A stretch of 44,668 bases of DNA from a virus. The translations under genes and the position numbers were made by a program. Below are positions 1 through 44,668 of this stretch, one piece after another. Every line of letters begins with the position of its first letter. Position 1 is the stretch's first letter. The DNA is taken from the IMG/VR virus record IMGVR_UViG_3300049032_000040, positions 1 through 44,668 of that record; one strand, given 5' to 3'. The notes beneath the pieces were generated by a model, which worked only from the letters and a program-made list of their open reading frames with translations, ran no database searches and had not been told where the DNA came from.

Positions 1-127
1 GGGCCGGGGAAACGACCGCGAAACGGCCCTCCTCCGGTACGTTGTCCGTGTCGAGCGTCACCGCAAGATCAACGAACGTGTCATACAGGTTCTTCGCGGT
101 CGTGTGGATCGCAACCGTACCCAGGTC
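1..127. repeat. Terminal 127-bp identity with 44542..44668 (circular-assembly overlap; unique genome 44541 bp)
   Basis: Bases 1-127 read identically to 44542-44668. The capsid ORF is continuous and in frame across the junction. Confidence 0.95.
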
Positions 128-529
128 GTTGGCAGTGCCCTGGATGGCAGCGTTCATGGTCGAGAACAGGAACTGGTCGCCAATGTCACGCAGCTGGTAC
201 GTGGCGTTGTCGAGCGCCTGGTTCATCACAGCGCCACCATTGAGAGCCTGTGCGCGCTCAACATCGTCCAGCTCGAAAGCGAAGTACTTCTGCTGGTCGA
301 TGAGCAGGGCGCGGGTCGCGTCGTCGATGTCCTCGAACGTGATGTCCGTGTGCTTGGTGTACGTACCGATCGTCATGTCGTTGATCGACGTGATGTTCAC
401 GGTGTTACCAGCGCGCTTGATCTCGCCCTCGTAGTCGCGGTTCACAAGCTGACCGGCAACCGCCTTCTTGCGAAGCGCAACAAGAAGCTTCGCCGTCCAG
501 AGTTCGGGAATGAAATTTACAACAGCCAT
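1..529 (-). CDS. Major capsid protein, 5' part (continues at 44210..44668 across the circular junction; 286 aa in total)
   Basis: ATG at 529 preceded by AAGGAG. Translation MAVVNFIPELWTAKLLVALRKKAVAGQLVNRDYEGEIKRAGNTV... joins ...TLDTDNVPEEGRFAVVSPALHG of ORF 44210..44602. 529+332 nt = 861 nt, in frame. Lies after the scaffold gene. Not in the ORF track because it runs off the window. Confidence 0.85.
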   Translation of the reverse strand, partial: MAVVNFIPELWTAKLLVALRKKAVAGQLVNRDYEGEIKRAGNTVNITSINDMTIGTYTKHTDITFEDIDDATRALLIDQQKYFAFELDDVERAQALNGGAVMNQALDNATYQLRDIGDQFLFSTMNAAIQGTANDLGTVAIHTTAKNLYDTFVDLAVTLDTDNVPEEGRFAVVSPA

Positions 530-546
530 TTTGGCTCCTTAGGAAG

Positions 547-1158
547 TCACGTCCCCTTGATGAGAGTGGAGACCTGCCCCGCCTCATAGGCGGCAACGAT
601 CTGCTCCGGGGTCATGGTGGATAGATCAGATTTGGAAAGCTGGGCGGGCGCAGATGCCTTGCCCTTCGCCCCCTGATCGGCGCCACCCTGGAAACGCTGC
701 TGCTTCACAGCAAGCTCCGGGGCGTCAGCGAGCAGAGTCGCAATAGCGGCTTCGATAGCGTCAGCATCAACTTCTCCGTCTCCGTCAACCTCAATCGCTG
801 AGGTATCAATGAGTCGCAGCGCCAGGGCAGGGTTCGAAACCTTGCCGGCCAGTGCCGCCTTCACTTCGAGGCGGGCAATCCGCTCATTCGCGGACTTCTG
901 AGCTTCTTCGCGAGCCTCACGCCGCGCAGTCTCAATCGCCAGCTCGTCAGCAGGCTTGTCCTTATCGGCAAGCTGCTGCTCAAGCGCCTTCGCCTTCTTG
1001 TCAGACTCACGGCGAGCAAGACGCTCAGCCTTTAGAGCCTTCTGAAGACCCGCGGTGGGATCTTCAACTGCTTCAGCTTCATCGGATTCAACCGTTTCGG
1101 TCTCATCCACTTCTGCGTCGGCTTCTACTGCTTCCGTCGTCTCAACGGCATCGGTCAT
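547..1158 (-). CDS. Scaffolding protein
   Basis: Internal ATG at 1158 with AGGAG upstream. Acidic N-terminus and a coiled-coil-like A/E/K/R-rich body. Lies between the MuF-like gene and the capsid gene. Confidence 0.7.
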   Translation of the reverse strand: MTDAVETTEAVEADAEVDETETVESDEAEAVEDPTAGLQKALKAERLARRESDKKAKALEQQLADKDKPADELAIETARREAREEAQKSANERIARLEVKAALAGKVSNPALALRLIDTSAIEVDGDGEVDADAIEAAIATLLADAPELAVKQQRFQGGADQGAKGKASAPAQLSKSDLSTMTPEQIVAAYEAGQVSTLIKGT

Positions 1159-1249
1159 TGGAATCACTCCTGTTGGGATGGAAGAACGCCCATCGCAGAC
1201 GCCCAATTGGCACCCCAAACGGGGCGATTCACCGCTTCACGCGGGAAAA

Positions 1250-2254
1250 CTAAGACGGCAGATAGCCGTACTGACGAAGAAGAGCCTTCGCCTTCACCGG
1301 GTCACCGCCAGCAAGCTCAAGAATCGTCTCCGGCATCAACCGAACCGACGACGAACGCCGCGAACCATCAACGCGGTAAGACGAACCCGACTTCATGCGG
1401 TTCACGGTCGTCGTATATGCCTGAAACGGCTTACCGTCAGGCCCACGAAGGGTCCGTGGTGTTGCTCGAGCAACCAAGGAACCCTCTTGACGCACACGGA
1501 ACATGCCAGCACGGGCATTGACCACCGAAGATTCAGACGCACCAAGCCGGATCGACTCAGCACCCGCCTTCGTGAAGATCCGGTCCTGCTCAGACTTCGA
1601 CAATGAGTTGAAATACTCGCCAGCCGACGCATGAATACCCTTAGGTGCACCCTCACCATTCCGCACAGGAACCGTCGTGCACTTGCATCCAGGGTGACGT
1701 TCAAAGTGACGACTGAAGTTGCCAACGCCGGCGAGAATCGCACACCTCGAGCACGCACCAGGAGACAGGACACGCGCCATCTGAACCGTGCCGCGAGACA
1801 CCGACGACACCTTGTCGGCCATGTTGCCCGCATCACGCACCAACTGGGACGTGATCAACGACATCAGCGCAGTACCAACCTGAAACGCCTTACCGACACC
1901 CACACCGCGACCAATCAGCCGCTTCGTGGTCGTCGCGGCCGCATACAGCTCCGGGACAACCTCAAGCCCCTCCAACGTCACCCCAGTGAACGCAGACGCA
2001 ACAATCAGGCCCGAAGCCCCCGTAGCACCCTGCTCAGCCAAAGCCGCCGCCGTATACCTGGGTGCCATAGCCGCCGCACGAAACTGACCAACCGTGACGA
2101 CACGCTCAAGCTGAGGGGCAATCCGATCCCAGCCGGTATCAATATCCGCCGACTCGATCGAACGCCACAGGCGGGCCGCATTCCTCGCGACCCGCCCCGA
2201 CAGCTCATCACGCCGCCGCAGATGCTCCATCGCTAGCAGGCTCAGGTTCGACAT
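1250..2254 (-). CDS. MuF-like minor capsid / head morphogenesis protein
   Basis: 334 aa immediately after the portal gene. Contains the C-rich motif PGACSRCAILAG...HPGCKCT typical of the SPP1 gp7/Mu F family. AGGAGG lies 9 nt upstream of the ATG at 2254. Confidence 0.7.
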   Translation of the reverse strand: MSNLSLLAMEHLRRRDELSGRVARNAARLWRSIESADIDTGWDRIAPQLERVVTVGQFRAAAMAPRYTAAALAEQGATGASGLIVASAFTGVTLEGLEVVPELYAAATTTKRLIGRGVGVGKAFQVGTALMSLITSQLVRDAGNMADKVSSVSRGTVQMARVLSPGACSRCAILAGVGNFSRHFERHPGCKCTTVPVRNGEGAPKGIHASAGEYFNSLSKSEQDRIFTKAGAESIRLGASESSVVNARAGMFRVRQEGSLVARATPRTLRGPDGKPFQAYTTTVNRMKSGSSYRVDGSRRSSSVRLMPETILELAGGDPVKAKALLRQYGYLPS

Positions 2255-3683
2255 CGTTCATCGCCTCCTGAGCGGCAAGCTCAACACCAGCAGCAAGCGC
2301 CTCATCCATCTCGGCCTTACGCATCGCCATGATCCGCTCAATCTCAGTCGGAGACTTCCCGGCCTCTTCAAGCAGATACTCAAACGGGTAACCCATCTGA
2401 GACTTCTTCAGCAGGGCATCCGCCAGTTGAGACTCAGACCGCTTCTCACGGTCCTGCCACGTGATCCCAGCGAGACGCGCCTTGTCCGCCAGCTTCTTCT
2501 CATCCTTGACGAGAGCCACCAGCCGGATCACCTCACGCAACTGCGGGTCGGTGAACGTGATGAACTCATTCGACTTCTGAACAAGCCCGATCTCAGCCGC
2601 AACCAGCGCATCACCAGACAGGTTCGACAGGCCCTTGTTCGACACCAGATAGTGCGGGGGCGTGCGAGTCTGAGCCGCAATATGCCCCACAGCCACCTCA
2701 ATGGTGCCCGTGAAGATATCGAGCTGAGCAGCCTTCCACGAATCGATCCGTGCATTGTCACCCGTCAGAGTGATCAGGCGCTTCTCACGCAAATCCTTCA
2801 TCTCAACCGGGCGGTCACCGATGACCTTGCCATCCTTATCCAGAATGGGGATCTTCGGAGGAGACGTCGCCAACATCACACGCGCATCCATCGACGCATA
2901 ATCCGCGGCAAGGAACAGGTACGCCCACAGAAGGTTGATCGCGTTCTGCATCGGGACAACACCCGAAATCTCCGAGATCGGATCACCCTTCAGCGTCGGA
3001 CGGTTCGAAATCTCCACAACCGGGACAACACCCAGCGGATTCGTGATGATCCACTCAGAATCATCATCAAACCGAGGTTCCCACCCACCATCCACCACGG
3101 CATCCGTACCGCCCTGAACAGCCTGAGAATCACGCTCATTCGGGTCCGCCGCACGATCACGCTTCCACTTGAAAAGCTGATCAGCCGTGTACAGGGTCGC
3201 GTACTCCGTCGACTCATCCACCCACGTCTTCAACGCAGCCTTCCGCAGACGCGGGTTCTCCCAGTCGTACTCAATCTCCACATTCGACGGGTGCTCAAAC
3301 GTCACAAGAGACTCGCCCTTACCGTCATCCCAGACGATCACAAACGCGCGACCAGTAGTAAGAGCCGTCACAGCACCCTGCGAGAACTGAGCATCGAACT
3401 CGTTCATCTGCAACTGATCCCACAGTCGACTACCGGACTTCTTGCCCAGGTTCGTCAGACCGATCGGCTTCAGACGCTCAGCCTCAGCATTCACGACCGT
3501 CCCACACCAGTTGTCCGAGAAATCCGAATACCGTGCAGCGTTCGCAGCCTTCCACTCATCCGTAGCAAAAGTGAGAGGCTGATCACCGCCATAGTACTTC
3601 TCGTACTCCTCAACCTTCGGACGACGCGAATTCAGCCGCATGTAAATCCGGTTGGTCAGAGTCCTCGCCTGAGAGACATCCAT
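2208..3683 (-). CDS. Portal protein
   Basis: 491 aa directly downstream of the large terminase. Size, position and acidic C-terminus fit a portal protein. Confidence 0.85.
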   Translation of the reverse strand: MDVSQARTLTNRIYMRLNSRRPKVEEYEKYYGGDQPLTFATDEWKAANAARYSDFSDNWCGTVVNAEAERLKPIGLTNLGKKSGSRLWDQLQMNEFDAQFSQGAVTALTTGRAFVIVWDDGKGESLVTFEHPSNVEIEYDWENPRLRKAALKTWVDESTEYATLYTADQLFKWKRDRAADPNERDSQAVQGGTDAVVDGGWEPRFDDDSEWIITNPLGVVPVVEISNRPTLKGDPISEISGVVPMQNAINLLWAYLFLAADYASMDARVMLATSPPKIPILDKDGKVIGDRPVEMKDLREKRLITLTGDNARIDSWKAAQLDIFTGTIEVAVGHIAAQTRTPPHYLVSNKGLSNLSGDALVAAEIGLVQKSNEFITFTDPQLREVIRLVALVKDEKKLADKARLAGITWQDREKRSESQLADALLKKSQMGYPFEYLLEEAGKSPTEIERIMAMRKAEMDEALAAGVELAAQEAMNDVEPEPASDGASAAA

Positions 3684-3692
3684 ACTGCCCCC

Positions 3693-5330
3693 TTAAAAGT
3701 AGACGTAGTTCTCTGACGTACCGAGCGCCCCGTCAGCAATAGCATCCATGACGGCCTCATGAGCGAGAACCGAAGACATGGCATAGTCGAACTTTTGTGG
3801 GTCAGTCGGCTTACCCAAAATGTACTGACGTTCCTTCGTCAACGGATTCAACGCCCGAGAACGAACAATCGCATTACGGAAATGAACCTCAACCCGAGCG
3901 TCACCATCATGACGGAACTTCGAATCCGGGTCATATACGTCACCACGTTGACGCTCGAGCGCCGAATGCATCTGCACAATACGGTTCGTACGCCACTCAA
4001 CAAACACACGCTCACCATACTTATACGCCCACTGGTCAATATCCGACTCCCAAAACTGAGGGTCACAATACGCGCGAACAATCTCGAACCGATTCGCCAG
4101 CTCATCCATCGCCGCATTGACCTCAGCTTTAGGGATACGCCCACCCCATTCGGCAGGCTCCCACAACGTAGGCAACTCATTCACACCATACGTAGGCGTG
4201 AACTGGAACTGGTCAAGAGTCTCAAGACGAATACCCGTGAAGTCGTTGTTGTCCGAACCATCAAACCCTAGGCATACGCGCGTACGAGGCTGGACAATCA
4301 CCTGTGGGACGGCCTTCTTCGCCACCCACTTCGGCATATCCATCCACGAACCGCTACCAGACACAATCCGGTTACCGAAAAACCGCTCAGCATCAGCCGG
4401 CGACGTCTCCAACATCTCCGCAGCTTCACCCTCAACCGCCGACAACGACACCCACGGCGCCGCCCGGTAATTGAACGCGAAAATCTTCGCCCGATCCGCC
4501 TTTTTCTTGAAGTCCAGATGTGCAGGCGGCTGCTCGAAGTCCTTGTTGACGTCCTTCGACTTCGACTCGAAAGTCCGCTGAGCCACACTGTTGTCAGCAG
4601 GGTTCCACGCGTTCGTAGTCTCAATCGCACGACCACCCATACCAGCAAGACCCTGACGCTGCTTCTTAGCCAGATTCCAGCCGCCGTTGGTCTCGAGCCA
4701 CAGCCCGGTCTCATCCTGGACAACGAAAGTCACACGCTGACCAAGCCGCGAGTTACCCTTCGACGTCACAGCATCAATCCGGCCACCATTCGGCAGACGA
4801 ATGAACTCCTCACCCGTCTTCGGAATCACATCCGACAACGGGCCAAGCTCAATCATCGGCCTCAGGGCGTCATACGTGTTATCCGTCTGATCCTCAGTCG
4901 TCGCCGTAATCTGAATCAGCGGAGTAGCCCACGGACGACCCATCGGCTCGCCAAGCTCATACTCATACACCCAGCCGCAACCACAACCATGATCACGGCA
5001 GTCATACACGTCACCCTCAGACGCGAAACCAGCAAACACAGCCGGCCCCACACCCTCAAGACACACAAACGCTGACACCAGCGGAGACTTACCCCACTTC
5101 TGAGCACGCACAAGCTGAGAACGACGCGCTACGAACGCATCCGCACCCTTGACGATTCGACCCGCAACCTTCAGGCCAGCAGCAACCGCATCATCCTTCA
5201 CCGTGTAGTGCGACAGCACAAACTTGAGCTGATCATTCCCGAGAAGAAAAGGCTCACCGCGTGATTCCTGGTCGGGAATGACACAGTGGGCCTCGATCCA
5301 TTCCGCCGTCACATACATCGGCTTAGGCAT
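3693..5330 (-). CDS. terL: Terminase large subunit
   Basis: 545 aa. Walker-A-like QKWGKSP, a VVQDE Walker-B-like motif, and a C-terminal RNaseH-like nuclease region (GFDGSDNNDFTG, CDPQFWESD). Overlaps the TerS stop by 8 nt. Confidence 0.9.
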   Translation of the reverse strand: MPKPMYVTAEWIEAHCVIPDQESRGEPFLLGNDQLKFVLSHYTVKDDAVAAGLKVAGRIVKGADAFVARRSQLVRAQKWGKSPLVSAFVCLEGVGPAVFAGFASEGDVYDCRDHGCGCGWVYEYELGEPMGRPWATPLIQITATTEDQTDNTYDALRPMIELGPLSDVIPKTGEEFIRLPNGGRIDAVTSKGNSRLGQRVTFVVQDETGLWLETNGGWNLAKKQRQGLAGMGGRAIETTNAWNPADNSVAQRTFESKSKDVNKDFEQPPAHLDFKKKADRAKIFAFNYRAAPWVSLSAVEGEAAEMLETSPADAERFFGNRIVSGSGSWMDMPKWVAKKAVPQVIVQPRTRVCLGFDGSDNNDFTGIRLETLDQFQFTPTYGVNELPTLWEPAEWGGRIPKAEVNAAMDELANRFEIVRAYCDPQFWESDIDQWAYKYGERVFVEWRTNRIVQMHSALERQRGDVYDPDSKFRHDGDARVEVHFRNAIVRSRALNPLTKERQYILGKPTDPQKFDYAMSSVLAHEAVMDAIADGALGTSENYVYF

Positions 5331-5847
5331 TCATGGCCTTCAATCGATCACGAGCCGACTGGCGAGACGGAGACTTCACCTCATCGCGCTGCTCAGCAAC
5401 CTCATCCATCGCAGTAGCCCAACGCAGAGAGTTCATGCCCACCGTCGACAGCCCCAACTCGGCCTCCATGCGAAGAGTCGCAGTCTTCAGGCCCGCGTTA
5501 GAATCAGGGCCAACAGACTCGATGTAAGAACGCACGTACGCCGCAACCTGCCACTTCAAACCCAGAGCAGACCACATGTGAGCCTGAGGCTTCGACCACA
5601 GATCAGCCCACAGCGCCAGCTCACTCTCCCAGCGGCCTTCAGTCGGCCCCTCGTCAAGCTCGCGCACCTTCTGCTTGTCTGCGAAGTACTCGTAGTACAC
5701 CGGGATCTTCTCGAGCGGGTACGTCGGAATCTCAGCAAGCGGAACGGTCGGCAGGTTGATCCACGCCTTATCGTCCTTGCGATCACGCCTCAGTGCATTC
5801 GGATCAGGGGCAGGCCCAGAACGGGCACGAGGACCACCAGAAGTCAT
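5323..5847 (-). CDS. terS: Terminase small subunit
   Basis: 174 aa immediately upstream of, and overlapping, terL. The sequence pattern is typical of small terminases. Confidence 0.6.
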   Translation of the reverse strand: MTSGGPRARSGPAPDPNALRRDRKDDKAWINLPTVPLAEIPTYPLEKIPVYYEYFADKQKVRELDEGPTEGRWESELALWADLWSKPQAHMWSALGLKWQVAAYVRSYIESVGPDSNAGLKTATLRMEAELGLSTVGMNSLRWATAMDEVAEQRDEVKSPSRQSARDRLKAMNA

Positions 5848-6036
5848 AGGATCACCGCCTCCGCCTACGCATCACGCGACGGCGACCTTAGAACATAGGT
5901 GTCAAAAAAGCCGAATCAGAACGTTTTGAACCTGCCACGCTCTTTTTTGCCCTTCCAGGCGGTTACTTGCTTCGCATGTTGCATGGCCCCTCCCCCACCC
6001 CGTTGGGCAGAGTGTCGAACACCCGTTCGATTGGGG

Positions 6037-6384
6037 TTATGTGTTCCATCCACCTGGTTGGTGCTGTGCGGTCTCTATTGAGTGATGAATGATGCAGAGA
6101 CCGCGACCGAACTGTGGATCGTTGGGGTTGAGGTGCATGTCTATGAGTTCACGTCTGCTGTGTGGGTAGTGGTCTGCTACTGTGGCCCACTGCACACAGT
6201 CCTCGATGACGCACACCACATCACGTGTGAGTACTGCATCACGGAAGGCATGGTGTCCACGGGTGGAGTAGCCGCGGTCTCGCGTGCTACCCCTACGCTG
6301 GTCTGCTTCCCTGGCGTGTGCTGGGCAGCGTCCACCCTTGCTGTCATGCAGGGTTCCACAGCCACTTCGATTACAAACTTTCAT
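6037..6384 (-). CDS. HNH endonuclease (terminase-associated)
   Basis: Starts at the internal ATG at 6384 (ATGA overlap with the upstream stop). Carries CxxC..C..H cysteine/histidine clusters and an H-N-H-like core (DHYPHSRRELIDMHLNPNDP...CIIHH). Lies just upstream of terS. Confidence 0.75.
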   Translation of the reverse strand: MKVCNRSGCGTLHDSKGGRCPAHAREADQRRGSTRDRGYSTRGHHAFRDAVLTRDVVCVIEDCVQWATVADHYPHSRRELIDMHLNPNDPQFGRGLCIIHHSIETAQHQPGGWNT

Positions 6385-6878
6385 GCCGTGCGTTTCAACC
6401 CGTGGCGGATGGTGCGGATGCACTCACCTGTAACCCCATAGCGCCTCCCAAGGGCGGCGTTGTTGTTCAGTACCGGGGCAATGGTGCGTATCTCTGCCAC
6501 CTGCTCATCGGTCAGCTTCGACCAGCGGTGCTTCTCGCCTCGCAGGTAGTTTGCTCTGCCTCGCTCCTGCATATCTCGCAGGTTGTCGGACGCTGTGCCG
6601 ATCTCGAGGTGTTCAATGTTGCAGCATGGAGGGTTGTCGCATGTGTGGCGCACGACTAGTCCGTCTGAGATGGGGCCGTGGTGGATCATCCATACAGCGC
6701 GGTGGGCGAGTTCAACACCACGGTGTTTCTGGCCTCTGCCCACACGACCGTAGCCGCGGGGAAGTCTAGATCCAGTCCATTCGTGGCAACCGCTATCTGA
6801 AACGCGCACCTTTGCGGCGATCCGATCGGCGAGAGTACTCGTGAATCCGAGGGCGTGGAGTTCAAGTGTGAAGTTCAT
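6381..6878 (-). CDS. HNH endonuclease (HNH_3-like with C-terminal HTH-like region)
   Basis: Motifs CHEWTG...GYGRV...HRAVW...VRHTCDNPPCCNIEHLE. The ATG at 6878 is preceded by GGGAGA. Confidence 0.8.
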   Translation of the reverse strand: MNFTLELHALGFTSTLADRIAAKVRVSDSGCHEWTGSRLPRGYGRVGRGQKHRGVELAHRAVWMIHHGPISDGLVVRHTCDNPPCCNIEHLEIGTASDNLRDMQERGRANYLRGEKHRWSKLTDEQVAEIRTIAPVLNNNAALGRRYGVTGECIRTIRHGLKRTA

Positions 6879-6900
6879 GGTTTCTCCCATGTCGGTGGGT

Positions 6901-6964
6901 ACAAGAAATGCCCGCCACGATGGGGATCAATCCATCTGCGGGCACTCACCCCCGACAGGGTGAG
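6901..6964 (-). terminator. Tandem hairpins with a T-tract at the end of the early operon
   Basis: On the minus strand: CTCACCC-N6-GGGTGAG (6964..6945), then GCCCGC...GCGGGC (6944..6909), followed by TTTCTTGT (6908..6901). Confidence 0.55.
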
Positions 6965-6982
6965 CAGTATGGGGTGTGGAGT

Positions 6983-7090
6983 TCAGTGTCGTAGGGATGT
7001 GCGGTAGCCACGTTCGAGGTGTTTGACGTAGCGGTAGAGGAGGATGCCGGCGATGAGTACGCAGCATCCGCAGTAGGTGGTGTACCGCAT
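6983..7090 (-). CDS. Small membrane protein (35 aa)
   Basis: MRYTTYCGCCVLIAGILLYRYVKHLERGYRTSLRH. The ATG shares its A with the upstream TGA. Below the ORF-track size cutoff. Confidence 0.3.
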   Translation of the reverse strand: MRYTTYCGCCVLIAGILLYRYVKHLERGYRTSLRH

Positions 7091-7245
7091 CAGTCGTAGC
7101 CGAGGTCGTATCGAACGCGGCTTTTGCTGGGTGAGTATCCGGTGAGGTTGTCGCCGTCAGCACAGCAATCGTCTGCGGATCTGGCGTTGTTCCAGATGGT
7201 TTCGCAGTGGTCGCATGGGTGTTCGTCGTGGTGCAGCTCAGGCAT
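7090..7245 (-). CDS. Hypothetical small Cys/His-rich protein (51 aa)
   Basis: Internal ATG at 7245 overlaps the upstream stop by 8 nt. Begins MPELHHDEHPCDHCETIW... Confidence 0.4.
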   Translation of the reverse strand: MPELHHDEHPCDHCETIWNNARSADDCCADGDNLTGYSPSKSRVRYDLGYD

Positions 7246-7447
7246 CGACGTATCCGTGGATGCTTGCCGTGTAACCGACGATCGCGTGTTCTTCGATGTC
7301 GCCGATGAGTGAGTAGCTGACACGGCTGAATGCTTCGATGCCGATGGTTGGTGCAGCGAATTCGTCTACGTGGCCCATGATGAATGTCCAGGCGTCGGTG
7401 AGCGTGTCTACGTCGGTGTTGTATCTGACGTGTTTTTCGGTGCTCAC
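7238..7447 (-). CDS. Hypothetical protein (69 aa)
   Basis: GTG at 7447 in a GTGA overlap with the upstream stop. The N-terminal part of the listed ORF is low-complexity and unlikely to be coding. Confidence 0.45.
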   Translation of the reverse strand: MSTEKHVRYNTDVDTLTDAWTFIMGHVDEFAAPTIGIEAFSRVSYSLIGDIEEHAIVGYTASIHGYVDA

Positions 7448-7581
7448 TGTGTGTCCTTGGGGTTGCGTTCGTTGTAGTGGTGTCGTACGCCGCATTTGCA
7501 GTGTGTGATGCCTGTGTGTTCGAGGTAGAGTGTTCGTCCGCATCGTGCGCAGTGGACTTCGACGGGTTCAATCGTCGTCAT
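7444..7581 (-). CDS. Small zinc-ribbon protein (45 aa)
   Basis: MTTIEPVEVHCARCGRTLYLEHTGITHCKCG... The ATG at 7581 sits in the context GGTGAAGACAATGA. Confidence 0.45.
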   Translation of the reverse strand: MTTIEPVEVHCARCGRTLYLEHTGITHCKCGVRHHYNERNPKDTQ

Positions 7582-7705
7582 TGTCTTCACCCTCGTGTTG
7601 CTCGAGTGATCGCAGCCATGTGTGGAGCCAGAGGATTGCGCCGCCGTAGATTGCGAGGCCGATTGTGATTCCCCAGCCAGCAATGTTGAACGCCTGCTCA
7701 GTCAT
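7568..7705 (-). CDS. Small single-pass membrane protein (45 aa)
   Basis: MTEQAFNIAGWGITIGLAIYGGAILWLHTW... The ATG at 7705 overlaps the upstream stop by 8 nt. Confidence 0.4.
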   Translation of the reverse strand: MTEQAFNIAGWGITIGLAIYGGAILWLHTWLRSLEQHEGEDNDDD

Positions 7706-7949
7706 CGTCGTCGTTTCCGTAAAAGAGGCTGTCATAGTGGAACCTGAGCATTTGTGACAACCCGAGTCCGATATGGAATGACTGGTCGTCTGCCACCTCC
7801 ACGTAGTAACCGGTCGAACCGCTCTCTTCCGTGGAGGTGGAGAAGTAGGACGTTTGCATGACGTAACCGGTGACAATGCCACCCTCGGTCACGTCGTGAA
7901 TGTGTGCGGCGACTGCTTCGTCTAGTGCACTCTTCGTTACGCTACTCAT
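7698..7949 (-). CDS. Hypothetical protein (start uncertain)
   Basis: The ATG at 7949 lies in the same GGTGAAGACAATGA context as the gene at 7581. The listed GTG start at 8036 lacks an SD. Confidence 0.5.
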   Translation of the reverse strand: MSSVTKSALDEAVAAHIHDVTEGGIVTGYVMQTSYFSTSTEESGSTGYYVEVADDQSFHIGLGLSQMLRFHYDSLFYGNDDDD

Positions 7950-8048
7950 TGTCTTCACCAACATGGCATTCGGTAGGGAGCGCCCATTCACCTTCACCCT
8001 CGAAATGGATGATTGCGAGGTCGTGCATGATTTCACGATCGGCCAACA

Positions 8049-8237
8049 TCAGATTGAGTCCCGAATCCTGTCGAAGAGATTCTTACGCAGCGGCCAGTAG
8101 CCTTCACGGACAGCCCTACGCATAACGAGTTCGATTGAGCGGGCATCTCTGCGCCAGCGATCAAAGGTTGCTGGTGCACTCACAGCGCGTTCGGCGAGAT
8201 GTCTGGTGCAGCGTTCGTAAGTTCTCATGGTGAACAT
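8049..8237 (-). CDS. Hypothetical protein (62 aa)
   Basis: ORF in the operon orientation, basic and helical-looking. Confidence 0.45.
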   Translation of the reverse strand: MFTMRTYERCTRHLAERAVSAPATFDRWRRDARSIELVMRRAVREGYWPLRKNLFDRIRDSI

Positions 8238-8249
8238 GAGTAGCCCTTT

Positions 8250-8435
8250 CTAGGCTGGTGTGAGTTCTACGATGAGTGCGCCCTGTTCCTCGAGCGCTTG
8301 ACGGTATTTGTTGCCGTGATGAAAACACCAGCAAAGAACACCACCTGAAGGCAGAGCAGCGACCATGCGGGCACGCACTGATGGGCCGCATCCGTCGCAG
8401 TATGCGCGGGAGTAATCTTCGTCATCCACGATCAC
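8250..8435 (-). CDS. Hypothetical Cys-containing protein (61 aa)
   Basis: ATGA overlap with the upstream stop at 8432-8435. Confidence 0.5.
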   Translation of the reverse strand: MIVDDEDYSRAYCDGCGPSVRARMVAALPSGGVLCWCFHHGNKYRQALEEQGALIVELTPA

Positions 8436-8671
8436 TCCTCATCGAGACCGTAATCATCCTCAATGGCCGCACGGAGGTCGCGTTGTTCGCGGCGTCTACG
8501 TGGCTTGATATGCATGAGGCGCTTCGGGGTTGTTCCCTGTTCGCACATGTAGCAGTCGTGGGAGTGTGAGACGCGGCAGTCGGGTTCCTTGCGGATGACT
8601 GGTACGCGTCCGCCTTCTTCGTCGATGCGGCTGACCGCGGCGGGGAAGTTGCGTTTACGGCTTCTGCTCAC
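8432..8671 (-). CDS. Hypothetical protein (start uncertain: GTG 8671 or ATG 8704)
   Basis: GAGGTGGGAG lies 5 nt upstream of the GTG at 8671. The ATG at 8704 lies inside the arm of the 18-bp inverted repeat and has no SD. Confidence 0.45.
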   Translation of the reverse strand: MSRSRKRNFPAAVSRIDEEGGRVPVIRKEPDCRVSHSHDCYMCEQGTTPKRLMHIKPRRRREQRDLRAAIEDDYGLDEE

Positions 8672-8696
8672 AACAACTCCCACCTCGGAGGTTTTG

Positions 8697-8740
8697 TGTG
8701 ACATAGACCGCACACCAAGAGATGTGCGGTCTATGTCACA
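8697..8740. repeat. Perfect 18-bp inverted repeat with an 8-bp spacer
   Basis: TGTGACATAGACCGCACA (8697..8714), ccaagaga, TGTGCGGTCTATGTCACA (8723..8740). Confidence 0.9.
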
Positions 8741-8831
8741 TGGGTTCAAGTCCACACAACCTCAGCGCCAGGTGCCTACTGATGCGGCTTCTGCCTATGG
8801 GCGGTTTGCGCGGGGGTGGACAAGTCTTGTG

Positions 8832-9611
8832 TCAGCGGACGATGCGCCGAGTAGTGCGGTTCTTGACCACGTTGGATCGAACCCAGTTGCCGCAACCCTG
8901 GCACGAGTACAACGCGTACTCAGTGAGGGCCGTGAAGGTCGAATCACCCTCGCTCTTCAGCTTCGGGGAACCACACACAGGGCAACCAGTGTCGTTGCCG
9001 GAAAGCAGTGGCAGGTTGACGCCCGAAGGAAGCCACGGGAGCAGCCGCAGATACAGCTTCTCGGTGAGGCGAACATCCTGGATGCAGTAACGCTCCATGA
9101 GCCGGCGAGCCTTATCGTCACCGTCGATGACACGCATCCAGAGACCGAAGCCGTCGTGGTGTGTCTTCGAACCAAGGCCGAGCTGGGAAGCAACGAAGTC
9201 GAGCTTCTTCGACAGTGGCCGGAACTCGCGGCGAACAACCTTGAGCAGGTCGATCGTCTTGTACGGTTTCGGTCGAGTCATACCCAGGCGGGCGAACTCC
9301 CAGTTCAAATGCTTCATGTCGAAACCATCACCGTTGTACCAGACAACGACATCCGCTTCAGCAAGCATCCGGTGAGCGTGCGCAACCATCTCGTCGTTGC
9401 CGTGCTCCCACTCTGAGAAGTGGTGCACCTCTTGCTCGCCCAGCCATTTGGCGGCGAACGAGAGAAGGTGCAGCGGTTCGACTACCTGAGCGAGTCCGAA
9501 GTTCTGGTTGAACATCCCGAAGTGCCGGGACAGTGCAGGCTTCGTCTCAATGTCGAGAGTGAGGATGCGCGCCCGCTTGACGTCCTTGTGGAGCTTGCCG
9601 ATGAAGCTCAT
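8832..9611 (-). CDS. DnaQ-like / RNase H-fold 3'-5' exonuclease
   Basis: Exo motifs LDIET, WYNGDGFDMKHL and YCIQDV. C-terminal CxxC...CxxC zinc ribbon. The ATG at 9611 forms an ATGA overlap. Confidence 0.75.
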   Translation of the reverse strand: MSFIGKLHKDVKRARILTLDIETKPALSRHFGMFNQNFGLAQVVEPLHLLSFAAKWLGEQEVHHFSEWEHGNDEMVAHAHRMLAEADVVVWYNGDGFDMKHLNWEFARLGMTRPKPYKTIDLLKVVRREFRPLSKKLDFVASQLGLGSKTHHDGFGLWMRVIDGDDKARRLMERYCIQDVRLTEKLYLRLLPWLPSGVNLPLLSGNDTGCPVCGSPKLKSEGDSTFTALTEYALYSCQGCGNWVRSNVVKNRTTRRIVR

Positions 9612-9844
9612 GCGGTGATCTCGCTTCTCCACTCACGGAACGCGGTGGCACCAAACTTGGGCGCCGGGTGGTCCTCATCCGATTCGAGAATCGGTTTGAG
9701 TTCCACGTGAGGGTAGGAGTGTTTGTCGGTGAGGGCTTGCACGACGACTTCTCGTTCGCTGTCTGGGAGCGAGTCAAGCCATGCGTCGTAGTGTTCGGAT
9801 GCCGTCTTGGGCTTCCGTGTTGCCAGCTTCTCGGTGAATGCCAC
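9608..9844 (-). CDS. Hypothetical protein (78 aa)
   Basis: GTG at 9844 with AGGAGCG 5 nt upstream. Confidence 0.55.
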   Translation of the reverse strand: MAFTEKLATRKPKTASEHYDAWLDSLPDSEREVVVQALTDKHSYPHVELKPILESDEDHPAPKFGATAFREWRSEITA

Positions 9845-9960
9845 CGTGCGCTCCTAGGTTTTGGACGCGATGCGTCGGAAGGTTGACCGTGTGTAGTTGT
9901 TGACAGTTCGGGCATTCCGTGCGTGGTTCATGTGCACGAGTTATGCCCCGAGTTCGAAAG

Positions 9961-10312
9961 TCGGCGTTGCGGAATCGAACCGCATCTCCCTGCCCCATGG
10001 CGGGTGTCCTAGACCAACCCAGACATTCGCTAGCCGACGAGTGCGCACTCCGCTAGCCGAGATGGGTGAGGCCGTACCTGTTAGACGATCAGCCGGTATG
10101 TTGCTCGCCTCAGCCGGACTGGCTCGAGCGTTTGGAACGACGGTGTGCGCGCTTCGATCAGGTATGCCTAATCCGTGGGGGCTGTCGTTCGTTTGTTCAG
10201 CAGCACGCTTTATCGGACACCGGCCTAGGTGTCGCGTGCGCATTGTTGCCACCTCGTCACAGTGGCTCTCAACCGGTCGTCGCCACGGGTATCCATGAGC
10301 TAACCGGGAGTA
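9961..10312 (-). ncRNA. Candidate structured RNA with a tRNA-like 3' domain (tmRNA-like; possibly degenerate)
   Basis: About 350 nt with no convincing ORF. Canonical T-arm TGCGG-TTCGATT-CCGCA (9984..9968) followed by a 7-nt acceptor-like ACGCCGA. Also carries the strings GGCTAGCGAATGT (10035..10023) and CATCTCGGCTAG (10064..10053). Followed by a long hairpin at 9948..9910. Confidence 0.3.
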
Positions 10313-10351
10313 TGAAAAGACCCGCCGTGATGCCGAGGCTTCAAGACGGGT
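10313..10351 (-). terminator. Hairpin plus T-tract downstream of gene 10406..11053
   Basis: On the minus strand ACCCGTC...GGCGGGT is followed by CTTTTC. Confidence 0.45.
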
Positions 10352-10405
10352 TGGATTGCCTGGGAGTTTAGACACTCCTTCTAGGCGCTATCAGGATAGC
10401 AGACT

Positions 10406-11053
10406 TTAGCCTATTTCCGCTACTACTTCCATGAGCGTGTCGAAATCAATCTCGACTCCGATTGCTCGCCCGAGTTCGACGAGACCTTCGCGGCCAATCC
10501 AGACGGCTGCACATTCACGGTTTCGGCATTCGGCGGTGATCTGGTGTCCTACTCGTACGGTGATGAGCAGGTTGTCTGACGTTTCGCCTTCCTGGTTTGC
10601 GATCTTGGATTCACCACACTTGGGGCATTCGGATGATCTGAGTGGAACCTGTTTGGGTGGTTCGATGAGATCCCAGATTTTCGCCGCCCACGTGTCTGGG
10701 TATGAGGCGAGGTGTTCGTACGTGTCGTCGTCCATTGCGCCCGTGTCGTGGAGGCTGGTGAGTTTGTCCCAGTAGCCGCGCAAGTCGAGTTTCAGTTCGC
10801 CGGCTACTTTGACTCCCCATTCCTGCAACCATGCACGCGTCACGTCCTGAATGTGAATGGTGAGGTCGAGTGCGATTGCGTCGACAAGGTTGCGTGTTGC
10901 TGGTGATCCTCCTCCCCCGTGCGAGTTGTTCGACGGGGTGACGAGTGCAGCCAACCAGTCGACGAGTGGTGGGAAGTGTTGGGTGCGTGTCCCGTCACCA
11001 ACGTTTACCGTCATAGTCCACGGGTCAATCAAGCGATTCAATCCGTCCGACAT
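10406..11053 (-). CDS. Hypothetical protein with a C-terminal zinc ribbon (215 aa)
   Basis: Internal ATG at 11053 with AGGAAG upstream. Motif CPKCG...C..REC. Confidence 0.6.
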   Translation of the reverse strand: MSDGLNRLIDPWTMTVNVGDGTRTQHFPPLVDWLAALVTPSNNSHGGGGSPATRNLVDAIALDLTIHIQDVTRAWLQEWGVKVAGELKLDLRGYWDKLTSLHDTGAMDDDTYEHLASYPDTWAAKIWDLIEPPKQVPLRSSECPKCGESKIANQEGETSDNLLITVRVGHQITAECRNRECAAVWIGREGLVELGRAIGVEIDFDTLMEVVAEIG

Positions 11054-11172
11054 CACTTCCTGCTTTCCTTGTGCTTGATCAGTGTCCGAGTAACGGTGGT
11101 GATGATGATGGTGAGGCACGGGAAGCCCATGAAGATCGCAAACCCTAGAACGTTTGCCGTGTTGTCATCCAT
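11053..11172 (-). CDS. Small membrane protein (39 aa; may extend to 11358)
   Basis: MDDNTANVLGFAIFMGFPCLTIIITTV..., with AGGAAGGA upstream of the ATG at 11172. Confidence 0.35.
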   Translation of the reverse strand: MDDNTANVLGFAIFMGFPCLTIIITTVTRTLIKHKESRK

Positions 11173-11445
11173 CACGTGTCCTTCCTGTGTTTTTCGAGGT
11201 GTTGTTCTACGCCGGCCATTTGTGGGCCGACGAGTATCAGAGGGCATGATGGGCACCTCCACAACGGCGGGGTAACCATCAGCCGTCCTTCCGGTGACAT
11301 GAACACGCGCAACCACGGTTCGGGCATCCCTTGTGTTCGGTGGTGGACGGAAACGCACAGAAACCCGAACACGACATGGGTACGTGTAAGAATCCGGCCC
11401 TGTTTTTTACATGTTCAACTGTCATGTCAAAATCCTTCACACGAC

Positions 11446-11907
11446 TCAGAAGGGGGTGTCATCGCCGAAGCTCCCCGGTGTCGTCCACGGTTCCTGTGCG
11501 GGTGCCGGCACCGAAACTGCGGGCTGCTGCTGTCCCCCACCTGATGCGGCTCGAGTCACCTGAGCAGTCGCGTAACGAAGACTCGGGCCGATCTCGTCAA
11601 CCTCGAGTTCGATGGCCGTCCGCTGGTTGCCCTCCTTGTCCTGATAACTCGTCTGCTTGAGCCTCCCCTGAGCCATCACCCGCATGCCCTTCGTGAGCGA
11701 CCCGGCCACATGCTCAGCGAACTCACGCCACACGGACGCGCGGAGGAACAACGCTTCGCCGTCCTTCCATTCGTTCGCGGCGCGGTCGAAGTTGCGTGGG
11801 GTGGATGCGATGGTGAAGTTCGCCACCGGAAGCCCATTCTGCGTGTACCTGAGGGCTGGGTCATCGGTTAGGTTCCCGACAACGGTGATGATCGTCTCAT
11901 TCGCCAT
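11446..11907 (-). CDS. ssb: Single-stranded DNA-binding protein
   Basis: OB-fold N-terminus [25 protein letters not shown]..., a Gly/Pro/Gln-rich linker, and an acidic tail ending DDTPF. Confidence 0.9.
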
Positions 11908-12457
11908 GGTTGTATCTCTCTCCTGTTTGACTGATAGGTCCGCCTACGCGTGCGTAGCGGATGCCGCGTACGATCTGACTGACTAGGCCGTTCGTGACGC
12001 CGTATTGGGTGGCAAGGTCGACCTGTCGTGCGCCGTTCGCGTAGCGAGTGCGCATTGTGATGATCTGCTCATCGGTGAACCGCCCTGGCCTGTCTCGCCG
12101 GGCCGTCAGCATGTCCGCGACGTTCGATGCGCGGGTATCGAACCTCAGATGGTTCGGGTTGCAGCAGATTGGGTTGTTGCATGCGTGGCAGGTGTCGAAA
12201 CCTTCAGCACGCTTCTCCCCCGTCGTGAACGTGAGGGCCAGCTCATGTGCACCTACCATGCGGCCTCGCCACTGGTATCGCCCGTACCCGCCTTCGGTGT
12301 ATCCGAGCCAGGGCCAACAGTCGCCTTCTGACGGTTGCATGTCGACGAGCATCCAGAAATGCGAAACCCGCTGAATCTCTCGCGAGTCAGCGGGTTCGAG
12401 GTCGTGTGCGTCTACGACGACTTGGATTACGTCTGGTCTAAACGGATTCATGATCAT
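11897..12457 (-). CDS. HNH endonuclease (HNH_3-like plus C-terminal HTH)
   Basis: [15 protein letters not shown]...HELAL...[16 protein letters not shown]-terminal [19 protein letters not shown]. Confidence 0.8.
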
Positions 12458-12786
12458 GCGGCCTCCGTTGATCGTGTTGCGGGCCTAGCGAACTCGTGCT
12501 CCCACTGCGACCTCACGAACCGGACAGGCTTGAGGCCGATAGACCGTCGCGCGATCCCCACGGCCTCTTTCGTTTCCCCAAGACGGTGTGAGATCACGGC
12601 GTCAGGAACGCCAGCAGCCACGAGCTCTGCTACACGGTCGCGAAACACAACTGGTCGTGCTTTCCCCATGCCGCGTCCTGCACGGATCATGCCGACAAGC
12701 AGATCGGCGACTTTCACGCCTTGTCGTTCGGCACGGTTCGCCAGCAACCAGAAATCCTTCTCATCGATGTCGAGTGTCACTTTCAT
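12454..12786 (-). CDS. Putative DNA-binding protein (RHH-like N-terminus, HTH-like C-terminus)
   Basis: ATG at 12786 in an ATGA overlap. MKVTLDIDEKDFWLLANRAERQGVKVADLL... Confidence 0.5.
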   Translation of the reverse strand: MKVTLDIDEKDFWLLANRAERQGVKVADLLVGMIRAGRGMGKARPVVFRDRVAELVAAGVPDAVISHRLGETKEAVGIARRSIGLKPVRFVRSQWEHEFARPATRSTEAA

Positions 12787-13121
12787 GACGGTTCGCCTTC
12801 CTGCTCCACCAACACCCAATCCCCCGCCGACACGCGCGGGAAACGGTGCACGATTACGCACTCATCCATGCCGTGTTCGTGCCCCTCCTTGGCGCACTCT
12901 CGAACATGCCACTCAGCGGCCTCGCGGGTTCCCTCGTACTCGAAGTCCCAGAGGCTGCCATTGGGCGTTCGAAGCGCGGTTCCGTACTCCCACTCCTGCC
13001 CCACCGCTTCGAGCGCATCGGCGAGTCGATTCAGCAGGATGCCTGTAGCGGTCACCCCTGGACCCCACTTGCCGGATTCCGCGCGCGCTTCTTCGATCAG
13101 CTTCTTGTTGTTCTTCATCAC
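12783..13121 (-). CDS. Hypothetical protein (112 aa)
   Basis: ORF in the operon orientation, ATGA-coupled at both ends. Confidence 0.55.
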   Translation of the reverse strand: MMKNNKKLIEEARAESGKWGPGVTATGILLNRLADALEAVGQEWEYGTALRTPNGSLWDFEYEGTREAAEWHVRECAKEGHEHGMDECVIVHRFPRVSAGDWVLVEQEGEPS

Positions 13122-13486
13122 GCCACGTCCTTAAAGGTTCGAACAAGAACCGCATACTCCACACACTGCTGGTGAGACCACGCCTCCACGTCGGGGAACC
13201 ACTTACGAACCGTCGTCTGATGCGCCCCGACCGTACGAGCCGCCTCAGTAAACGACGCACCCTCCCGGATGAGGGCGAGGGCTATCTGGCGGTCTGTGTC
13301 TGGGTGTCGGACAGCAGGCGGCACATGATTGATGTGCAACCTTGTCCGCCACCGTGAAATCGTCCGCTCAGACACCTTGAACCGTTCCGACAACTGCCGC
13401 GTCGAGATGCCAGCCCGATCACACGCCACAAACTCTGCGTCACGCTCAGCCGCATACCACGCAGTCAAACCAGATGGCCTAGCCAT
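13118..13486 (-). CDS. Helix-turn-helix DNA-binding protein
   Basis: Two HTH-like segments: ISTRQLSERFKVSERTISRW and ASFTEAARTVGAHQTTVRKW. Confidence 0.6.
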   Translation of the reverse strand: MARPSGLTAWYAAERDAEFVACDRAGISTRQLSERFKVSERTISRWRTRLHINHVPPAVRHPDTDRQIALALIREGASFTEAARTVGAHQTTVRKWFPDVEAWSHQQCVEYAVLVRTFKDVA

Positions 13487-13640
13487 TGGTGTTTCTCCGA
13501 GCAGCGGTGATGCCGATACGAAGAGCAGCCTGAGCGATACCGACTTCCGTTAAGCTCTCACTCTTCGCATAGGCGAGAACAGCCGGCAGAAGACGGTCAC
13601 GCATCTGCTCCATGGTTTCCATCTCTTCGTTGTCAGTCAT
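13479..13640 (-). CDS. Hypothetical small protein (53 aa)
   Basis: The ATG at 13640 shares 1 nt with the upstream stop. Confidence 0.4.
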   Translation of the reverse strand: MTDNEEMETMEQMRDRLLPAVLAYAKSESLTEVGIAQAALRIGITAARRNTNG

Positions 13641-14485
13641 CAGAATCCTTCCTGTGTTTCTCTTTCGGCAGCACACGGGTAACGGGCACACGAACCATCC
13701 CCCACCCACTTATGACCGTTCGCACACGGGTCCGGTTTGTGCTCAGCCAACGCCGCATCCCACTGCGCGTTGATCGTGTCTGTCGATGCGGTCGGCAGTT
13801 CGTCCGTCCACCGCTCACCGTTCAACCACACGTTCAACGCCGGCGTGTACTGACGTTCAGTCGTCCGGGAATACGCGTCACCGAAGCGGATGATGTCAGC
13901 CACAAGCTCAGCAACACCGCGAGTCTTCGCAGCCGCCTTGAACTTCTCGAACGACTTCTTTCGCTCAACCTTCTTCGGCCAATGAGCCCATGCAGATTCA
14001 AAGTCAGACTCACTCACACGCACCGCAGGTGCGGAAGAGTTCTTTACCTGTTCCCCTGTTCCCCTGTTCCCCTGTTCCCCTGTTCCAGGCGCGAGGGTGT
14101 CGCGAGAGTCTCGCGAGGATGTCGCGAGGATCACGTTTTCATCGTCTGGCCTGGGATATCTTTGGCGACCAGGCTTGTCGATGCGCTGGTGCTTCTCCCA
14201 GTTCGTGATGTGCAGAAATGACTTGCCTGAGGACGTGTAGCGGATGATGAGACCTGCTTCAAACAGGTTCAGGAGGCCTCGCGACACCCTCGCGACAGTC
14301 TCGCGAGGATCACGGAACATGTCGCGTGCGAACAGGTCACCAATGATCGTGGCCTCATCGTCGATCCCACTGCCGCTGTCATCCACGTACGACCACAGGC
14401 CGATGAAAAGGAAACGGTCTGCGATATCCAAGTTCGTGATATCAGCAGACCGCCAGTACTCAGGCTTGATGCTTCGGATTCGCAT
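13640..14485 (-). CDS. Replisome organizer / replication initiator-like protein
   Basis: N-terminus MRIRSIKPEYWRSADITNLDIADRFLFIGLWSYVDDSG is typical of phage replisome-organizer N-domains. GAGGAG lies upstream. The gene carries internal iteron-like repeats. Confidence 0.6.
   Translation of the reverse strand: MRIRSIKPEYWRSADITNLDIADRFLFIGLWSYVDDSGSGIDDEATIIGDLFARDMFRDPRETVARVSRGLLNLFEAGLIIRYTSSGKSFLHITNWEKHQRIDKPGRQRYPRPDDENVILATSSRDSRDTLAPGTGEQGNRGTGEQVKNSSAPAVRVSESDFESAWAHWPKKVERKKSFEKFKAAAKTRGVAELVADIIRFGDAYSRTTERQYTPALNVWLNGERWTDELPTASTDTINAQWDAALAEHKPDPCANGHKWVGDGSCARYPCAAERETQEGF
14047..14086. repeat. 8-bp tandem repeat x5 (CCTGTTCC on plus, GGAACAGG on the coding strand)
   Basis: Five perfect head-to-tail copies. 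Encodes GTGEQGNRGTGEQ in the linker of the replisome organizer. Confidence 0.95.
14089..14128. repeat. Iteron-like cluster 1: four (G/T)CGCGAG copies at 11-bp phasing
   Basis: Copies start at 14089, 14100, 14111 and 14122. Confidence 0.85.
14279..14327. repeat. Iteron-like cluster 2: TCGCGA copies at 14279, 14290 and 14301 (11-bp phasing) plus a degenerate copy at 14322
   Basis: CTCGCGAC, CTCGCGAC, CTCGCGAG. The flanking bases give orientation inverted relative to cluster 1. GTCTCGCGAGGAT is shared with cluster 1. Confidence 0.85.
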
Positions 14486-14497
14486 GTGGCTCTCCTC

Positions 14498-14650
14498 TCA
14501 TTCGGTTCTCCTATGGCAGTCGCACATCTCGACCCGGCAAAAAGAGGCAGGGTACGACTTGCCGGGGTGACACTTCGGGCAACGAGCACACGCCGGCTGC
14601 TCATGCGCGTACGTCGTCGGTACTGCGCCAGGTGCGGTGATGAAACTCAT
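14498..14650 (-). CDS. Small Cys-rich zinc-finger-like protein (50 aa)
   Basis: MSFITAPGAVPTTYAHEQPACARCPKCHPGKSYPASFCRVEMCDCHRRTE. ATGA overlap with the WhiB stop. Below the ORF-track cutoff. Confidence 0.4.
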   Translation of the reverse strand: MSFITAPGAVPTTYAHEQPACARCPKCHPGKSYPASFCRVEMCDCHRRTE

Positions 14651-14904
14651 GGCCTGTTCCTCCTCAAACGTTCAAGAGACTTCGGTGAATAGCCCGCATA
14701 GATGCCGTCACGCTGGTTGGTGCGTAACGCGAACTCGAGACACGGTTGACGGGCTGGGCAGTCGTAGCAGATCTGTTTCGCCTTGCCGGCAGTGCGTACG
14801 TCCCCATGCGCGGGGAACCAAAGCTCTGGATCTTCCCCGGTCGCACAGGATGCTTCACGCGTCCACGGCTCCGGGCGCAGGTTGTCATCCGTGTAGACCC
14901 TCAC
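14647..14904 (-). CDS. whiB: WhiB-family (Wbl) transcription factor
   Basis: Four-Cys pattern C...C..C.....C (ASCATGEDPELWFP...ICYDCPARQPCLEFAL) and a GIYAG turn. GTG at 14904 in a GTGA overlap with the HNH stop. Confidence 0.8.
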   Translation of the reverse strand: MRVYTDDNLRPEPWTREASCATGEDPELWFPAHGDVRTAGKAKQICYDCPARQPCLEFALRTNQRDGIYAGYSPKSLERLRRNRP

Positions 14905-15365
14905 GATGCGGCCCAGGGCTGGCGCGACTCCCAGGGAAGGCCGTGATAACGCGCGCGAGTGTAATCCTTCTTGCAGATCAGGCAACGTCTCTGTCCGTAG
15001 TGATGCGAAAGATCGTGGCCCTTCACGCACCGCCTCACGCCCGAGGTTGTCATCTCAGAGCGGATAAGGTTCTCGGCCGGCGTCACGGGTTCAAGATGGG
15101 CAGGGTTCACACAGTGACGCACTCTGCACAGGTGGTCGAGAACCATTCCGGTTTCGATCGGCCCGTTGATGAGTACGTAAATGAGCCGGTGCGCCTGGTG
15201 CGTCACGTTGTCCAGGGAAGCCCAGCCGTATCCGTCTGGGCTCTTGCTGCGCGTCCATAGCCAGCATCCACCATCGCCCGCTTCGATATTTCGTCGAACG
15301 TGAAGGGGAAGCGTGTTGGGAAGGTTGGCTTCTTGCCATGCGTTCATAGGTATAGGCGCGGTCAT
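14901..15365 (-). CDS. HNH endonuclease (HNH_3-like)
   Basis: GGCWLWTRSKSPDGYGW...HRLIY...DHLCRVRHCVNPAHLE, plus a C-terminal CxxC. Confidence 0.8.
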   Translation of the reverse strand: MTAPIPMNAWQEANLPNTLPLHVRRNIEAGDGGCWLWTRSKSPDGYGWASLDNVTHQAHRLIYVLINGPIETGMVLDHLCRVRHCVNPAHLEPVTPAENLIRSEMTTSGVRRCVKGHDLSHHYGQRRCLICKKDYTRARYHGLPWESRQPWAAS

Positions 15366-15760
15366 GCTGTCACCTCAAGTTCGAGTCGTGGTCTGCCACC
15401 CGGTTCGTGGCGGATGAGTGGTGCACGCTTGTCCATGTATTGAGGCGTGTCATCGGGAACTATCCCGGCGTCCACCAACCCGTCACACATGGCCTTAAAA
15501 GTCGGATATACGTTGTCGCTGTCCCGGCGGCGCTTGTCAGCGACTACCCACGTGAGCTGCACAGTGATCTGATCGGCAGCTTGGAGGTTGTCTCGCTGAG
15601 CTGTCATCTTGGTGATCTCGCGGATGGTTCTCGTGAGCTTGGCTTTCTGCGCCCAGTGGAGACGCTGGTTTGCGTTCAGTGGCGGCCGGGGCCAGCCAAA
15701 GGTGAGGACAGTCGAGCCTTGGGGTGCCGGGGTTCCGTGCACCTGAAACGAAACCGTCAC
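15362..15760 (-). CDS. rusA: RusA-like Holliday junction resolvase
   Basis: 132 aa with the RusA family pattern: RRRDSDNVYPTFKAMCDGLVDAGIVPDD. Confidence 0.8.
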   Translation of the reverse strand: MTVSFQVHGTPAPQGSTVLTFGWPRPPLNANQRLHWAQKAKLTRTIREITKMTAQRDNLQAADQITVQLTWVVADKRRRDSDNVYPTFKAMCDGLVDAGIVPDDTPQYMDKRAPLIRHEPGGRPRLELEVTA

Positions 15761-15828
15761 GGGTTCCTCCTGGGTTGCAGGAGGGCGCGCATCCGTGGTG
15801 GTTGCGCGCCCTCAAATGGTTGTGTGCA

Positions 15829-16356
15829 TCAGCCGTTGAGTTGTGCACGTTTCTGTTCGATGGCAGCAGTGACGTCGGCGTGGATGCCGAGTGTGTGTGC
15901 GTAGGTTTCGATGCCGTCGAGTTTGGTGGTGTCGGTTGCGTCGTTGATCGCGGTCAGTGCGAGTTCGGTGGGTGTGATCGGCTGCACAACGAATGGTGCC
16001 CGCTTGCCACGTGTCACGGTGAGCGAGATAGACATCGGCTTGTCGATGTGGCTGAGTGCCGAGATCTTGATGCCACCCACCTTGTCGCGCCCGAAGGTTA
16101 CTTCCGGGTCGCCGTAGAGTCGGATTTTGCGTCCGGTGTATGCGGATGCTTCTGCACCCCATGCGGCAACCAGTACGCGGCGCATCGACTTGGATGGCTT
16201 GTAGGGTCGACCGGGGAACTCGACCAGGTGCACTTCCACCGGCTGTTCCGCGCTGCCTTGCTTGACCTCCGCAACGGTGACCAGCCGCGGCCCAGCGATG
16301 TAATCGTCGTAGTTTTGCTGGTCCGAGCGTGGGGCCGTGCTGCTACTGATGTCCAT
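15829..16356 (-). CDS. Hypothetical protein (175 aa), possible recombination partner of the adjacent exonuclease
   Basis: Internal ATG at 16356 shares 1 nt with the exonuclease stop. The functional suggestion rests on position only. Confidence 0.55.
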   Translation of the reverse strand: MDISSSTAPRSDQQNYDDYIAGPRLVTVAEVKQGSAEQPVEVHLVEFPGRPYKPSKSMRRVLVAAWGAEASAYTGRKIRLYGDPEVTFGRDKVGGIKISALSHIDKPMSISLTVTRGKRAPFVVQPITPTELALTAINDATDTTKLDGIETYAHTLGIHADVTAAIEQKRAQLNG

Positions 16357-17174
16357 CAGAACCGGATCTCCTCGAGTTCGGGTCGGCGCTCGGTCATGGG
16401 TAGTCCTGCCGTGGCGTTGTTGAAGTTGTTGACGATGTTGGTGACGTTGATCTCGAACGCTTCTGCGGCGGCGTAGATGGCGTTCTCCCAGCGGTTGTCG
16501 AGGTGCACACGGTGCACCCAGAGCGGGAGGCCAGCACTGTACGAGATGTAGTCGCAATATTCGCGGCCGCTGACAACCATCCCGGTCATCATCTGCGCCA
16601 TGTTCTCGAGCGGTGGCAGGCCTCTGAGCACCGTCTTGAGGTGTTCCTTGGGGCGGCGTGACTTGATCTCGATGAGCCCGTCGTCTTTCACCAGGCCGTC
16701 AGGTGAGAACCCGATTTTGTAGTTGCCGAAGTCGCGCACCATGAACCCGATCTGTTCGACGGGGGCGAAGTTGGCGGCGTATGCATCTCGCGCGTAGGGC
16801 TCGTCGTCGTGGCCCCGCTGCATATCGAATGTGGGGTGGACATAGTCGACATTGCCTGTGATGCGTTCCGCGGCAAGTGTGTAGGTGAGTCCTCGCGATC
16901 CCTCAGTGTCGGCCACTTCGAGCACCTTCGGCAGACCTGAGACGATGGCCGATCGCTCATCGTGAACGGTCTTGATAGGCGTCGGTTCCTTGCGTGCGGC
17001 GCTCATGCACGGGCTGAATCCTGGCGCCCCGCACTTGATGCACTCGACAGTGAACGGGTCGCGTGACTTCTGGGTGATGAGTGTGCCGATCGTGCTGGCG
17101 GTGAGTAGGCCACATCTCGCGGCCAGCCACTCAGGGCTGCCTTGCTCAAGATCCGCGTAGGTGGTGAGCGTCAT
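16356..17174 (-). CDS. YqaJ-like (lambda Exo-type, PD-(D/E)XK) recombination exonuclease
   Basis: N-terminus QGSPEWLAARCGLLTASTIGTLI is typical of the YqaJ family. Confidence 0.8.
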   Translation of the reverse strand: MTLTTYADLEQGSPEWLAARCGLLTASTIGTLITQKSRDPFTVECIKCGAPGFSPCMSAARKEPTPIKTVHDERSAIVSGLPKVLEVADTEGSRGLTYTLAAERITGNVDYVHPTFDMQRGHDDEPYARDAYAANFAPVEQIGFMVRDFGNYKIGFSPDGLVKDDGLIEIKSRRPKEHLKTVLRGLPPLENMAQMMTGMVVSGREYCDYISYSAGLPLWVHRVHLDNRWENAIYAAAEAFEINVTNIVNNFNNATAGLPMTERRPELEEIRF

Positions 17175-17563
17175 TCGTTCTTCTCCTTGAGGGCGGCTAG
17201 AACAGCGCGAAGGCGACCCCGGAGGGTCGCTACGTACGCGTTACCTCGCGCCATGTCTTCGTCGTATCGGTTGCGCCAGTGGTCCGAGTTGATGACCGCC
17301 CACGCCTTGTCCGCGCGTTTCGTCAGCCACAGGATCTTTGCCTCGTACTGGTCAGCTTCTTCTTCCATCTCCTTGCGGTGGTCGATGGCGTAGGCGACGG
17401 CGATATCGGCGGGTTCGGTGTACCGCGCATCTTCGGTGCAGTAGGTCATGGGGCCGAAGAACTCGCTAGCGGTCTTCGCACCATCCATGTCGAAACCGAG
17501 AGCCTGAACCACACGAAACAAGCCATCTTCTGCGGCATCTGCGCGTTCTTTGTCGGTGTTCAT
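17171..17563 (-). CDS. Hypothetical protein (130 aa)
   Basis: ORF coupled by ATGA overlaps at both ends. Confidence 0.6.
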   Translation of the reverse strand: MNTDKERADAAEDGLFRVVQALGFDMDGAKTASEFFGPMTYCTEDARYTEPADIAVAYAIDHRKEMEEEADQYEAKILWLTKRADKAWAVINSDHWRNRYDEDMARGNAYVATLRGRLRAVLAALKEKNE

Positions 17564-17730
17564 ACGAATTCCAATCCGATGATGCCGAGGTTGTTGTATC
17601 TGGCTTCGACGTGTGCTTCTCTGAGTGCGTCTTTCCAGTAGTGGCGGGGAAATATGGCGAGGACGTATTCGCCGCGTTTGACGAGCCAGCAGCCGGATTC
17701 GGATTGTTCGACCGATATGCGTGAACTCAT
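17560..17730 (-). CDS. Hypothetical small protein (56 aa)
   Basis: ATG at 17730 in an ATGA overlap. Confidence 0.4.
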   Translation of the reverse strand: MSSRISVEQSESGCWLVKRGEYVLAIFPRHYWKDALREAHVEARYNNLGIIGLEFV

Positions 17731-17894
17731 CGGAAGCTCCTCGATACCCACATGGAGTCGGCGTATCTGATCAATCCGAGTGGCAGAACGGGCAGGTCAT
17801 AGCTGGGCTTTCCAAGGCGTCCGGTAGGCGTCTTCGGCGTCCTCTCGAACTTGATTCCAGCCTTTTTGCGTGCTTTGCGTTCGGCGTTGCTCAT
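17727..17894 (-). CDS. Hypothetical basic small protein (55 aa)
   Basis: MSNAERKARKKAGIKFERTPK... ATGA overlaps at both ends. Not in the ORF track. Confidence 0.35.
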   Translation of the reverse strand: MSNAERKARKKAGIKFERTPKTPTGRLGKPSYDLPVLPLGLIRYADSMWVSRSFR

Positions 17895-18061
17895 TGCGTC
17901 CAACCTCCCTGATCCTCGAGTCGTTTATTGCGTACTACGGATTCCCAGTAGCGGACGTGGGATTGTGCGAGTGCGATGACTGACCCGATGCCCGAGTGTT
18001 CGGCGCGGATCAGGTATTCGCGTTCTTGGGATAGCCGTGTTTCCGCCTCATCAAGAGTCAT
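17891..18061 (-). CDS. Hypothetical small protein (56 aa)
   Basis: MTLDEAETRLSQEREYLIRAEHSG... ATGA overlaps at both ends. Not in the ORF track. Confidence 0.35.
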   Translation of the reverse strand: MTLDEAETRLSQEREYLIRAEHSGIGSVIALAQSHVRYWESVVRNKRLEDQGGWTQ

Positions 18062-18369
18062 GGTGTGCTCCGAGTTAGCCTGGCCCGAATCTCACCGAGC
18101 ATTTCCAGGACCTCGCTGTTCGGCCAACGCACGTATTCCGGGCTGTCCTCGTTGGAATAGACGGTCTGGTCAATGAACCCGAGCGCATCGTGTAGTGCGA
18201 TCAATCGTTCTGAGGCAGCGCGAGTGGCCGCGACGTGATTGTTGCTTCCAGGTCGTCCATCCATGGCTTTGGCGTCATTGTCGAGCCAATAGGCAAGTTC
18301 AACATCTGACTTCTTGTCGAACATGCGCGCTGAGGTAAGTTCACTCTTGGGTGTGCTCAGACCACTCAT
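18058..18369 (-). CDS. Hypothetical protein (103 aa)
   Basis: Internal ATG at 18369 in an ATGA overlap. The remainder of the 240-aa listed ORF is an out-of-gene extension. Confidence 0.55.
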   Translation of the reverse strand: MSGLSTPKSELTSARMFDKKSDVELAYWLDNDAKAMDGRPGSNNHVAATRAASERLIALHDALGFIDQTVYSNEDSPEYVRWPNSEVLEMLGEIRARLTRSTP

Positions 18370-18533
18370 CGCCGTCTCCTCGTTTTGGTTCCGCGGCAGG
18401 TGAATGCGACTACGGCAAAGCAGGTAAAGAAGAACCCCGTCAACCAGATCGTTGCGGGGCTGTTGGGTGTGTTTGCGAGTGCTATGAGGCATGTGGCGGC
18501 GAGAGTGAACGCCGCAAAACGAATCGCCATCAT
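18366..18533 (-). CDS. Small two-TM membrane protein (55 aa)
   Basis: MMAIRFAAFTLAATCLIALA...WLTGFFFTCFAVVAFTC. ATG at 18533 coupled to the upstream stop. Confidence 0.45.
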   Translation of the reverse strand: MMAIRFAAFTLAATCLIALANTPNSPATIWLTGFFFTCFAVVAFTCRGTKTRRRR

Positions 18534-19120
18534 GTCGGCTCCTTGATCCAGTTGTGGACGTCGCCAATGTTGACGATTCGGCGCCACGCATCCCAGGAGA
18601 CACACAACTCGCGACCCGTTGTTGATCCCGACGTTGGGTGCGAATGGTGGGTGTGAGCGTGGATGAGTCGTTCTCCCAGGTCGGGGAGTCGGAACTGCTC
18701 GTAGCGTGCGTGTCCACGACCCGGACCGTCACCCTGCGACATGTAGGGGTAGTGGCTGAGGAGGATCTGCTGCCCCTCAATTCGGATGCGGGCGAAGTCT
18801 TTGATGTCCTCGAAGGTCTCGCGGAATAGCCACAGGTCGGGCGACTTGCGGCGGTGAATCCCGCTCACCGAGTCGTGGTTACCGGCGACCAGGATCTTGC
18901 GCCCGGGAAGCATGTTGAGCACGTTAAGTGCATGGATCTCTCCGGTGCGGGAACCACCCGAGATGTCACCCATCACGTAGACGAGATCGTCCGGGCGTAC
19001 TTGTCGTTCCCAGCGTCGGAAGATGGCGAGGTCGTGGGCTTCCGTTGAATCGAAACCGCGAATCTCCGACACCTTCTGATGTCCGAAGTGTGGGTCTCCA
19101 ATGAACCATGTGCCCGTCAT
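18530..19120 (-). CDS. Metallophosphoesterase (calcineurin-like phosphatase)
   Basis: Motifs GDPHFGH, GDISGG, GNHD and HAHTHH. ATG at 19120 in an ATGA overlap. Confidence 0.8.
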   Translation of the reverse strand: MTGTWFIGDPHFGHQKVSEIRGFDSTEAHDLAIFRRWERQVRPDDLVYVMGDISGGSRTGEIHALNVLNMLPGRKILVAGNHDSVSGIHRRKSPDLWLFRETFEDIKDFARIRIEGQQILLSHYPYMSQGDGPGRGHARYEQFRLPDLGERLIHAHTHHSHPTSGSTTGRELCVSWDAWRRIVNIGDVHNWIKEPT

Positions 19121-19269
19121 CGCACCGCTTCTCTCTGTTCGCTGGTCATGAACGTGACCCGTCGTCCGAGTGTTTGTGCAACGTCGTCCCACATGTCACT
19201 GAGACCGATCCGGTATGCGAGGTTCAACCTGTTGCCGTCCACAAGGGCACGGAAAATAGCGTCATCCAT
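19117..19269 (-). CDS. Hypothetical small protein (50 aa)
   Basis: ATG at 19269 preceded by AAAGGA. Confidence 0.4.
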   Translation of the reverse strand: MDDAIFRALVDGNRLNLAYRIGLSDMWDDVAQTLGRRVTFMTSEQREAVR

Positions 19270-19283
19270 GATTAGTTCCTTTG

Positions 19284-19415
19284 CTATCCGAAGCAGGCCG
19301 CGCAACTGCAATGTGCGACGTAGTACGGTCTGTAGTGGCATTTGCGGGATGGTTCATGTGCAGGAGCGCCCGGAATCAGACACGTCTTGCACTCGGTGTC
19401 AGTCGCATCGGTCAT
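19284..19415 (-). CDS. Small Cys-rich protein (43 aa)
   Basis: MTDATDTECKTCLIPG...CHYRPYYVAHCSCAAC. ATGA overlap with the upstream stop. Confidence 0.35.
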   Translation of the reverse strand: MTDATDTECKTCLIPGAPAHEPSRKCHYRPYYVAHCSCAACFG

Positions 19416-19651
19416 GTTGATTCCGTCCAGGCGCGGTGTGTTTTGCATACGCCGCCCCATGTCCATATCGTGCCGTTCTGGGTTTCGAACTTTTGCTCCC
19501 ACGGGTGCGCGCTGAATCGATAGCATTCCGGGCACGGGGCGAAACGTGCAGGCCAGCGAGAGTGGTTATCACGAGCGCACTCGATCTCGTCTTCCTCCGT
19601 CATGCCCCAGTCGATCTCATTCAGGATCTCGACCCTTGTCGGCTCGTTCAT
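19412..19651 (-). CDS. Hypothetical protein (79 aa)
   Basis: ORF in the operon orientation. Confidence 0.55.
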   Translation of the reverse strand: MNEPTRVEILNEIDWGMTEEDEIECARDNHSRWPARFAPCPECYRFSAHPWEQKFETQNGTIWTWGGVCKTHRAWTEST

Positions 19652-19767
19652 CGGTGTATTCCTTTGTTCATTGCGCGTTGGTATGCGAGCGTGCCAACAA
19701 CCACACCCGCATCACGAAGACGACGATCACGGACACGACGACACAAGAACGCGAATGGCCTAAGCAT
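19648..19767 (-). CDS. Hypothetical basic mini-protein (39 aa)
   Basis: ATG at 19767 overlaps the upstream stop by 8 nt. Its TGA overlaps the next ATG. Confidence 0.3.
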   Translation of the reverse strand: MLRPFAFLCRRVRDRRLRDAGVVVGTLAYQRAMNKGIHR

Positions 19768-19957
19768 CAGCGCGCTCCCTGTTCTTGCGTACCGCGTGCG
19801 TGTAAGCCCGCGCCCACTCCATTGCCTGCCGATGCGATCGGAACTTGGCAACGTCGCCGAAGCCGTCCTGAACCACCCACCACGTACCGAAGAACATCCC
19901 CAGCAGATCGTCATCACGACGGACGCGCGCTCGAAACAGATCGTTCATGTCGTTCAC
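19760..19957 (-). CDS. Hypothetical protein (65 aa)
   Basis: GGAGTG upstream of the ATG at 19957. First gene after a noncoding gap of about 430 bp. Confidence 0.5.
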   Translation of the reverse strand: MNDMNDLFRARVRRDDDLLGMFFGTWWVVQDGFGDVAKFRSHRQAMEWARAYTHAVRKNRERADA

Positions 19958-20392
19958 TCCTTCGTGTCATCACCAAACTTCTTCTTGTGGGTGTCAGTGA
20001 CTCGAACACTGATGTATGCCGTTCACCCGCCAGGTTCCCCATCCGTTCGCCTATGCAGTGACTTGCCGCACGAACGGTTCTAGCCGCACAACCCCCGACG
20101 ATCCGGGAACAGTCAGATGTACTAGCCGTGGGAACCTTCAAAACTCCACACCCCGCCCTCACGAGACGGAGCAGCCACACAACCCAATGCGTGGACCTCA
20201 CACCCAGACGCCATCCGCACCATTTAGCGGCCTCCATCACGTCCAAACGCTTACCTCTATGTAGTTGGCCCGGTCTCCCCTTAGCCGTTCGGTTGACGGG
20301 ATGGGGTCGGGATTCAGTTGTGGCCGCACGAATCGCGCGACGAGTAGCGCTACCCCCAGCGACGGGAGTAGAGCCGGATCAGATGACGGGGA

Positions 20393-20605
20393 TCAGCCGG
20401 AGAAAGCCACTGGCAATCGAGTCAGAACCTCGGCGGCATGTGCGGCCTGAGCGTCAGACCATGCTGCAAATCGGCAGTGCTTCTGTGCCTCGATGAATCC
20501 GGTTCGCCACGACTCTCGTGAGGCTTCGGGGATCTCGCGGAACTTGAGGAGGACGGCGTTGCTCGGGTTCGTCTGCGGGTACAGGGTGGAAGCGAACTGA
20601 GTCAT
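20393..20605 (-). CDS. Hypothetical protein (70 aa)
   Basis: ATGA-coupled to the Xis-like gene. Confidence 0.5.
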   Translation of the reverse strand: MTQFASTLYPQTNPSNAVLLKFREIPEASRESWRTGFIEAQKHCRFAAWSDAQAAHAAEVLTRLPVAFSG

Positions 20606-20802
20606 GATTCGACCGCCCGTTCGACGCGGACGAGTCGTGCACGGTTCCAGTCGTCGAGATCCGATTCGTAGAAAGCGTTGCGGCGACCCTGTTTGAAGTA
20701 GACGGGTCCGACTCCCTCACTGATGAGGTTGTAGAGGGACTGTGCCGATGCGAGGCCACAGTATGCGGCGGCCTGTGCGGTCGTGTAGATGGGGGCGCTC
20801 AT
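20602..20802 (-). CDS. Excisionase / MerR-type HTH DNA-binding protein
   Basis: YTTAQAAAYCGLASAQSLYNLISEGVGPVYFKQGRRNAFYESDLDDW matches the Xis/AlpA-type HTH pattern. Confidence 0.65.
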   Translation of the reverse strand: MSAPIYTTAQAAAYCGLASAQSLYNLISEGVGPVYFKQGRRNAFYESDLDDWNRARLVRVERAVES

Positions 20803-21005
20803 GGTCCGACCACTGTCTGCAACTCGACGTTGAGTGCGGGTGCGATGAGGGACGCATATTCGACGGTGAGGGGCCGGCGTCCCTTGAGCTGGTTGAGGAG
20901 CGACTTGTAGGGAAGTCCGGTCTGGCGGTGCAGCTCAAGGACTGAGTAGCCCGCTTGCTTGCGGAGGTGGTCGAGCCTTGCTGCGACCGGGATTTTGTTT
21001 GCCAT
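20799..21005 (-). CDS. Cro-like XRE-family HTH regulator (68 aa; leaderless start proposed)
   Basis: HTH segment YSVLELHRQTGLPYKSLLNQLKG. The ATG at 21005 lies 6 nt downstream of a -10 TACCTT. Confidence 0.7.
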   Translation of the reverse strand: MANKIPVAARLDHLRKQAGYSVLELHRQTGLPYKSLLNQLKGRRPLTVEYASLIAPALNVELQTVVGP

Positions 21006-21011
21006 GTCCTC

Positions 21012-21040
21012 AAGGTATTCCCCAATGAGGGAAAAGCCAA
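21012..21040 (-). promoter_or_regulatory. Leftward early promoter with operator O1 in its spacer
   Basis: On the minus strand: TTGGCT (21040..21035), a 17-nt spacer, TACCTT (21017..21012), 6 nt, then the ATG at 21005. The spacer is TTCCC-N6-GGGAA (21018..21033). Confidence 0.5.
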
Positions 21041-21072
21041 GCGTTTGATACATGGATTTTCAGGTTTGTGGT

Positions 21073-21089
21073 TTCCCACATGAGGGGAA
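21073..21089. promoter_or_regulatory. Operator-like inverted repeat O2 (TTCCC-N7-GGGAA)
   Basis: TTCCCACATGAGGGGAA lies in the centre of the divergent intergenic region. Confidence 0.45.
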
Positions 21090-21128
21090 CACTAGCCTTG
21101 GAGGTTGTCTACTAGCCGAACCGGAATA

Positions 21129-21158
21129 TTGGGCGTTTCCCGGAAAAGGGAATACACT
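21129..21158 (+). promoter_or_regulatory. Rightward promoter with operator O3 in its spacer
   Basis: TTGGGC (21129..21134), an 18-nt spacer, TACACT (21153..21158), 6 nt, then the ATG at 21165. The spacer holds TTCCC-N6-GGGAA (21137..21152). Confidence 0.45.
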
Positions 21159-21164
21159 CAAAGG

Positions 21165-21446
21165 ATGGCTACACCAACATCTGAGCAGATCCGTCAGGCG
21201 ATGGGTGATCTCATCAACGCTGTCTACGGTGACTTCACCGCCGCCGCCAGGGAACTCCCTTACCCGTACAAGACGTTGTGGAAGAACTTCAGCGAGCCGG
21301 GGAACAAGGACCGCACGAAGACGGTCACCCTTGACCTGGTGATGGGGATCTATGCGGCGTTAAAGGAGCGCAACCCGAAGATCCCCGACTTCTCCTTGTT
21401 CCTGTCGCTTGTCGCCGCGGGTGAGCGCGTTGATCAGATCATCTAG
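21165..21446 (+). CDS. Candidate CI-like immunity regulator (93 aa)
   Basis: Divergent from the Cro-like gene. The ATG at 21165 follows the rightward promoter. Possible HTH around AARELPYPYKTLWKNF. The function is positional inference. Confidence 0.45.
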   Translation: MATPTSEQIRQAMGDLINAVYGDFTAAARELPYPYKTLWKNFSEPGNKDRTKTVTLDLVMGIYAALKERNPKIPDFSLFLSLVAAGERVDQII

Positions 21447-21701
21447 GCTCATGCAGTTTGCCCCTTCGAGGAAAGCGGGGCATACGGTGGCGCAAGCTTT
21501 GAGGCCGGAGCAGATTGTCATGGGGCACCTTCGTTGGTGGGGAGGCGGGGTCCGGGCCTCGTGTGGGGTTGGCGGGAGTCTATATCAGATTCGGCTTTGG
21601 ATTAACATACCCACCGTTTCGAATGTTTGTTCGAGAGTAGCTGGGGCCGCTGACATTGGGAAGGGGCATCATGCCTAGTGTCATCCGATCCCCTCACTGT
21701 C

Positions 21702-21730
21702 TATACATTCGTCTTTACCGGTGGTAGACT
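21702..21730 (+). promoter_or_regulatory. Candidate promoter for the integrase operon
   Basis: TATACA, a 17-nt spacer, then TAGACT. Lies about 45 nt upstream of the ATG at 21777, which has a GGGAAGGTGGGG SD. Confidence 0.3.
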
Positions 21731-21776
21731 GTAGGCGCACCAACCGAACGTCGGAGGGTGCTGGGAAGGTGGGGAC

Positions 21777-21935
21777 ATGAGTGCCAGGGACTACGCGCTG
21801 AGGATCACCGTGAATGCCGAACCAATAGGCGGTGGCAAGGAATCCCTCGACGTTGACATCGACATCGTCGAGCCAGGCACGAAGGAATGGGCGGCGGGGC
21901 TTCTGCGCCAGATCGCAGAGGACTTAGAGCGATGA
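21777..21935 (+). CDS. Hypothetical acidic small protein (52 aa)
   Basis: MSARDYALRITVNAEPIGGGKESLDVDIDIVEPGTKEW... with a good SD. Not in the ORF track. Confidence 0.4.
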   Translation: MSARDYALRITVNAEPIGGGKESLDVDIDIVEPGTKEWAAGLLRQIAEDLER

Positions 21936-21945
21936 ACGGCGGTGC

Positions 21946-22197
21946 ATGATGGGTAGCGTGCCACCGCGGACGACTGACTCCCGGACGCAACAGCTGAGGT
22001 CTCTCATCGATACCCTCGTCGGCGTCGTGGAGCGCCGCGGCGGTTTAATCAAGCAGGATGTGGCGGCTCAAGAGTTTGGACAGATGAGCGGCGTCTTCGG
22101 TCCCGATTTCTACTACGTGGTCAACTCGGCTGTGGCAGATGGAAGGATTACCACCAGTCTCCGATCTGGAATCCTACGACTTGCGGACGGTGCATGA
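21946..22197 (+). CDS. Hypothetical protein (83 aa), starts MMGSV
   Basis: Preceded by, and containing, the 21-nt motif GGTGCATGATGGGTAGCGTGC (21941..21961). Confidence 0.55.
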   Translation: MMGSVPPRTTDSRTQQLRSLIDTLVGVVERRGGLIKQDVAAQEFGQMSGVFGPDFYYVVNSAVADGRITTSLRSGILRLADGA

Positions 22198-22340
22198 TGG
22201 GTAGCGTGCAGACCCCGGTGACGAACTTCCGCATCCCGCCCGACATCAAGGCCGCGGCCCAGGCGAAAGCGGAAGCCGAGGGCAAGACGCTCTCCCGCGT
22301 CGTCATCGACCTCCTGCGCGAGTACGCGCGCGATGCCTAG
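22194..22340 (+). CDS. Ribbon-helix-helix protein (48 aa) translationally coupled to the integrase
   Basis: MMGSVQTPVTNFRIPPDIKAAAQAKAEAEGKTLSRVVIDLLREYARDA has the beta-alpha-alpha pattern of the CopG/Arc family. Its stop overlaps the int ATG by 8 nt. Not in the ORF track. Confidence 0.6.
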   Translation: MMGSVQTPVTNFRIPPDIKAAAQAKAEAEGKTLSRVVIDLLREYARDA

Positions 22341-23478
22341 ACCACCACTCCCCCTAGAGACGTACGGGAAGATCAGCACCACGACACGTAACGGCAAGCC
22401 TGCTGCGATCACGTACTACCGGGACTCGGATGGTGTGACGCGCCGCATGTTGCGTACCGGGAAGACGGATGCTGCTGCTGTGCGCGCGTTGAAGGAAGCG
22501 TTGCGTGACAGGTTGGCGCCGGCTGGTGATGTGATCACTGCTGAGTCGACTGTTGAAGCCCTCGCCGCATCGTGGAAAGCAGAGATGCTGTCGGATGAGA
22601 AGTTGTCGGACGGTACGAAGCGCACCTACCAGGACGCGTTGAAGACTGTGCTGCGTGGCCTGTCTGGTGTGCGTGTGGTTGAGTGCACCCCCGCGAAACT
22701 GCACAAGTACATTCAGGCGGTTGCGAAGACGACGCCGGGTGCTGCACGTACGGCCCGGATTGTGTTGAAGCACATGTTTGATCATGCGGTGTGGGCTGGT
22801 GCGGTGTCTTCGAACCCGGTTGGTGAGACGAAGGCTGTGACTCCGCGTGCCCCGAACGTGAAGGCGTTGCGTGCGGGTGATATTGCGACTATTCGGGATC
22901 TGCTTGAGGTGTGGGATTCGGGGTTGGATAAGTATCAGCGGCCCCGGAATGGTTCGGTGCGGGACACGATGGACATGTATGCGTCGACTGGTGCGCGTAC
23001 GTCTGAGGTGTTGGCGCTCAGATGGACCGATTTCGACTTCACGACAGACCCGCCGACTGTCACGTTGAACGGAACCGTCGTGCGCGGACTGGACGGCAAG
23101 CTGGTGATTCAGGATCGCATGAAGACCGACAAGTCACACCGACAGCTCGAACTCCCCCCGTTCGTGGTGCCGATGCTCACAGAACGCGCCAGGACGGCCT
23201 ACAGCGAGCTTGTTTTCCCGTCCGCGGTAGGCACGCCGCGTTGGCCCGACAACCTCCGTAGGGACTGGCGCAACGCGTTGGACGGCACCATCTATGCTCG
23301 GGTCACTCCGGGTGCGTTCCGTAAGGCTGTGGCGACGTTGCTTGCGGAAGAGATGGGTGCTGAGGCGGCACGCGATCAGCTCGGGCATACGGGCTTCGGT
23401 AATCTGAAGAACTATGTGGAGCGTGCGTCTCGTGGGCCGGCGTCTGCTGGCACCGTACAGAAACTCTTGGACAAGTAG
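22333..23478 (+). CDS. int: Tyrosine integrase (phage integrase family)
   Basis: 381 aa. N-terminal SAM-like domain. Catalytic-region motifs ARTSEVLALRW, HRQLELP, FRKAVAT and LGHTGFGNLKNYVE. Confidence 0.9.
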   Translation: MPRPPLPLETYGKISTTTRNGKPAAITYYRDSDGVTRRMLRTGKTDAAAVRALKEALRDRLAPAGDVITAESTVEALAASWKAEMLSDEKLSDGTKRTYQDALKTVLRGLSGVRVVECTPAKLHKYIQAVAKTTPGAARTARIVLKHMFDHAVWAGAVSSNPVGETKAVTPRAPNVKALRAGDIATIRDLLEVWDSGLDKYQRPRNGSVRDTMDMYASTGARTSEVLALRWTDFDFTTDPPTVTLNGTVVRGLDGKLVIQDRMKTDKSHRQLELPPFVVPMLTERARTAYSELVFPSAVGTPRWPDNLRRDWRNALDGTIYARVTPGAFRKAVATLLAEEMGAEAARDQLGHTGFGNLKNYVERASRGPASAGTVQKLLDK

Positions 23479-23487
23479 ACCTAGCGG

Positions 23488-23521
23488 GGTGTATGTACAC
23501 CTGGTAAGATGTATGTACACC
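23488..23521 (+). promoter_or_regulatory. Promoter with two 14-bp palindromic operators (sites A and B)
   Basis: GGTGTATGTACACC (23488..23501). Extended -10 TGGTAAGAT (23502..23510). GATGTATGTACACC (23508..23521). GGAG SD and the ATG at 23538 follow. Confidence 0.55.
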
Positions 23522-23537
23522 CACCGATTGGAGCATC

Positions 23538-23816
23538 ATGCCTGAACCCCGGATCTACACGTCGCCCGTGGAGATCGACCTGGAAGTGATGGGCGAGTAT
23601 GCGCAGATCAGATTCTGCGACACTGGCGCATCGTACTGGGACGGTTCGCGGGTCATCCTCACCGAGCAGAAAGACGCAGACCTCGTCCGAGAGATCGCCG
23701 CTTCCATCAAGGACGAAGCGACCGAGCTTGCTCGGTCCATGGTTGCCGACATGCGACGACGCACGAACGGCAAGTCCCTCAAGCAGATGGTCACTGAACT
23801 AGAGAGCGGTGCATGA
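23538..23816 (+). CDS. Hypothetical protein (92 aa)
   Basis: ORF with an SD. Ends ...ELESGA in the conserved junction motif. Confidence 0.6.
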   Translation: MPEPRIYTSPVEIDLEVMGEYAQIRFCDTGASYWDGSRVILTEQKDADLVREIAASIKDEATELARSMVADMRRRTNGKSLKQMVTELESGA

Positions 23817-24232
23817 TGGGCGTGATCACCTTCGAGAACATTGAGGACGCGGCTCGCATCGTCTATGGCACGTCGCCTGTGTCCGTGATCACCCCCTGGG
23901 ATCAGGCAAGCCACGAAAGGCGAGAGCCGTTCATTCGCGCAGCAGTTCAGGCGATGAACGTGCTCATCAAGTCTGGTGAAACCGAGTATCAGGTTACCGA
24001 TGGTGAGGGTGACGCTTGGGCCTGGTCGGATGACATCGATGAGGCGTTGCACTATCTCGCGCAGGAGCCAGGAGGGCGTCTCGAGGTTCGTTCCGTGTTG
24101 AACTGGGCACCGATCAAGTCGGGCGGCGTGGAAGACAAGCTTTGCTGGTGTTCGCGGTGTGATCAGCCGTTGTGGGTTGCACTGGACGGCGGCTCAACTT
24201 GCGCATGTGGCGTGGTCCACACGGTGAAGTGA
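23813..24232 (+). CDS. Hypothetical protein with a C-terminal zinc ribbon (139 aa)
   Basis: Starts MMGV in the junction motif. C-terminus CWCSRCDQPLWVALDGGSTCACG. Confidence 0.6.
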   Translation: MMGVITFENIEDAARIVYGTSPVSVITPWDQASHERREPFIRAAVQAMNVLIKSGETEYQVTDGEGDAWAWSDDIDEALHYLAQEPGGRLEVRSVLNWAPIKSGGVEDKLCWCSRCDQPLWVALDGGSTCACGVVHTVK

Positions 24233-24353
24233 TGTGGTGCTGGGTCTATCGGGGCGGGGAACAGTCCAAGGGTTACCGGGCAACAAGCACCGGGCCGCGG
24301 GGACGGCATGGAGGAACCGAGCACTCCACCAAGATCGACGACCCGGCGTCAGT

Positions 24354-24375
24354 AAACAGCCACTAAACAGCCACC
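24354..24375 (+). repeat. 22-bp direct repeat, copy 1 (candidate integrase arm-type site)
   Basis: AAACAGCCACTAAACAGCCACC. Internally it is two AAACMGCCAC units. Confidence 0.8.
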
Positions 24376-24387
24376 GGGCACGAAAAA

Positions 24388-24425
24388 GCCCCTCCGATCG
24401 TGTGACCGGAGGGGCTTTGTTGTCA
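24388..24425. terminator. Bidirectional rho-independent terminator
   Basis: GCCCCTCCG (24388..24396) pairs with CGGAGGGGC (24407..24415). It is flanked by AAAAA upstream and TTTGTTGT downstream. Confidence 0.65.
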
Positions 24426-24436
24426 GTGTTTTCTAG

Positions 24437-24505
24437 GGGTGGCGAGTGAGGGATTCGAACCCCCGAATGCTGAGCAGTCTGATATGCCGTACGCACTACG
24501 GGGGT
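24437..24505 (-). other. Probable attP core: 3' portion of a tRNA gene (T-arm plus acceptor), not a complete tRNA
   Basis: On the minus strand GGGGG-TTCGAAT-CCCTC, then ACTCGCC, A, CC (24464..24438). No cloverleaf can be completed upstream. Lies about 1 kb downstream of int and is flanked by the 22-bp direct repeats. Confidence 0.5.
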
Positions 24506-24574
24506 CTAATCTTGCCTACTTTTCCGCGTGTTTCCGGGGAAGAGTAGTCCTGGGTAGTGTGACGTAGCTCACGA

Positions 24575-24596
24575 AAACAGCCACTAAACCGCCACC
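24575..24596 (+). repeat. 22-bp direct repeat, copy 2 (one mismatch to copy 1)
   Basis: AAACAGCCACTAAACCGCCACC. Confidence 0.8.
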
Positions 24597-24612
24597 AGAT
24601 ACCTATGGCGCG

Positions 24613-24635
24613 GGTGTATGTACACCTGGTAAACT
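24613..24635 (+). promoter_or_regulatory. Promoter with palindromic operator (site E) driving a leaderless start
   Basis: GGTGTATGTACACC (24613..24626). Extended -10 TGGTAAACT (24627..24635). Six nt later, the ATG at 24642. Confidence 0.55.
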
Positions 24636-24641
24636 CGAAGC

Positions 24642-25040
24642 ATGACGAAGAAAGACATGCGCGCAATCGCCAAGTGCCTGGCAGGCGAGGACCGCGAGGC
24701 CAAAGCCGCCCTGGTACACCGTCGCCGAGAGGCGGGGTTGAAGCAGTCGGACATCGATGAGGCGTTAGGGGTGCCGGATGGGTGGACCCACGACATTGAG
24801 GCCTACGATTCCGACCCCTCGCTCTCCGACATGCGCAGGTACGAAGCCTACGTCACATACATTGAAGGATGCCGCGACTTCAACCCCGCCGAGGAAGTAG
24901 ACGAGCGGGAAGCGATCTTTGAAGAGTGGGCAGACGAGTTTCGCGACAGTGACGAGTACCGCGAGTACAACACAATCTTCCCTGGAACCGCTTTCATGGC
25001 CGGGTGGGATGCCGCACTCGGGGCGATCAATCATGAGTGA
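24642..25040 (+). CDS. HTH (XRE-like) regulator with an acidic C-terminal domain (132 aa)
   Basis: HTH-like segment LKQSDIDEALGVPDGWTHDIE. Leaderless context. Confidence 0.6.
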   Translation: MTKKDMRAIAKCLAGEDREAKAALVHRRREAGLKQSDIDEALGVPDGWTHDIEAYDSDPSLSDMRRYEAYVTYIEGCRDFNPAEEVDEREAIFEEWADEFRDSDEYREYNTIFPGTAFMAGWDAALGAINHE

Positions 25041-25224
25041 TGATGAACGCGCGGCTTGCCCGTGGTGCGGGAAGCTGACGTATAACTTTCTTCACTCATG
25101 CCCGCTCCGAACCACCTGCACGCGGTGTGATGGCTTCGAAGAGGAGGCGTCGGACACCTGCACCTGCTGGTGTCACCCACGCGGACCCTTCGAGCCCTGG
25201 CCATCAACTATCGGCGGTGCGTGA
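25033..25224 (+). CDS. Small zinc-finger protein (63 aa)
   Basis: MSDDERAACPWCGKLTYNFLHSCPLRTTCTRCDG...CTCWCH. The ATG overlaps the upstream stop by 8 nt. Confidence 0.5.
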   Translation: MSDDERAACPWCGKLTYNFLHSCPLRTTCTRCDGFEEEASDTCTCWCHPRGPFEPWPSTIGGA

Positions 25225-25382
25225 TGGTCACCATTGTTGACCCGACGAATGAGAACGTAGCGATCGTGGATGGCGAGATTGGACATGCTCTCCGAGTGGC
25301 GAAGGTCGCCGATCCGACGCGCCCCACGGTTGCCGAACTAGCGGGCGGCAAGATCATCGGATACGGCAACTTCACCTCTTGA
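25224..25382 (+). CDS. Hypothetical small protein (52 aa)
   Basis: The ATG at 25224 shares 1 nt with the upstream TGA. Confidence 0.4.
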   Translation: MVTIVDPTNENVAIVDGEIGHALRVAKVADPTRPTVAELAGGKIIGYGNFTS

Positions 25383-25418
25383 CAGGTGTACATACACCCG
25401 ATACCGTGTATGTACACC
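25379..25418 (+). promoter_or_regulatory. Consensus-like promoter with two palindromic operators (sites C and D)
   Basis: TTGACA (25379..25384), a 17-nt spacer, TACCGT (25402..25407). GGTGTACATACACC (25385..25398) fills the spacer. CGTGTATGTACACC (25405..25418) covers the -10 and the start site. AAGGAGG and the ATG at 25436 follow. Confidence 0.6.
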
Positions 25419-25435
25419 CACCAAGGAGGGGCACC

Positions 25436-25588
25436 ATGAACGTTCAGATGACAATCAACGCAGCAACCGAACCCGTACACGAACACCACCGGTTGCCCCG
25501 TATCCTCACGAAAACGTTCTGGGTACAGTCAGACCCGAACCCCGAATACTCCCGACTCGACCACCTCGACGGACTAGGAACACGATGA
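25436..25588 (+). CDS. Hypothetical small protein (50 aa)
   Basis: The ATG at 25436 lies 6 nt after AAGGAGG. Confidence 0.45.
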   Translation: MNVQMTINAATEPVHEHHRLPRILTKTFWVQSDPNPEYSRLDHLDGLGTR

Positions 25589-25881
25589 GTAACACGGCTT
25601 ACCGAGCTGAAGCTGCGAAGCGACGGGACGCGGCACGAATGAGCAAGTCGGAACTGTCCGAGCTGTCCGACATGCTCAAGAAGGCGGCGCGCAGCCTGGA
25701 TGATGCCCTCAAGTACGAGTCGGCATCCGCGAAGCATCCGACTGCACTGCGACACGAAGAAGAAGCCAGCGACCGCATCGACGCCGCGATCATGTACTTC
25801 GCCGCGATCCGATCTCGGGCGATCCCCGGACCCACCATGCGTGCGGATGGAAGCATCTACGACGCGATGGACGGTGCATGA
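25585..25881 (+). CDS. Hypothetical helical protein (98 aa)
   Basis: ATGA-coupled at both ends. Ends ...AMDGA in the junction motif. Confidence 0.55.
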   Translation: MSNTAYRAEAAKRRDAARMSKSELSELSDMLKKAARSLDDALKYESASAKHPTALRHEEEASDRIDAAIMYFAAIRSRAIPGPTMRADGSIYDAMDGA

Positions 25882-26039
25882 TGCCGAAGAACGAAGCGCT
25901 GCACCGCGATCACTCCCACGCGATTGTCACAGAGTCGTACAAGCTGAGGAATGTTGATCGCGTTGCTACTCACGAACTTCTCCGCTGCTTGAATGACGGT
26001 TGGTTCGGATGGGTTGCGAAGATCAAGGACGGTGCATGA
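25878..26039 (+). CDS. Hypothetical small protein (53 aa), starts MMP
   Basis: MMPKNEALHRDHSHAIVTESYKLRNVDRVATHELLRCLNDGWFGWVAKIKDGA. Junction motif at both ends. Not in the ORF track. Confidence 0.45.
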   Translation: MMPKNEALHRDHSHAIVTESYKLRNVDRVATHELLRCLNDGWFGWVAKIKDGA

Positions 26040-26350
26040 TGGGAAACGTGGCGAATCAACCGAAGACCCCCCACCGCACCATCCGTGTCTCACACGACAT
26101 CTGGAACGCGGCACAAGAGAAAGCCAAAACTGAGGGCCGCACACTGTCCGAACTGATCCGCGAATTCCTCACCGACTACGTAGACGGACGCGACGCCACA
26201 CGGATCGAACGCATCGAAACCATCCTCGACGGCATCGACCGTGTAGAAGACGGAACCGGTACAGGCTGGTGGGCAACAAGCGTCGGCGCAGAATTCGGGA
26301 CCGAGAAGCTTGCACAAATCCGAGACGCCATCACCGGCCACACCGACTAG
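26036..26350 (+). CDS. Ribbon-helix-helix protein, paralog of 22194..22340 (104 aa)
   Basis: MMGNVANQPKTPHRTIRVSHDIWNAAQEKAKTEGRTLSELIREFLTDY aligns with the int-proximal RHH, with about half the residues identical over about 33 aa by eye. Confidence 0.6.
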   Translation: MMGNVANQPKTPHRTIRVSHDIWNAAQEKAKTEGRTLSELIREFLTDYVDGRDATRIERIETILDGIDRVEDGTGTGWWATSVGAEFGTEKLAQIRDAITGHTD

Positions 26351-26373
26351 CGCGACTCCCCACGCGCTCCCCG

Positions 26374-26412
26374 GAGTGCGGCACCGTGTATCCCCACACT
26401 GGTGCCGCACTC
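26374..26412 (+). promoter_or_regulatory. Strong stem-loop inside the plus-strand operon (attenuator or processing signal)
   Basis: GAGTGCGGCACC (26374..26385) pairs with GGTGCCGCACTC (26401..26412), and an inner GTGT pairs with ACAC. No T-tract follows. Confidence 0.5.
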
Positions 26413-26456
26413 GCCCCTCCCACCACAGGACTACCACACCAAGGAGAAAAACCATC

Positions 26457-26555
26457 ATGGATGCCATGAACTATGACGACGTGGACCCGATGCCCGTTGG
26501 ACTCATCGACCGGATGCTCAACGCCGTACACGCCGAGATGGGAGACGCGGAATGA
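26457..26555 (+). CDS. Hypothetical mini-protein (32 aa)
   Basis: AAGGAGAAAAACCATC precedes the ATG at 26457. MDAMNYDDVDPMPVGLIDRMLNAVHAEMGDAE. Confidence 0.35.
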   Translation: MDAMNYDDVDPMPVGLIDRMLNAVHAEMGDAE

Positions 26556-26695
26556 TCGCCTCGGATGCTCAGACGCTAGCCGCGCTCAACGCCTACGACG
26601 ACCGCTTTGCCACGGACTACATCGACGATTACTCACCGGAGCACATCGCGGACATGCGCAGGGCTGTCACCGCGGCCCTTTCCGCCCAGCAGTAA
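26552..26695 (+). CDS. Hypothetical mini-protein (47 aa)
   Basis: ATGA overlap with the previous stop. MIASDAQTLAALNAYDDRFATDYIDDYSPEHIADMRRAV... Confidence 0.35.
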   Translation: MIASDAQTLAALNAYDDRFATDYIDDYSPEHIADMRRAVTAALSAQQ

Positions 26696-26717
26696 CCACC
26701 AAACGAAAGAAGAACAC

Positions 26718-26810
26718 ATGCCGTTCAGCCGCACCAACGACCGCACCAAGAGCAACCTCTCCATCGTCCCCAACTGGATCACCACACTCATCGCCCTCTT
26801 CCGAGGCTGA
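26718..26810 (+). CDS. Possible mini-protein with a hydrophobic C-terminus (30 aa)
   Basis: MPFSRTNDRTKSNLSIVPNWITTLIALFRG. Weak SD. Confidence 0.2.
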   Translation: MPFSRTNDRTKSNLSIVPNWITTLIALFRG

Positions 26811-26820
26811 GCACACACAC

Positions 26821-26865
26821 AAAAGAAGCCCCCTACCTGTTTTGGGTAGGGGGCTTCTTCGTTTC
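26821..26865. terminator. Bidirectional rho-independent terminator between the convergent plus and minus blocks
   Basis: Perfect 14-bp stem: AGAAGCCCCCTACC (26824..26837) pairs with GGTAGGGGGCTTCT (26845..26858). T-rich sequence follows the stem on both strands. Confidence 0.8.
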
Positions 26866-26869
26866 ACGG

Positions 26870-27907
26870 TCACACCCAGACACCACCAACACGAACACCC
26901 GTGTTGATCGGCACCCACGCGCCACCAGTTCGATACCACTCGTTATGAGGCAGCACGGTCACAGTCACCGTGTCCGCTGTAGACGTAGCGCCAAGATTGT
27001 CCGTCACGACCAGCGTAAACGTCAACGTGTCACCAGCCATGAGAGCCGGTGCCGTGAACGTACGGGTCGTTCCAGTACCACTGAGGGTCACCGTGGTTCC
27101 CCCAGTTTGCGTCCACGCGTACGAAGCGATCGTCCCATCCGAGTCCGTACCCGAACCCGTCAGAGTGACAGTCGTGTACGGTTCAACATCAACCTGATCC
27201 GTCCCAGCGTTCGCGGTCGGTGCAGCATTCGAGGCGACGCCTTGATGCAGGTTCGCGAGGAAGATGACACCCGCACCATTCGCACCAGTCGTCGTCGCAC
27301 TGAACGACACGGCACCAGTTGCACCAGTCGTTACCGTCGCGTCACGTTGCGAATAAGCCAACGTGTTCGTTGATGCTCGAGCCGACAGTCGCGAAGATTC
27401 CACGACCGTCGCACCCACCTGCGTCAGACCGATGGCCGTGAAGCTCGCACTATACGAAGCTGTCGGCGCCTTCGATGTCACGAAGGCAACCAGCGTGTCC
27501 TCACCACTCACCGTCGTCCACGACGAACTAGCCGCCGTGAACGCTGTAGAAGACGTGTCCGTATCCGACGTGAGAACATAGTTCGCAATGTCGAGTGTCT
27601 TCCCCGACTCGGGACGATACGCGGTCACCCACGCAAGCCCCTTCGTTCCCGCCGTCGTACCAAACGTCACGTTCCCCGACTCGGCCCCCGTTGACGTGCG
27701 CTTCCACACGCGCATCGACATGCCGCCGCCCGTGTGTACTGCACCAACCGCAGTCCACCCGGCAGCAAGATCAGAGATAGTCGACACATCCGAACTCGCA
27801 AACGCAAGCAGCAGATCACCCGACGCGTGACCGGTCGGATACGGTGCAGCCGCAGCAGTCGCCAAAGCCTGAGCCGCACCAAACGCGACAAATGCGGGTG
27901 CAACCAT
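26870..27907 (-). CDS. Structural or adhesin-like protein with a PKD/Ig-like domain
   Basis: C-terminal APTANAGTDQVDVEPYTTVTLTGSGTDSDGTIASYAWTQTGG...FTLVVTDNLGATSTADTVTVTV matches the PKD-type repeat pattern. Last gene of the late operon. Confidence 0.6.
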   Translation of the reverse strand: MVAPAFVAFGAAQALATAAAAPYPTGHASGDLLLAFASSDVSTISDLAAGWTAVGAVHTGGGMSMRVWKRTSTGAESGNVTFGTTAGTKGLAWVTAYRPESGKTLDIANYVLTSDTDTSSTAFTAASSSWTTVSGEDTLVAFVTSKAPTASYSASFTAIGLTQVGATVVESSRLSARASTNTLAYSQRDATVTTGATGAVSFSATTTGANGAGVIFLANLHQGVASNAAPTANAGTDQVDVEPYTTVTLTGSGTDSDGTIASYAWTQTGGTTVTLSGTGTTRTFTAPALMAGDTLTFTLVVTDNLGATSTADTVTVTVLPHNEWYRTGGAWVPINTGVRVGGVWV

Positions 27908-29139
27908 CAGACCACCGCCAACGACTGGTCAGGATTCGCGAACGTGTACGCACCCGTACCCGCAGTCGCCGTCGTCGAAATACGAGGACGACCAGTCCAC
28001 GTCCCCGTCTCCGCAGTACGACGAGTCACCTGAGCAACGAGTCGCCCACCGTTATGGTCGATCGCGTTCGCCGTGCCCATGTTCGCCCCATAGAACTGCA
28101 CCCCATACAGGCCAACCTCCGTGGATGCCTGCCCGGTCGTGTTGCCATTGATCTGCAACAGGCCATCCTCAGACGCATCCGGGTTGTCCATCCCCTGACC
28201 GATCTTTGTCCCGTAGAAGTTCCACGAACCACCATTGATGCGAACCTGCGCACCGGGGCCAGGACCAGCAAGCAGACCATTCACCCGCGTCGACTTGAAC
28301 CCCTCAATGACACCGCCATACCAGTCAACAGACGAGTTCCCGGTACCGAGGACACCACGCCAACCGTTCATCGTCGAGATGTACACCTTGCCGCTCACCG
28401 TCAGCTCGTTCGTGTCAATCTTGATGAACCACCGGTTGATGTCACCCGTCTGAGCCGACGACTGCGACACACCAATGTTCATCATTGCCGGGGCCAGATG
28501 ATTGTCCGAACCGCCCCAGTTGATGCACGTATCCCAACAGTTGTTGATCGTCCAGTTGCCCGTCACGGCCATCTGAGTCGACAGGAACTTACGATCCGAC
28601 CGGCCCAGCACACCCCGCATGAAGTTGAACGACAACGAATGCATCGCGGCCGGGTACATGGAACCGCCCGAAGCGAAGTCAATGAACTGGTGGGTGCTCG
28701 CGCCCTGAGAACCCTGCACCTGGAAGTTCGCAAACCATGCGTCATGCACGTCACTGCCGGGACTGTTCCACCACGACGACGTACCCGACGAAATCGACCC
28801 CCCTAGGGTGATCTCCGGGCCACCAAGCGAACCACTCGAAATGTCCGGGTTCTTCATCCCGTCATACCCCAACGCAACAACCTTCACCCCGTTGTACAGG
28901 GAACGAGGCGTCGTGAAAGAGATCGGACGCGACGGCAGAACAATCGCCGGCATGTTCCGATCCGTTGCTGCCTGCTGATCCGCAATCGCCGCGGTCAGCT
29001 TCTGATCATCCGTACCGTCATACTCATCCAGTCGGAAACCCTCAGCAGCCATCGCACGGATGTGCTTATCGACAGCGCCACCCCACGACGCCCACGACGC
29101 TCCCGTAGTCGGAAGGGTTGTGTCCCTGATACCAGCCAT
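27907..29139 (-). CDS. Beta-helix (pectate-lyase-fold-like) tailspike or depolymerase candidate
   Basis: 410 aa, rich in G/N/S/T, with periodic hydrophobic rungs and a W/N-rich segment (NWTINNCWDTCINWGG). The fold is assigned by eye only. Confidence 0.5.
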   Translation of the reverse strand: MAGIRDTTLPTTGASWASWGGAVDKHIRAMAAEGFRLDEYDGTDDQKLTAAIADQQAATDRNMPAIVLPSRPISFTTPRSLYNGVKVVALGYDGMKNPDISSGSLGGPEITLGGSISSGTSSWWNSPGSDVHDAWFANFQVQGSQGASTHQFIDFASGGSMYPAAMHSLSFNFMRGVLGRSDRKFLSTQMAVTGNWTINNCWDTCINWGGSDNHLAPAMMNIGVSQSSAQTGDINRWFIKIDTNELTVSGKVYISTMNGWRGVLGTGNSSVDWYGGVIEGFKSTRVNGLLAGPGPGAQVRINGGSWNFYGTKIGQGMDNPDASEDGLLQINGNTTGQASTEVGLYGVQFYGANMGTANAIDHNGGRLVAQVTRRTAETGTWTGRPRISTTATAGTGAYTFANPDQSLAVV

Positions 29140-29140
29140 G

Positions 29141-29257
29141 TCACTCCCCGAACGTCATACCGAAAGCAGAACCAAAACCGGCAGCGCCGATCGGTGTAAT
29201 GTCAGCGCGACCACGGCGCTTCCATAGGGCGGTGATCTTCACATAGATCGCAGCCAT
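29141..29257 (-). CDS. Hypothetical mini-protein (38 aa)
   Basis: MAAIYVKITALWKRRGRADITPIGAAGFGSAFGMTFGE. Fills the gap exactly: TGATG overlap upstream, and its stop lies 1 nt before the next ATG. Confidence 0.3.
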   Translation of the reverse strand: MAAIYVKITALWKRRGRADITPIGAAGFGSAFGMTFGE

Positions 29258-30525
29258 CAGGGAATCCGATGCCAGATGGTGCCGTCCGCGCCACCAGGAT
29301 CAGTGGACGACACGACAATGCCGAGAGCCGCACGTGCCGCAGTGATGTCCGCCGCGGTGAGCACAGAACGCCCAACCGTGGTCGAGTTGCTGATCTGGGA
29401 TGCGGTGAAAGACTTCGCAGAGTCCGCGGTGTTGTCAACGTTCCCCAGGCCCACATGCGTTTTCGTGATACCCGTGGGGGTGCCCGTGAACGCGGGGGAC
29501 GCGAGTGGCGCTTTTGCCGCAAGGGCCGTATCCAGACCGGTGACGTTTGCCGTCGTGTGGGTGTGGCTCGAGGCCGCTTTCCCATCCAACGCCGTCTGTG
29601 TCGCGGTGCTGATCGGCTTCGCAAGATCAGAAGTGTTGTCCACCGAACCGAGACCCACATGCGTCTTCGTCACACCCGAGACGGTGCCCGTGAACGTCGG
29701 AGAAGCAGTCGGTGCCTTCGCGTCGATGGCGGTCTGAAGACCGGTGACCGTCGAAATCGCCTGCGTGCCGGTGTGGTTCGCTCGAGACTTCAGGTTCGCA
29801 TCCGTGTCGTTCGCGGTCGCACCAGTAGAAACACCCGACAGCTTCGTCTTCTCCGTCAGCGTGTAGTACTTGACGGTCGTCGACTCGGCCAGATCAGCGA
29901 GAGTGGCATCCTCAGGAAGCCCCCCGCCCGTGACCTTCTCCCCCAGCGCATCCACCACGTCACCGTCAGCATCCAGTGCCGCAATGCCACCCGCAACACC
30001 CTTCATGTAGACAGGTGCGGGAACAGTAGGAGAACCCGGAGGCACCTCAACAGACCCCAGGTTGATGCCAGGGATCGTCGTACCAAGCTGAGACAGAAGC
30101 GGCTGGATCGCATACTCGCGACCACTCGCACCCGTCAGAGCTTCCTTGACCGTGACAGTCCAATCGCGCTGAGCAATATCAGGGTCGTCGGCGGCAGGGA
30201 AACCCGTGAAGATCGCAGCAGGAAGCACATACGTGTCCCACCACACATCCCACGCAGACCCATCAAACGCGACACCAAGCGCCACCTGATCTGCCGCACG
30301 CCAAGCCGTACGAACCGCAGCACGAACCGTCGCATCCTGCTGATCCGCCGCACCAATAGTCACCTGAACCTTCGCACCATCCGGGTAGATAGTGCGACCA
30401 TCCGTGCGAGTGATGCGCTGCGACAGTTTGAACTGCACATTGCCCTGCACGGGGGTGTCACCGGGCGCGGTCATGTACACGCCGTATACGGGGATCAGAT
30501 CCCACTGTCCAACCGGAGATGCCAT
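29257..30525 (-). CDS. Tail-fibre-like protein with repeated fibre motifs
   Basis: Two copies of ASP(T/A)FTGT..G(V/I)TKTHVGLG(S/N)VDNT(S/A)D. Located downstream of the holin. Confidence 0.6.
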   Translation of the reverse strand: MASPVGQWDLIPVYGVYMTAPGDTPVQGNVQFKLSQRITRTDGRTIYPDGAKVQVTIGAADQQDATVRAAVRTAWRAADQVALGVAFDGSAWDVWWDTYVLPAAIFTGFPAADDPDIAQRDWTVTVKEALTGASGREYAIQPLLSQLGTTIPGINLGSVEVPPGSPTVPAPVYMKGVAGGIAALDADGDVVDALGEKVTGGGLPEDATLADLAESTTVKYYTLTEKTKLSGVSTGATANDTDANLKSRANHTGTQAISTVTGLQTAIDAKAPTASPTFTGTVSGVTKTHVGLGSVDNTSDLAKPISTATQTALDGKAASSHTHTTANVTGLDTALAAKAPLASPAFTGTPTGITKTHVGLGNVDNTADSAKSFTASQISNSTTVGRSVLTAADITAARAALGIVVSSTDPGGADGTIWHRIP

Positions 30526-30530
30526 AGGGG

Positions 30531-30743
30531 TTAGTCCTCTTCGCTAGGGGTACCGCGGAATGCGATGGACGAGAGAACAGACACAGCGCCGGCCAGGCCG
30601 GCAACCGAAACGATCTGACCCCAGTCGACATCCAGCAGCCCGGTGACGTTCGCGGTCAGGACCGCAACAGCAGCCTGAGCGACCGTCGAAACTGCGCGGT
30701 CGAACGTGTCGACCCAGAACTCTTTGCTTGCGTACTTGCTCAT
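30531..30743 (-). CDS. Holin (phage r1t-like, two TM)
   Basis: 70 aa. KEFWVDTFDRAVSTVAQAAVAVL... plus a second TM segment IVSVAGLAGAVSVLSSIAF and an acidic C-terminus. Confidence 0.7.
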   Translation of the reverse strand: MSKYASKEFWVDTFDRAVSTVAQAAVAVLTANVTGLLDVDWGQIVSVAGLAGAVSVLSSIAFRGTPSEED

Positions 30744-31090
30744 TCTTTTGTCTCCAAATGCTCATCAAACTTGCGCTCGAGCTTCTTCACGGCGTCCTTC
30801 AAACTCGACCCGTGATTCGTCGTCACCTCGTGCTGAACGACCGCCAACGCCGCCGACTGCTTAGCGAGAGACACTGACTGTTCGTCCTGCTTCTCCTCCA
30901 CCACGGACAGGCGCTCCATCAGCCCTGGACGTGCAGGAACCCCCGCGCGTGCAGGCTCGCCGGCAACGTCATCAACGAAATGGTTGATCTTCCGCAGAAA
31001 CGGGAACACCTTCACCCCCACCCAGACCAGCACGCCGATAGCGGCCAACCAGGGTGTTACAGGGATCAGGTCGATAATCCACGCGGGCAT
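30740..31090 (-). CDS. Membrane protein of the lysis cassette (N-terminal TM plus coiled coil; holin or accessory)
   Basis: WIIDLIPVTPWLAAIGVLVWVGVKVFPFL followed by a helical, charged tail. Lies between the endolysin and the holin. Confidence 0.55.
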   Translation of the reverse strand: MPAWIIDLIPVTPWLAAIGVLVWVGVKVFPFLRKINHFVDDVAGEPARAGVPARPGLMERLSVVEEKQDEQSVSLAKQSAALAVVQHEVTTNHGSSLKDAVKKLERKFDEHLETKE

Positions 31091-31980
31091 CAGCTCGAGA
31101 GTCGTTTCGCGGCGTCGTCGTTCACGGCCTTCGCGATCGCGGTGTAATCGACCTTCGCGGTCGGTGTGCCGGTGGCCTCCACGACCGCATCTGCGATCGC
31201 CCTGACCTGCTCCTCGGTGATGCCACCCGACTGTGCAGCAGCGTTCGTCGACGCGAGGAACCCGGACGCGGGGAACTGCACGGGCTTTCCACCCGAGACC
31301 GCAGCGCCCCCCTTACCGTCCTGCGCCGTGACCAGGTGCCCCCACACGTTCTGCGGGATGACCTTGATCAGCGCAGAAACGCCCTTCTCGAGAAGGTCGA
31401 TACGCTCCCACAGCGTGGGTCCGAGCTGGCCGTTCGCGCCGAAGCCTCCAGGCCGCGCCTCGTACTGCAGAGCACGCTGCACGCTGTAGCGGATGTTCTT
31501 CAGGTCTTCCTCATTGAGGGGCATGTCGTCCTCCGTGGTTGATCCGCCCGCAGTTGAGCCGAGACGGTTAGCGATGAAAGGCACAGGATCTACCTGTCCA
31601 GTGTTCGAGTAGTGCACGTTGCCGGGGGTGACCTCGAAGTGAAGGTGGTCGTCGCTCGCGGTTCCGGTCTGCCCCATGATGCAGAGCGGGTCACCCTCAC
31701 GAACCCACTGCCCGACCTTCACCAGCAGAGACGCGGCATGCAGCGACTTGGTGAAGAACCCGTCGTGCTGCACCCACACCTGAATGCCACCACCAGACCA
31801 ACCACCCGGTGTCCCAGCAACCTTCACCTGACCCGACTCGACCGCCCGGATGATCGTGAACGTGTGCGAGAAGTCAGTCCCCTTGTGGTTCTTCGACGCG
31901 TTCGGAACGTTGATGTTCCGTGGGCCGAACGGGGACGACACGTACGGTTTCGATGTTGAACCGTTAGGCCAAACAGTCAT
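31090..31980 (-). CDS. Endolysin, M23 (LytM-type) peptidase with a C-terminal domain
   Basis: Motifs HKGTDF and DDHLHFEV, a G/S/T linker, then a C-terminal domain of about 150 aa. Confidence 0.8.
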   Translation of the reverse strand: MTVWPNGSTSKPYVSSPFGPRNINVPNASKNHKGTDFSHTFTIIRAVESGQVKVAGTPGGWSGGGIQVWVQHDGFFTKSLHAASLLVKVGQWVREGDPLCIMGQTGTASDDHLHFEVTPGNVHYSNTGQVDPVPFIANRLGSTAGGSTTEDDMPLNEEDLKNIRYSVQRALQYEARPGGFGANGQLGPTLWERIDLLEKGVSALIKVIPQNVWGHLVTAQDGKGGAAVSGGKPVQFPASGFLASTNAAAQSGGITEEQVRAIADAVVEATGTPTAKVDYTAIAKAVNDDAAKRLSS

Positions 31981-31998
31981 TGCGGTGCCCCTTCCGAC

Positions 31999-32352
31999 TT
32001 AGGCGTGTTCGTCTCGGGCGGCGTCGTACTCGAAATGCTGCTGCTCGCGGATGATGCCATTGCTCCAAAAGATCGTCTGGAACCAGCCGTGCTCGTTCAG
32101 CAGGTCGGCATGATCGAACCAATCGAGGGTGTCGATAGCGAGACCATCCGGGTGCGCCGAATCGTCCGGGTGGCGCGAGTAGACACCGACACCGTCCTGC
32201 CACTCCTGCCACAACTGGCCCTGGAAATCACGCGACAGTCCAGCGGCATCAACCGAGAGCGGACGCCCCAGTGCCGCATCGAGTCTTGCGACCGATGCGG
32301 CGGCGGGCGCGTCCAACCATCCGCGGTGATCGGTGAGTTCTACGGCTTCCAT
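31999..32352 (-). CDS. M15-family (LAS, VanY-like) peptidoglycan peptidase
   Basis: SAHPDGLAID fits SxHxxGxAxD, and there is a C-terminal EQQHFEY (ExxH). Confidence 0.7.
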   Translation of the reverse strand: MEAVELTDHRGWLDAPAAASVARLDAALGRPLSVDAAGLSRDFQGQLWQEWQDGVGVYSRHPDDSAHPDGLAIDTLDWFDHADLLNEHGWFQTIFWSNGIIREQQHFEYDAARDEHA

Positions 32353-32361
32353 CAGTTCCCC

Positions 32362-33519
32362 TTATCCGTACAGCGGGCGGTGTCGGTACGCAGGTTCGAC
32401 ACCACGAATTCCGTAGTAGTCATCGACGATGTTGTAGCTCGGGCGCGACCCGTTGTACTCCATGAGGGAGTCCGCCATTTCGTTCGGCCACAGCGCGCCA
32501 AGGATGTCGACGTACGCCCAAATCCGGTTCGTGTAGGCGCCGGATCGGTAGTAGGTCGTGCCCTCGTACTGTGGTTCGTCCGACGTGTTGAACCACAGCA
32601 CTTCGAACGTGGGGTTGCGGGTCCAGTAGACCTGCTGAAGAAACCACCCCTGCATGTTCGATCCATCTGGGGTGACATGATCGAACAGCCACTCACCGCT
32701 CAGGCGTGCATACTCGGCGGCAACGGTCATTCCTGCAAGGTGAGAGTTGCTGTACAGCAGCCCATATGCGCCGTTGCCCTGTCCTGGCCCCATCCGGTAG
32801 ATCTCATGGATCGGGATGTTGTACCGCACTTCGCCTTGCAGGTCGATGCCCGACTTGATCGACGAGTCGAACAGTTGCCGCCACCGAGTGCATGCGCGGA
32901 GGAGTCGTGGACGGTCGTCGAAGAACGGCGCGGCGATCATCTCCATGCCCAGACCCCACGCTGCCCAGTTGTTCGGGCGGGTGTAGGCGATCGGCTCGAA
33001 CGTGTCGAACGCCAGCTCGAGCACAGCCTTGAAGTTCGCTTCAACAGTCGGTGTGTATGCGACAGAACCGCGGACCATCATCGCGGCCTGAACGAACAGC
33101 GGCCAACCCTCAAACCACCGCAGGGTGCTTCCGGGGTTCGTGTCGAATGACGGGGTGAGCGAGTACTCGGAGAGGATCGCGACGACCTGTTCTGCGTCCG
33201 ACTCGTTGCCGTTGACAAGGTAACGCCATGCGTAGTCAACGCACGGCATCAGGTCCGCACGGAACAGTGCCAGTGCCTCAGTGGGGTCGCCCGTGTCGCC
33301 GTAGTTCTCCGGGAAATACCACACGTCAGCCGGTCGCATGATCGTGTGCGTTGCGGGACGAGACATCACAAGGTTCCACTTCGACTGCATGCGAGGCGTC
33401 ATGGTTCCGGTCGTGATCTTGTCCCGCAACGAATCGATCCGCGCGGGGTGAATCAGTGGCCCGCCGAACTTCTCCGGGTGAGACCTAGTGCGCGCATCTT
33501 CTGCGAGAAACAGTGTCAT
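32362..33519 (-). CDS. Polysaccharide-lyase-like (alginate lyase / heparinase-type alpha-toroid) protein
   Basis: RPNNWAAWG resembles the NNHSYW motif of PL5-type lyases, with W in place of H. W/Y-rich and helical. ATG at 33519 in an ATGA overlap. The family call is tentative. Confidence 0.4.
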   Translation of the reverse strand: MTLFLAEDARTRSHPEKFGGPLIHPARIDSLRDKITTGTMTPRMQSKWNLVMSRPATHTIMRPADVWYFPENYGDTGDPTEALALFRADLMPCVDYAWRYLVNGNESDAEQVVAILSEYSLTPSFDTNPGSTLRWFEGWPLFVQAAMMVRGSVAYTPTVEANFKAVLELAFDTFEPIAYTRPNNWAAWGLGMEMIAAPFFDDRPRLLRACTRWRQLFDSSIKSGIDLQGEVRYNIPIHEIYRMGPGQGNGAYGLLYSNSHLAGMTVAAEYARLSGEWLFDHVTPDGSNMQGWFLQQVYWTRNPTFEVLWFNTSDEPQYEGTTYYRSGAYTNRIWAYVDILGALWPNEMADSLMEYNGSRPSYNIVDDYYGIRGVEPAYRHRPLYG

Positions 33520-34478
33520 CGTCGCTCCCAACGCACCCCAAGCAGTAGCGCCGTCGAAAGGAACGTGTCTTCTGCATCGTCACCACCCAGTCGGGCGACG
33601 GTCAGACGAATCGTGTTCTCGTGGGTGCCGTCCAACGCCAGGGCATCAGTCGTCGGCGCCGCAATCACTGTGTTCTGTGCCGTCATGCCCGCCGTCACGT
33701 TCAGGACAGAACCCGCAGCATTCGTAGCCGCCCCGTCTTCCAGAACCGCCGCACGAAGGTTCCACCGCACACCACCAGAAGGCGAGGCGGTCGTTGTCGC
33801 ACACAGCACCGTGAAACCCACCGAGTACACACCACGGGGAATAGTCACCAGCGTTCCAACGACCTTGACATCGTTGTCAACGAAAGCCCAAGCGGGCGCC
33901 GAAGCAGTCGTATTGGCGGACGGGGAAAGTGAGGACATCGTTGGCGGTCTGTTGTCGACCGGGCCGAAGCGGTTCGCGCCAAGAGTCTCCTCGGACCGCG
34001 TCTCCGTGGCCTGCAAGACCGCAGAAGACGAATCCAGCAGCAACGCGATGAGCTGATGGAGGGTCAGAGTCGCGGGATCGTACCAGCGGTCATATACCGG
34101 GTCCATGAGGAGTCCCGGATCGACTGAACCAAGGAAGACGTTGCAGGCGCCGGGGACGCGTATCGGGTAGCCAGTTACCTCGTCGTACAGCCGGTAGACG
34201 ATGTACACAGCGTCAGCCGCCGCACGCGTCTCCGTGTCGGGCGAAGACAAGTACGTCGCGAACGCCGTATCATTCGCCACCGCGTTCGTACCAGGAAGGC
34301 CACGCGGCTGGAAGAAGTGGATGTACTGACCCTCATCGCCCGAAATGACCGGCGTGATATCCACCGTCTCATACGGGACAACCTCAGCGGTCGCAGCATC
34401 AAAAGTACCCGCCCGCCCCTTAGGACCAACCGGACCACGGATGTTCGCAAGCCATTCAGCATAAAGAGGAAGCGCCAT
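33516..34478 (-). CDS. Minor tail / receptor-binding candidate with a short collagen-like stretch
   Basis: N-terminal GPVGPKGRAGTF (G-X-Y x4). The C-terminal half is beta-rich. Lies in the tail-tip gene block. Confidence 0.55.
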   Translation of the reverse strand: MALPLYAEWLANIRGPVGPKGRAGTFDAATAEVVPYETVDITPVISGDEGQYIHFFQPRGLPGTNAVANDTAFATYLSSPDTETRAAADAVYIVYRLYDEVTGYPIRVPGACNVFLGSVDPGLLMDPVYDRWYDPATLTLHQLIALLLDSSSAVLQATETRSEETLGANRFGPVDNRPPTMSSLSPSANTTASAPAWAFVDNDVKVVGTLVTIPRGVYSVGFTVLCATTTASPSGGVRWNLRAAVLEDGAATNAAGSVLNVTAGMTAQNTVIAAPTTDALALDGTHENTIRLTVARLGGDDAEDTFLSTALLLGVRWERR

Positions 34479-34945
34479 CAGAAGTTCACCCCCACAGCGT
34501 AAGAACCAATGTCACCGGTCTCGGTGTCGAAATATGTGCCCGGTCTAGGTGACGCAGGCCACGGCGGACCAACAAAGAAACCGATCGCCGGCGCCTTACC
34601 CATGTCGCGGATCGGACCACCACCCGCAAACGCCGTGAACACCCAAATGTCGTTCCGCACAGGAGGATGGAACCCGTCAATGCCCTCCTCCTCGAACAAC
34701 GCCAGCTCGAGGACATACTTGACACCGATGCGCCCATCCGTGCCCGTCATCTCAGACGACGGGACAAGCCGCACCTCGAAGTAATCGGTCTCCGGGTCCA
34801 CGCTGATCGAACGCGGCTTACTGGAAATCAGACCAGCAGGCCCAAACGCCTCAACCTCAGGGCGAACAGTGAGCCGGGGACTCCACCGCGACAGGGGCTG
34901 ATACCCCAAAGCGTTCATGTTCCCGTAGTACAAAGCAGTCGACAT
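34478..34945 (-). CDS. Minor tail protein candidate (155 aa)
   Basis: Internal ATG at 34945. The upstream extension of the listed ORF runs through a terminator and promoter. Confidence 0.5.
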   Translation of the reverse strand: MSTALYYGNMNALGYQPLSRWSPRLTVRPEVEAFGPAGLISSKPRSISVDPETDYFEVRLVPSSEMTGTDGRIGVKYVLELALFEEEGIDGFHPPVRNDIWVFTAFAGGGPIRDMGKAPAIGFFVGPPWPASPRPGTYFDTETGDIGSYAVGVNF

Positions 34946-34959
34946 GCAAGCCCCTAACG

Positions 34960-34983
34960 AAAAAAGCGCCCCATGGGGACGCG
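34960..34983 (-). terminator. Hairpin plus T6 on the minus strand, inside the tail operon
   Basis: The minus strand reads GCGTCCCCATGGGGCGC followed by TTTTTT (34965..34960). It lies 15 nt upstream of the ATG at 34945. Confidence 0.5.
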
Positions 34984-34990
34984 AAAACTC

Positions 34991-35019
34991 TTGCGGTGTA
35001 CATACACGACGCGTACACT
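34991..35019 (+). promoter_or_regulatory. Promoter with palindromic operator (site F) driving a leaderless lipoprotein gene
   Basis: TTGCGG (34991..34996), a 17-nt spacer, TACACT (35014..35019), 6 nt, then the ATG at 35026. GGTGTACATACACG (34995..35008) lies in the spacer. Confidence 0.55.
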
Positions 35020-35025
35020 CAAACC

Positions 35026-35451
35026 ATGAACAAGAAGCCGGTAGCCGCACTCGCAGTACTGCTAGCACTCACCCTCACCGGGTGTGCATCGGCCACGGGG
35101 AACGCGGCAGAAGAGGTAACGGCACCAGTCGTCACCGAAACCGCGGCACCCGAAGAAACCCCGGCTCCGCTCGTAGCCGAAGAACCCGCAAACGAAGCAA
35201 GCGGCCCGGATGCCAAGTTCCTCGAGTACGTGCGCGGTGCGATCCTGCCCGAGACTCAGATCGGCAACGCAACCGACCAGCAACTCATCGACGCAGGACA
35301 CGAAGCCTGCCGACAGCTCGAAGCCGGAACCGCACTCGAAGACGTGCGCGTAGTAGAAGGTGAGATCGCCCACCCGTCGACCGGCGCCTACTACGACACC
35401 AGCGCGATCATGGGTGGGGCGATCCTCAACTACTGCCCCCAGTTTGCCTAG
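35026..35451 (+). CDS. DUF732-family lipoprotein, inverted within the tail operon
   Basis: Signal peptide plus lipobox MNKKPVAALAVLLALTLTGC. An A/E/P linker. C-terminal domain with FL.YV...DQQLIDAGHEAC...AILNYCPQF, the DUF732 pattern. Confidence 0.8.
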   Translation: MNKKPVAALAVLLALTLTGCASATGNAAEEVTAPVVTETAAPEETPAPLVAEEPANEASGPDAKFLEYVRGAILPETQIGNATDQQLIDAGHEACRQLEAGTALEDVRVVEGEIAHPSTGAYYDTSAIMGGAILNYCPQFA

Positions 35452-36155
35452 GTCAGGCGCTTCAACTCGCCAGACTCATAGACAACCGCGCCTACGAACC
35501 CGCCTGGGACCGTAGCAACCGATTTGGTGTCCATGCCGGATGCATACACATGCCCCGACGTCACCCGAACGGCACTGCCACCAACCTGAATCTTCGCCTC
35601 AGAATCGCTGACCTGTAGGACACCGTTGCCCTTGTAGACCTGGATTGTCGAACCATCCGTGAACACCTGAGCACCATTCGCAAACGCGATCGCACCACCC
35701 GAGATGTTCGGATCAATCGTCATCGAACCGACCGTGATCTTCCCGCCACCCGTAACAGTGAAATTACCCGTCATCGTCGTGTTGCCAGTCTGAGTCACGT
35801 TCCCCGCAATGTTCCCGGCACCATTCATATTCCACGGGCCGTTCTGCGTGAGTGTTCCCGTTGTGGTCACGTTACCGGTAATCGTCACATTGCCAGAGAT
35901 GGTTCCCGCACCCGACAGATTCCACGGACCCGACACCGTAAACGAACCCGTCACAGTCGACGTGCCATTCACCGACATCGTGCCATTCACGATCAGGTTG
36001 CCGCCACCATCAACACGAATCGTCCCACCGATAATACGAATCTGACCATTCGTGACCGACGCCGCCTCAAGCGGGTTGGCTCGCTCCTGACGCTGCAAAC
36101 GCTTCTCAATATCCTCGAGACGCGCCGCCAGCTTCCTATTCAGATCATCAGCCAT
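35448..36155 (-). CDS. Minor tail protein with an N-terminal coiled coil and beta-helical G/N/T repeats
   Basis: ATG at 36155 overlaps the upstream stop by 8 nt. Repeats such as NGTMSVNGTSTVTGSFTVSGPWNLSGAGTISGNVTITGNVTTTG. Confidence 0.6.
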   Translation of the reverse strand: MADDLNRKLAARLEDIEKRLQRQERANPLEAASVTNGQIRIIGGTIRVDGGGNLIVNGTMSVNGTSTVTGSFTVSGPWNLSGAGTISGNVTITGNVTTTGTLTQNGPWNMNGAGNIAGNVTQTGNTTMTGNFTVTGGGKITVGSMTIDPNISGGAIAFANGAQVFTDGSTIQVYKGNGVLQVSDSEAKIQVGGSAVRVTSGHVYASGMDTKSVATVPGGFVGAVVYESGELKRLT

Positions 36156-37242
36156 ACCTCTGCACCCCCGGCTTAACCACGTACCCCAAACCGCCCGACA
36201 ACGAGATGACCCGTTGGGGATGAGAACCGTCCTCGATGAAGTCACTACCGAACACATGCAGGTCATGGATCGCACCCGGTGTCGCCATCGCAGGACCGAC
36301 ACCACCGATGTACAGGCTGTAATCCCACTGCTCAACCGGCTCATGCTGACGCGCGAACGCTGTGTTCGTTGCTGCCTGCAACCGTGTCGGATCTATCACG
36401 TCCGGGAAAACGTCGTCGGAGTCCATCACCGGAAGATCACCGATGCCATCACCCGTCAACGGTGCGAACGTGCTAATCGCATCCTGACCCTGGCCCTTAC
36501 CAAAGCCGAGAAGCCCCGTGCGCTGTGCAACGTAGTCTTCCTCCGTGCTGAGATCCATGACGATCGAACCGGGTGCTCGAGCTGCAAGCAGGAAAGGTGT
36601 GCCGGATGCGATCTGAACAGCAACCCTCGCCTCATACCGCAGATACCCATTCGCATCCAGGTACGGGCGGAAGTCGATCTCAACCCCGTCATCCTCAACC
36701 TGCGACAACAGGTGCTCGGTGCGCAGTTTCTCCTCATGCCGCCATGCCGCGTTGAACGATCCTGACGAGTCCGCAGGAAGATCCAACGGCATCTCCCAGC
36801 CCGTCACAGCATTGCTCTTCGTCGCCGCGAGAAGGATCGACCGCACGGTTGCAGCACGCGACCGGTTGACAATGTTCAGGACACCCGACGCCGCGTTGTA
36901 CTCGTTCACACCGTGCGGGTAACGAACACCCAACAGTGCGCGACGCAACTCGTTCGACTGGATCGTGAGCATGGACGCCTTCTCGACAAACCGGCGATTC
37001 TGAATCACCCCCGCATACGCAACATGCGTACCCCAGCGGTGAGTGATCGAATACTTGTTACCCCGAGCCAGCTCACGGATCAGCGACTTCGGAAGCCCCG
37101 CACCATGCAGATTCAACGCATGTGATGCGGACCCCTTCGACCCCAACTCCCGCGACCACCGGGCACCCTGCAACGGGCCAGACGTCTTGAACCCGAACTC
37201 GGGGGAACCAGACCGTGTGTTATGAATCCACGCCTCCCACAT
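36148..37242 (-). CDS. Minor tail protein (tail-tip / Tal-like position)
   Basis: 364 aa directly after the Dit-like gene. Assignment is positional. Confidence 0.55.
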   Translation of the reverse strand: MWEAWIHNTRSGSPEFGFKTSGPLQGARWSRELGSKGSASHALNLHGAGLPKSLIRELARGNKYSITHRWGTHVAYAGVIQNRRFVEKASMLTIQSNELRRALLGVRYPHGVNEYNAASGVLNIVNRSRAATVRSILLAATKSNAVTGWEMPLDLPADSSGSFNAAWRHEEKLRTEHLLSQVEDDGVEIDFRPYLDANGYLRYEARVAVQIASGTPFLLAARAPGSIVMDLSTEEDYVAQRTGLLGFGKGQGQDAISTFAPLTGDGIGDLPVMDSDDVFPDVIDPTRLQAATNTAFARQHEPVEQWDYSLYIGGVGPAMATPGAIHDLHVFGSDFIEDGSHPQRVISLSGGLGYVVKPGVQRYG

Positions 37243-37250
37243 GTGAACCC

Positions 37251-38003
37251 CTAACTGAACGTATCCGGCACCTTCACCGACATCTGACCGGACCCCGAAA
37301 CAGGCGACAGCGTGAGAGTTGCCGGCGAACCAGGCTTGATCACGAACGTCTCCGCACGGGAAACCCCGCCCTGCTGCAACACGTTGTTCCGGTACAACCA
37401 GCCGTTATCAAAATCGAGCCGGTGAGTCTGCCCCGACGTGAGCGCCTGAGACACAATGAACTGAGCACCACCCGGACCCGCCACCGCGTACCCCAACGGC
37501 ATCGTGCCCGTCACCTCAATGACCGGGATCGCAGAAGCATTCCCGTAGTGGTGAACCGCCACCGAAGTGCCAGGACCGAACACGTTCGTCTCACCAAACA
37601 GGAAAGCGCCCGGCGCCTCCACGCGAACCTCATATGAGGCGATGGAACCAGGAACCAGAATTGTGGGGTCCGGGATGCGGACAGACTCAACATGCACCCA
37701 CAGGGTCTTGTCGCCCTGGGCAACGAGCTGATCCGTGATGTCAATACCAGCCGAACCAGTCAGCTTGCGAATCGCATGCTCCTGCTCGAACTCGGAATCG
37801 GTCAGGATCAACCCGCCCCAAGCAATAGCGCGCCCCGGCAGGAAACCGGGAGCGGGGAACCGACCGTGAGCATTCTCACGATCCACCCGCTCCCGGTCGA
37901 CCTCGGCGCCCGAGAACCCCGTAATCCATGCGAGCGTGTACGGAGTGCCACCCTGCGCGCCACCCTCGAAGGTCATTCCGCGCCAACGCAACTGTCGCAT
38001 CAT
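37251..38003 (-). CDS. Distal tail protein (Dit-like)
   Basis: 250 aa immediately downstream of the tape measure gene (ATGA overlap). Size and position are typical. Confidence 0.6.
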   Translation of the reverse strand: MMRQLRWRGMTFEGGAQGGTPYTLAWITGFSGAEVDRERVDRENAHGRFPAPGFLPGRAIAWGGLILTDSEFEQEHAIRKLTGSAGIDITDQLVAQGDKTLWVHVESVRIPDPTILVPGSIASYEVRVEAPGAFLFGETNVFGPGTSVAVHHYGNASAIPVIEVTGTMPLGYAVAGPGGAQFIVSQALTSGQTHRLDFDNGWLYRNNVLQQGGVSRAETFVIKPGSPATLTLSPVSGSGQMSVKVPDTFS

Positions 38004-40777
38004 GCCCCCCTCAGACCAGAACCCAAAGCATCATTCGACTGCTCAACACGAACATCGACATAATCAAGCAGGTTGATGCCGCCCTTTGACTGCACGGTCA
38101 CATTGATCGGCGGAAGCGCGGCAGGAGCCTGAGCCGACTGGCCCTGACCGAACATGCCCAACTCCTGACCCGTCCGCACCCAGACGGCCTCAGACCGTCC
38201 CTTACGTGCAGGATCAAGGCTGATGTATGCCTCGTCGTACTCCTCAGCGAACTTGTGAATGCCGCCCTGCGCATACGGGTAGATGCCAGGCTCGAACCCG
38301 CCACCAGCAAAGGCCTTCACGCCACCGGCCACGTACCCGCCTTCAGCGAACGTAATGCCGCCACCGCCTCCCTCTCCCTGAGCCACACGAGACGTGCCAA
38401 TCTTGAGAATGATCTCGCGACCAGTGTTCTTACTGATGTATGAGTCAATCTCCTGTTGCGCGGAAGCAGTCTCGGCAAGAACCTGGATGGTCTTAGCGTC
38501 AGGCATACCCAGTAGGGTGTCTCGAAGCGTGGCCGCCTCTTCCTCGCTCGCTCCCATTTGGATCGCAGAGTCGTATAGCTTCTGGCGCTGCGCCTCAAGA
38601 GTCGCAGTAAACGCCGCAGTATCACCGTCAAGAGCGAGTTGGGCAGAAGCTGCGTCCCACGCATCCTCGGACAAGCCAACCAGCATCTCCTTGTTGGCAG
38701 CGCCGGCCTCAGTCGAGATATCCAACCCCCGAGCAAAACCCTCCACGCCATCATTGATGTTGCGTATCTGCTCATCAACCGCCCGCAGCGTCTCCTGGTA
38801 GTCGATGTTGGAGGTCACCGCGTCACGGTTCATGCCGTTCGCCTTGTCGATCGCCTCTATGAGATCCATGAACTGCGACTCGAGTTCCGCGACCGCATCA
38901 GCCTGCTCCATGTAGGAATCGGCGGCCGAAACAGCAACAGCGTCACCGTCACCCATTGCCAGGTTGAGGATCGTCTGCTCATCCGCAGTCTCGCCCGCAG
39001 CAGTCGCCTGCTCCGTCAATGCCTTCTTAAACGGCTCCATCTTGTCGAGCAGCGTCAACATCTGCTCATCCGTCAAACCAGCATCCTCGGCAAGCAACCG
39101 GAACGCCTTCTGAGCGGCAGGCAGATCCGAGCCAGCAAGCTCACCCAGTTCGCCGCCGAGCTTCATCACAGCCTCGCCAGCCGCAACAACCCCAGTCATG
39201 TCCTTTGCCGCAGCCTGGGCGCCACTCTTCGAGAGATCCAGCATCTTCGCGAGGCCACCAACCGCGTTTTCCGCGATCTTGATGTCCTGCGACGAACCGA
39301 ACCCCTTACCAAGAGCAGCGTTCAGAACCTCAGCCGACGTGGAAGCAGAAGCCAGCTTGTTGTCAGTCACTTCAGCGCTGTCGCCCATGTTCTCCATCGC
39401 CTGACGCAACAGATCCAGACCCGCAGCAGCAGCCGCGAAACCAACAACGAACCCGCCACCCAGCTTTGCAAACTTACCCAGCTTGCCCAGAACCTTGTCA
39501 CCGTCGAAGCCGAGACCAATCAATGCCTCCCGCAGATCATTGACCTTCGGAATGGCGAGCAAGATGCCGCCGCCAGCCAGGCCAGCGCCAGCACCAGCAG
39601 CAGCAAGACCGAGTCCCAGGTTCTGCGCCCAGTCCGGCAGACCGTTGAACCCATCCACAAGGGCGGTGAGCTGCTGCACGAAGAACCGAAGCGGCCCGTC
39701 AGCACCCTCACCCATCGAAATGAACGCGGTGTCCAGGGCGCCCGTGAATGCCTCCCAGTCGCCGATCAGGTTATCGAGACGCGTTGCCGCAGTCTCAGCC
39801 GCATACCCCGAATCGTTTACCTTGTCGGTCCACTCCGCGATGCCAGTAGCACCCTCCGAGTAGAGAACAGTCGCGGCGCGAACAGCATCCGAACCGAACA
39901 TGATCTCGAGCGACGCGTTGCGCTGCTCATCCGTCAGACCGGACATCTGAGTCTTGAGCTGACCGGCAAATGCCTCAAGGCCAATGAAGTTTCCGCCCGC
40001 GTCATACGCCGAGATACCCAGGCGCTCCATCTCATCCGCAGCCTTCGCAGAGTTCGGCGTCAGGGCACCCAGCATCGTCTTGAACGACGTGCCCGCATCC
40101 GACCCGAGAAGACCCTGAGACGCAAATGCCGACAGCGCCGCGGTCGTCTCCTCGATCGAAAGCCCCGTCGAGTTCGCAACCAGAGCCGTCTGATTCAGTG
40201 CGGCAGACAGGTCAGTGACATCACCCATCGCCTTGCCCGCACCAGCAGCCAGAAGGTCAGCCACATGCGACATGTCCGAACCCTCAAGGTTGAACGTCTG
40301 AATAGCCGTAGCCGCAATGCCCGCAGCATCCGCAACCTCAAGACCACCAGCCGCAGCAAGATCAAGGGCACCAGTCAGACCGCCACCAAGAATGTCCTTC
40401 GCCGAGAGACCCGCCTTAGCCATCTCCTCGATAGCATTCGCGGCCTCAGTCGCAGAGAACACCGTCGCAGCACCAGCATCAAGCGCCGCCTGACGCAACG
40501 CATCCATGTTCGCGCGAGCATCCTCGCCAGTAGCCGCAACAAACGACATCGCCTGATCGAACTCAGCGAATTTCGCAATCGCCACACCAACACCGGCAGC
40601 AAGAGCAGCACCCATCGCCACACCAGCAGTACCCAGCAACTGCATCGACTGACGCGTCTGAGCCAACTTCTCAGCCTGCGTGCCAACCTTCCGAGTCTCC
40701 TCAGCGGCCTCACGCATGCCCTTCTTGAAGTCCTCGACAACAGCAGACAGTCGAACCTTGACAACACGATCAGCCAA
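38000..40777 (-). CDS. Tape measure protein (925 aa from TTG 40777; the listed ATG 40912 is less likely)
   Basis: Long A/G/L/E-rich helical protein with G-rich membrane-like segments, lying after the G/T chaperones. The TTG at 40777 follows GGGGGTGTGAG. The segment 40778..40912 contains a hairpin and translates to an implausible Cys-rich peptide. Confidence 0.85.
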   Translation of the reverse strand: MADRVVKVRLSAVVEDFKKGMREAAEETRKVGTQAEKLAQTRQSMQLLGTAGVAMGAALAAGVGVAIAKFAEFDQAMSFVAATGEDARANMDALRQAALDAGAATVFSATEAANAIEEMAKAGLSAKDILGGGLTGALDLAAAGGLEVADAAGIAATAIQTFNLEGSDMSHVADLLAAGAGKAMGDVTDLSAALNQTALVANSTGLSIEETTAALSAFASQGLLGSDAGTSFKTMLGALTPNSAKAADEMERLGISAYDAGGNFIGLEAFAGQLKTQMSGLTDEQRNASLEIMFGSDAVRAATVLYSEGATGIAEWTDKVNDSGYAAETAATRLDNLIGDWEAFTGALDTAFISMGEGADGPLRFFVQQLTALVDGFNGLPDWAQNLGLGLAAAGAGAGLAGGGILLAIPKVNDLREALIGLGFDGDKVLGKLGKFAKLGGGFVVGFAAAAAGLDLLRQAMENMGDSAEVTDNKLASASTSAEVLNAALGKGFGSSQDIKIAENAVGGLAKMLDLSKSGAQAAAKDMTGVVAAGEAVMKLGGELGELAGSDLPAAQKAFRLLAEDAGLTDEQMLTLLDKMEPFKKALTEQATAAGETADEQTILNLAMGDGDAVAVSAADSYMEQADAVAELESQFMDLIEAIDKANGMNRDAVTSNIDYQETLRAVDEQIRNINDGVEGFARGLDISTEAGAANKEMLVGLSEDAWDAASAQLALDGDTAAFTATLEAQRQKLYDSAIQMGASEEEAATLRDTLLGMPDAKTIQVLAETASAQQEIDSYISKNTGREIILKIGTSRVAQGEGGGGGITFAEGGYVAGGVKAFAGGGFEPGIYPYAQGGIHKFAEEYDEAYISLDPARKGRSEAVWVRTGQELGMFGQGQSAQAPAALPPINVTVQSKGGINLLDYVDVRVEQSNDALGSGLRGA

Positions 40778-40819
40778 CTCACACCCCCAGGGACACGAAA
40801 AGCCCCTACGCTGAGGGGC

Positions 40820-41050
40820 ATGAACTGGTCCCGAGCCCTCGTAGTCGCAGCAGTAATCTGCGCGACCGTGGCAATCGGAACCTGGGGCATCTACGCCCTG
40901 ATGGGTGAACAACTAGACGAAGGAGCAGCAGTAACCGCACTCATAGCCGCAATGCTCGCGCTCGTCCTAGGTGGCGCCGCTCTAGTCAGCCGCGCCGTGC
41001 GACCTTCCACATCAACGCGTTCATCGAAGCCTTCGGGTTCTGCTTCTTGA
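40820..41050 (+). CDS. Candidate antisense small two-TM protein (76 aa)
   Basis: MNWSRALVVAAVICATVAIGTWGIYALMGEQLDEGAAVTALIAAMLALVLGGAALVS... lies in the gap between the chaperone and tape measure genes. It overlaps the chaperone 3' end by 65 nt in antisense. It could be a chance ORF. Confidence 0.2.
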   Translation: MNWSRALVVAAVICATVAIGTWGIYALMGEQLDEGAAVTALIAAMLALVLGGAALVSRAVRPSTSTRSSKPSGSAS

Positions 41051-41758
41051 ACGCTTCCTGAGCGTCATCCAAAGCCTTCTGAGCCCAATCCATACGGGGC
41101 GTCGGAACCTCGAAAGCGAACTGGTTCGCCGGGTCGGAAGCCTCCGATAGTGGCAAGCCATGAGCACCACGCGGAACCCTTGAAGCGGCCACGTCCGCCA
41201 GAAGCACGGAACGATCCCAAGCCGAGAACTCAGGCTCACGAACCGTCACCGCACGAACCACACGGCCCGCATCGTCATACTCAAACGACGTAACCTCACC
41301 CGGCTCCCAACCCAACAGCCGGCGAGGAGAAACACCTAGTTCGCGGGCGAGGGAGACTTCCGGCCCGCGCGCGCTTTTCCCAGCGCCCTCAACTCCGACA
41401 ACGGCCCGTTCACGTTGACACCCCAGATGACAATGCTCAGAGCGTTGCGCCACGTCGAATCGAGCACGCTCACCAAATCGGCGCGCGTCTGCTCATCCAA
41501 AACCTCACCGTCCTGGAGAAGACGCGGATACGCCAGCGTCACACCCTTCGTGTTGTACCCCGCCTCAACATCCGAATCAGAACCCGGACGGGCAGGGTTA
41601 CGCTGCATCAGACCATCCCACACATCAGGATGAACCTTCTCCACAGTCAAAGTGACCTTCTCGCCACCCAAAACCACATCAACACTCTCGGACTTCACAA
41701 CCTCGAGCTCTGCGCGCTGCTTCTCAATCAGCGCCTTCAGATCAATGCTCATACTCAC
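40986..41758 (-). CDS. Tail assembly chaperone G-T fusion produced by a -1 frameshift
   Basis: The -1 frame after the G GGA AAA site reads GKSARGPEVSLARELGVSPRRLLGW..., which is the listed ORF 40986..41453. Confidence 0.7.
41336..41758 (-). CDS. Tail assembly chaperone (G-like)
   Basis: 140 aa between the major tail and tape measure genes. Contains the slippery site near its 3' end. The start is GTG 41758 or ATG 41752. Confidence 0.75.
   Translation of the reverse strand: MSMSIDLKALIEKQRAELEVVKSESVDVVLGGEKVTLTVEKVHPDVWDGLMQRNPARPGSDSDVEAGYNTKGVTLAYPRLLQDGEVLDEQTRADLVSVLDSTWRNALSIVIWGVNVNGPLSELRALGKARAGRKSPSPAN
41375..41381 (-). other. -1 programmed ribosomal frameshift slippery heptamer G_GGA_AAA
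   Basis: The minus strand reads CTG GGA AAA GCG in frame 0, 13 codons before the G stop. Confidence 0.75.
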
Positions 41759-41772
41759 CTCTCACCGTGCTC

Positions 41773-41824
41773 ACCAAAGAAAAGGGAACCTGTGGGCGGT
41801 GCGGTGAGAAACACCACCCACAGG
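41773..41824 (-). terminator. Hairpin plus T-rich tract after the major tail gene (attenuator)
   Basis: On the minus strand CCTGTGGG...CCCACAGG is followed by TTCCCTTTTCTTTGG. Confidence 0.6.
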
Positions 41825-41833
41825 GGTATTGGG

Positions 41834-42334
41834 TTACGCGACCAGAGTCACGTTACGCACGGTCGGCTTCGTGATGAACACGCCATACTTCGCAGTGTCA
41901 ACACCATTCTCAACAGGCGCATCCGGCCGACGAACACCCACAACACCCGTCACAATGTCAGCCTTCTGACCGGCAGCATGCACATCACCATTCGCCACAG
42001 CACGACGAACAACAAACTGCACTTCCTCCTGCGACACAGACAGTGCAAGAAGAATCTGATCCGCCGAAGTCATCGTCGCCGACTCGACAACAGTCACCTC
42101 AAGCGTCTCCGACACCTTGCCAGGACGAGACAGATCCTGAATAAGCGTCAGACGCTTATCCTCAACAGTTGCCTGGTTGATCGTGTGATTCCAACCACCA
42201 GCAGTGATGCCATAAGTGATCGGGGAAGCGGCCTCAAGAATTGCCGCAGACGTTGCGTCATCGCCATCCTCGACAGCAGTGATCCTCCAACGTCCATCAG
42301 ACTGCGTGCTTGCTGGAACTCCTTCAAGAGCCAT
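41834..42334 (-). CDS. Major tail protein
   Basis: 166 aa, just upstream of the chaperones. Bracketed by hairpins, which is typical of highly expressed structural genes. Confidence 0.7.
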   Translation of the reverse strand: MALEGVPASTQSDGRWRITAVEDGDDATSAAILEAASPITYGITAGGWNHTINQATVEDKRLTLIQDLSRPGKVSETLEVTVVESATMTSADQILLALSVSQEEVQFVVRRAVANGDVHAAGQKADIVTGVVGVRRPDAPVENGVDTAKYGVFITKPTVRNVTLVA

Positions 42335-42400
42335 AGGGCACTCCTTTCATCTCCCCGTAACCGGGGCTTCGGTTCCCTTGGGGAGAGCCAAGGGGGCATA

Positions 42401-42427
42401 GAAAAAGCCCCATCCGGAGACAGGGCT
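42401..42427 (-). terminator. Terminator-like hairpin plus T5 upstream of the major tail gene
   Basis: On the minus strand AGCCC...GGGCT is followed by TTTTTC. Two further hairpins sit at 42375..42393 and 42353..42366. Confidence 0.45.
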
Positions 42428-42441
42428 TGAAATCAGTAGGT

Positions 42442-42852
42442 TCAGGCGGAGCGCAACGTGAACAGCAGGCCTAGATCGCACACCCACAGGCCAGGCTTGA
42501 TCGACCGGTCAAGCTCAGCCTTACCGGCCTCCACCTTGATCGGAGTGCACTGACGACCAGTGACCACCAGGCGGTGACCAACGAACGCCGTCCGCAGCCT
42601 GTCAACGGCCCTCAGAAGCGCGCTATGCGTATACCCAACCACGCGCACATCCACGTCATACTCGCCCGCAGAATCGACACTCACGGCCTCCGTGAACCGT
42701 TCTGCGACATCAGTAGGAGACGGGGCGAACAGAATGTAATACGTCGCCTGCACAAGCTCATCCTCAGCAGTCACCAAAGCACTGTCGTGCACCGGAATGC
42801 CAGTCGTCGCAAGCCGCGCCTTCAACGCCGTATAGACAGCCTCGACACTCAT
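42442..42852 (-). CDS. Tail terminator / head-tail joining protein
   Basis: 136 aa, the last head-tail gene before the major tail gene. Assignment is positional. Confidence 0.5.
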   Translation of the reverse strand: MSVEAVYTALKARLATTGIPVHDSALVTAEDELVQATYYILFAPSPTDVAERFTEAVSVDSAGEYDVDVRVVGYTHSALLRAVDRLRTAFVGHRLVVTGRQCTPIKVEAGKAELDRSIKPGLWVCDLGLLFTLRSA

Positions 42853-43238
42853 GCGCCCACCGCCCTCTCGAGACCATCAGCAAGCGCCTTCTCAAGACCG
42901 TCATAGAAGTCAGCCTCGTTGTTCTTCAAAGCGTCTCTACCCGCGTGCTGGGGACTCGATCGGACACCGCCGCCGCCATCCTCCATGAACCCAAACGATC
43001 CTTGACGGCGACCGGGTGTAGGGCCGATCTCTGCTTCGATGACCGTCGCCTTCTCCTCAGTCTCGTAGCCAACTGACGCACCATAGGCAGTCAGGCCAGT
43101 GCGAGCAGCAGCAGTCCGCCACTCATCGCGGATGTTGAACGCCGTGAATTGCAACGCCTTGCGGATGAACGGACGAGCCTCGACCGGAGCCGCTGTAAGA
43201 TCCTTCGCCAGATCATCCAACTCGGAGAAGTCGGACAT
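42849..43238 (-). CDS. HK97 gp10-like head-tail joining protein
   Basis: ATG at 43238 with GGAGG upstream and a TGATG overlap. MSDFSELDDLAKDLTAAPVEARPFIRKALQFTAFNIRDEW... is typical of the gp10 family. Confidence 0.6.
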   Translation of the reverse strand: MSDFSELDDLAKDLTAAPVEARPFIRKALQFTAFNIRDEWRTAAARTGLTAYGASVGYETEEKATVIEAEIGPTPGRRQGSFGFMEDGGGGVRSSPQHAGRDALKNNEADFYDGLEKALADGLERAVGA

Positions 43239-43630
43239 CACGAAACCTCCGTGACCGGATACCGCCACACGGTGACCTGGCCGACACCGGAACGCATCCC
43301 CGTCAGGAACACGCGCCCCACCATCCCCGGGTCAGCAGTCGAAGCAGTCACACGAACCGACACAGACGCCCCCACGGACACAGACCCCACAGGCACATGC
43401 ACCTCGCGCTGCATCGTCGCCGGCGCCTGACCCGCAATGCTCTTCTCAGACACCACAGACGACGACACCTTCACGCGGGCCGGCACATTGGCGGCAACCA
43501 CAGTCTCAACATCGATTGGTTGCAGGTTCTCGTCTTGGTCCCTCGCGACCGTGAAAAACGTCACCGTCTCCGTGAACCGTTGAGCCGCCATCCGACGCCC
43601 CAACCCCAACGCCGACAGGACGAAACTCAC
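43238..43630 (-). CDS. Head closure / head-tail adaptor protein
   Basis: 130 aa, ATGA-coupled, in the head-tail module. Confidence 0.5.
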   Translation of the reverse strand: MSFVLSALGLGRRMAAQRFTETVTFFTVARDQDENLQPIDVETVVAANVPARVKVSSSVVSEKSIAGQAPATMQREVHVPVGSVSVGASVSVRVTASTADPGMVGRVFLTGMRSGVGQVTVWRYPVTEVS

Positions 43631-44190
43631 GTGTACGCCTCAACGATCCCAATATCACCACGACCGAACGTGTTCCGAATCGACTGCTCAGCATGCTTCG
43701 TCAACGAAATACCGGTCGTCTCCCCACCGTTCGCAAACGCCGCCCGGAAATCATCAATCGACAACGATGACAACCCGCCCCCCGAGATCCCGCCCGTCAC
43801 CTCAAACATCTGCAACGCCTGAGCGGCCAACACCAGACACAGACGCTTCAACTCCCCCGGTGCCGTCTCAAAACCCCACGTGAACGTCACATCCACCGGG
43901 TCATCCGAACCCACCAAGATGAACCCAGGCCGATACCGGAAATCGACAGGCGAACCATCCCGCACCACCGCATCCACCGACACCACCGGCCACTGAGGCA
44001 AATCCTCGCGACCAAACGTCGGATACGCCACATACGTAGACGTCTCCCGCGGATACACCACCTGACCGATAACGAAACGGAGGTGATCGGATGCCGCCTC
44101 AAGCAGCGCATCGACCTGTTCCCTGTCTTCATCCACATACGTGGTCTTCAACAGTGTTTCCAGATCCTCGACAGCAGCAAAAGCAACCAT
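43627..44190 (-). CDS. Head-tail connector (gp6-like) protein
   Basis: First gene after the capsid gene. N-terminus AAVEDLETLLKTTYVDEDREQVDALLEAASDHLR is typical of gp6-like connectors. Confidence 0.55.
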   Translation of the reverse strand: MVAFAAVEDLETLLKTTYVDEDREQVDALLEAASDHLRFVIGQVVYPRETSTYVAYPTFGREDLPQWPVVSVDAVVRDGSPVDFRYRPGFILVGSDDPVDVTFTWGFETAPGELKRLCLVLAAQALQMFEVTGGISGGGLSSLSIDDFRAAFANGGETTGISLTKHAEQSIRNTFGRGDIGIVEAYT

Positions 44191-44209
44191 CCGATCACCC
44201 CCTAATCAG

Positions 44210-44668
44210 TTACGCCGTGGCGTCGAACTCAACGACCGCAAGAGCAGTCGGACGAACGACCTTCGCGCCGTACACGTGAAGACCCTTCACACCATCAGCG
44301 AATCGCTTCTCGAGACGCACGGCCTCAACCGAAGTGATCTGCTCAGCGAACGTGGTCGCCATACGGTGACCAGCAATCGCGATGCCACCAGTCGCGGCCA
44401 CATCAGTGACAGCGGGGAGGTTGTTCGACTTGTACAGCTCGAGTCCAGCGATCGACCCGATGTAGCCGTTCTGACGGGCCGCGGGTGCAGCCTGGTCGCC
44501 AGGGGTGATGAACGTGTCGAGCTTCAGCAGACGACCGTGCAGGGCCGGGGAAACGACCGCGAAACGGCCCTCCTCCGGTACGTTGTCCGTGTCGAGCGTC
44601 ACCGCAAGATCAACGAACGTGTCATACAGGTTCTTCGCGGTCGTGTGGATCGCAACCGTACCCAGGTC
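44210..44668 (-). CDS. Major capsid protein, 3' part (continuation of 1..529)
   Basis: The reading frame is open from the window end to the stop at 44210. C-terminus ...GVKGLHVYGAKVVRPTALAVVEFDATA. Confidence 0.85.
   Translation of the reverse strand, partial: DLGTVAIHTTAKNLYDTFVDLAVTLDTDNVPEEGRFAVVSPALHGRLLKLDTFITPGDQAAPAARQNGYIGSIAGLELYKSNNLPAVTDVAATGGIAIAGHRMATTFAEQITSVEAVRLEKRFADGVKGLHVYGAKVVRPTALAVVEFDATA
44542..44668. repeat. Second copy of the 127-bp terminal overlap
   Basis: Identical to 1..127. Confidence 0.95.

Follow-up and report, generated by a model that had tools for sequence, protein, structure and literature searches.

In the Arc/Pant system of Salmonella phage P22 (immI), a small phage ribbon-helix-helix (RHH) protein is encoded in the operon that it represses, the operator lies between the -35 and -10 elements, and the circuit stands apart from the primary immunity switch; this operator is a single 21-bp site that is bound by two dimers. 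The omega repressor of pSM19035 (PDB 2bnw, 2bnz, 2cax) is also an RHH protein and acts on several promoters, with a number of short WATCACW repeats that differs between them, in the form of 7-10 contiguous heptads. CopG (RepA) of pMV158 is an autoregulated RHH protein with a short (13-bp), pseudo-symmetric element that overlaps a single promoter, and it serves in plasmid copy-number control. The stoperators of cluster A mycobacteriophages (L5, Bxb1) are many short scattered sites for one repressor, some of them far from the repressor's own gene; they are asymmetric 13-bp sequences, are bound by an HTH immunity repressor, lie mostly in transcribed regions and stop elongation.

The stretch of DNA analyzed here (IMG/VR record IMGVR_UViG_3300049032_000040, 44,668 nucleotides, referred to below as the window) comes from a temperate actinobacterial phage that has no close cultured relative; the best terminase match, that of Streptomyces phage Kromp, reaches 52% identity, and none of 50,697 phage records matched the region when searched for near-identical DNA. 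The window carries six 14-bp palindromes at four plus-strand promoters, and these are probably (at roughly three chances in four) the operators of the phage's own RHH protein, termed RHH2, which would be an autoregulated Arc/CopG/omega-like repressor of four accessory-gene promoters. As in the Arc/Pant system, a small phage RHH protein is encoded in an operon that it would repress, the putative operators include sites between the -35 and -10 elements, and the circuit would be separate from the immunity switch; however, the window has a 14-bp palindrome at four promoters in place of the single 21-bp Arc site, and the relationship between the two proteins is at the superfamily level only, with Arc appearing just among non-significant Foldseek matches. 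As with omega, several promoters carry varying numbers of short repeats, and the 14 bp of a box can be divided into two inverted units of 7 bp, as long as those of omega, yet the repeat differs (GGTGTAY in the window), RHH2-type promoters have one to three separated palindromes 19-24 bp apart rather than contiguous heptads, and the match to the omega profile is weak (E=0.97). The resemblance to CopG lies in the proposed autoregulation and in the short element overlapping a promoter, whereas more than one promoter would be controlled here and RHH2 scores 19.4 bits against Pfam RHH_1 ('copG family'), below the cutoff of 20.5. Like stoperators, the boxes would be scattered sites of one repressor, some far from its gene; unlike stoperators, they are symmetric, located in promoters and only six in number, and their presumed ligand is an RHH protein and not the immunity repressor.

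When the whole window was scanned with up to two mismatches to GGTGTAYRTACACC, six sites were found, exactly where the initial annotation had placed its six palindromes, against 0.31 expected from dinucleotide-preserving shuffles, among which the maximum was 3 and six sites were reached in 0 of 100. Allowing three mismatches added two matches only, and the resulting total (8 found, 3.97 expected) is at chance level. No palindromes of the GGTG-N4/5/7/8-CACC type were found in the plus-strand block, hence the set of boxes is considered complete. All six boxes are intergenic, each 5' of one or more plus-strand genes. Boxes A (23488..23501, GGTGTATGTACACC) and B (23508..23521, GATGTATGTACACC) lie between the integrase stop (23478) and an ATG at 23538, box E (24613..24626, GGTGTATGTACACC) is located 16 nt 5' of the ATG at 24642, boxes C (25385..25398, GGTGTACATACACC) and D (25405..25418, CGTGTATGTACACC) lie between a stop at 25382 and an ATG at 25436, and box F (34995..35008, GGTGTACATACACG) is in the gap that separates the start of a minus-strand gene of the tail region (34946) from the ATG of the lipoprotein gene (35026). 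The centers of A and B, and likewise those of C and D, are 20 bp apart, as had been noted; the argument for binding on the same helix face that was drawn from this spacing is weak, since tandem boxes in relatives are 19, 20, 21, 22, 24 or 36 bp apart.

Boxes A, C, E and F lie in the -35/-10 spacer and end 3-5 nt 5' of a TANNNT hexamer, and boxes B and D each overlie a -10 hexamer along with the start site predicted for it. Box A is upstream of an extended -10 element, TGGTAAGAT; the predicted -10 hexamer of the A/B promoter, TAAGAT (23505..23510, plus strand like all those that follow), was assigned by the TANNNT rule and the conserved layout and shares the first 3 bases of box B. At C/D, the -35 hexamer TTGACA (25379..25384) abuts box C directly, and the predicted -10 hexamer TACCGT (25402..25407) shares the first 3 bases of box D; these hexamers and the 17-nt spacer between them agree with the initial annotation, but box C makes up 14 of the 17 spacer bases and does not fill the spacer exactly. 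Box E would cover about -29 to -16 of a promoter with the predicted -10 hexamer TAAACT (24630..24635), 6 nt before the ATG at 24642, and box F lies in the spacer between TTGCGG and the predicted -10 hexamer TACACT (35014..35019), 6 nt before the ATG at 35026, so that by their layout the genes starting at these two ATGs appear leaderless. A scan for E. coli-type consensus sigma-70 promoters left all four places without a call, and this consensus was judged unsuitable for actinobacterial promoters; the four promoters are recognizable only by the actinobacterial -10 rule (TANNNT) together with the conservation of the layout in relatives. The sequence TTGAC[AG] adjoins the first box in six related loci, and nine loci have the layout of TTGAC[AG], box, 3 nt and a TANNNT that overlaps a second box. 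The second layout, with a box, 3-5 nt, TANNNT, 6 nt and ATG, is present at E and F and in eight other loci with diverged flanks, recurring in unrelated loci. Among 69 distinct boxes, TANNNT follows after 2-6 nt in 38% (background 1.1%) and TTGAC precedes the box in 20% (background 0.4%), and the information content falls sharply at the box edges. At least 15 phages that are related but mosaic keep the same boxes at the same promoter positions, which supports the reading of a dedicated repressor-operator circuit on four plus-strand promoters.

Behind A/B follow two overlapping genes (23538..24232, plus strand), 23538-23816 (92 aa) and 23813-24232 (139 aa, with a Cys-rich C-terminus), whose products have no Pfam, PHROG or PADLOC family match. 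Three genes (24642..25382, plus strand) follow box E, namely 24642-25040 (132 aa, weak HTH), 25033-25224 (63 aa, Cys-rich) and 25224-25382 (52 aa). The operon behind C/D (25436..26695, plus strand) comprises 25436-25588, 25585-25881, 25878-26039, the RHH gene 26036-26350, 26457-26555 and 26552-26695, and ends in a hairpin near 26820-26860; among relatives the cargo genes of this type of operon vary, and the RHH gene alone is conserved. Box F precedes a DUF732 lipoprotein gene (35026..35451, plus strand; 141 aa, lipobox LTLTGC; Pfam DUF732 at 37.5 bits, cutoff 22.4), which is oriented opposite to the surrounding minus-strand tail genes. For the putatively regulated proteins, Pfam and PHROGs returned DUF732 and weak HTH matches only, PADLOC assigned none of ten to a defence family, and no antirepressor gene was identified by Pfam, PHROGs or PADLOC among the genes behind the boxes. 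In the attP region, Rfam and ARAGORN detected no complete tRNA, only a tRNA/tmRNA-like 3' end. The three TTCCC-N-GGGAA sites of the window are all confined to 21018-21152 and the boxes are conserved elsewhere, in support of the earlier suggestion that the phage has a second repressor-operator circuit apart from the TTCCC..GGGAA switch.

RHH2 (26036..26350, plus strand; 104 aa) starts with MMGNVANQPKTPHRTIRV, has the N-terminus NQPKTPHRTIRV, and consists of an RHH N-terminal domain and a helical C-terminal extension. Its residues 4-49 match phrog_6506, 'Arc-like repressor', with E=2.1e-14. The curated threshold of Pfam RHH_1 (PF01402) is narrowly missed, and the NikA-like score is 22.7 against a cutoff of 27, while several close homologs have a precomputed PF01402 match. 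Searched against PDB sequences, the family profile hit AvtR (4hv0) with E=1.9e-6, followed weakly by ORF56, RelB, DinJ, CopG and omega. AvtR of Acidianus filamentous virus 6 is hence the closest solved structure by sequence profile; it resembles RHH2 in being an RHH regulator from a virus, in its length (106 aa) and in having a C-terminal extension. It differs in that its virus is archaeal, in that the match is limited to the helices and leaves out the N-terminal arm and strand by which the RHH2 family is defined, and in its unrelated operator. The AF2 monomer model of RHH2 (pLDDT 79.6) has an extended N-terminus and helices at 19-31 and from 36 (to 50+; 36-70), and lacks an assigned strand, as is to be expected of a model that has only one subunit of the dimer. 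In a Foldseek search of this model against the PDB the top matches were RHH proteins, but with E>1 and thus not significant. By sequence reading, the alternation of polar and hydrophobic residues in H-R-T-I-R-V is like that in Arc Q9-F10-N11-L12-R13-W14. The RHH2 gene lies about 620 bp 3' of C/D as the fourth gene of the operon, and not beside its presumed operator. A toxin-antitoxin reading of RHH2 was rejected, as the genes that follow vary among relatives, encode 31-63 aa and have no toxin family match, so that there is no conserved partner; the RelB and DinJ matches are weak and at the superfamily level only.

Homologous loci were found with an alignment as query, a single RHH2 query having returned none; about 130 related loci were compared, and family-level counts refer to 112 distinct loci. 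The position of box A after the integrase stop is kept in six relatives, and an equivalent of box E lies beside the attP-side repeat in four. Of 16 distinct loci with an HRT-arm RHH, 15 have GGTGTAYRTACACC-type boxes in the same promoter layout and no more than about 1.3 kb 5' of the gene, the box-less one (L097) being a 2.2-kb contig. RHH2 is the only regulator common to all box-bearing relatives, and the RHH is, integrase aside, the only protein of the plus-strand block that is shared with L016, L017, L004 and L005. Across the 112 loci, the strict palindrome GGTG-N6-CACC has a density of 0.446 per kb in the interval -1300..+300 around the RHH gene, as against 0.018 per kb outside it, a 24-fold enrichment. 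In many family loci the RHH coding sequence is preceded, at a distance of 60-95 bp, by one or two boxes, and other clades have 13- or 15-bp versions of the box at the same promoter position. In 59 of the 112 loci no strict 14-bp box is present near the RHH gene, some of these carrying the 13- or 15-bp variants, and a de novo search within 220 bp upstream revealed no box in the HRSVRL clade (low G+C). One locus, L001, has a perfect tandem box pair and no detectable RHH in its 2.7 kb.

The boxes also vary together with the RHH arm. Box bases 5-6 are TA where the residue after PKTP is H (9/9), CA where it is N (20/23), TC where it is Q (2/2) and TG where it is K (1/1), and in every bin of helix-region identity the box type is shared by 57-100% of the pairs with the same residue as opposed to 0-38% of the pairs with differing residues, in a comparison stratified by overall identity and not phylogeny-corrected. 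The NRA and LRS arms each occur with more than one box type.

The circuit that we infer from the sequences is the following. RHH2 made from the operon behind C/D would repress its own promoter in a negative autoregulation and would also repress three further promoters, A/B, E and F; the variable accessory genes that flank attP and the reverse-oriented DUF732 lipoprotein gene in the tail region would be transcribed from these. Boxes A, C, E and F would span about -29 to -16, in the spacer, and boxes B and D about -9 to +5, across the -10 element and start, so that a bound protein would exclude RNA polymerase. The DNA-reading part is likely the conserved N-terminal arm and beta-strand, N-Q-P-K-T-P-H-R-T-I-R-V, of which the invariant arm residues would read the outer GGTG/CACC and the variable H12 and T14 the inner bases. 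One dimer may bind each box with the arms pointing outward, or two dimers may bind 7-bp half-sites as in omega. Expression in the lysogen might, as a guess, be low and steady, and the RHH2 circuit would operate independently of the TTCCC..GGGAA immunity switch at 21018-21152.

Other phage proteins could in principle occupy the boxes, and the initial annotation had put the weak HTH protein 24642-25040 first, next to the two RHH paralogs. With this HTH protein as repressor, box E on its own promoter would mean autoregulation, and weak matches to HTH_31 (20.1 bits, below the cutoff of 27) and phrog_1373 (E=7e-4) count in its favor; however, no homolog exists in any phage record or in any box-bearing relative, different genes follow the box-E slot in three relatives, and the only two homologs (69-73% identity, HTH half) are encoded mid-operon on short contigs in which no box was found with up to 3 mismatches. 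A protein that is absent from 15 box-keeping genomes cannot, by this argument, be the cognate one, and the proposal is hardly credible. The suggestion of the RHH paralogs is better supported for RHH2, the common denominator of the box-bearing genomes, than for RHH1, which occurs in only two of those screened. RHH1 (22194..22340, plus strand) is a 48-aa paralog with the arm QTPVTNFRIP, is placed in the same PHROG as RHH2 (phrog_6506, E=1.7e-10) and is translationally coupled to the integrase, whose start its stop overlaps. That RHH1 is the binder, or shares or competes for the RHH2 boxes, much as one set of operators can serve two regulators, is improbable. Its sub-type (x-T-x-[FVM]-R-I-P strand) is accompanied by GGTGTAYRTACACC-type boxes in four loci (L067, L081, L122, L126) and by close variants in two (L063, L091), and the window has no other GGTG..CACC-type box to serve as RHH1's own operator. 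Yet among the box-bearing genomes screened, a set that does not include L146, L148, L149, L154, L155 and L156, RHH1-type genes were found only in the window and in L018, and seven genomes (L016, L017, L045, L046, L099, L113, L119) have boxes and an RHH2-type gene only; boxes and an RHH2-type gene are also present in the six genomes outside that screen. Moreover, RHH1 is without the N-Q-P-K part of the conserved arm.

A host transcription factor that binds the palindromes, and thereby wires the accessory genes into a host regulon, would suit the size of the palindrome, which fits many bacterial dimeric regulators; the window is a metagenome contig. This explanation is nevertheless very unlikely, as the tandem-box pattern had no actinobacterial match in 185,579 species representatives (one genome each), only chance-like ones in unrelated taxa, and as a host factor explains neither why the box variants follow the arm residues of the phage RHH nor why the boxes adjoin the RHH gene across hosts of 43-74% G+C. 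The palindromes might instead be structural or recombinational elements, acting either as hairpins that terminate transcription past the integrase gene or as sequences at module boundaries that recombination has spread: A/B start 10 nt past the integrase stop, and the box-plus-promoter cassette is mobile among mosaic genomes, with L017 having a different integrase and an identical 3' junction. A perfect 14-bp palindrome without loop or T-run is, however, no intrinsic terminator, and the terminator scan lists none there; the boxes are fixed relative to the -35/-10 hexamers and start codons rather than to gene ends, and the sharp drop in information at their edges likewise speaks against such elements, which leaves this reading with next to no likelihood.

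The RHH family to which RHH2 belongs comprises 696 clusters at 50% identity (E<=1e-10), and its members in Gordonia and Mycobacterium phages and in M. abscessus prophages are annotated just as 'Arc-like repressor' or 'RHH/HTH DNA binding protein'. Among the cultured phages that carry the family are Gordonia phage Kenna and Hedwig. A literature keyword search for RHH/Arc-like repressors in actinophages gave nothing on the RHH2 family among the matches listed, and a full-text search for the box sequences returned unrelated eukaryotic primer matches only; the circuit is of an ordinary kind, and its operator is previously undescribed. If RHH2 is indeed the repressor, this vaguely labelled family would gain a concrete, testable operator and regulon, and accessory genes, including a DUF732 lipoprotein gene in the tail operon, would be seen to be under control apart from immunity, a separate circuit that bears on the expression of prophage cargo genes. 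A wider generalization, which we put forward tentatively and as somewhat short of an even chance, is that a large actinophage RHH family uses one operator framework, GGTG-N5-7-CACC in the promoter spacer, in which the inner bases depend on one or two residues of the strand (H/TA, N/CA, Q/TC, K/TG), giving natural orthogonal pairs, and that it forms a recurring prophage-cargo cassette independent of the immunity switch, in particular with genes for envelope lipoproteins or membrane proteins that run against the tail operon. Should the residue-to-base correspondence hold, orthogonal repressor-promoter pairs with compact leaderless promoters could become available for actinobacterial genetics; for an RHH2 arm with H12N/T14V, GGTGCATATGCACC is proposed as the box counterpart of GGTGTAYRTACACC. 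Two GGTGTGGGCACACC boxes are found with gp43 of Gordonia phage Kenna.

When up to two mismatches to GGTGTAYRTACACC are allowed, the 44,668-bp window contains exactly six matches, namely boxes A (23488-23501), B (23508-23521), E (24613-24626), C (25385-25398), D (25405-25418) and F (34995-35008), all six of them intergenic, while dinucleotide-preserving shuffles give a mean of 0.31 and never reach six. The palindrome set proposed in the initial annotation is therefore real. Allowing three mismatches adds two matches, which is chance level, and no further palindromic copies were found in the window with a generic GGTG-N6-CACC frame or with other spacings. Box F lies 9.6 kb from the other boxes, upstream of a DUF732 lipoprotein gene (35026-35451) that is oriented opposite to the flanking tail genes.

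TANNNT hexamers (TAAGAT, TACCGT, TAAACT and TACACT) are located 3-5 nt past boxes A, C, E and F, respectively, and TTGACA immediately precedes box C, while boxes B and D begin within the -10 hexamer and extend ~11 nt past it. At E and F, the distance from hexamer to ATG is exactly 6 nt, as in leaderless actinobacterial mRNAs, and box E spans -29 to -16 if the A of the ATG is +1. The same layout, consisting of a -35 hexamer, a box, 3-5 nt, TANNNT, an optional second box and finally either a leader or a 6-nt gap before the ATG, is found in many other loci with otherwise unrelated flanks. This recurrence supports the earlier placement of the boxes on four promoters, which are nevertheless regarded as putative, because an E. 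coli-type consensus scan calls none at the four sites.

An exact scan of IMG/VR for the tandem arrangement was positive for three high-G+C contigs, two of which (L004 and L005) have one regulator in common with the window, namely the N-terminal half of the ribbon-helix-helix (RHH) protein encoded at 26036-26350 (RHH2), in the operon behind C/D. Closer relatives were then gathered by protein searches, and in these (L016, L017, L146/L147, L148, L149, L154, L155 and L156) boxes are found again after the integrase gene, beside the attP-side repeat and at the start of the RHH-containing operon. As many as three boxes stand in tandem, and a genome can hold as many as six or seven. What stays constant across the relatives is the RHH gene, while the cargo genes behind the box promoters vary by genome. 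RHH2 orthologs share 46-76% overall identity with N-[QKA]-P-K-T-P-H-R-T-[IV]-R-[VI] unchanged, and 15 of the 16 distinct loci with the RHH strand H-R-T-[IV]-R-[VI] bear GGTGTAYRTACACC-type boxes, the sole boxless one being a 2.2-kb contig. The helix-turn-helix (HTH) protein encoded behind box E (24642-25040), which had been the leading candidate binder, has no homologs in box-bearing relatives or in any phage record, and its only two homologs are both encoded mid-operon on box-free contigs, so that it no longer qualifies.

Scanning viral and metagenome contigs with an alignment yielded ~130 loci with N-[QK]-P-K-T-P-arm RHH proteins. Across 112 distinct loci, the density of palindromic GGTG-N6-CACC is 0.446/kb near the RHH gene versus 0.018/kb elsewhere (24x), and many loci have one or two boxes 60-95 bp upstream of the RHH coding sequence, which indicates direct autoregulation. 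TANNNT occurs 2-6 nt after 38% of 69 distinct family boxes (background 1.1%), and TTGAC precedes 20% of them (background 0.4%). The inner box bases vary with the RHH strand residues, as H-R-T is found with GGTGTAYRTACACC, N-R-V with GGTGCAYATGCACC, L-R-S mostly with GGTGTATATACACC, Q-R-T/A with GGTGTC... and K-R-G with GGTGTGGGCACACC. A histidine after the conserved PKTP arm motif goes with TA at box bases 5-6 in 9/9 cases and an asparagine with CA in 20/23. In each helix-identity bin, box type matches far more often in pairs sharing the post-PKTP residue (at 10-30% helix identity, ~90% versus 5-14% for different residues), hence overall relatedness, controlled here by stratification rather than by a phylogenetic model, does not explain the covariation of site and regulator. 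Where clades lack strict 14-bp boxes, 13-bp (GGTGTATTACACC) or 15-bp forms are often present at the same spacer position, and in one low-G+C clade no boxes were seen. The family comprises 696 representative clusters at E<=1e-10, including members in the Gordonia phages Kenna, Getalong, Phistory and Hedwig, in Mycobacterium cluster F1-type phages and in M. abscessus prophages, which bear generic labels only; a full-text literature search for the box sequences returned nothing relevant.

RHH2 gives a hit to PHROG 6506, 'Arc-like repressor' (E=2e-14), and a search of solved structures with the family profile finds AvtR, a viral RHH regulator (E=1.9e-6), while the RHH2 score for Pfam RHH_1 is just under the cutoff. 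In the AlphaFold monomer (pLDDT 79.6), the N-terminus is extended and is followed by two helices, at 19-31 and from 36, and by a helical C-terminal extension; most orthologs lack this extension and keep the tandem boxes, hence it is dispensable for the operator layout. In Arc, Q9, N11 and R13 face the DNA, and by analogy H12, T14 and R16 of RHH2 should do so. R16, T10 and most of the arm are invariant and would match the invariant outer GGTG/CACC, just as the variable residues would match the variable inner bases.

From the sites, their positions, conservation, co-occurrence and covariation, we infer with a probability of roughly three in four that the boxes are bound by RHH2 as its operators. 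The earlier suggestion of a dedicated operator circuit with a phage-encoded binder was thus essentially right, as the sites are real, their layout recurs and the RHH gene co-occurs and covaries with them. Of the two RHH paralogs also named as candidates, RHH2 is upheld. RHH1 (22194-22340) may share the boxes, since in other loci proteins of its sub-type go with this same box and no alternative candidate operator for it exists in the window, but it is missing from most box-bearing genomes screened; of the loci examined, just the window and L018 have it. A host factor is an unlikely binder, given that the boxes covary with a phage protein and that the tandem motif was not found in the actinobacterial genomes scanned, and if the boxes were hairpin or recombination-only elements, their fixed register with promoter elements would be left unexplained.

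As the operator-binding protein, RHH2 would be transcribed from the C/D promoter and repress it, and would likewise shut the A/B, E and F promoters, covering the spacer, -10 hexamer and start region. The box positions, with centres close to -22 and on the start site, suit repression and not activation; binding, stoichiometry, sign and timing are all inferred. The controlled genes are found in the interval that separates the lysis genes from the integrase, together with the reverse-oriented lipoprotein gene inside the tail operon, and these two places are typical of prophage-expressed cargo in actinophages, hence autoregulated, low-level expression of the regulon in the lysogen is tentatively favoured over its being shut off after infection.

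Small autoregulated RHH proteins acting on short symmetric promoter sites are likewise represented by P22 Arc at Pant, CopG and omega of pSM19035, and immI of P22 is also a circuit apart from the main immunity switch. The RHH2 system differs from Arc, CopG and omega in its sequence family, 14-bp GGTG..CACC operator, four dispersed promoters and conserved proline-rich N-terminal arm. This kind of circuit is therefore already known, and it is the family-wide operator framework that goes beyond the routine.

The source contig is a 44,668-bp JGI metagenome record with an exact 127-bp terminal direct repeat (1-127 and 44542-44668), hence it is a circular assembly whose linear ends fall within the head-gene region, and the phage genome, ~44.5 kb long, is complete. 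No close DNA-level relative was found among phage records, and the terminase (3693-5330, minus strand) has a best identity of 52%, to an actinophage terminase. Most genes are on the minus strand, and a plus-strand block (~21165-26700) holds the tyrosine integrase (22333-23478), an attP-like core and many small genes. Three TTCCC-N6/7-GGGAA inverted repeats (0.14 expected) at 21018-21152, between a minus-strand Cro/CI-type HTH gene (20799-21053) and a divergent plus-strand gene for 93 amino acids (21165-21446), likely constitute the immunity switch at the left edge of this block; their operator is unrelated to the GGTG..CACC boxes, so the two circuits would be separate, as had been proposed.

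A tRNA/tmRNA-like 3' end (T-arm, acceptor, CCA) on the minus strand at ~24437-24470 fits an attP core, which lies ~1 kb 3' of the integrase gene and is separated from it by two box-controlled genes; ARAGORN found no whole tRNA in this region. Direct repeats AACAGCCACTAAAC[AC]GCCACC on either side (24355-24375 and 24576-24596) are candidate arm sites for the integrase. There are five copies of the 11-mer GGTGCATGATG, each at a gene junction of the plus-strand block (21941, 22189, 23808, 25873 and 26031), where the preceding gene ends ..(D)GA-stop and the following one begins ATGATG(GG). Such junctions also precede the RHH gene in L016, L018, L046, L146 and L149, and may be conserved linkers allowing cargo-cassette exchange by recombination.

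In L155 (8477-8530), three tandem boxes with exact 20-bp spacing directly follow a different integrase gene, and the unit 'cacTACCGTGTATGTAC[AG]CC' is duplicated, hence operators multiply by local duplication. L001 (IMGVR_UViG_3300037193_002008, 104-137) has a perfect tandem pair (GGTGTACATACACC, 6 nt, GGTGTATGTACACC) between divergent genes of a 66.7% G+C element, with no RHH gene detectable within the 2.7 kb available. In Gordonia phage Kenna (MK279906; locus L152, record 30746-33596), gp43 is a family member with the arm KRGIRM and two GGTGTGGGCACACC boxes upstream, and is the first of a series of plus-strand genes, the last of which encodes the tyrosine integrase gp49; in parallel, RHH1 overlaps the integrase start in the window, which hints at a link between the RHH family and integrase expression in some phages.

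Adjoining box F, a GC-rich terminator-like hairpin with a T-run (34966-34982, minus strand) is oddly placed in the middle of the late operon, immediately 5' of the RBS and start codon (ATG, 34946) of a gene in the tail region, and would end minus-strand transcription that crossed the lipoprotein gene antisense. In a short-RHH sub-clade (L067 4222-4706, L063 4772-5279, L027 3071-3609 and L023 3003-3439), the RHH gene is followed directly by boxes, which in turn precede a lipoprotein or membrane-protein gene unrelated to DUF732, and these cassettes adjoin tail genes of opposite orientation. This recurring RHH, box and envelope-protein cassette parallels box F of the window.

Follow-up and report, generated by a model that had tools for sequence, protein, structure and literature searches.

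Introduction

In phage lambda, Bor is a lipoprotein, and its gene lies in reverse orientation. In HK97, gp15 is encoded by a moron in the tail operon and blocks superinfection (PMC3594210), and in T5 the gene of the lipoprotein Llp adjoins the receptor-binding protein gene (PMC9586334). Here we analyzed a DUF732 lipoprotein gene starting at position 35026 of the window, by which we mean the whole stretch of viral DNA under study (44,668 nucleotides, IMG/VR record IMGVR_UViG_3300049032_000040). Like the lambdoid morons (HK97 gene 15 and lambda bor and lom), this is an extra, apparently independently transcribed gene for a small envelope protein, located between late genes and present or absent in syntenic relatives. 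Unlike them, it lacks a terminator on its own strand, the terminator-like hairpins face the host operon, and its GC content is not deviant. Its promoter is, moreover, tied to a predicted regulon of ribbon-helix-helix (RHH) protein and operator, its host is a Gram-positive actinobacterium, and its protein family is unrelated to theirs.

With T5 Llp and the Cor proteins of phi80, N15, and T1, the locus shares the physical linkage of a small lipoprotein gene to tail or receptor-binding genes. With Ltp of the Streptococcus thermophilus phage TP-J34, it shares a Gram-positive host and a mature lipoprotein that is predicted to be tethered at the outer face of the membrane, although the Ltp gene sits in the lysogeny module and the DUF732 gene among tail genes. 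The DUF732 protein has no sequence or fold similarity to Llp, Cor, or Ltp.

We consider it moderately likely that the region is a moron, that is, a self-contained transcription unit inserted in reverse orientation between two tail genes in the genome of a temperate Microbacterium siphophage. It is a new instance of a familiar type of extra prophage gene and calls for no new mechanism. DUF732 is a widespread actinobacterial family that includes Mycobacterium tuberculosis members, and the link of this phage copy to a single tail gene makes its function accessible to simple tests.

Results and Discussion

An inverted gene between two tail genes

According to independent gene calls on the source contig, the 35026 gene stands alone on the plus strand in a late region of about 18 kb, all others from 26870 to the end of the window being on the minus strand. 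The initial annotation had noted this, and all the sequence features it described were recovered, at exactly the same coordinates or within 1 nt. The gene and its flanks are as follows.

35026 to 35451 (stop codon included), plus strand: DUF732 lipoprotein gene (open reading frame, translation, and gene call on the source contig)
35448 to 36155, minus strand: convergent tail gene, 235 aa, beta-solenoid or fiber-like (gene call, weak tail-fiber PHROG matches)
35448 to 35451: CTAG holding both convergent stop codons (from the sequence)
34478 to 34945, minus strand: tail gene that follows in the late direction (155 aa), flanking the cassette on its mosaic side

The overlap of the two stop codons within one CTAG, already described in the initial annotation, is 4 nt long and has been kept in L002, L004, L005, L008, L010, L011, L012, and L138. 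Indeed, 11 distinct Microbacterium (pro)phage loci harbor an inverted DUF732 gene at the same site, convergent with a homologous tail gene. In L231, both flanking tail genes are present, 27 bp apart, with no cassette between them, and the homology of L231 to L010 begins again precisely where the ribosome-binding site of the next gene lies. The absence of the cassette from between abutting tail genes in L231 thus points to a classic moron. With regard to the Hendrix/Juhala definition of morons, presence and absence among syntenic relatives was found (L010 versus L231), while a downstream terminator of its own and a deviant base composition were not. The GC content of the DUF732 gene is 0.62 to 0.64, compared to 0.59 to 0.62 for its neighbors, and because there is no anomaly, we rejected base composition as evidence of horizontal acquisition.

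Across loci, the identity of the DUF732 proteins followed that of the convergent tail gene (r = 0.85) and was unrelated to that of the other neighbor (r = 0.07). These values place the mosaic breakpoint on the promoter side, and the C terminus of the convergent gene is inherited together with the DUF732 gene.

The cassettes have one of three front ends. The first, found in relatives, is a leader with a hairpin and a Shine-Dalgarno sequence. The second consists of a translationally coupled leaderless RHH gene (TTGTAT-17-TACGGT-6-ATG; L011, L012, and L139). The third, that of the window, combines a leaderless start with a trans-acting operator.

The predicted DUF732 lipoprotein

The open reading frame extends from the ATG at 35026 to the TAG at 35449 to 35451 and encodes 141 aa including the signal peptide, the protein beginning with MNKKPVAALAVLLALTLTGC. 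It comprises the following two regions.

35026 to 35085, plus strand: lipoprotein signal peptide (n-region MNKK, h-region PVAALAVLLALTL, lipobox L-T-G-C at codons 17 to 20, positions 35074 to 35085)
35209 to 35442, plus strand: DUF732 domain (residues 62 to 139), three helices, with conserved Cys95 and Cys137

As a lipoprotein signal we took a positively charged n-region, a hydrophobic h-region, and a lipobox of the form [LVI][ASTVI][GAS]C; the sequence of the 35026 gene product reads MNKK, PVAALAVLLALT, and L-T-G-C at these places. L17, G19, and C20 are invariant across 26 homologues, as are C95 and C137. A search with HMM profiles assigned the C-terminal part to Pfam DUF732 (PF05305) with an E value of 3.2e-9 and 37.5 bits, above the gathering threshold of 22.4, the match covering profile positions 2 to 72 of 72, and the same family was assigned to 36 of 36 homologues. 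Both the domain and the lipobox are thus as first proposed from the sequence.

In the AlphaFold2 model, residues 61 to 141 have a pLDDT of >90 and residues 21 to 60 are disordered. All structural matches among viral proteins were DUF732 proteins, the best ones from actinobacteriophages, and the sole matches in the PDB sequence search and NCBIfam were the signal peptides of the lipoproteins LpqN and LpoB. From these features, we predict that the product would be exported via Sec, lipidated at Cys20, and cut by signal peptidase II, to give a mature 122-aa lipoprotein at the outer face of the membrane. There, an acidic, disordered linker of about 40 residues, rich in Pro, Ala, and Thr, would bear the three-helix DUF732 domain, which is probably disulfide bonded.

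Neither megablast nor blastn found a match of the region in the collection of sequenced phages, and tblastn with the DUF732 protein gave none at an E value of 1e-3. At an E value of 10, only weak DUF732 matches appeared, in lytic Arthrobacter, Mycobacterium, Streptomyces, and Gordonia phages. The known actinobacteriophage DUF732 proteins (Arthrobacter phage Sergei gp36, Mycobacterium phage Troll4 gp76, and those of the Gordonia phages Suzy and GMA6) share the Pfam domain with our protein, are similar to it in size, and likewise have an N-terminal signal or membrane anchor, with identities to it of at most about 26% and tblastn E values of at least 0.01. Unlike the gene in the window, which is inverted, their genes read forward and are located among early or right-arm genes, mostly of lytic phages.

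Readings of the function

By analogy with the systems described above, the DUF732 lipoprotein probably acts at the cell surface, where it would most likely block the entry of related phages or otherwise alter the envelope. Superinfection exclusion is a reasonable analogy; no homology or fold match to proven exclusion proteins was found in PHROG, Pfam, PADLOC, and fold and structure searches. PADLOC returned no match for the DUF732 lipoprotein or for nine lysogeny-side proteins.

The protein might instead be a lysogenic-conversion factor that alters the physiology of the host envelope, possibly by binding a wall, lipid, or metal ligand, as is presumed for secreted DUF732 proteins of cells, with no role in exclusion, which we regard as unlikely. 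DUF732 proteins are mainly secreted proteins or lipoproteins of actinobacterial cells, and DUF732 is listed among mycobacterial families (PMC3388012). Across loci, the DUF732 domain is more conserved (53 to 88% identity) than the adjacent tail protein (25 to 85%), suggesting a conserved host target. An acyltransferase moron lies nearby in related prophages, and overexpression of Troll4 gp76, a DUF732 protein, is toxic to Mycobacterium smegmatis (PMC7474061). However, the linkage of the DUF732 gene to one tail gene is tight and exclusive in 11 of 11 loci, reminiscent of how Llp and Cor are linked to receptor-binding genes, and no ligand-binding fold was recognized in a search of PDB folds, where the DUF732 protein had no match at an E value of <5.

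An accessory role in lysis or release, comparable to that in which the lipoprotein gp64 of mycobacteriophage D29 was recently implicated, appears very improbable. Phage lipoproteins are able to modulate lysis, but the fold of D29 gp64 is different, being mainly beta-sheet (bioRxiv 10.64898/2026.08.27.747656). The lysis cassette is located 3 to 4 kb downstream in the same late region, but the DUF732 gene is on the strand opposite to the lysis genes and has its own putative promoter of the early or constitutive type. Furthermore, Microbacterium has no mycolate outer membrane that would need a spanin-like lipoprotein.

A putative leaderless promoter

Upstream of the gene, on the strand opposite to all its neighbors, are a putative promoter and a palindrome in its spacer.

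34991 to 35019, plus strand: putative promoter P6 (-35 TTGCGG at 34991 to 34996, 17-nt spacer, -10 TACACT at 35014 to 35019)
34995 to 35008: operator O6, GGTGTACATACACG, in the P6 spacer

The -10 element is followed by 6 nt (caaacc) and then by the ATG at 35026, with no Shine-Dalgarno sequence. Starts were called leaderless if a -10 element precedes the start codon by 6 to 7 nt and no Shine-Dalgarno sequence is present, and the P6 gene has this arrangement. The same layout is common to three genes of the window, the other two being at 21165 (TACACT-caaagg-ATG) and 24642 (TAAACT-cgaagc-ATG), both of which had been pointed out in the initial annotation together with the TTGCGG-17-TACACT-6-ATG promoter. 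All three are present as described, and the sequence of P6 is that expected of an independent promoter of the leaderless type. The leaderless design recurs in the homologous cassettes L011, L012, and L139, while those of the relatives that have a leader carry GGAGGA instead. The -35 hexamer shares only three of its six bases with TTGACA, and a generic sigma-70 scan did not flag P6. The architecture of -35 element, -10 element, and leaderless start is a recurrent one.

P6 would be of the housekeeping-sigma type, with a transcript starting at or adjoining the A of the ATG, and the mRNA would therefore be leaderless. A plus-strand terminator was not found after 35451. With no terminator of its own, the gene would yield a transcript that runs antisense into the tail gene and is probably halted by Rho.

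A shared operator and its likely repressor

The palindrome in P6, GGTGTACATACAC(C/G), occurs six times in the window (at 23488, 23508, 24613, 25385, 25405, and 34995), each time in the spacer of a plus-strand promoter. It is a 14-bp palindrome with 6-bp arms around a CA/TG center, and 0 of 100 shuffled sequences reached this copy number. O6 is the same 14-mer as O5, on the opposite strand. The other copies and the candidate regulators are listed below.

23488 to 23521: operators O1 (23488 to 23501) and O2 (23508 to 23521) in promoter P1 (-10 TAAGAT at 23505 to 23510), upstream of genes 23538 and 23813
24613 to 24626: operator O3 in the leaderless promoter P3 (-10 TAAACT at 24630 to 24635), which drives the HTH gene 24642 to 25040
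25379 to 25418: promoter P4 (TTGACA-17-TACCGT), holding O4 (25385 to 25398) and O5 (25405 to 25418) and heading the operon that contains the RHH gene
26036 to 26350, plus strand: Arc-like RHH protein of 104 aa, RHH104 (phrog_6506, "Arc-like repressor," E value of 2e-14; RHH_1 and NikA-like matches)
22194 to 22340, plus strand: second Arc-like RHH protein of 48 aa, RHH48 (phrog_6506, E value of 1.7e-10), directly upstream of int

The palindrome had been presented as a link between the lipoprotein gene and the accessory genes close to int. It is indeed common to the promoters that flank int and attP, but it is more than an int-proximal link, as the operator defines what is likely a regulon of four promoters whose repressor would be encoded in one of its own operons.

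The O4/O5 pair is located 631 to 651 bp upstream of the RHH gene 26036. Peptide patterns retrieved no relatives of RHH104, and the association was recovered by an operator scan instead. Among contigs retrieved by the operator pattern alone, 21 independent viral contigs have a homologous RHH gene downstream of the operator and in the same direction, at a distance of 40 to 1,000 bp, and in only two loci is the operator located after the RHH gene. Because the operator precedes an Arc-like RHH gene in 21 unrelated viral contigs, RHH 26036 is likely an autoregulating repressor, and it is on sequence grounds the most likely binder of the operator. RHH48 is a possible alternative regulator; in L148, which has both RHH types, the RHH48 homologue is far from the operator. 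The HTH protein 24642 is also a possible regulator; homologues of it are very few, and none of its relatives were found in viral contigs. In the closest relative, L005, homologues of both RHH proteins are present, yet there is no operator within the 15 kb available.

A dimeric Arc-like RHH repressor is predicted to bind the operator in the P6 spacer and would in addition shut down the operon that encodes it, as well as two other plus-strand promoters next to attP. In this respect the window resembles the immI region of P22, where the RHH repressors Arc and Mnt control P_ant. It has the elements of an Arc/Mnt-type circuit, namely, an RHH gene and palindromic operators (O4 and O5) in P4 upstream of 26036. 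As in P22, the gene of a presumed Arc-like repressor lies within the operon that it would repress, the promoter and a palindromic operator overlap, and there is a second RHH paralogue. The predicted circuit is likewise distinct from the main cI/cro switch, and the genes that it would control include ones lodged within the late region. Unlike in P22 immI, no antirepressor was identified, the cargo consists of envelope and accessory genes, the operator sequence is unrelated, and binding is predicted.

In L065 and L178, the same operator and RHH family appear to control a different lipoprotein and a membrane protein, the gene of each being likewise inverted among late genes. More than 20 unrelated viral contigs pair this operator with an Arc-like RHH gene, and the pair is a reusable regulatory module that could be annotated and could serve as a genetic tool.

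Timing of expression

The main-switch operators (TTCCC-N6-7-GGGAA) are confined to 21018 to 21152 and are absent from P6. Because P6 belongs to the RHH regulon and has no main-switch operator, we expect a probable early burst and damped constitutive expression, not simply expression that is on in the lysogen. More precisely, the sequence predicts a burst on infection and then damped expression that would last into the lysogen, uncoupled from late transcription. In lytic Arthrobacter phages, e.g., Sergei, DUF732 genes also occur among the early genes and read forward, and prophage expression is therefore not a family trait.

It is possible, though on the unlikely side, that the gene is an immediate-early "lytic conversion" gene like that of T5 Llp, with the RHH repressor closing P6 in the lysogen so that a burst would occur only after infection or induction. 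In that case, the lipoprotein would keep out superinfecting phage and prevent the adsorption of progeny to cell debris. The position of the operator squarely in the P6 spacer is in agreement with such a role, as are the early location of DUF732 genes in phages such as Sergei and the precedent of T5 Llp, an early lipoprotein encoded beside the receptor-binding protein gene (PMC9586334). In addition, the second Arc-like RHH gene (22194) shares an operon with int, which should be active in lysogeny. However, the comparative data favor the autoregulated RHH 26036 over RHH48 as the binder, and negative autoregulation damps a promoter without silencing it. The promoters of the relatives, moreover, have either no recognizable operator or a built-in autoregulating RHH gene, both of which predict constitutive expression in the prophage.

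A hairpin on the late strand

In the late direction, P6 is followed by a hairpin.

34960 to 34982, minus strand: hairpin T1 and T6 (stem-loop 34982 to 34966, T6 34965 to 34960), 14 nt upstream of the ATG of the next tail gene at 34945

T1 (GCGTCCC-CAT-GGGGCGC) has 7 base pairs, 6 of which are GC, and a free energy of -11 to -12.4 kcal/mol. With terminators strictly defined as a stem of at least 6 bp with at least 5 GC pairs and then T6, it is the sole one on both strands of the 44.7-kb window, compared to a mean of 0.05 after shuffling. The hairpin and its T6 lie within 1 nt of where they had been placed, and, as had been remarked, the element is unusual and late transcription must cross it. 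T1 has the stem-loop and U-run of a terminator but is within the late operon and not at the end of a transcription unit. The proposal that it insulates the inserted gene in a lysogen did not hold, because T1 lies beyond the promoter in the late direction and cannot insulate the DUF732 gene. Any shielding could extend only to the fiber and lysis genes downstream; alternatively, T1 may function as an attenuator, as a standby site for translation, or in stabilizing RNA.

Homologous hairpins are found in L005, L010, and L138 and are absent from the cassette-free L231. In relatives, the hairpin that precedes the promoter is a second one, T2, which the window lacks. T2 covaries, with compensatory changes at 6 of 12 pairs, and G-U pairs form on the late strand only, both in the T1 of the window and in the T2 of the relatives. 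Comparison of these sequences indicates that the hairpins belong to the inserted cassette and not to the tail operon.

Since late transcription must read through T1, T1 would be either a partial terminator or attenuator or be overridden by antitermination. A PHROG search of the genes upstream of the terminase gene revealed no recognizable antiterminator or late activator, and inspection by eye revealed no minus-strand promoter from which late transcription could resume after T1 or an antisense RNA could arise. A terminator that is crossed by the phage's own late transcription is unexplained by the moron model, and its presence on a cassette within an essential operon provides a concrete site at which to seek antitermination or attenuation in actinobacteriophage late transcription.

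A minority possibility is that T1 is no functional terminator at all and serves as an RNA element restoring the expression of downstream late genes after a gap of about 500 nt of untranslated antisense sequence. The hairpin would then stabilize the 5' end of the downstream RNA or insulate the ribosome-binding site, the U-run being a ribosome standby before the Shine-Dalgarno sequence. This would fit the fact that a U-rich tract abuts the Shine-Dalgarno sequence of the next tail gene in four of the four loci having T1, and that T1, which came in with the cassette, is missing where the two tail genes directly adjoin. It would also fit the essential nature of the downstream fiber and lysis genes, the remaining 14 nt being too short for a promoter. 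Yet a GC-rich 7-bp stem followed directly by U6 is a textbook terminator signature, the sole one in the genome, and the cassettes coupled to an RHH gene do without any hairpin.

Far more improbable is that the hairpins end a short cis-antisense RNA that arises within the DUF732 coding region and controls its translation, as in type I antisense systems. No TANNNT -10 element was seen by eye on the minus strand between 35026 and 35150, i.e., in the first ~125 nt of the coding region, and antisense RNA is already supplied by late transcription; no Rfam family matched at the gathering score anywhere in the window. In favor of such an RNA, the hairpin structures are under selection on the antisense strand and move together with the cassette, and the T2 of the relatives lies immediately beyond the sequence antisense to the ribosome-binding site and start codon.

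We also considered the 80-nt intergenic RNA as a whole as a structured element and rejected it: its folding is unexceptional (z = 0.36), and only the small hairpin matters.

The terminator-like signals, the lipoprotein, and the operator can be combined in a single, decidedly doubtful reading. The late-strand stop signals of the cassette (T1 in the window, joined by T2 in relatives) could be tolerated only if this Microbacterium phage lineage transcribed its late genes with processive antitermination. Separately, the DUF732 lipoprotein would exclude phages by blocking their entry and would be locked genetically to the very tail-tip gene that it protects against, and the Arc-like RHH protein with the GGTGTAYRTACACC operator would be a portable module that actinobacteriophages reuse for inverted envelope-protein morons.

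The Microbacterium prophage lineage

Temperate Microbacterium phages are barely described, and the loci compared here define a conserved prophage lineage. Two of its hosts, Microbacterium sp. MYb62 (PCOY01000009) and M. oxydans NBRC 15586, are named strains that it may be possible to obtain. A metagenome scan added short contigs only. In the L002 and L004 prophages, a second inverted gene is located nearby and encodes an Acyl_transf_3 acyltransferase.

A lipoprotein gene inverted within the late region of a complete phage genome

The window, a JGI metagenome contig, ends in a 127-nt direct repeat (positions 1-127 and 44542-44668), indicating a circular assembly and a complete phage genome with a unique length of 44,541 bp. 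A comparison with 50,697 sequenced phages gave no nucleotide relative. Its host is very probably a Microbacterium species, since every organism-named homologue of the lipoprotein studied here comes from this genus. Early, terminase, head, tail, and lysis genes are all on the minus strand; the lysogeny side occupies 21.1-26.9 kb on the plus strand.

Features of the window
20799..21053, minus: cro-like HTH gene
21165 (ATG), plus: leaderless gene with -10 TACACT
22194..22340, plus: RHH48, Arc-like ribbon-helix-helix (RHH) gene, 48 aa
22333..23478, lysogeny side: tyrosine integrase (int)
24642 (ATG), plus: leaderless HTH gene
26036..26350, plus: RHH104, Arc-like RHH gene, 104 aa
about 30531..30743, minus: r1t-type holin
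31090..31980, minus: M23 peptidase endolysin
34982-34960, minus: T1, hairpin GCGTCCC-CAT-GGGGCGC plus T6, ending 14 nt short of the next tail gene's ATG
35026..35451, plus: DUF732 lipoprotein gene, 141 aa, start MNKKPVAALAVLLALTLTGC
35448..36155, minus: convergent 235-aa tail gene

Independent gene calls placed the DUF732 gene as the sole plus-strand gene from 26870 to the end of the window. The protein matches Pfam DUF732 with 37.5 bits (cutoff, 22.4), and its lipobox cysteine (Cys20) is invariant in 26 homologues, as are C95 and C137, which bears out the domain and lipoprotein calls of the initial annotation. In the AlphaFold2 model, a disordered linker (residues 21 to 60) precedes a confident three-helix domain (residues 61 to 141, pLDDT above 90). 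No solved structure resembling this model was found, and the best viral structural matches were annotated DUF732 proteins of Arthrobacter, Gordonia, and Mycobacterium phages. The promoter, P6, has the hexamers and the 17-nt spacer that had been claimed; its -10 is followed by 6 nt and the ATG, with no Shine-Dalgarno sequence, and the same leaderless design recurs at 21165 and 24642. At the other end, a CTAG (35448-35451) contains the stop codons of both convergent genes. All sequence features initially described were found, confirming the observation in full. Its reading is right in outline: a lipoprotein moron, transcribed independently under operator control, with an odd terminator on the late strand.

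The cassette is a conserved insertion with exchangeable front ends

The gene occupies the same position in 11 distinct Microbacterium phage or prophage loci (designated L plus a number, like the other loci and viral contigs compared), including Microbacterium sp. MYb62, M. oxydans NBRC 15586, and Microbacterium sp. Se63.02b. In all of them a homologue of the 235-aa tail gene converges on it, and the 4-nt stop-stop overlap is common to the window and eight other loci. L231 harbors the same two tail genes with only 27 bp between them and no cassette, and the point where its homology to the cassette-bearing L010 picks up again is precisely the next gene's ribosome-binding site. Judged by this presence/absence pattern, the defining property of a moron, the cassette is a moron.

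Across loci, the identity of the DUF732 domain followed that of the C terminus of the convergent tail protein (r = 0.85) and not that of the promoter-side gene (r = 0.07), pointing to a mosaic junction at the promoter end. The domain was conserved at 53 to 88%, compared to 25 to 85% for the tail protein. Three interchangeable front ends precede the gene.

Front ends of the DUF732 cassette
Type A (L002, L004, L005, L008, L010, L138): -10 TAGACT or TACGAT; leader of about 70 nt with an internal 12-bp hairpin (T2) and a Shine-Dalgarno sequence
Type B (L011, L012, L139): leaderless RHH gene of 44 to 48 aa, translationally coupled to the DUF732 gene
Type C (window): leaderless DUF732 gene, operator in the promoter spacer

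A promoter-like region, TTCGTC ... TAGACT, precedes the RHH48-int operon in both the window (21660-21780) and its closest relative, L005 (2330-2430); its -10 is that of the type A cassettes.

An Arc-like protein is the predicted regulator

The operator, GGTGTACATACAC(C/G), is present in six copies (O1 to O6); every copy lies in a promoter spacer, and the four promoters concerned are all on the plus strand.

P1: two sites, ahead of 23538
P3: one site, ahead of the leaderless HTH gene at 24642
P4, TTGACA-17-TACCGT: two sites, ahead of a small-gene operon
P6: one site, ahead of the DUF732 gene

The P6 14-mer is identical to one of the P4 sites. Most of the matches from scanning viral contigs by the operator pattern alone were due to chance. 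In 21 loci, the operator is followed at a distance of 40 to 1000 bp by a co-oriented Arc-like RHH gene whose product has the N terminus PNQPKTPxRxxR(I/V) (L016, L018, L030, L034, L070, L079, L108, L110, L121, L148, L157, L159, L160, L182, L194, L204, L207, L216, L223, L226, and L228). The module is widespread in IMG/VR contigs, with one to three copies of GGTGTAYRTACACC, often 20 to 24 bp apart, upstream of the RHH gene. The window follows the majority pattern, with O4 and O5 631 to 651 bp upstream of RHH104, which matches phrog_6506 ("Arc-like repressor"; E = 2e-14). RHH48 and the HTH protein at 24642 are possible alternative binders; in L148, which carries both RHH types, the operator-adjacent one resembles RHH104. 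From these 21 loci, L148, and the layout of the window, we infer that RHH104 would repress its own operon as well as P1, P3, and P6.

The order is reversed in only two loci, where the operator closely follows the RHH gene. In L065 (1196-1837) it directly precedes a different lipoprotein, with an LSGC lipobox and without a Pfam match, and in L178 (11367-11884) a two-helix membrane protein; each cassette is inverted and lies between tail-fibre and lysis genes. There, the operator would control the gene that comes next.

Three copies (0.14 expected) of a different palindrome, TTCCC-N6-7-GGGAA, separate the cro-like gene from the divergent leaderless gene at 21165, and none lies elsewhere in the window; the region 21018-21165 looks like the main lysis-lysogeny switch. 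The proposal of an operator-controlled independent unit stands in outline, with one correction: control probably lies with an Arc-like RHH protein that also regulates its own operon and works independently of the main switch. The closest formal analogue of this predicted circuit is immI of P22, where Arc limits P_ant.

The late-strand terminator is part of the cassette

A loose terminator scan gave 14 matches in the window versus 14.9 expected, i.e., no overall enrichment. Under a strict definition, T1 alone qualified as a canonical intrinsic terminator when both strands of the whole genome were considered (shuffle mean, 0.05). T1 has homologues in L005, L010, and L138, and in each case its U-rich tail runs directly into the Shine-Dalgarno sequence that precedes the next tail gene. 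In T2, found in the relatives, 6 of 12 pairs show compensatory changes and 95.8% of cells are paired. The wobbles of both hairpins pair as G-U in RNA of the late strand; in RNA of the gene's own strand they would be C-A mismatches, indicating that the structures are selected in late-strand RNA. Both lie within the inserted segment, and neither is present in L231 or in type B cassettes. By sequence comparison, the hairpin thus belongs to the cassette and not to the tail operon.

Its proposed role as an insulator of the inserted gene fails: T2 lies ahead of the cassette promoter in the late direction and could shield it from oncoming polymerases, whereas polymerases meet T1, the only one of the two in the window, when they have already passed the promoter, so that it offers no such shield. 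Late-strand transcripts could be attenuated or ended by T1 ahead of the fibre and lysis genes, or T1 could help translation restart past a roughly 500-nt untranslated gap. Since the remaining 14 nt are too short for a promoter, late transcription must read through T1; PHROG searches of the genes upstream of the terminase gene yielded no recognizable antiterminator.

Two further strong minus-strand hairpins, at 41789-41824 (14 pairs) and 42405-42428 (10 pairs), bracket the major tail protein gene (41834..42334) and are probably attenuators or stabilisers inside the late operon.

Possible functions of the lipoprotein

No similarity was found between the protein and Llp, Cor, Ltp, or any PADLOC defence protein. 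By analogy, it may act in superinfection exclusion: HK97 gp15 is likewise a tail-operon moron and blocks superinfection (PMC3594210), the gene for the T5 lipoprotein Llp adjoins that of the receptor-binding protein (PMC9586334), and Ltp is an exclusion lipoprotein from a Gram-positive setting (PMC3952083). The strict linkage of the DUF732 gene to one tail gene adds to this case. DUF732 genes also occur among the early genes of lytic Arthrobacter phages, which counts against a purely prophage role, and a mycobacteriophage DUF732 protein is toxic on overexpression (PMC7474061).

In related Microbacterium prophages, a second inverted gene, encoding an Acyl_transf_3 acyltransferase (L002, 6677-7822; L004, 7215-8306), lies close by, between the tail-fibre and lysis genes. 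It is likely a cell-surface modification moron, which fits the use of this region for envelope-modifying cargo.

Other features of the window

Following the endolysin and holin genes on the same strand are three large fibre-like or PKD-domain-like genes (422, 410, and 345 aa), so that within 26870-31980 the lysis cassette is embedded among tail-fibre-like genes.

On the lysogeny side, a strong hairpin at 24380-24423, with an A-run on one side and a T-rich stretch on the other, resembles a bidirectional terminator. After it, the minus strand (about 24440-24480) carries GGGATTCGAACCC, resembling a tRNA/tmRNA 3' end (weak tmRNA match, E = 0.13). The region, 24380-24510, is a candidate attP core; int lies about 1 kb upstream of it, separated by two genes, and P3 follows immediately downstream.

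Finally, a junction motif, (G)GNCGGTGCATGATGG, consisting of a conserved ribosome-binding site and an ATGA stop/start overlap, occurs 5 to 6 times (21937, 22185, 23804, 25212, 25869, and 26027). Several of the genes that follow it, both RHH paralogues among them, begin with MMG(S/N)V, suggesting that gene starts may have been duplicated or shuffled.
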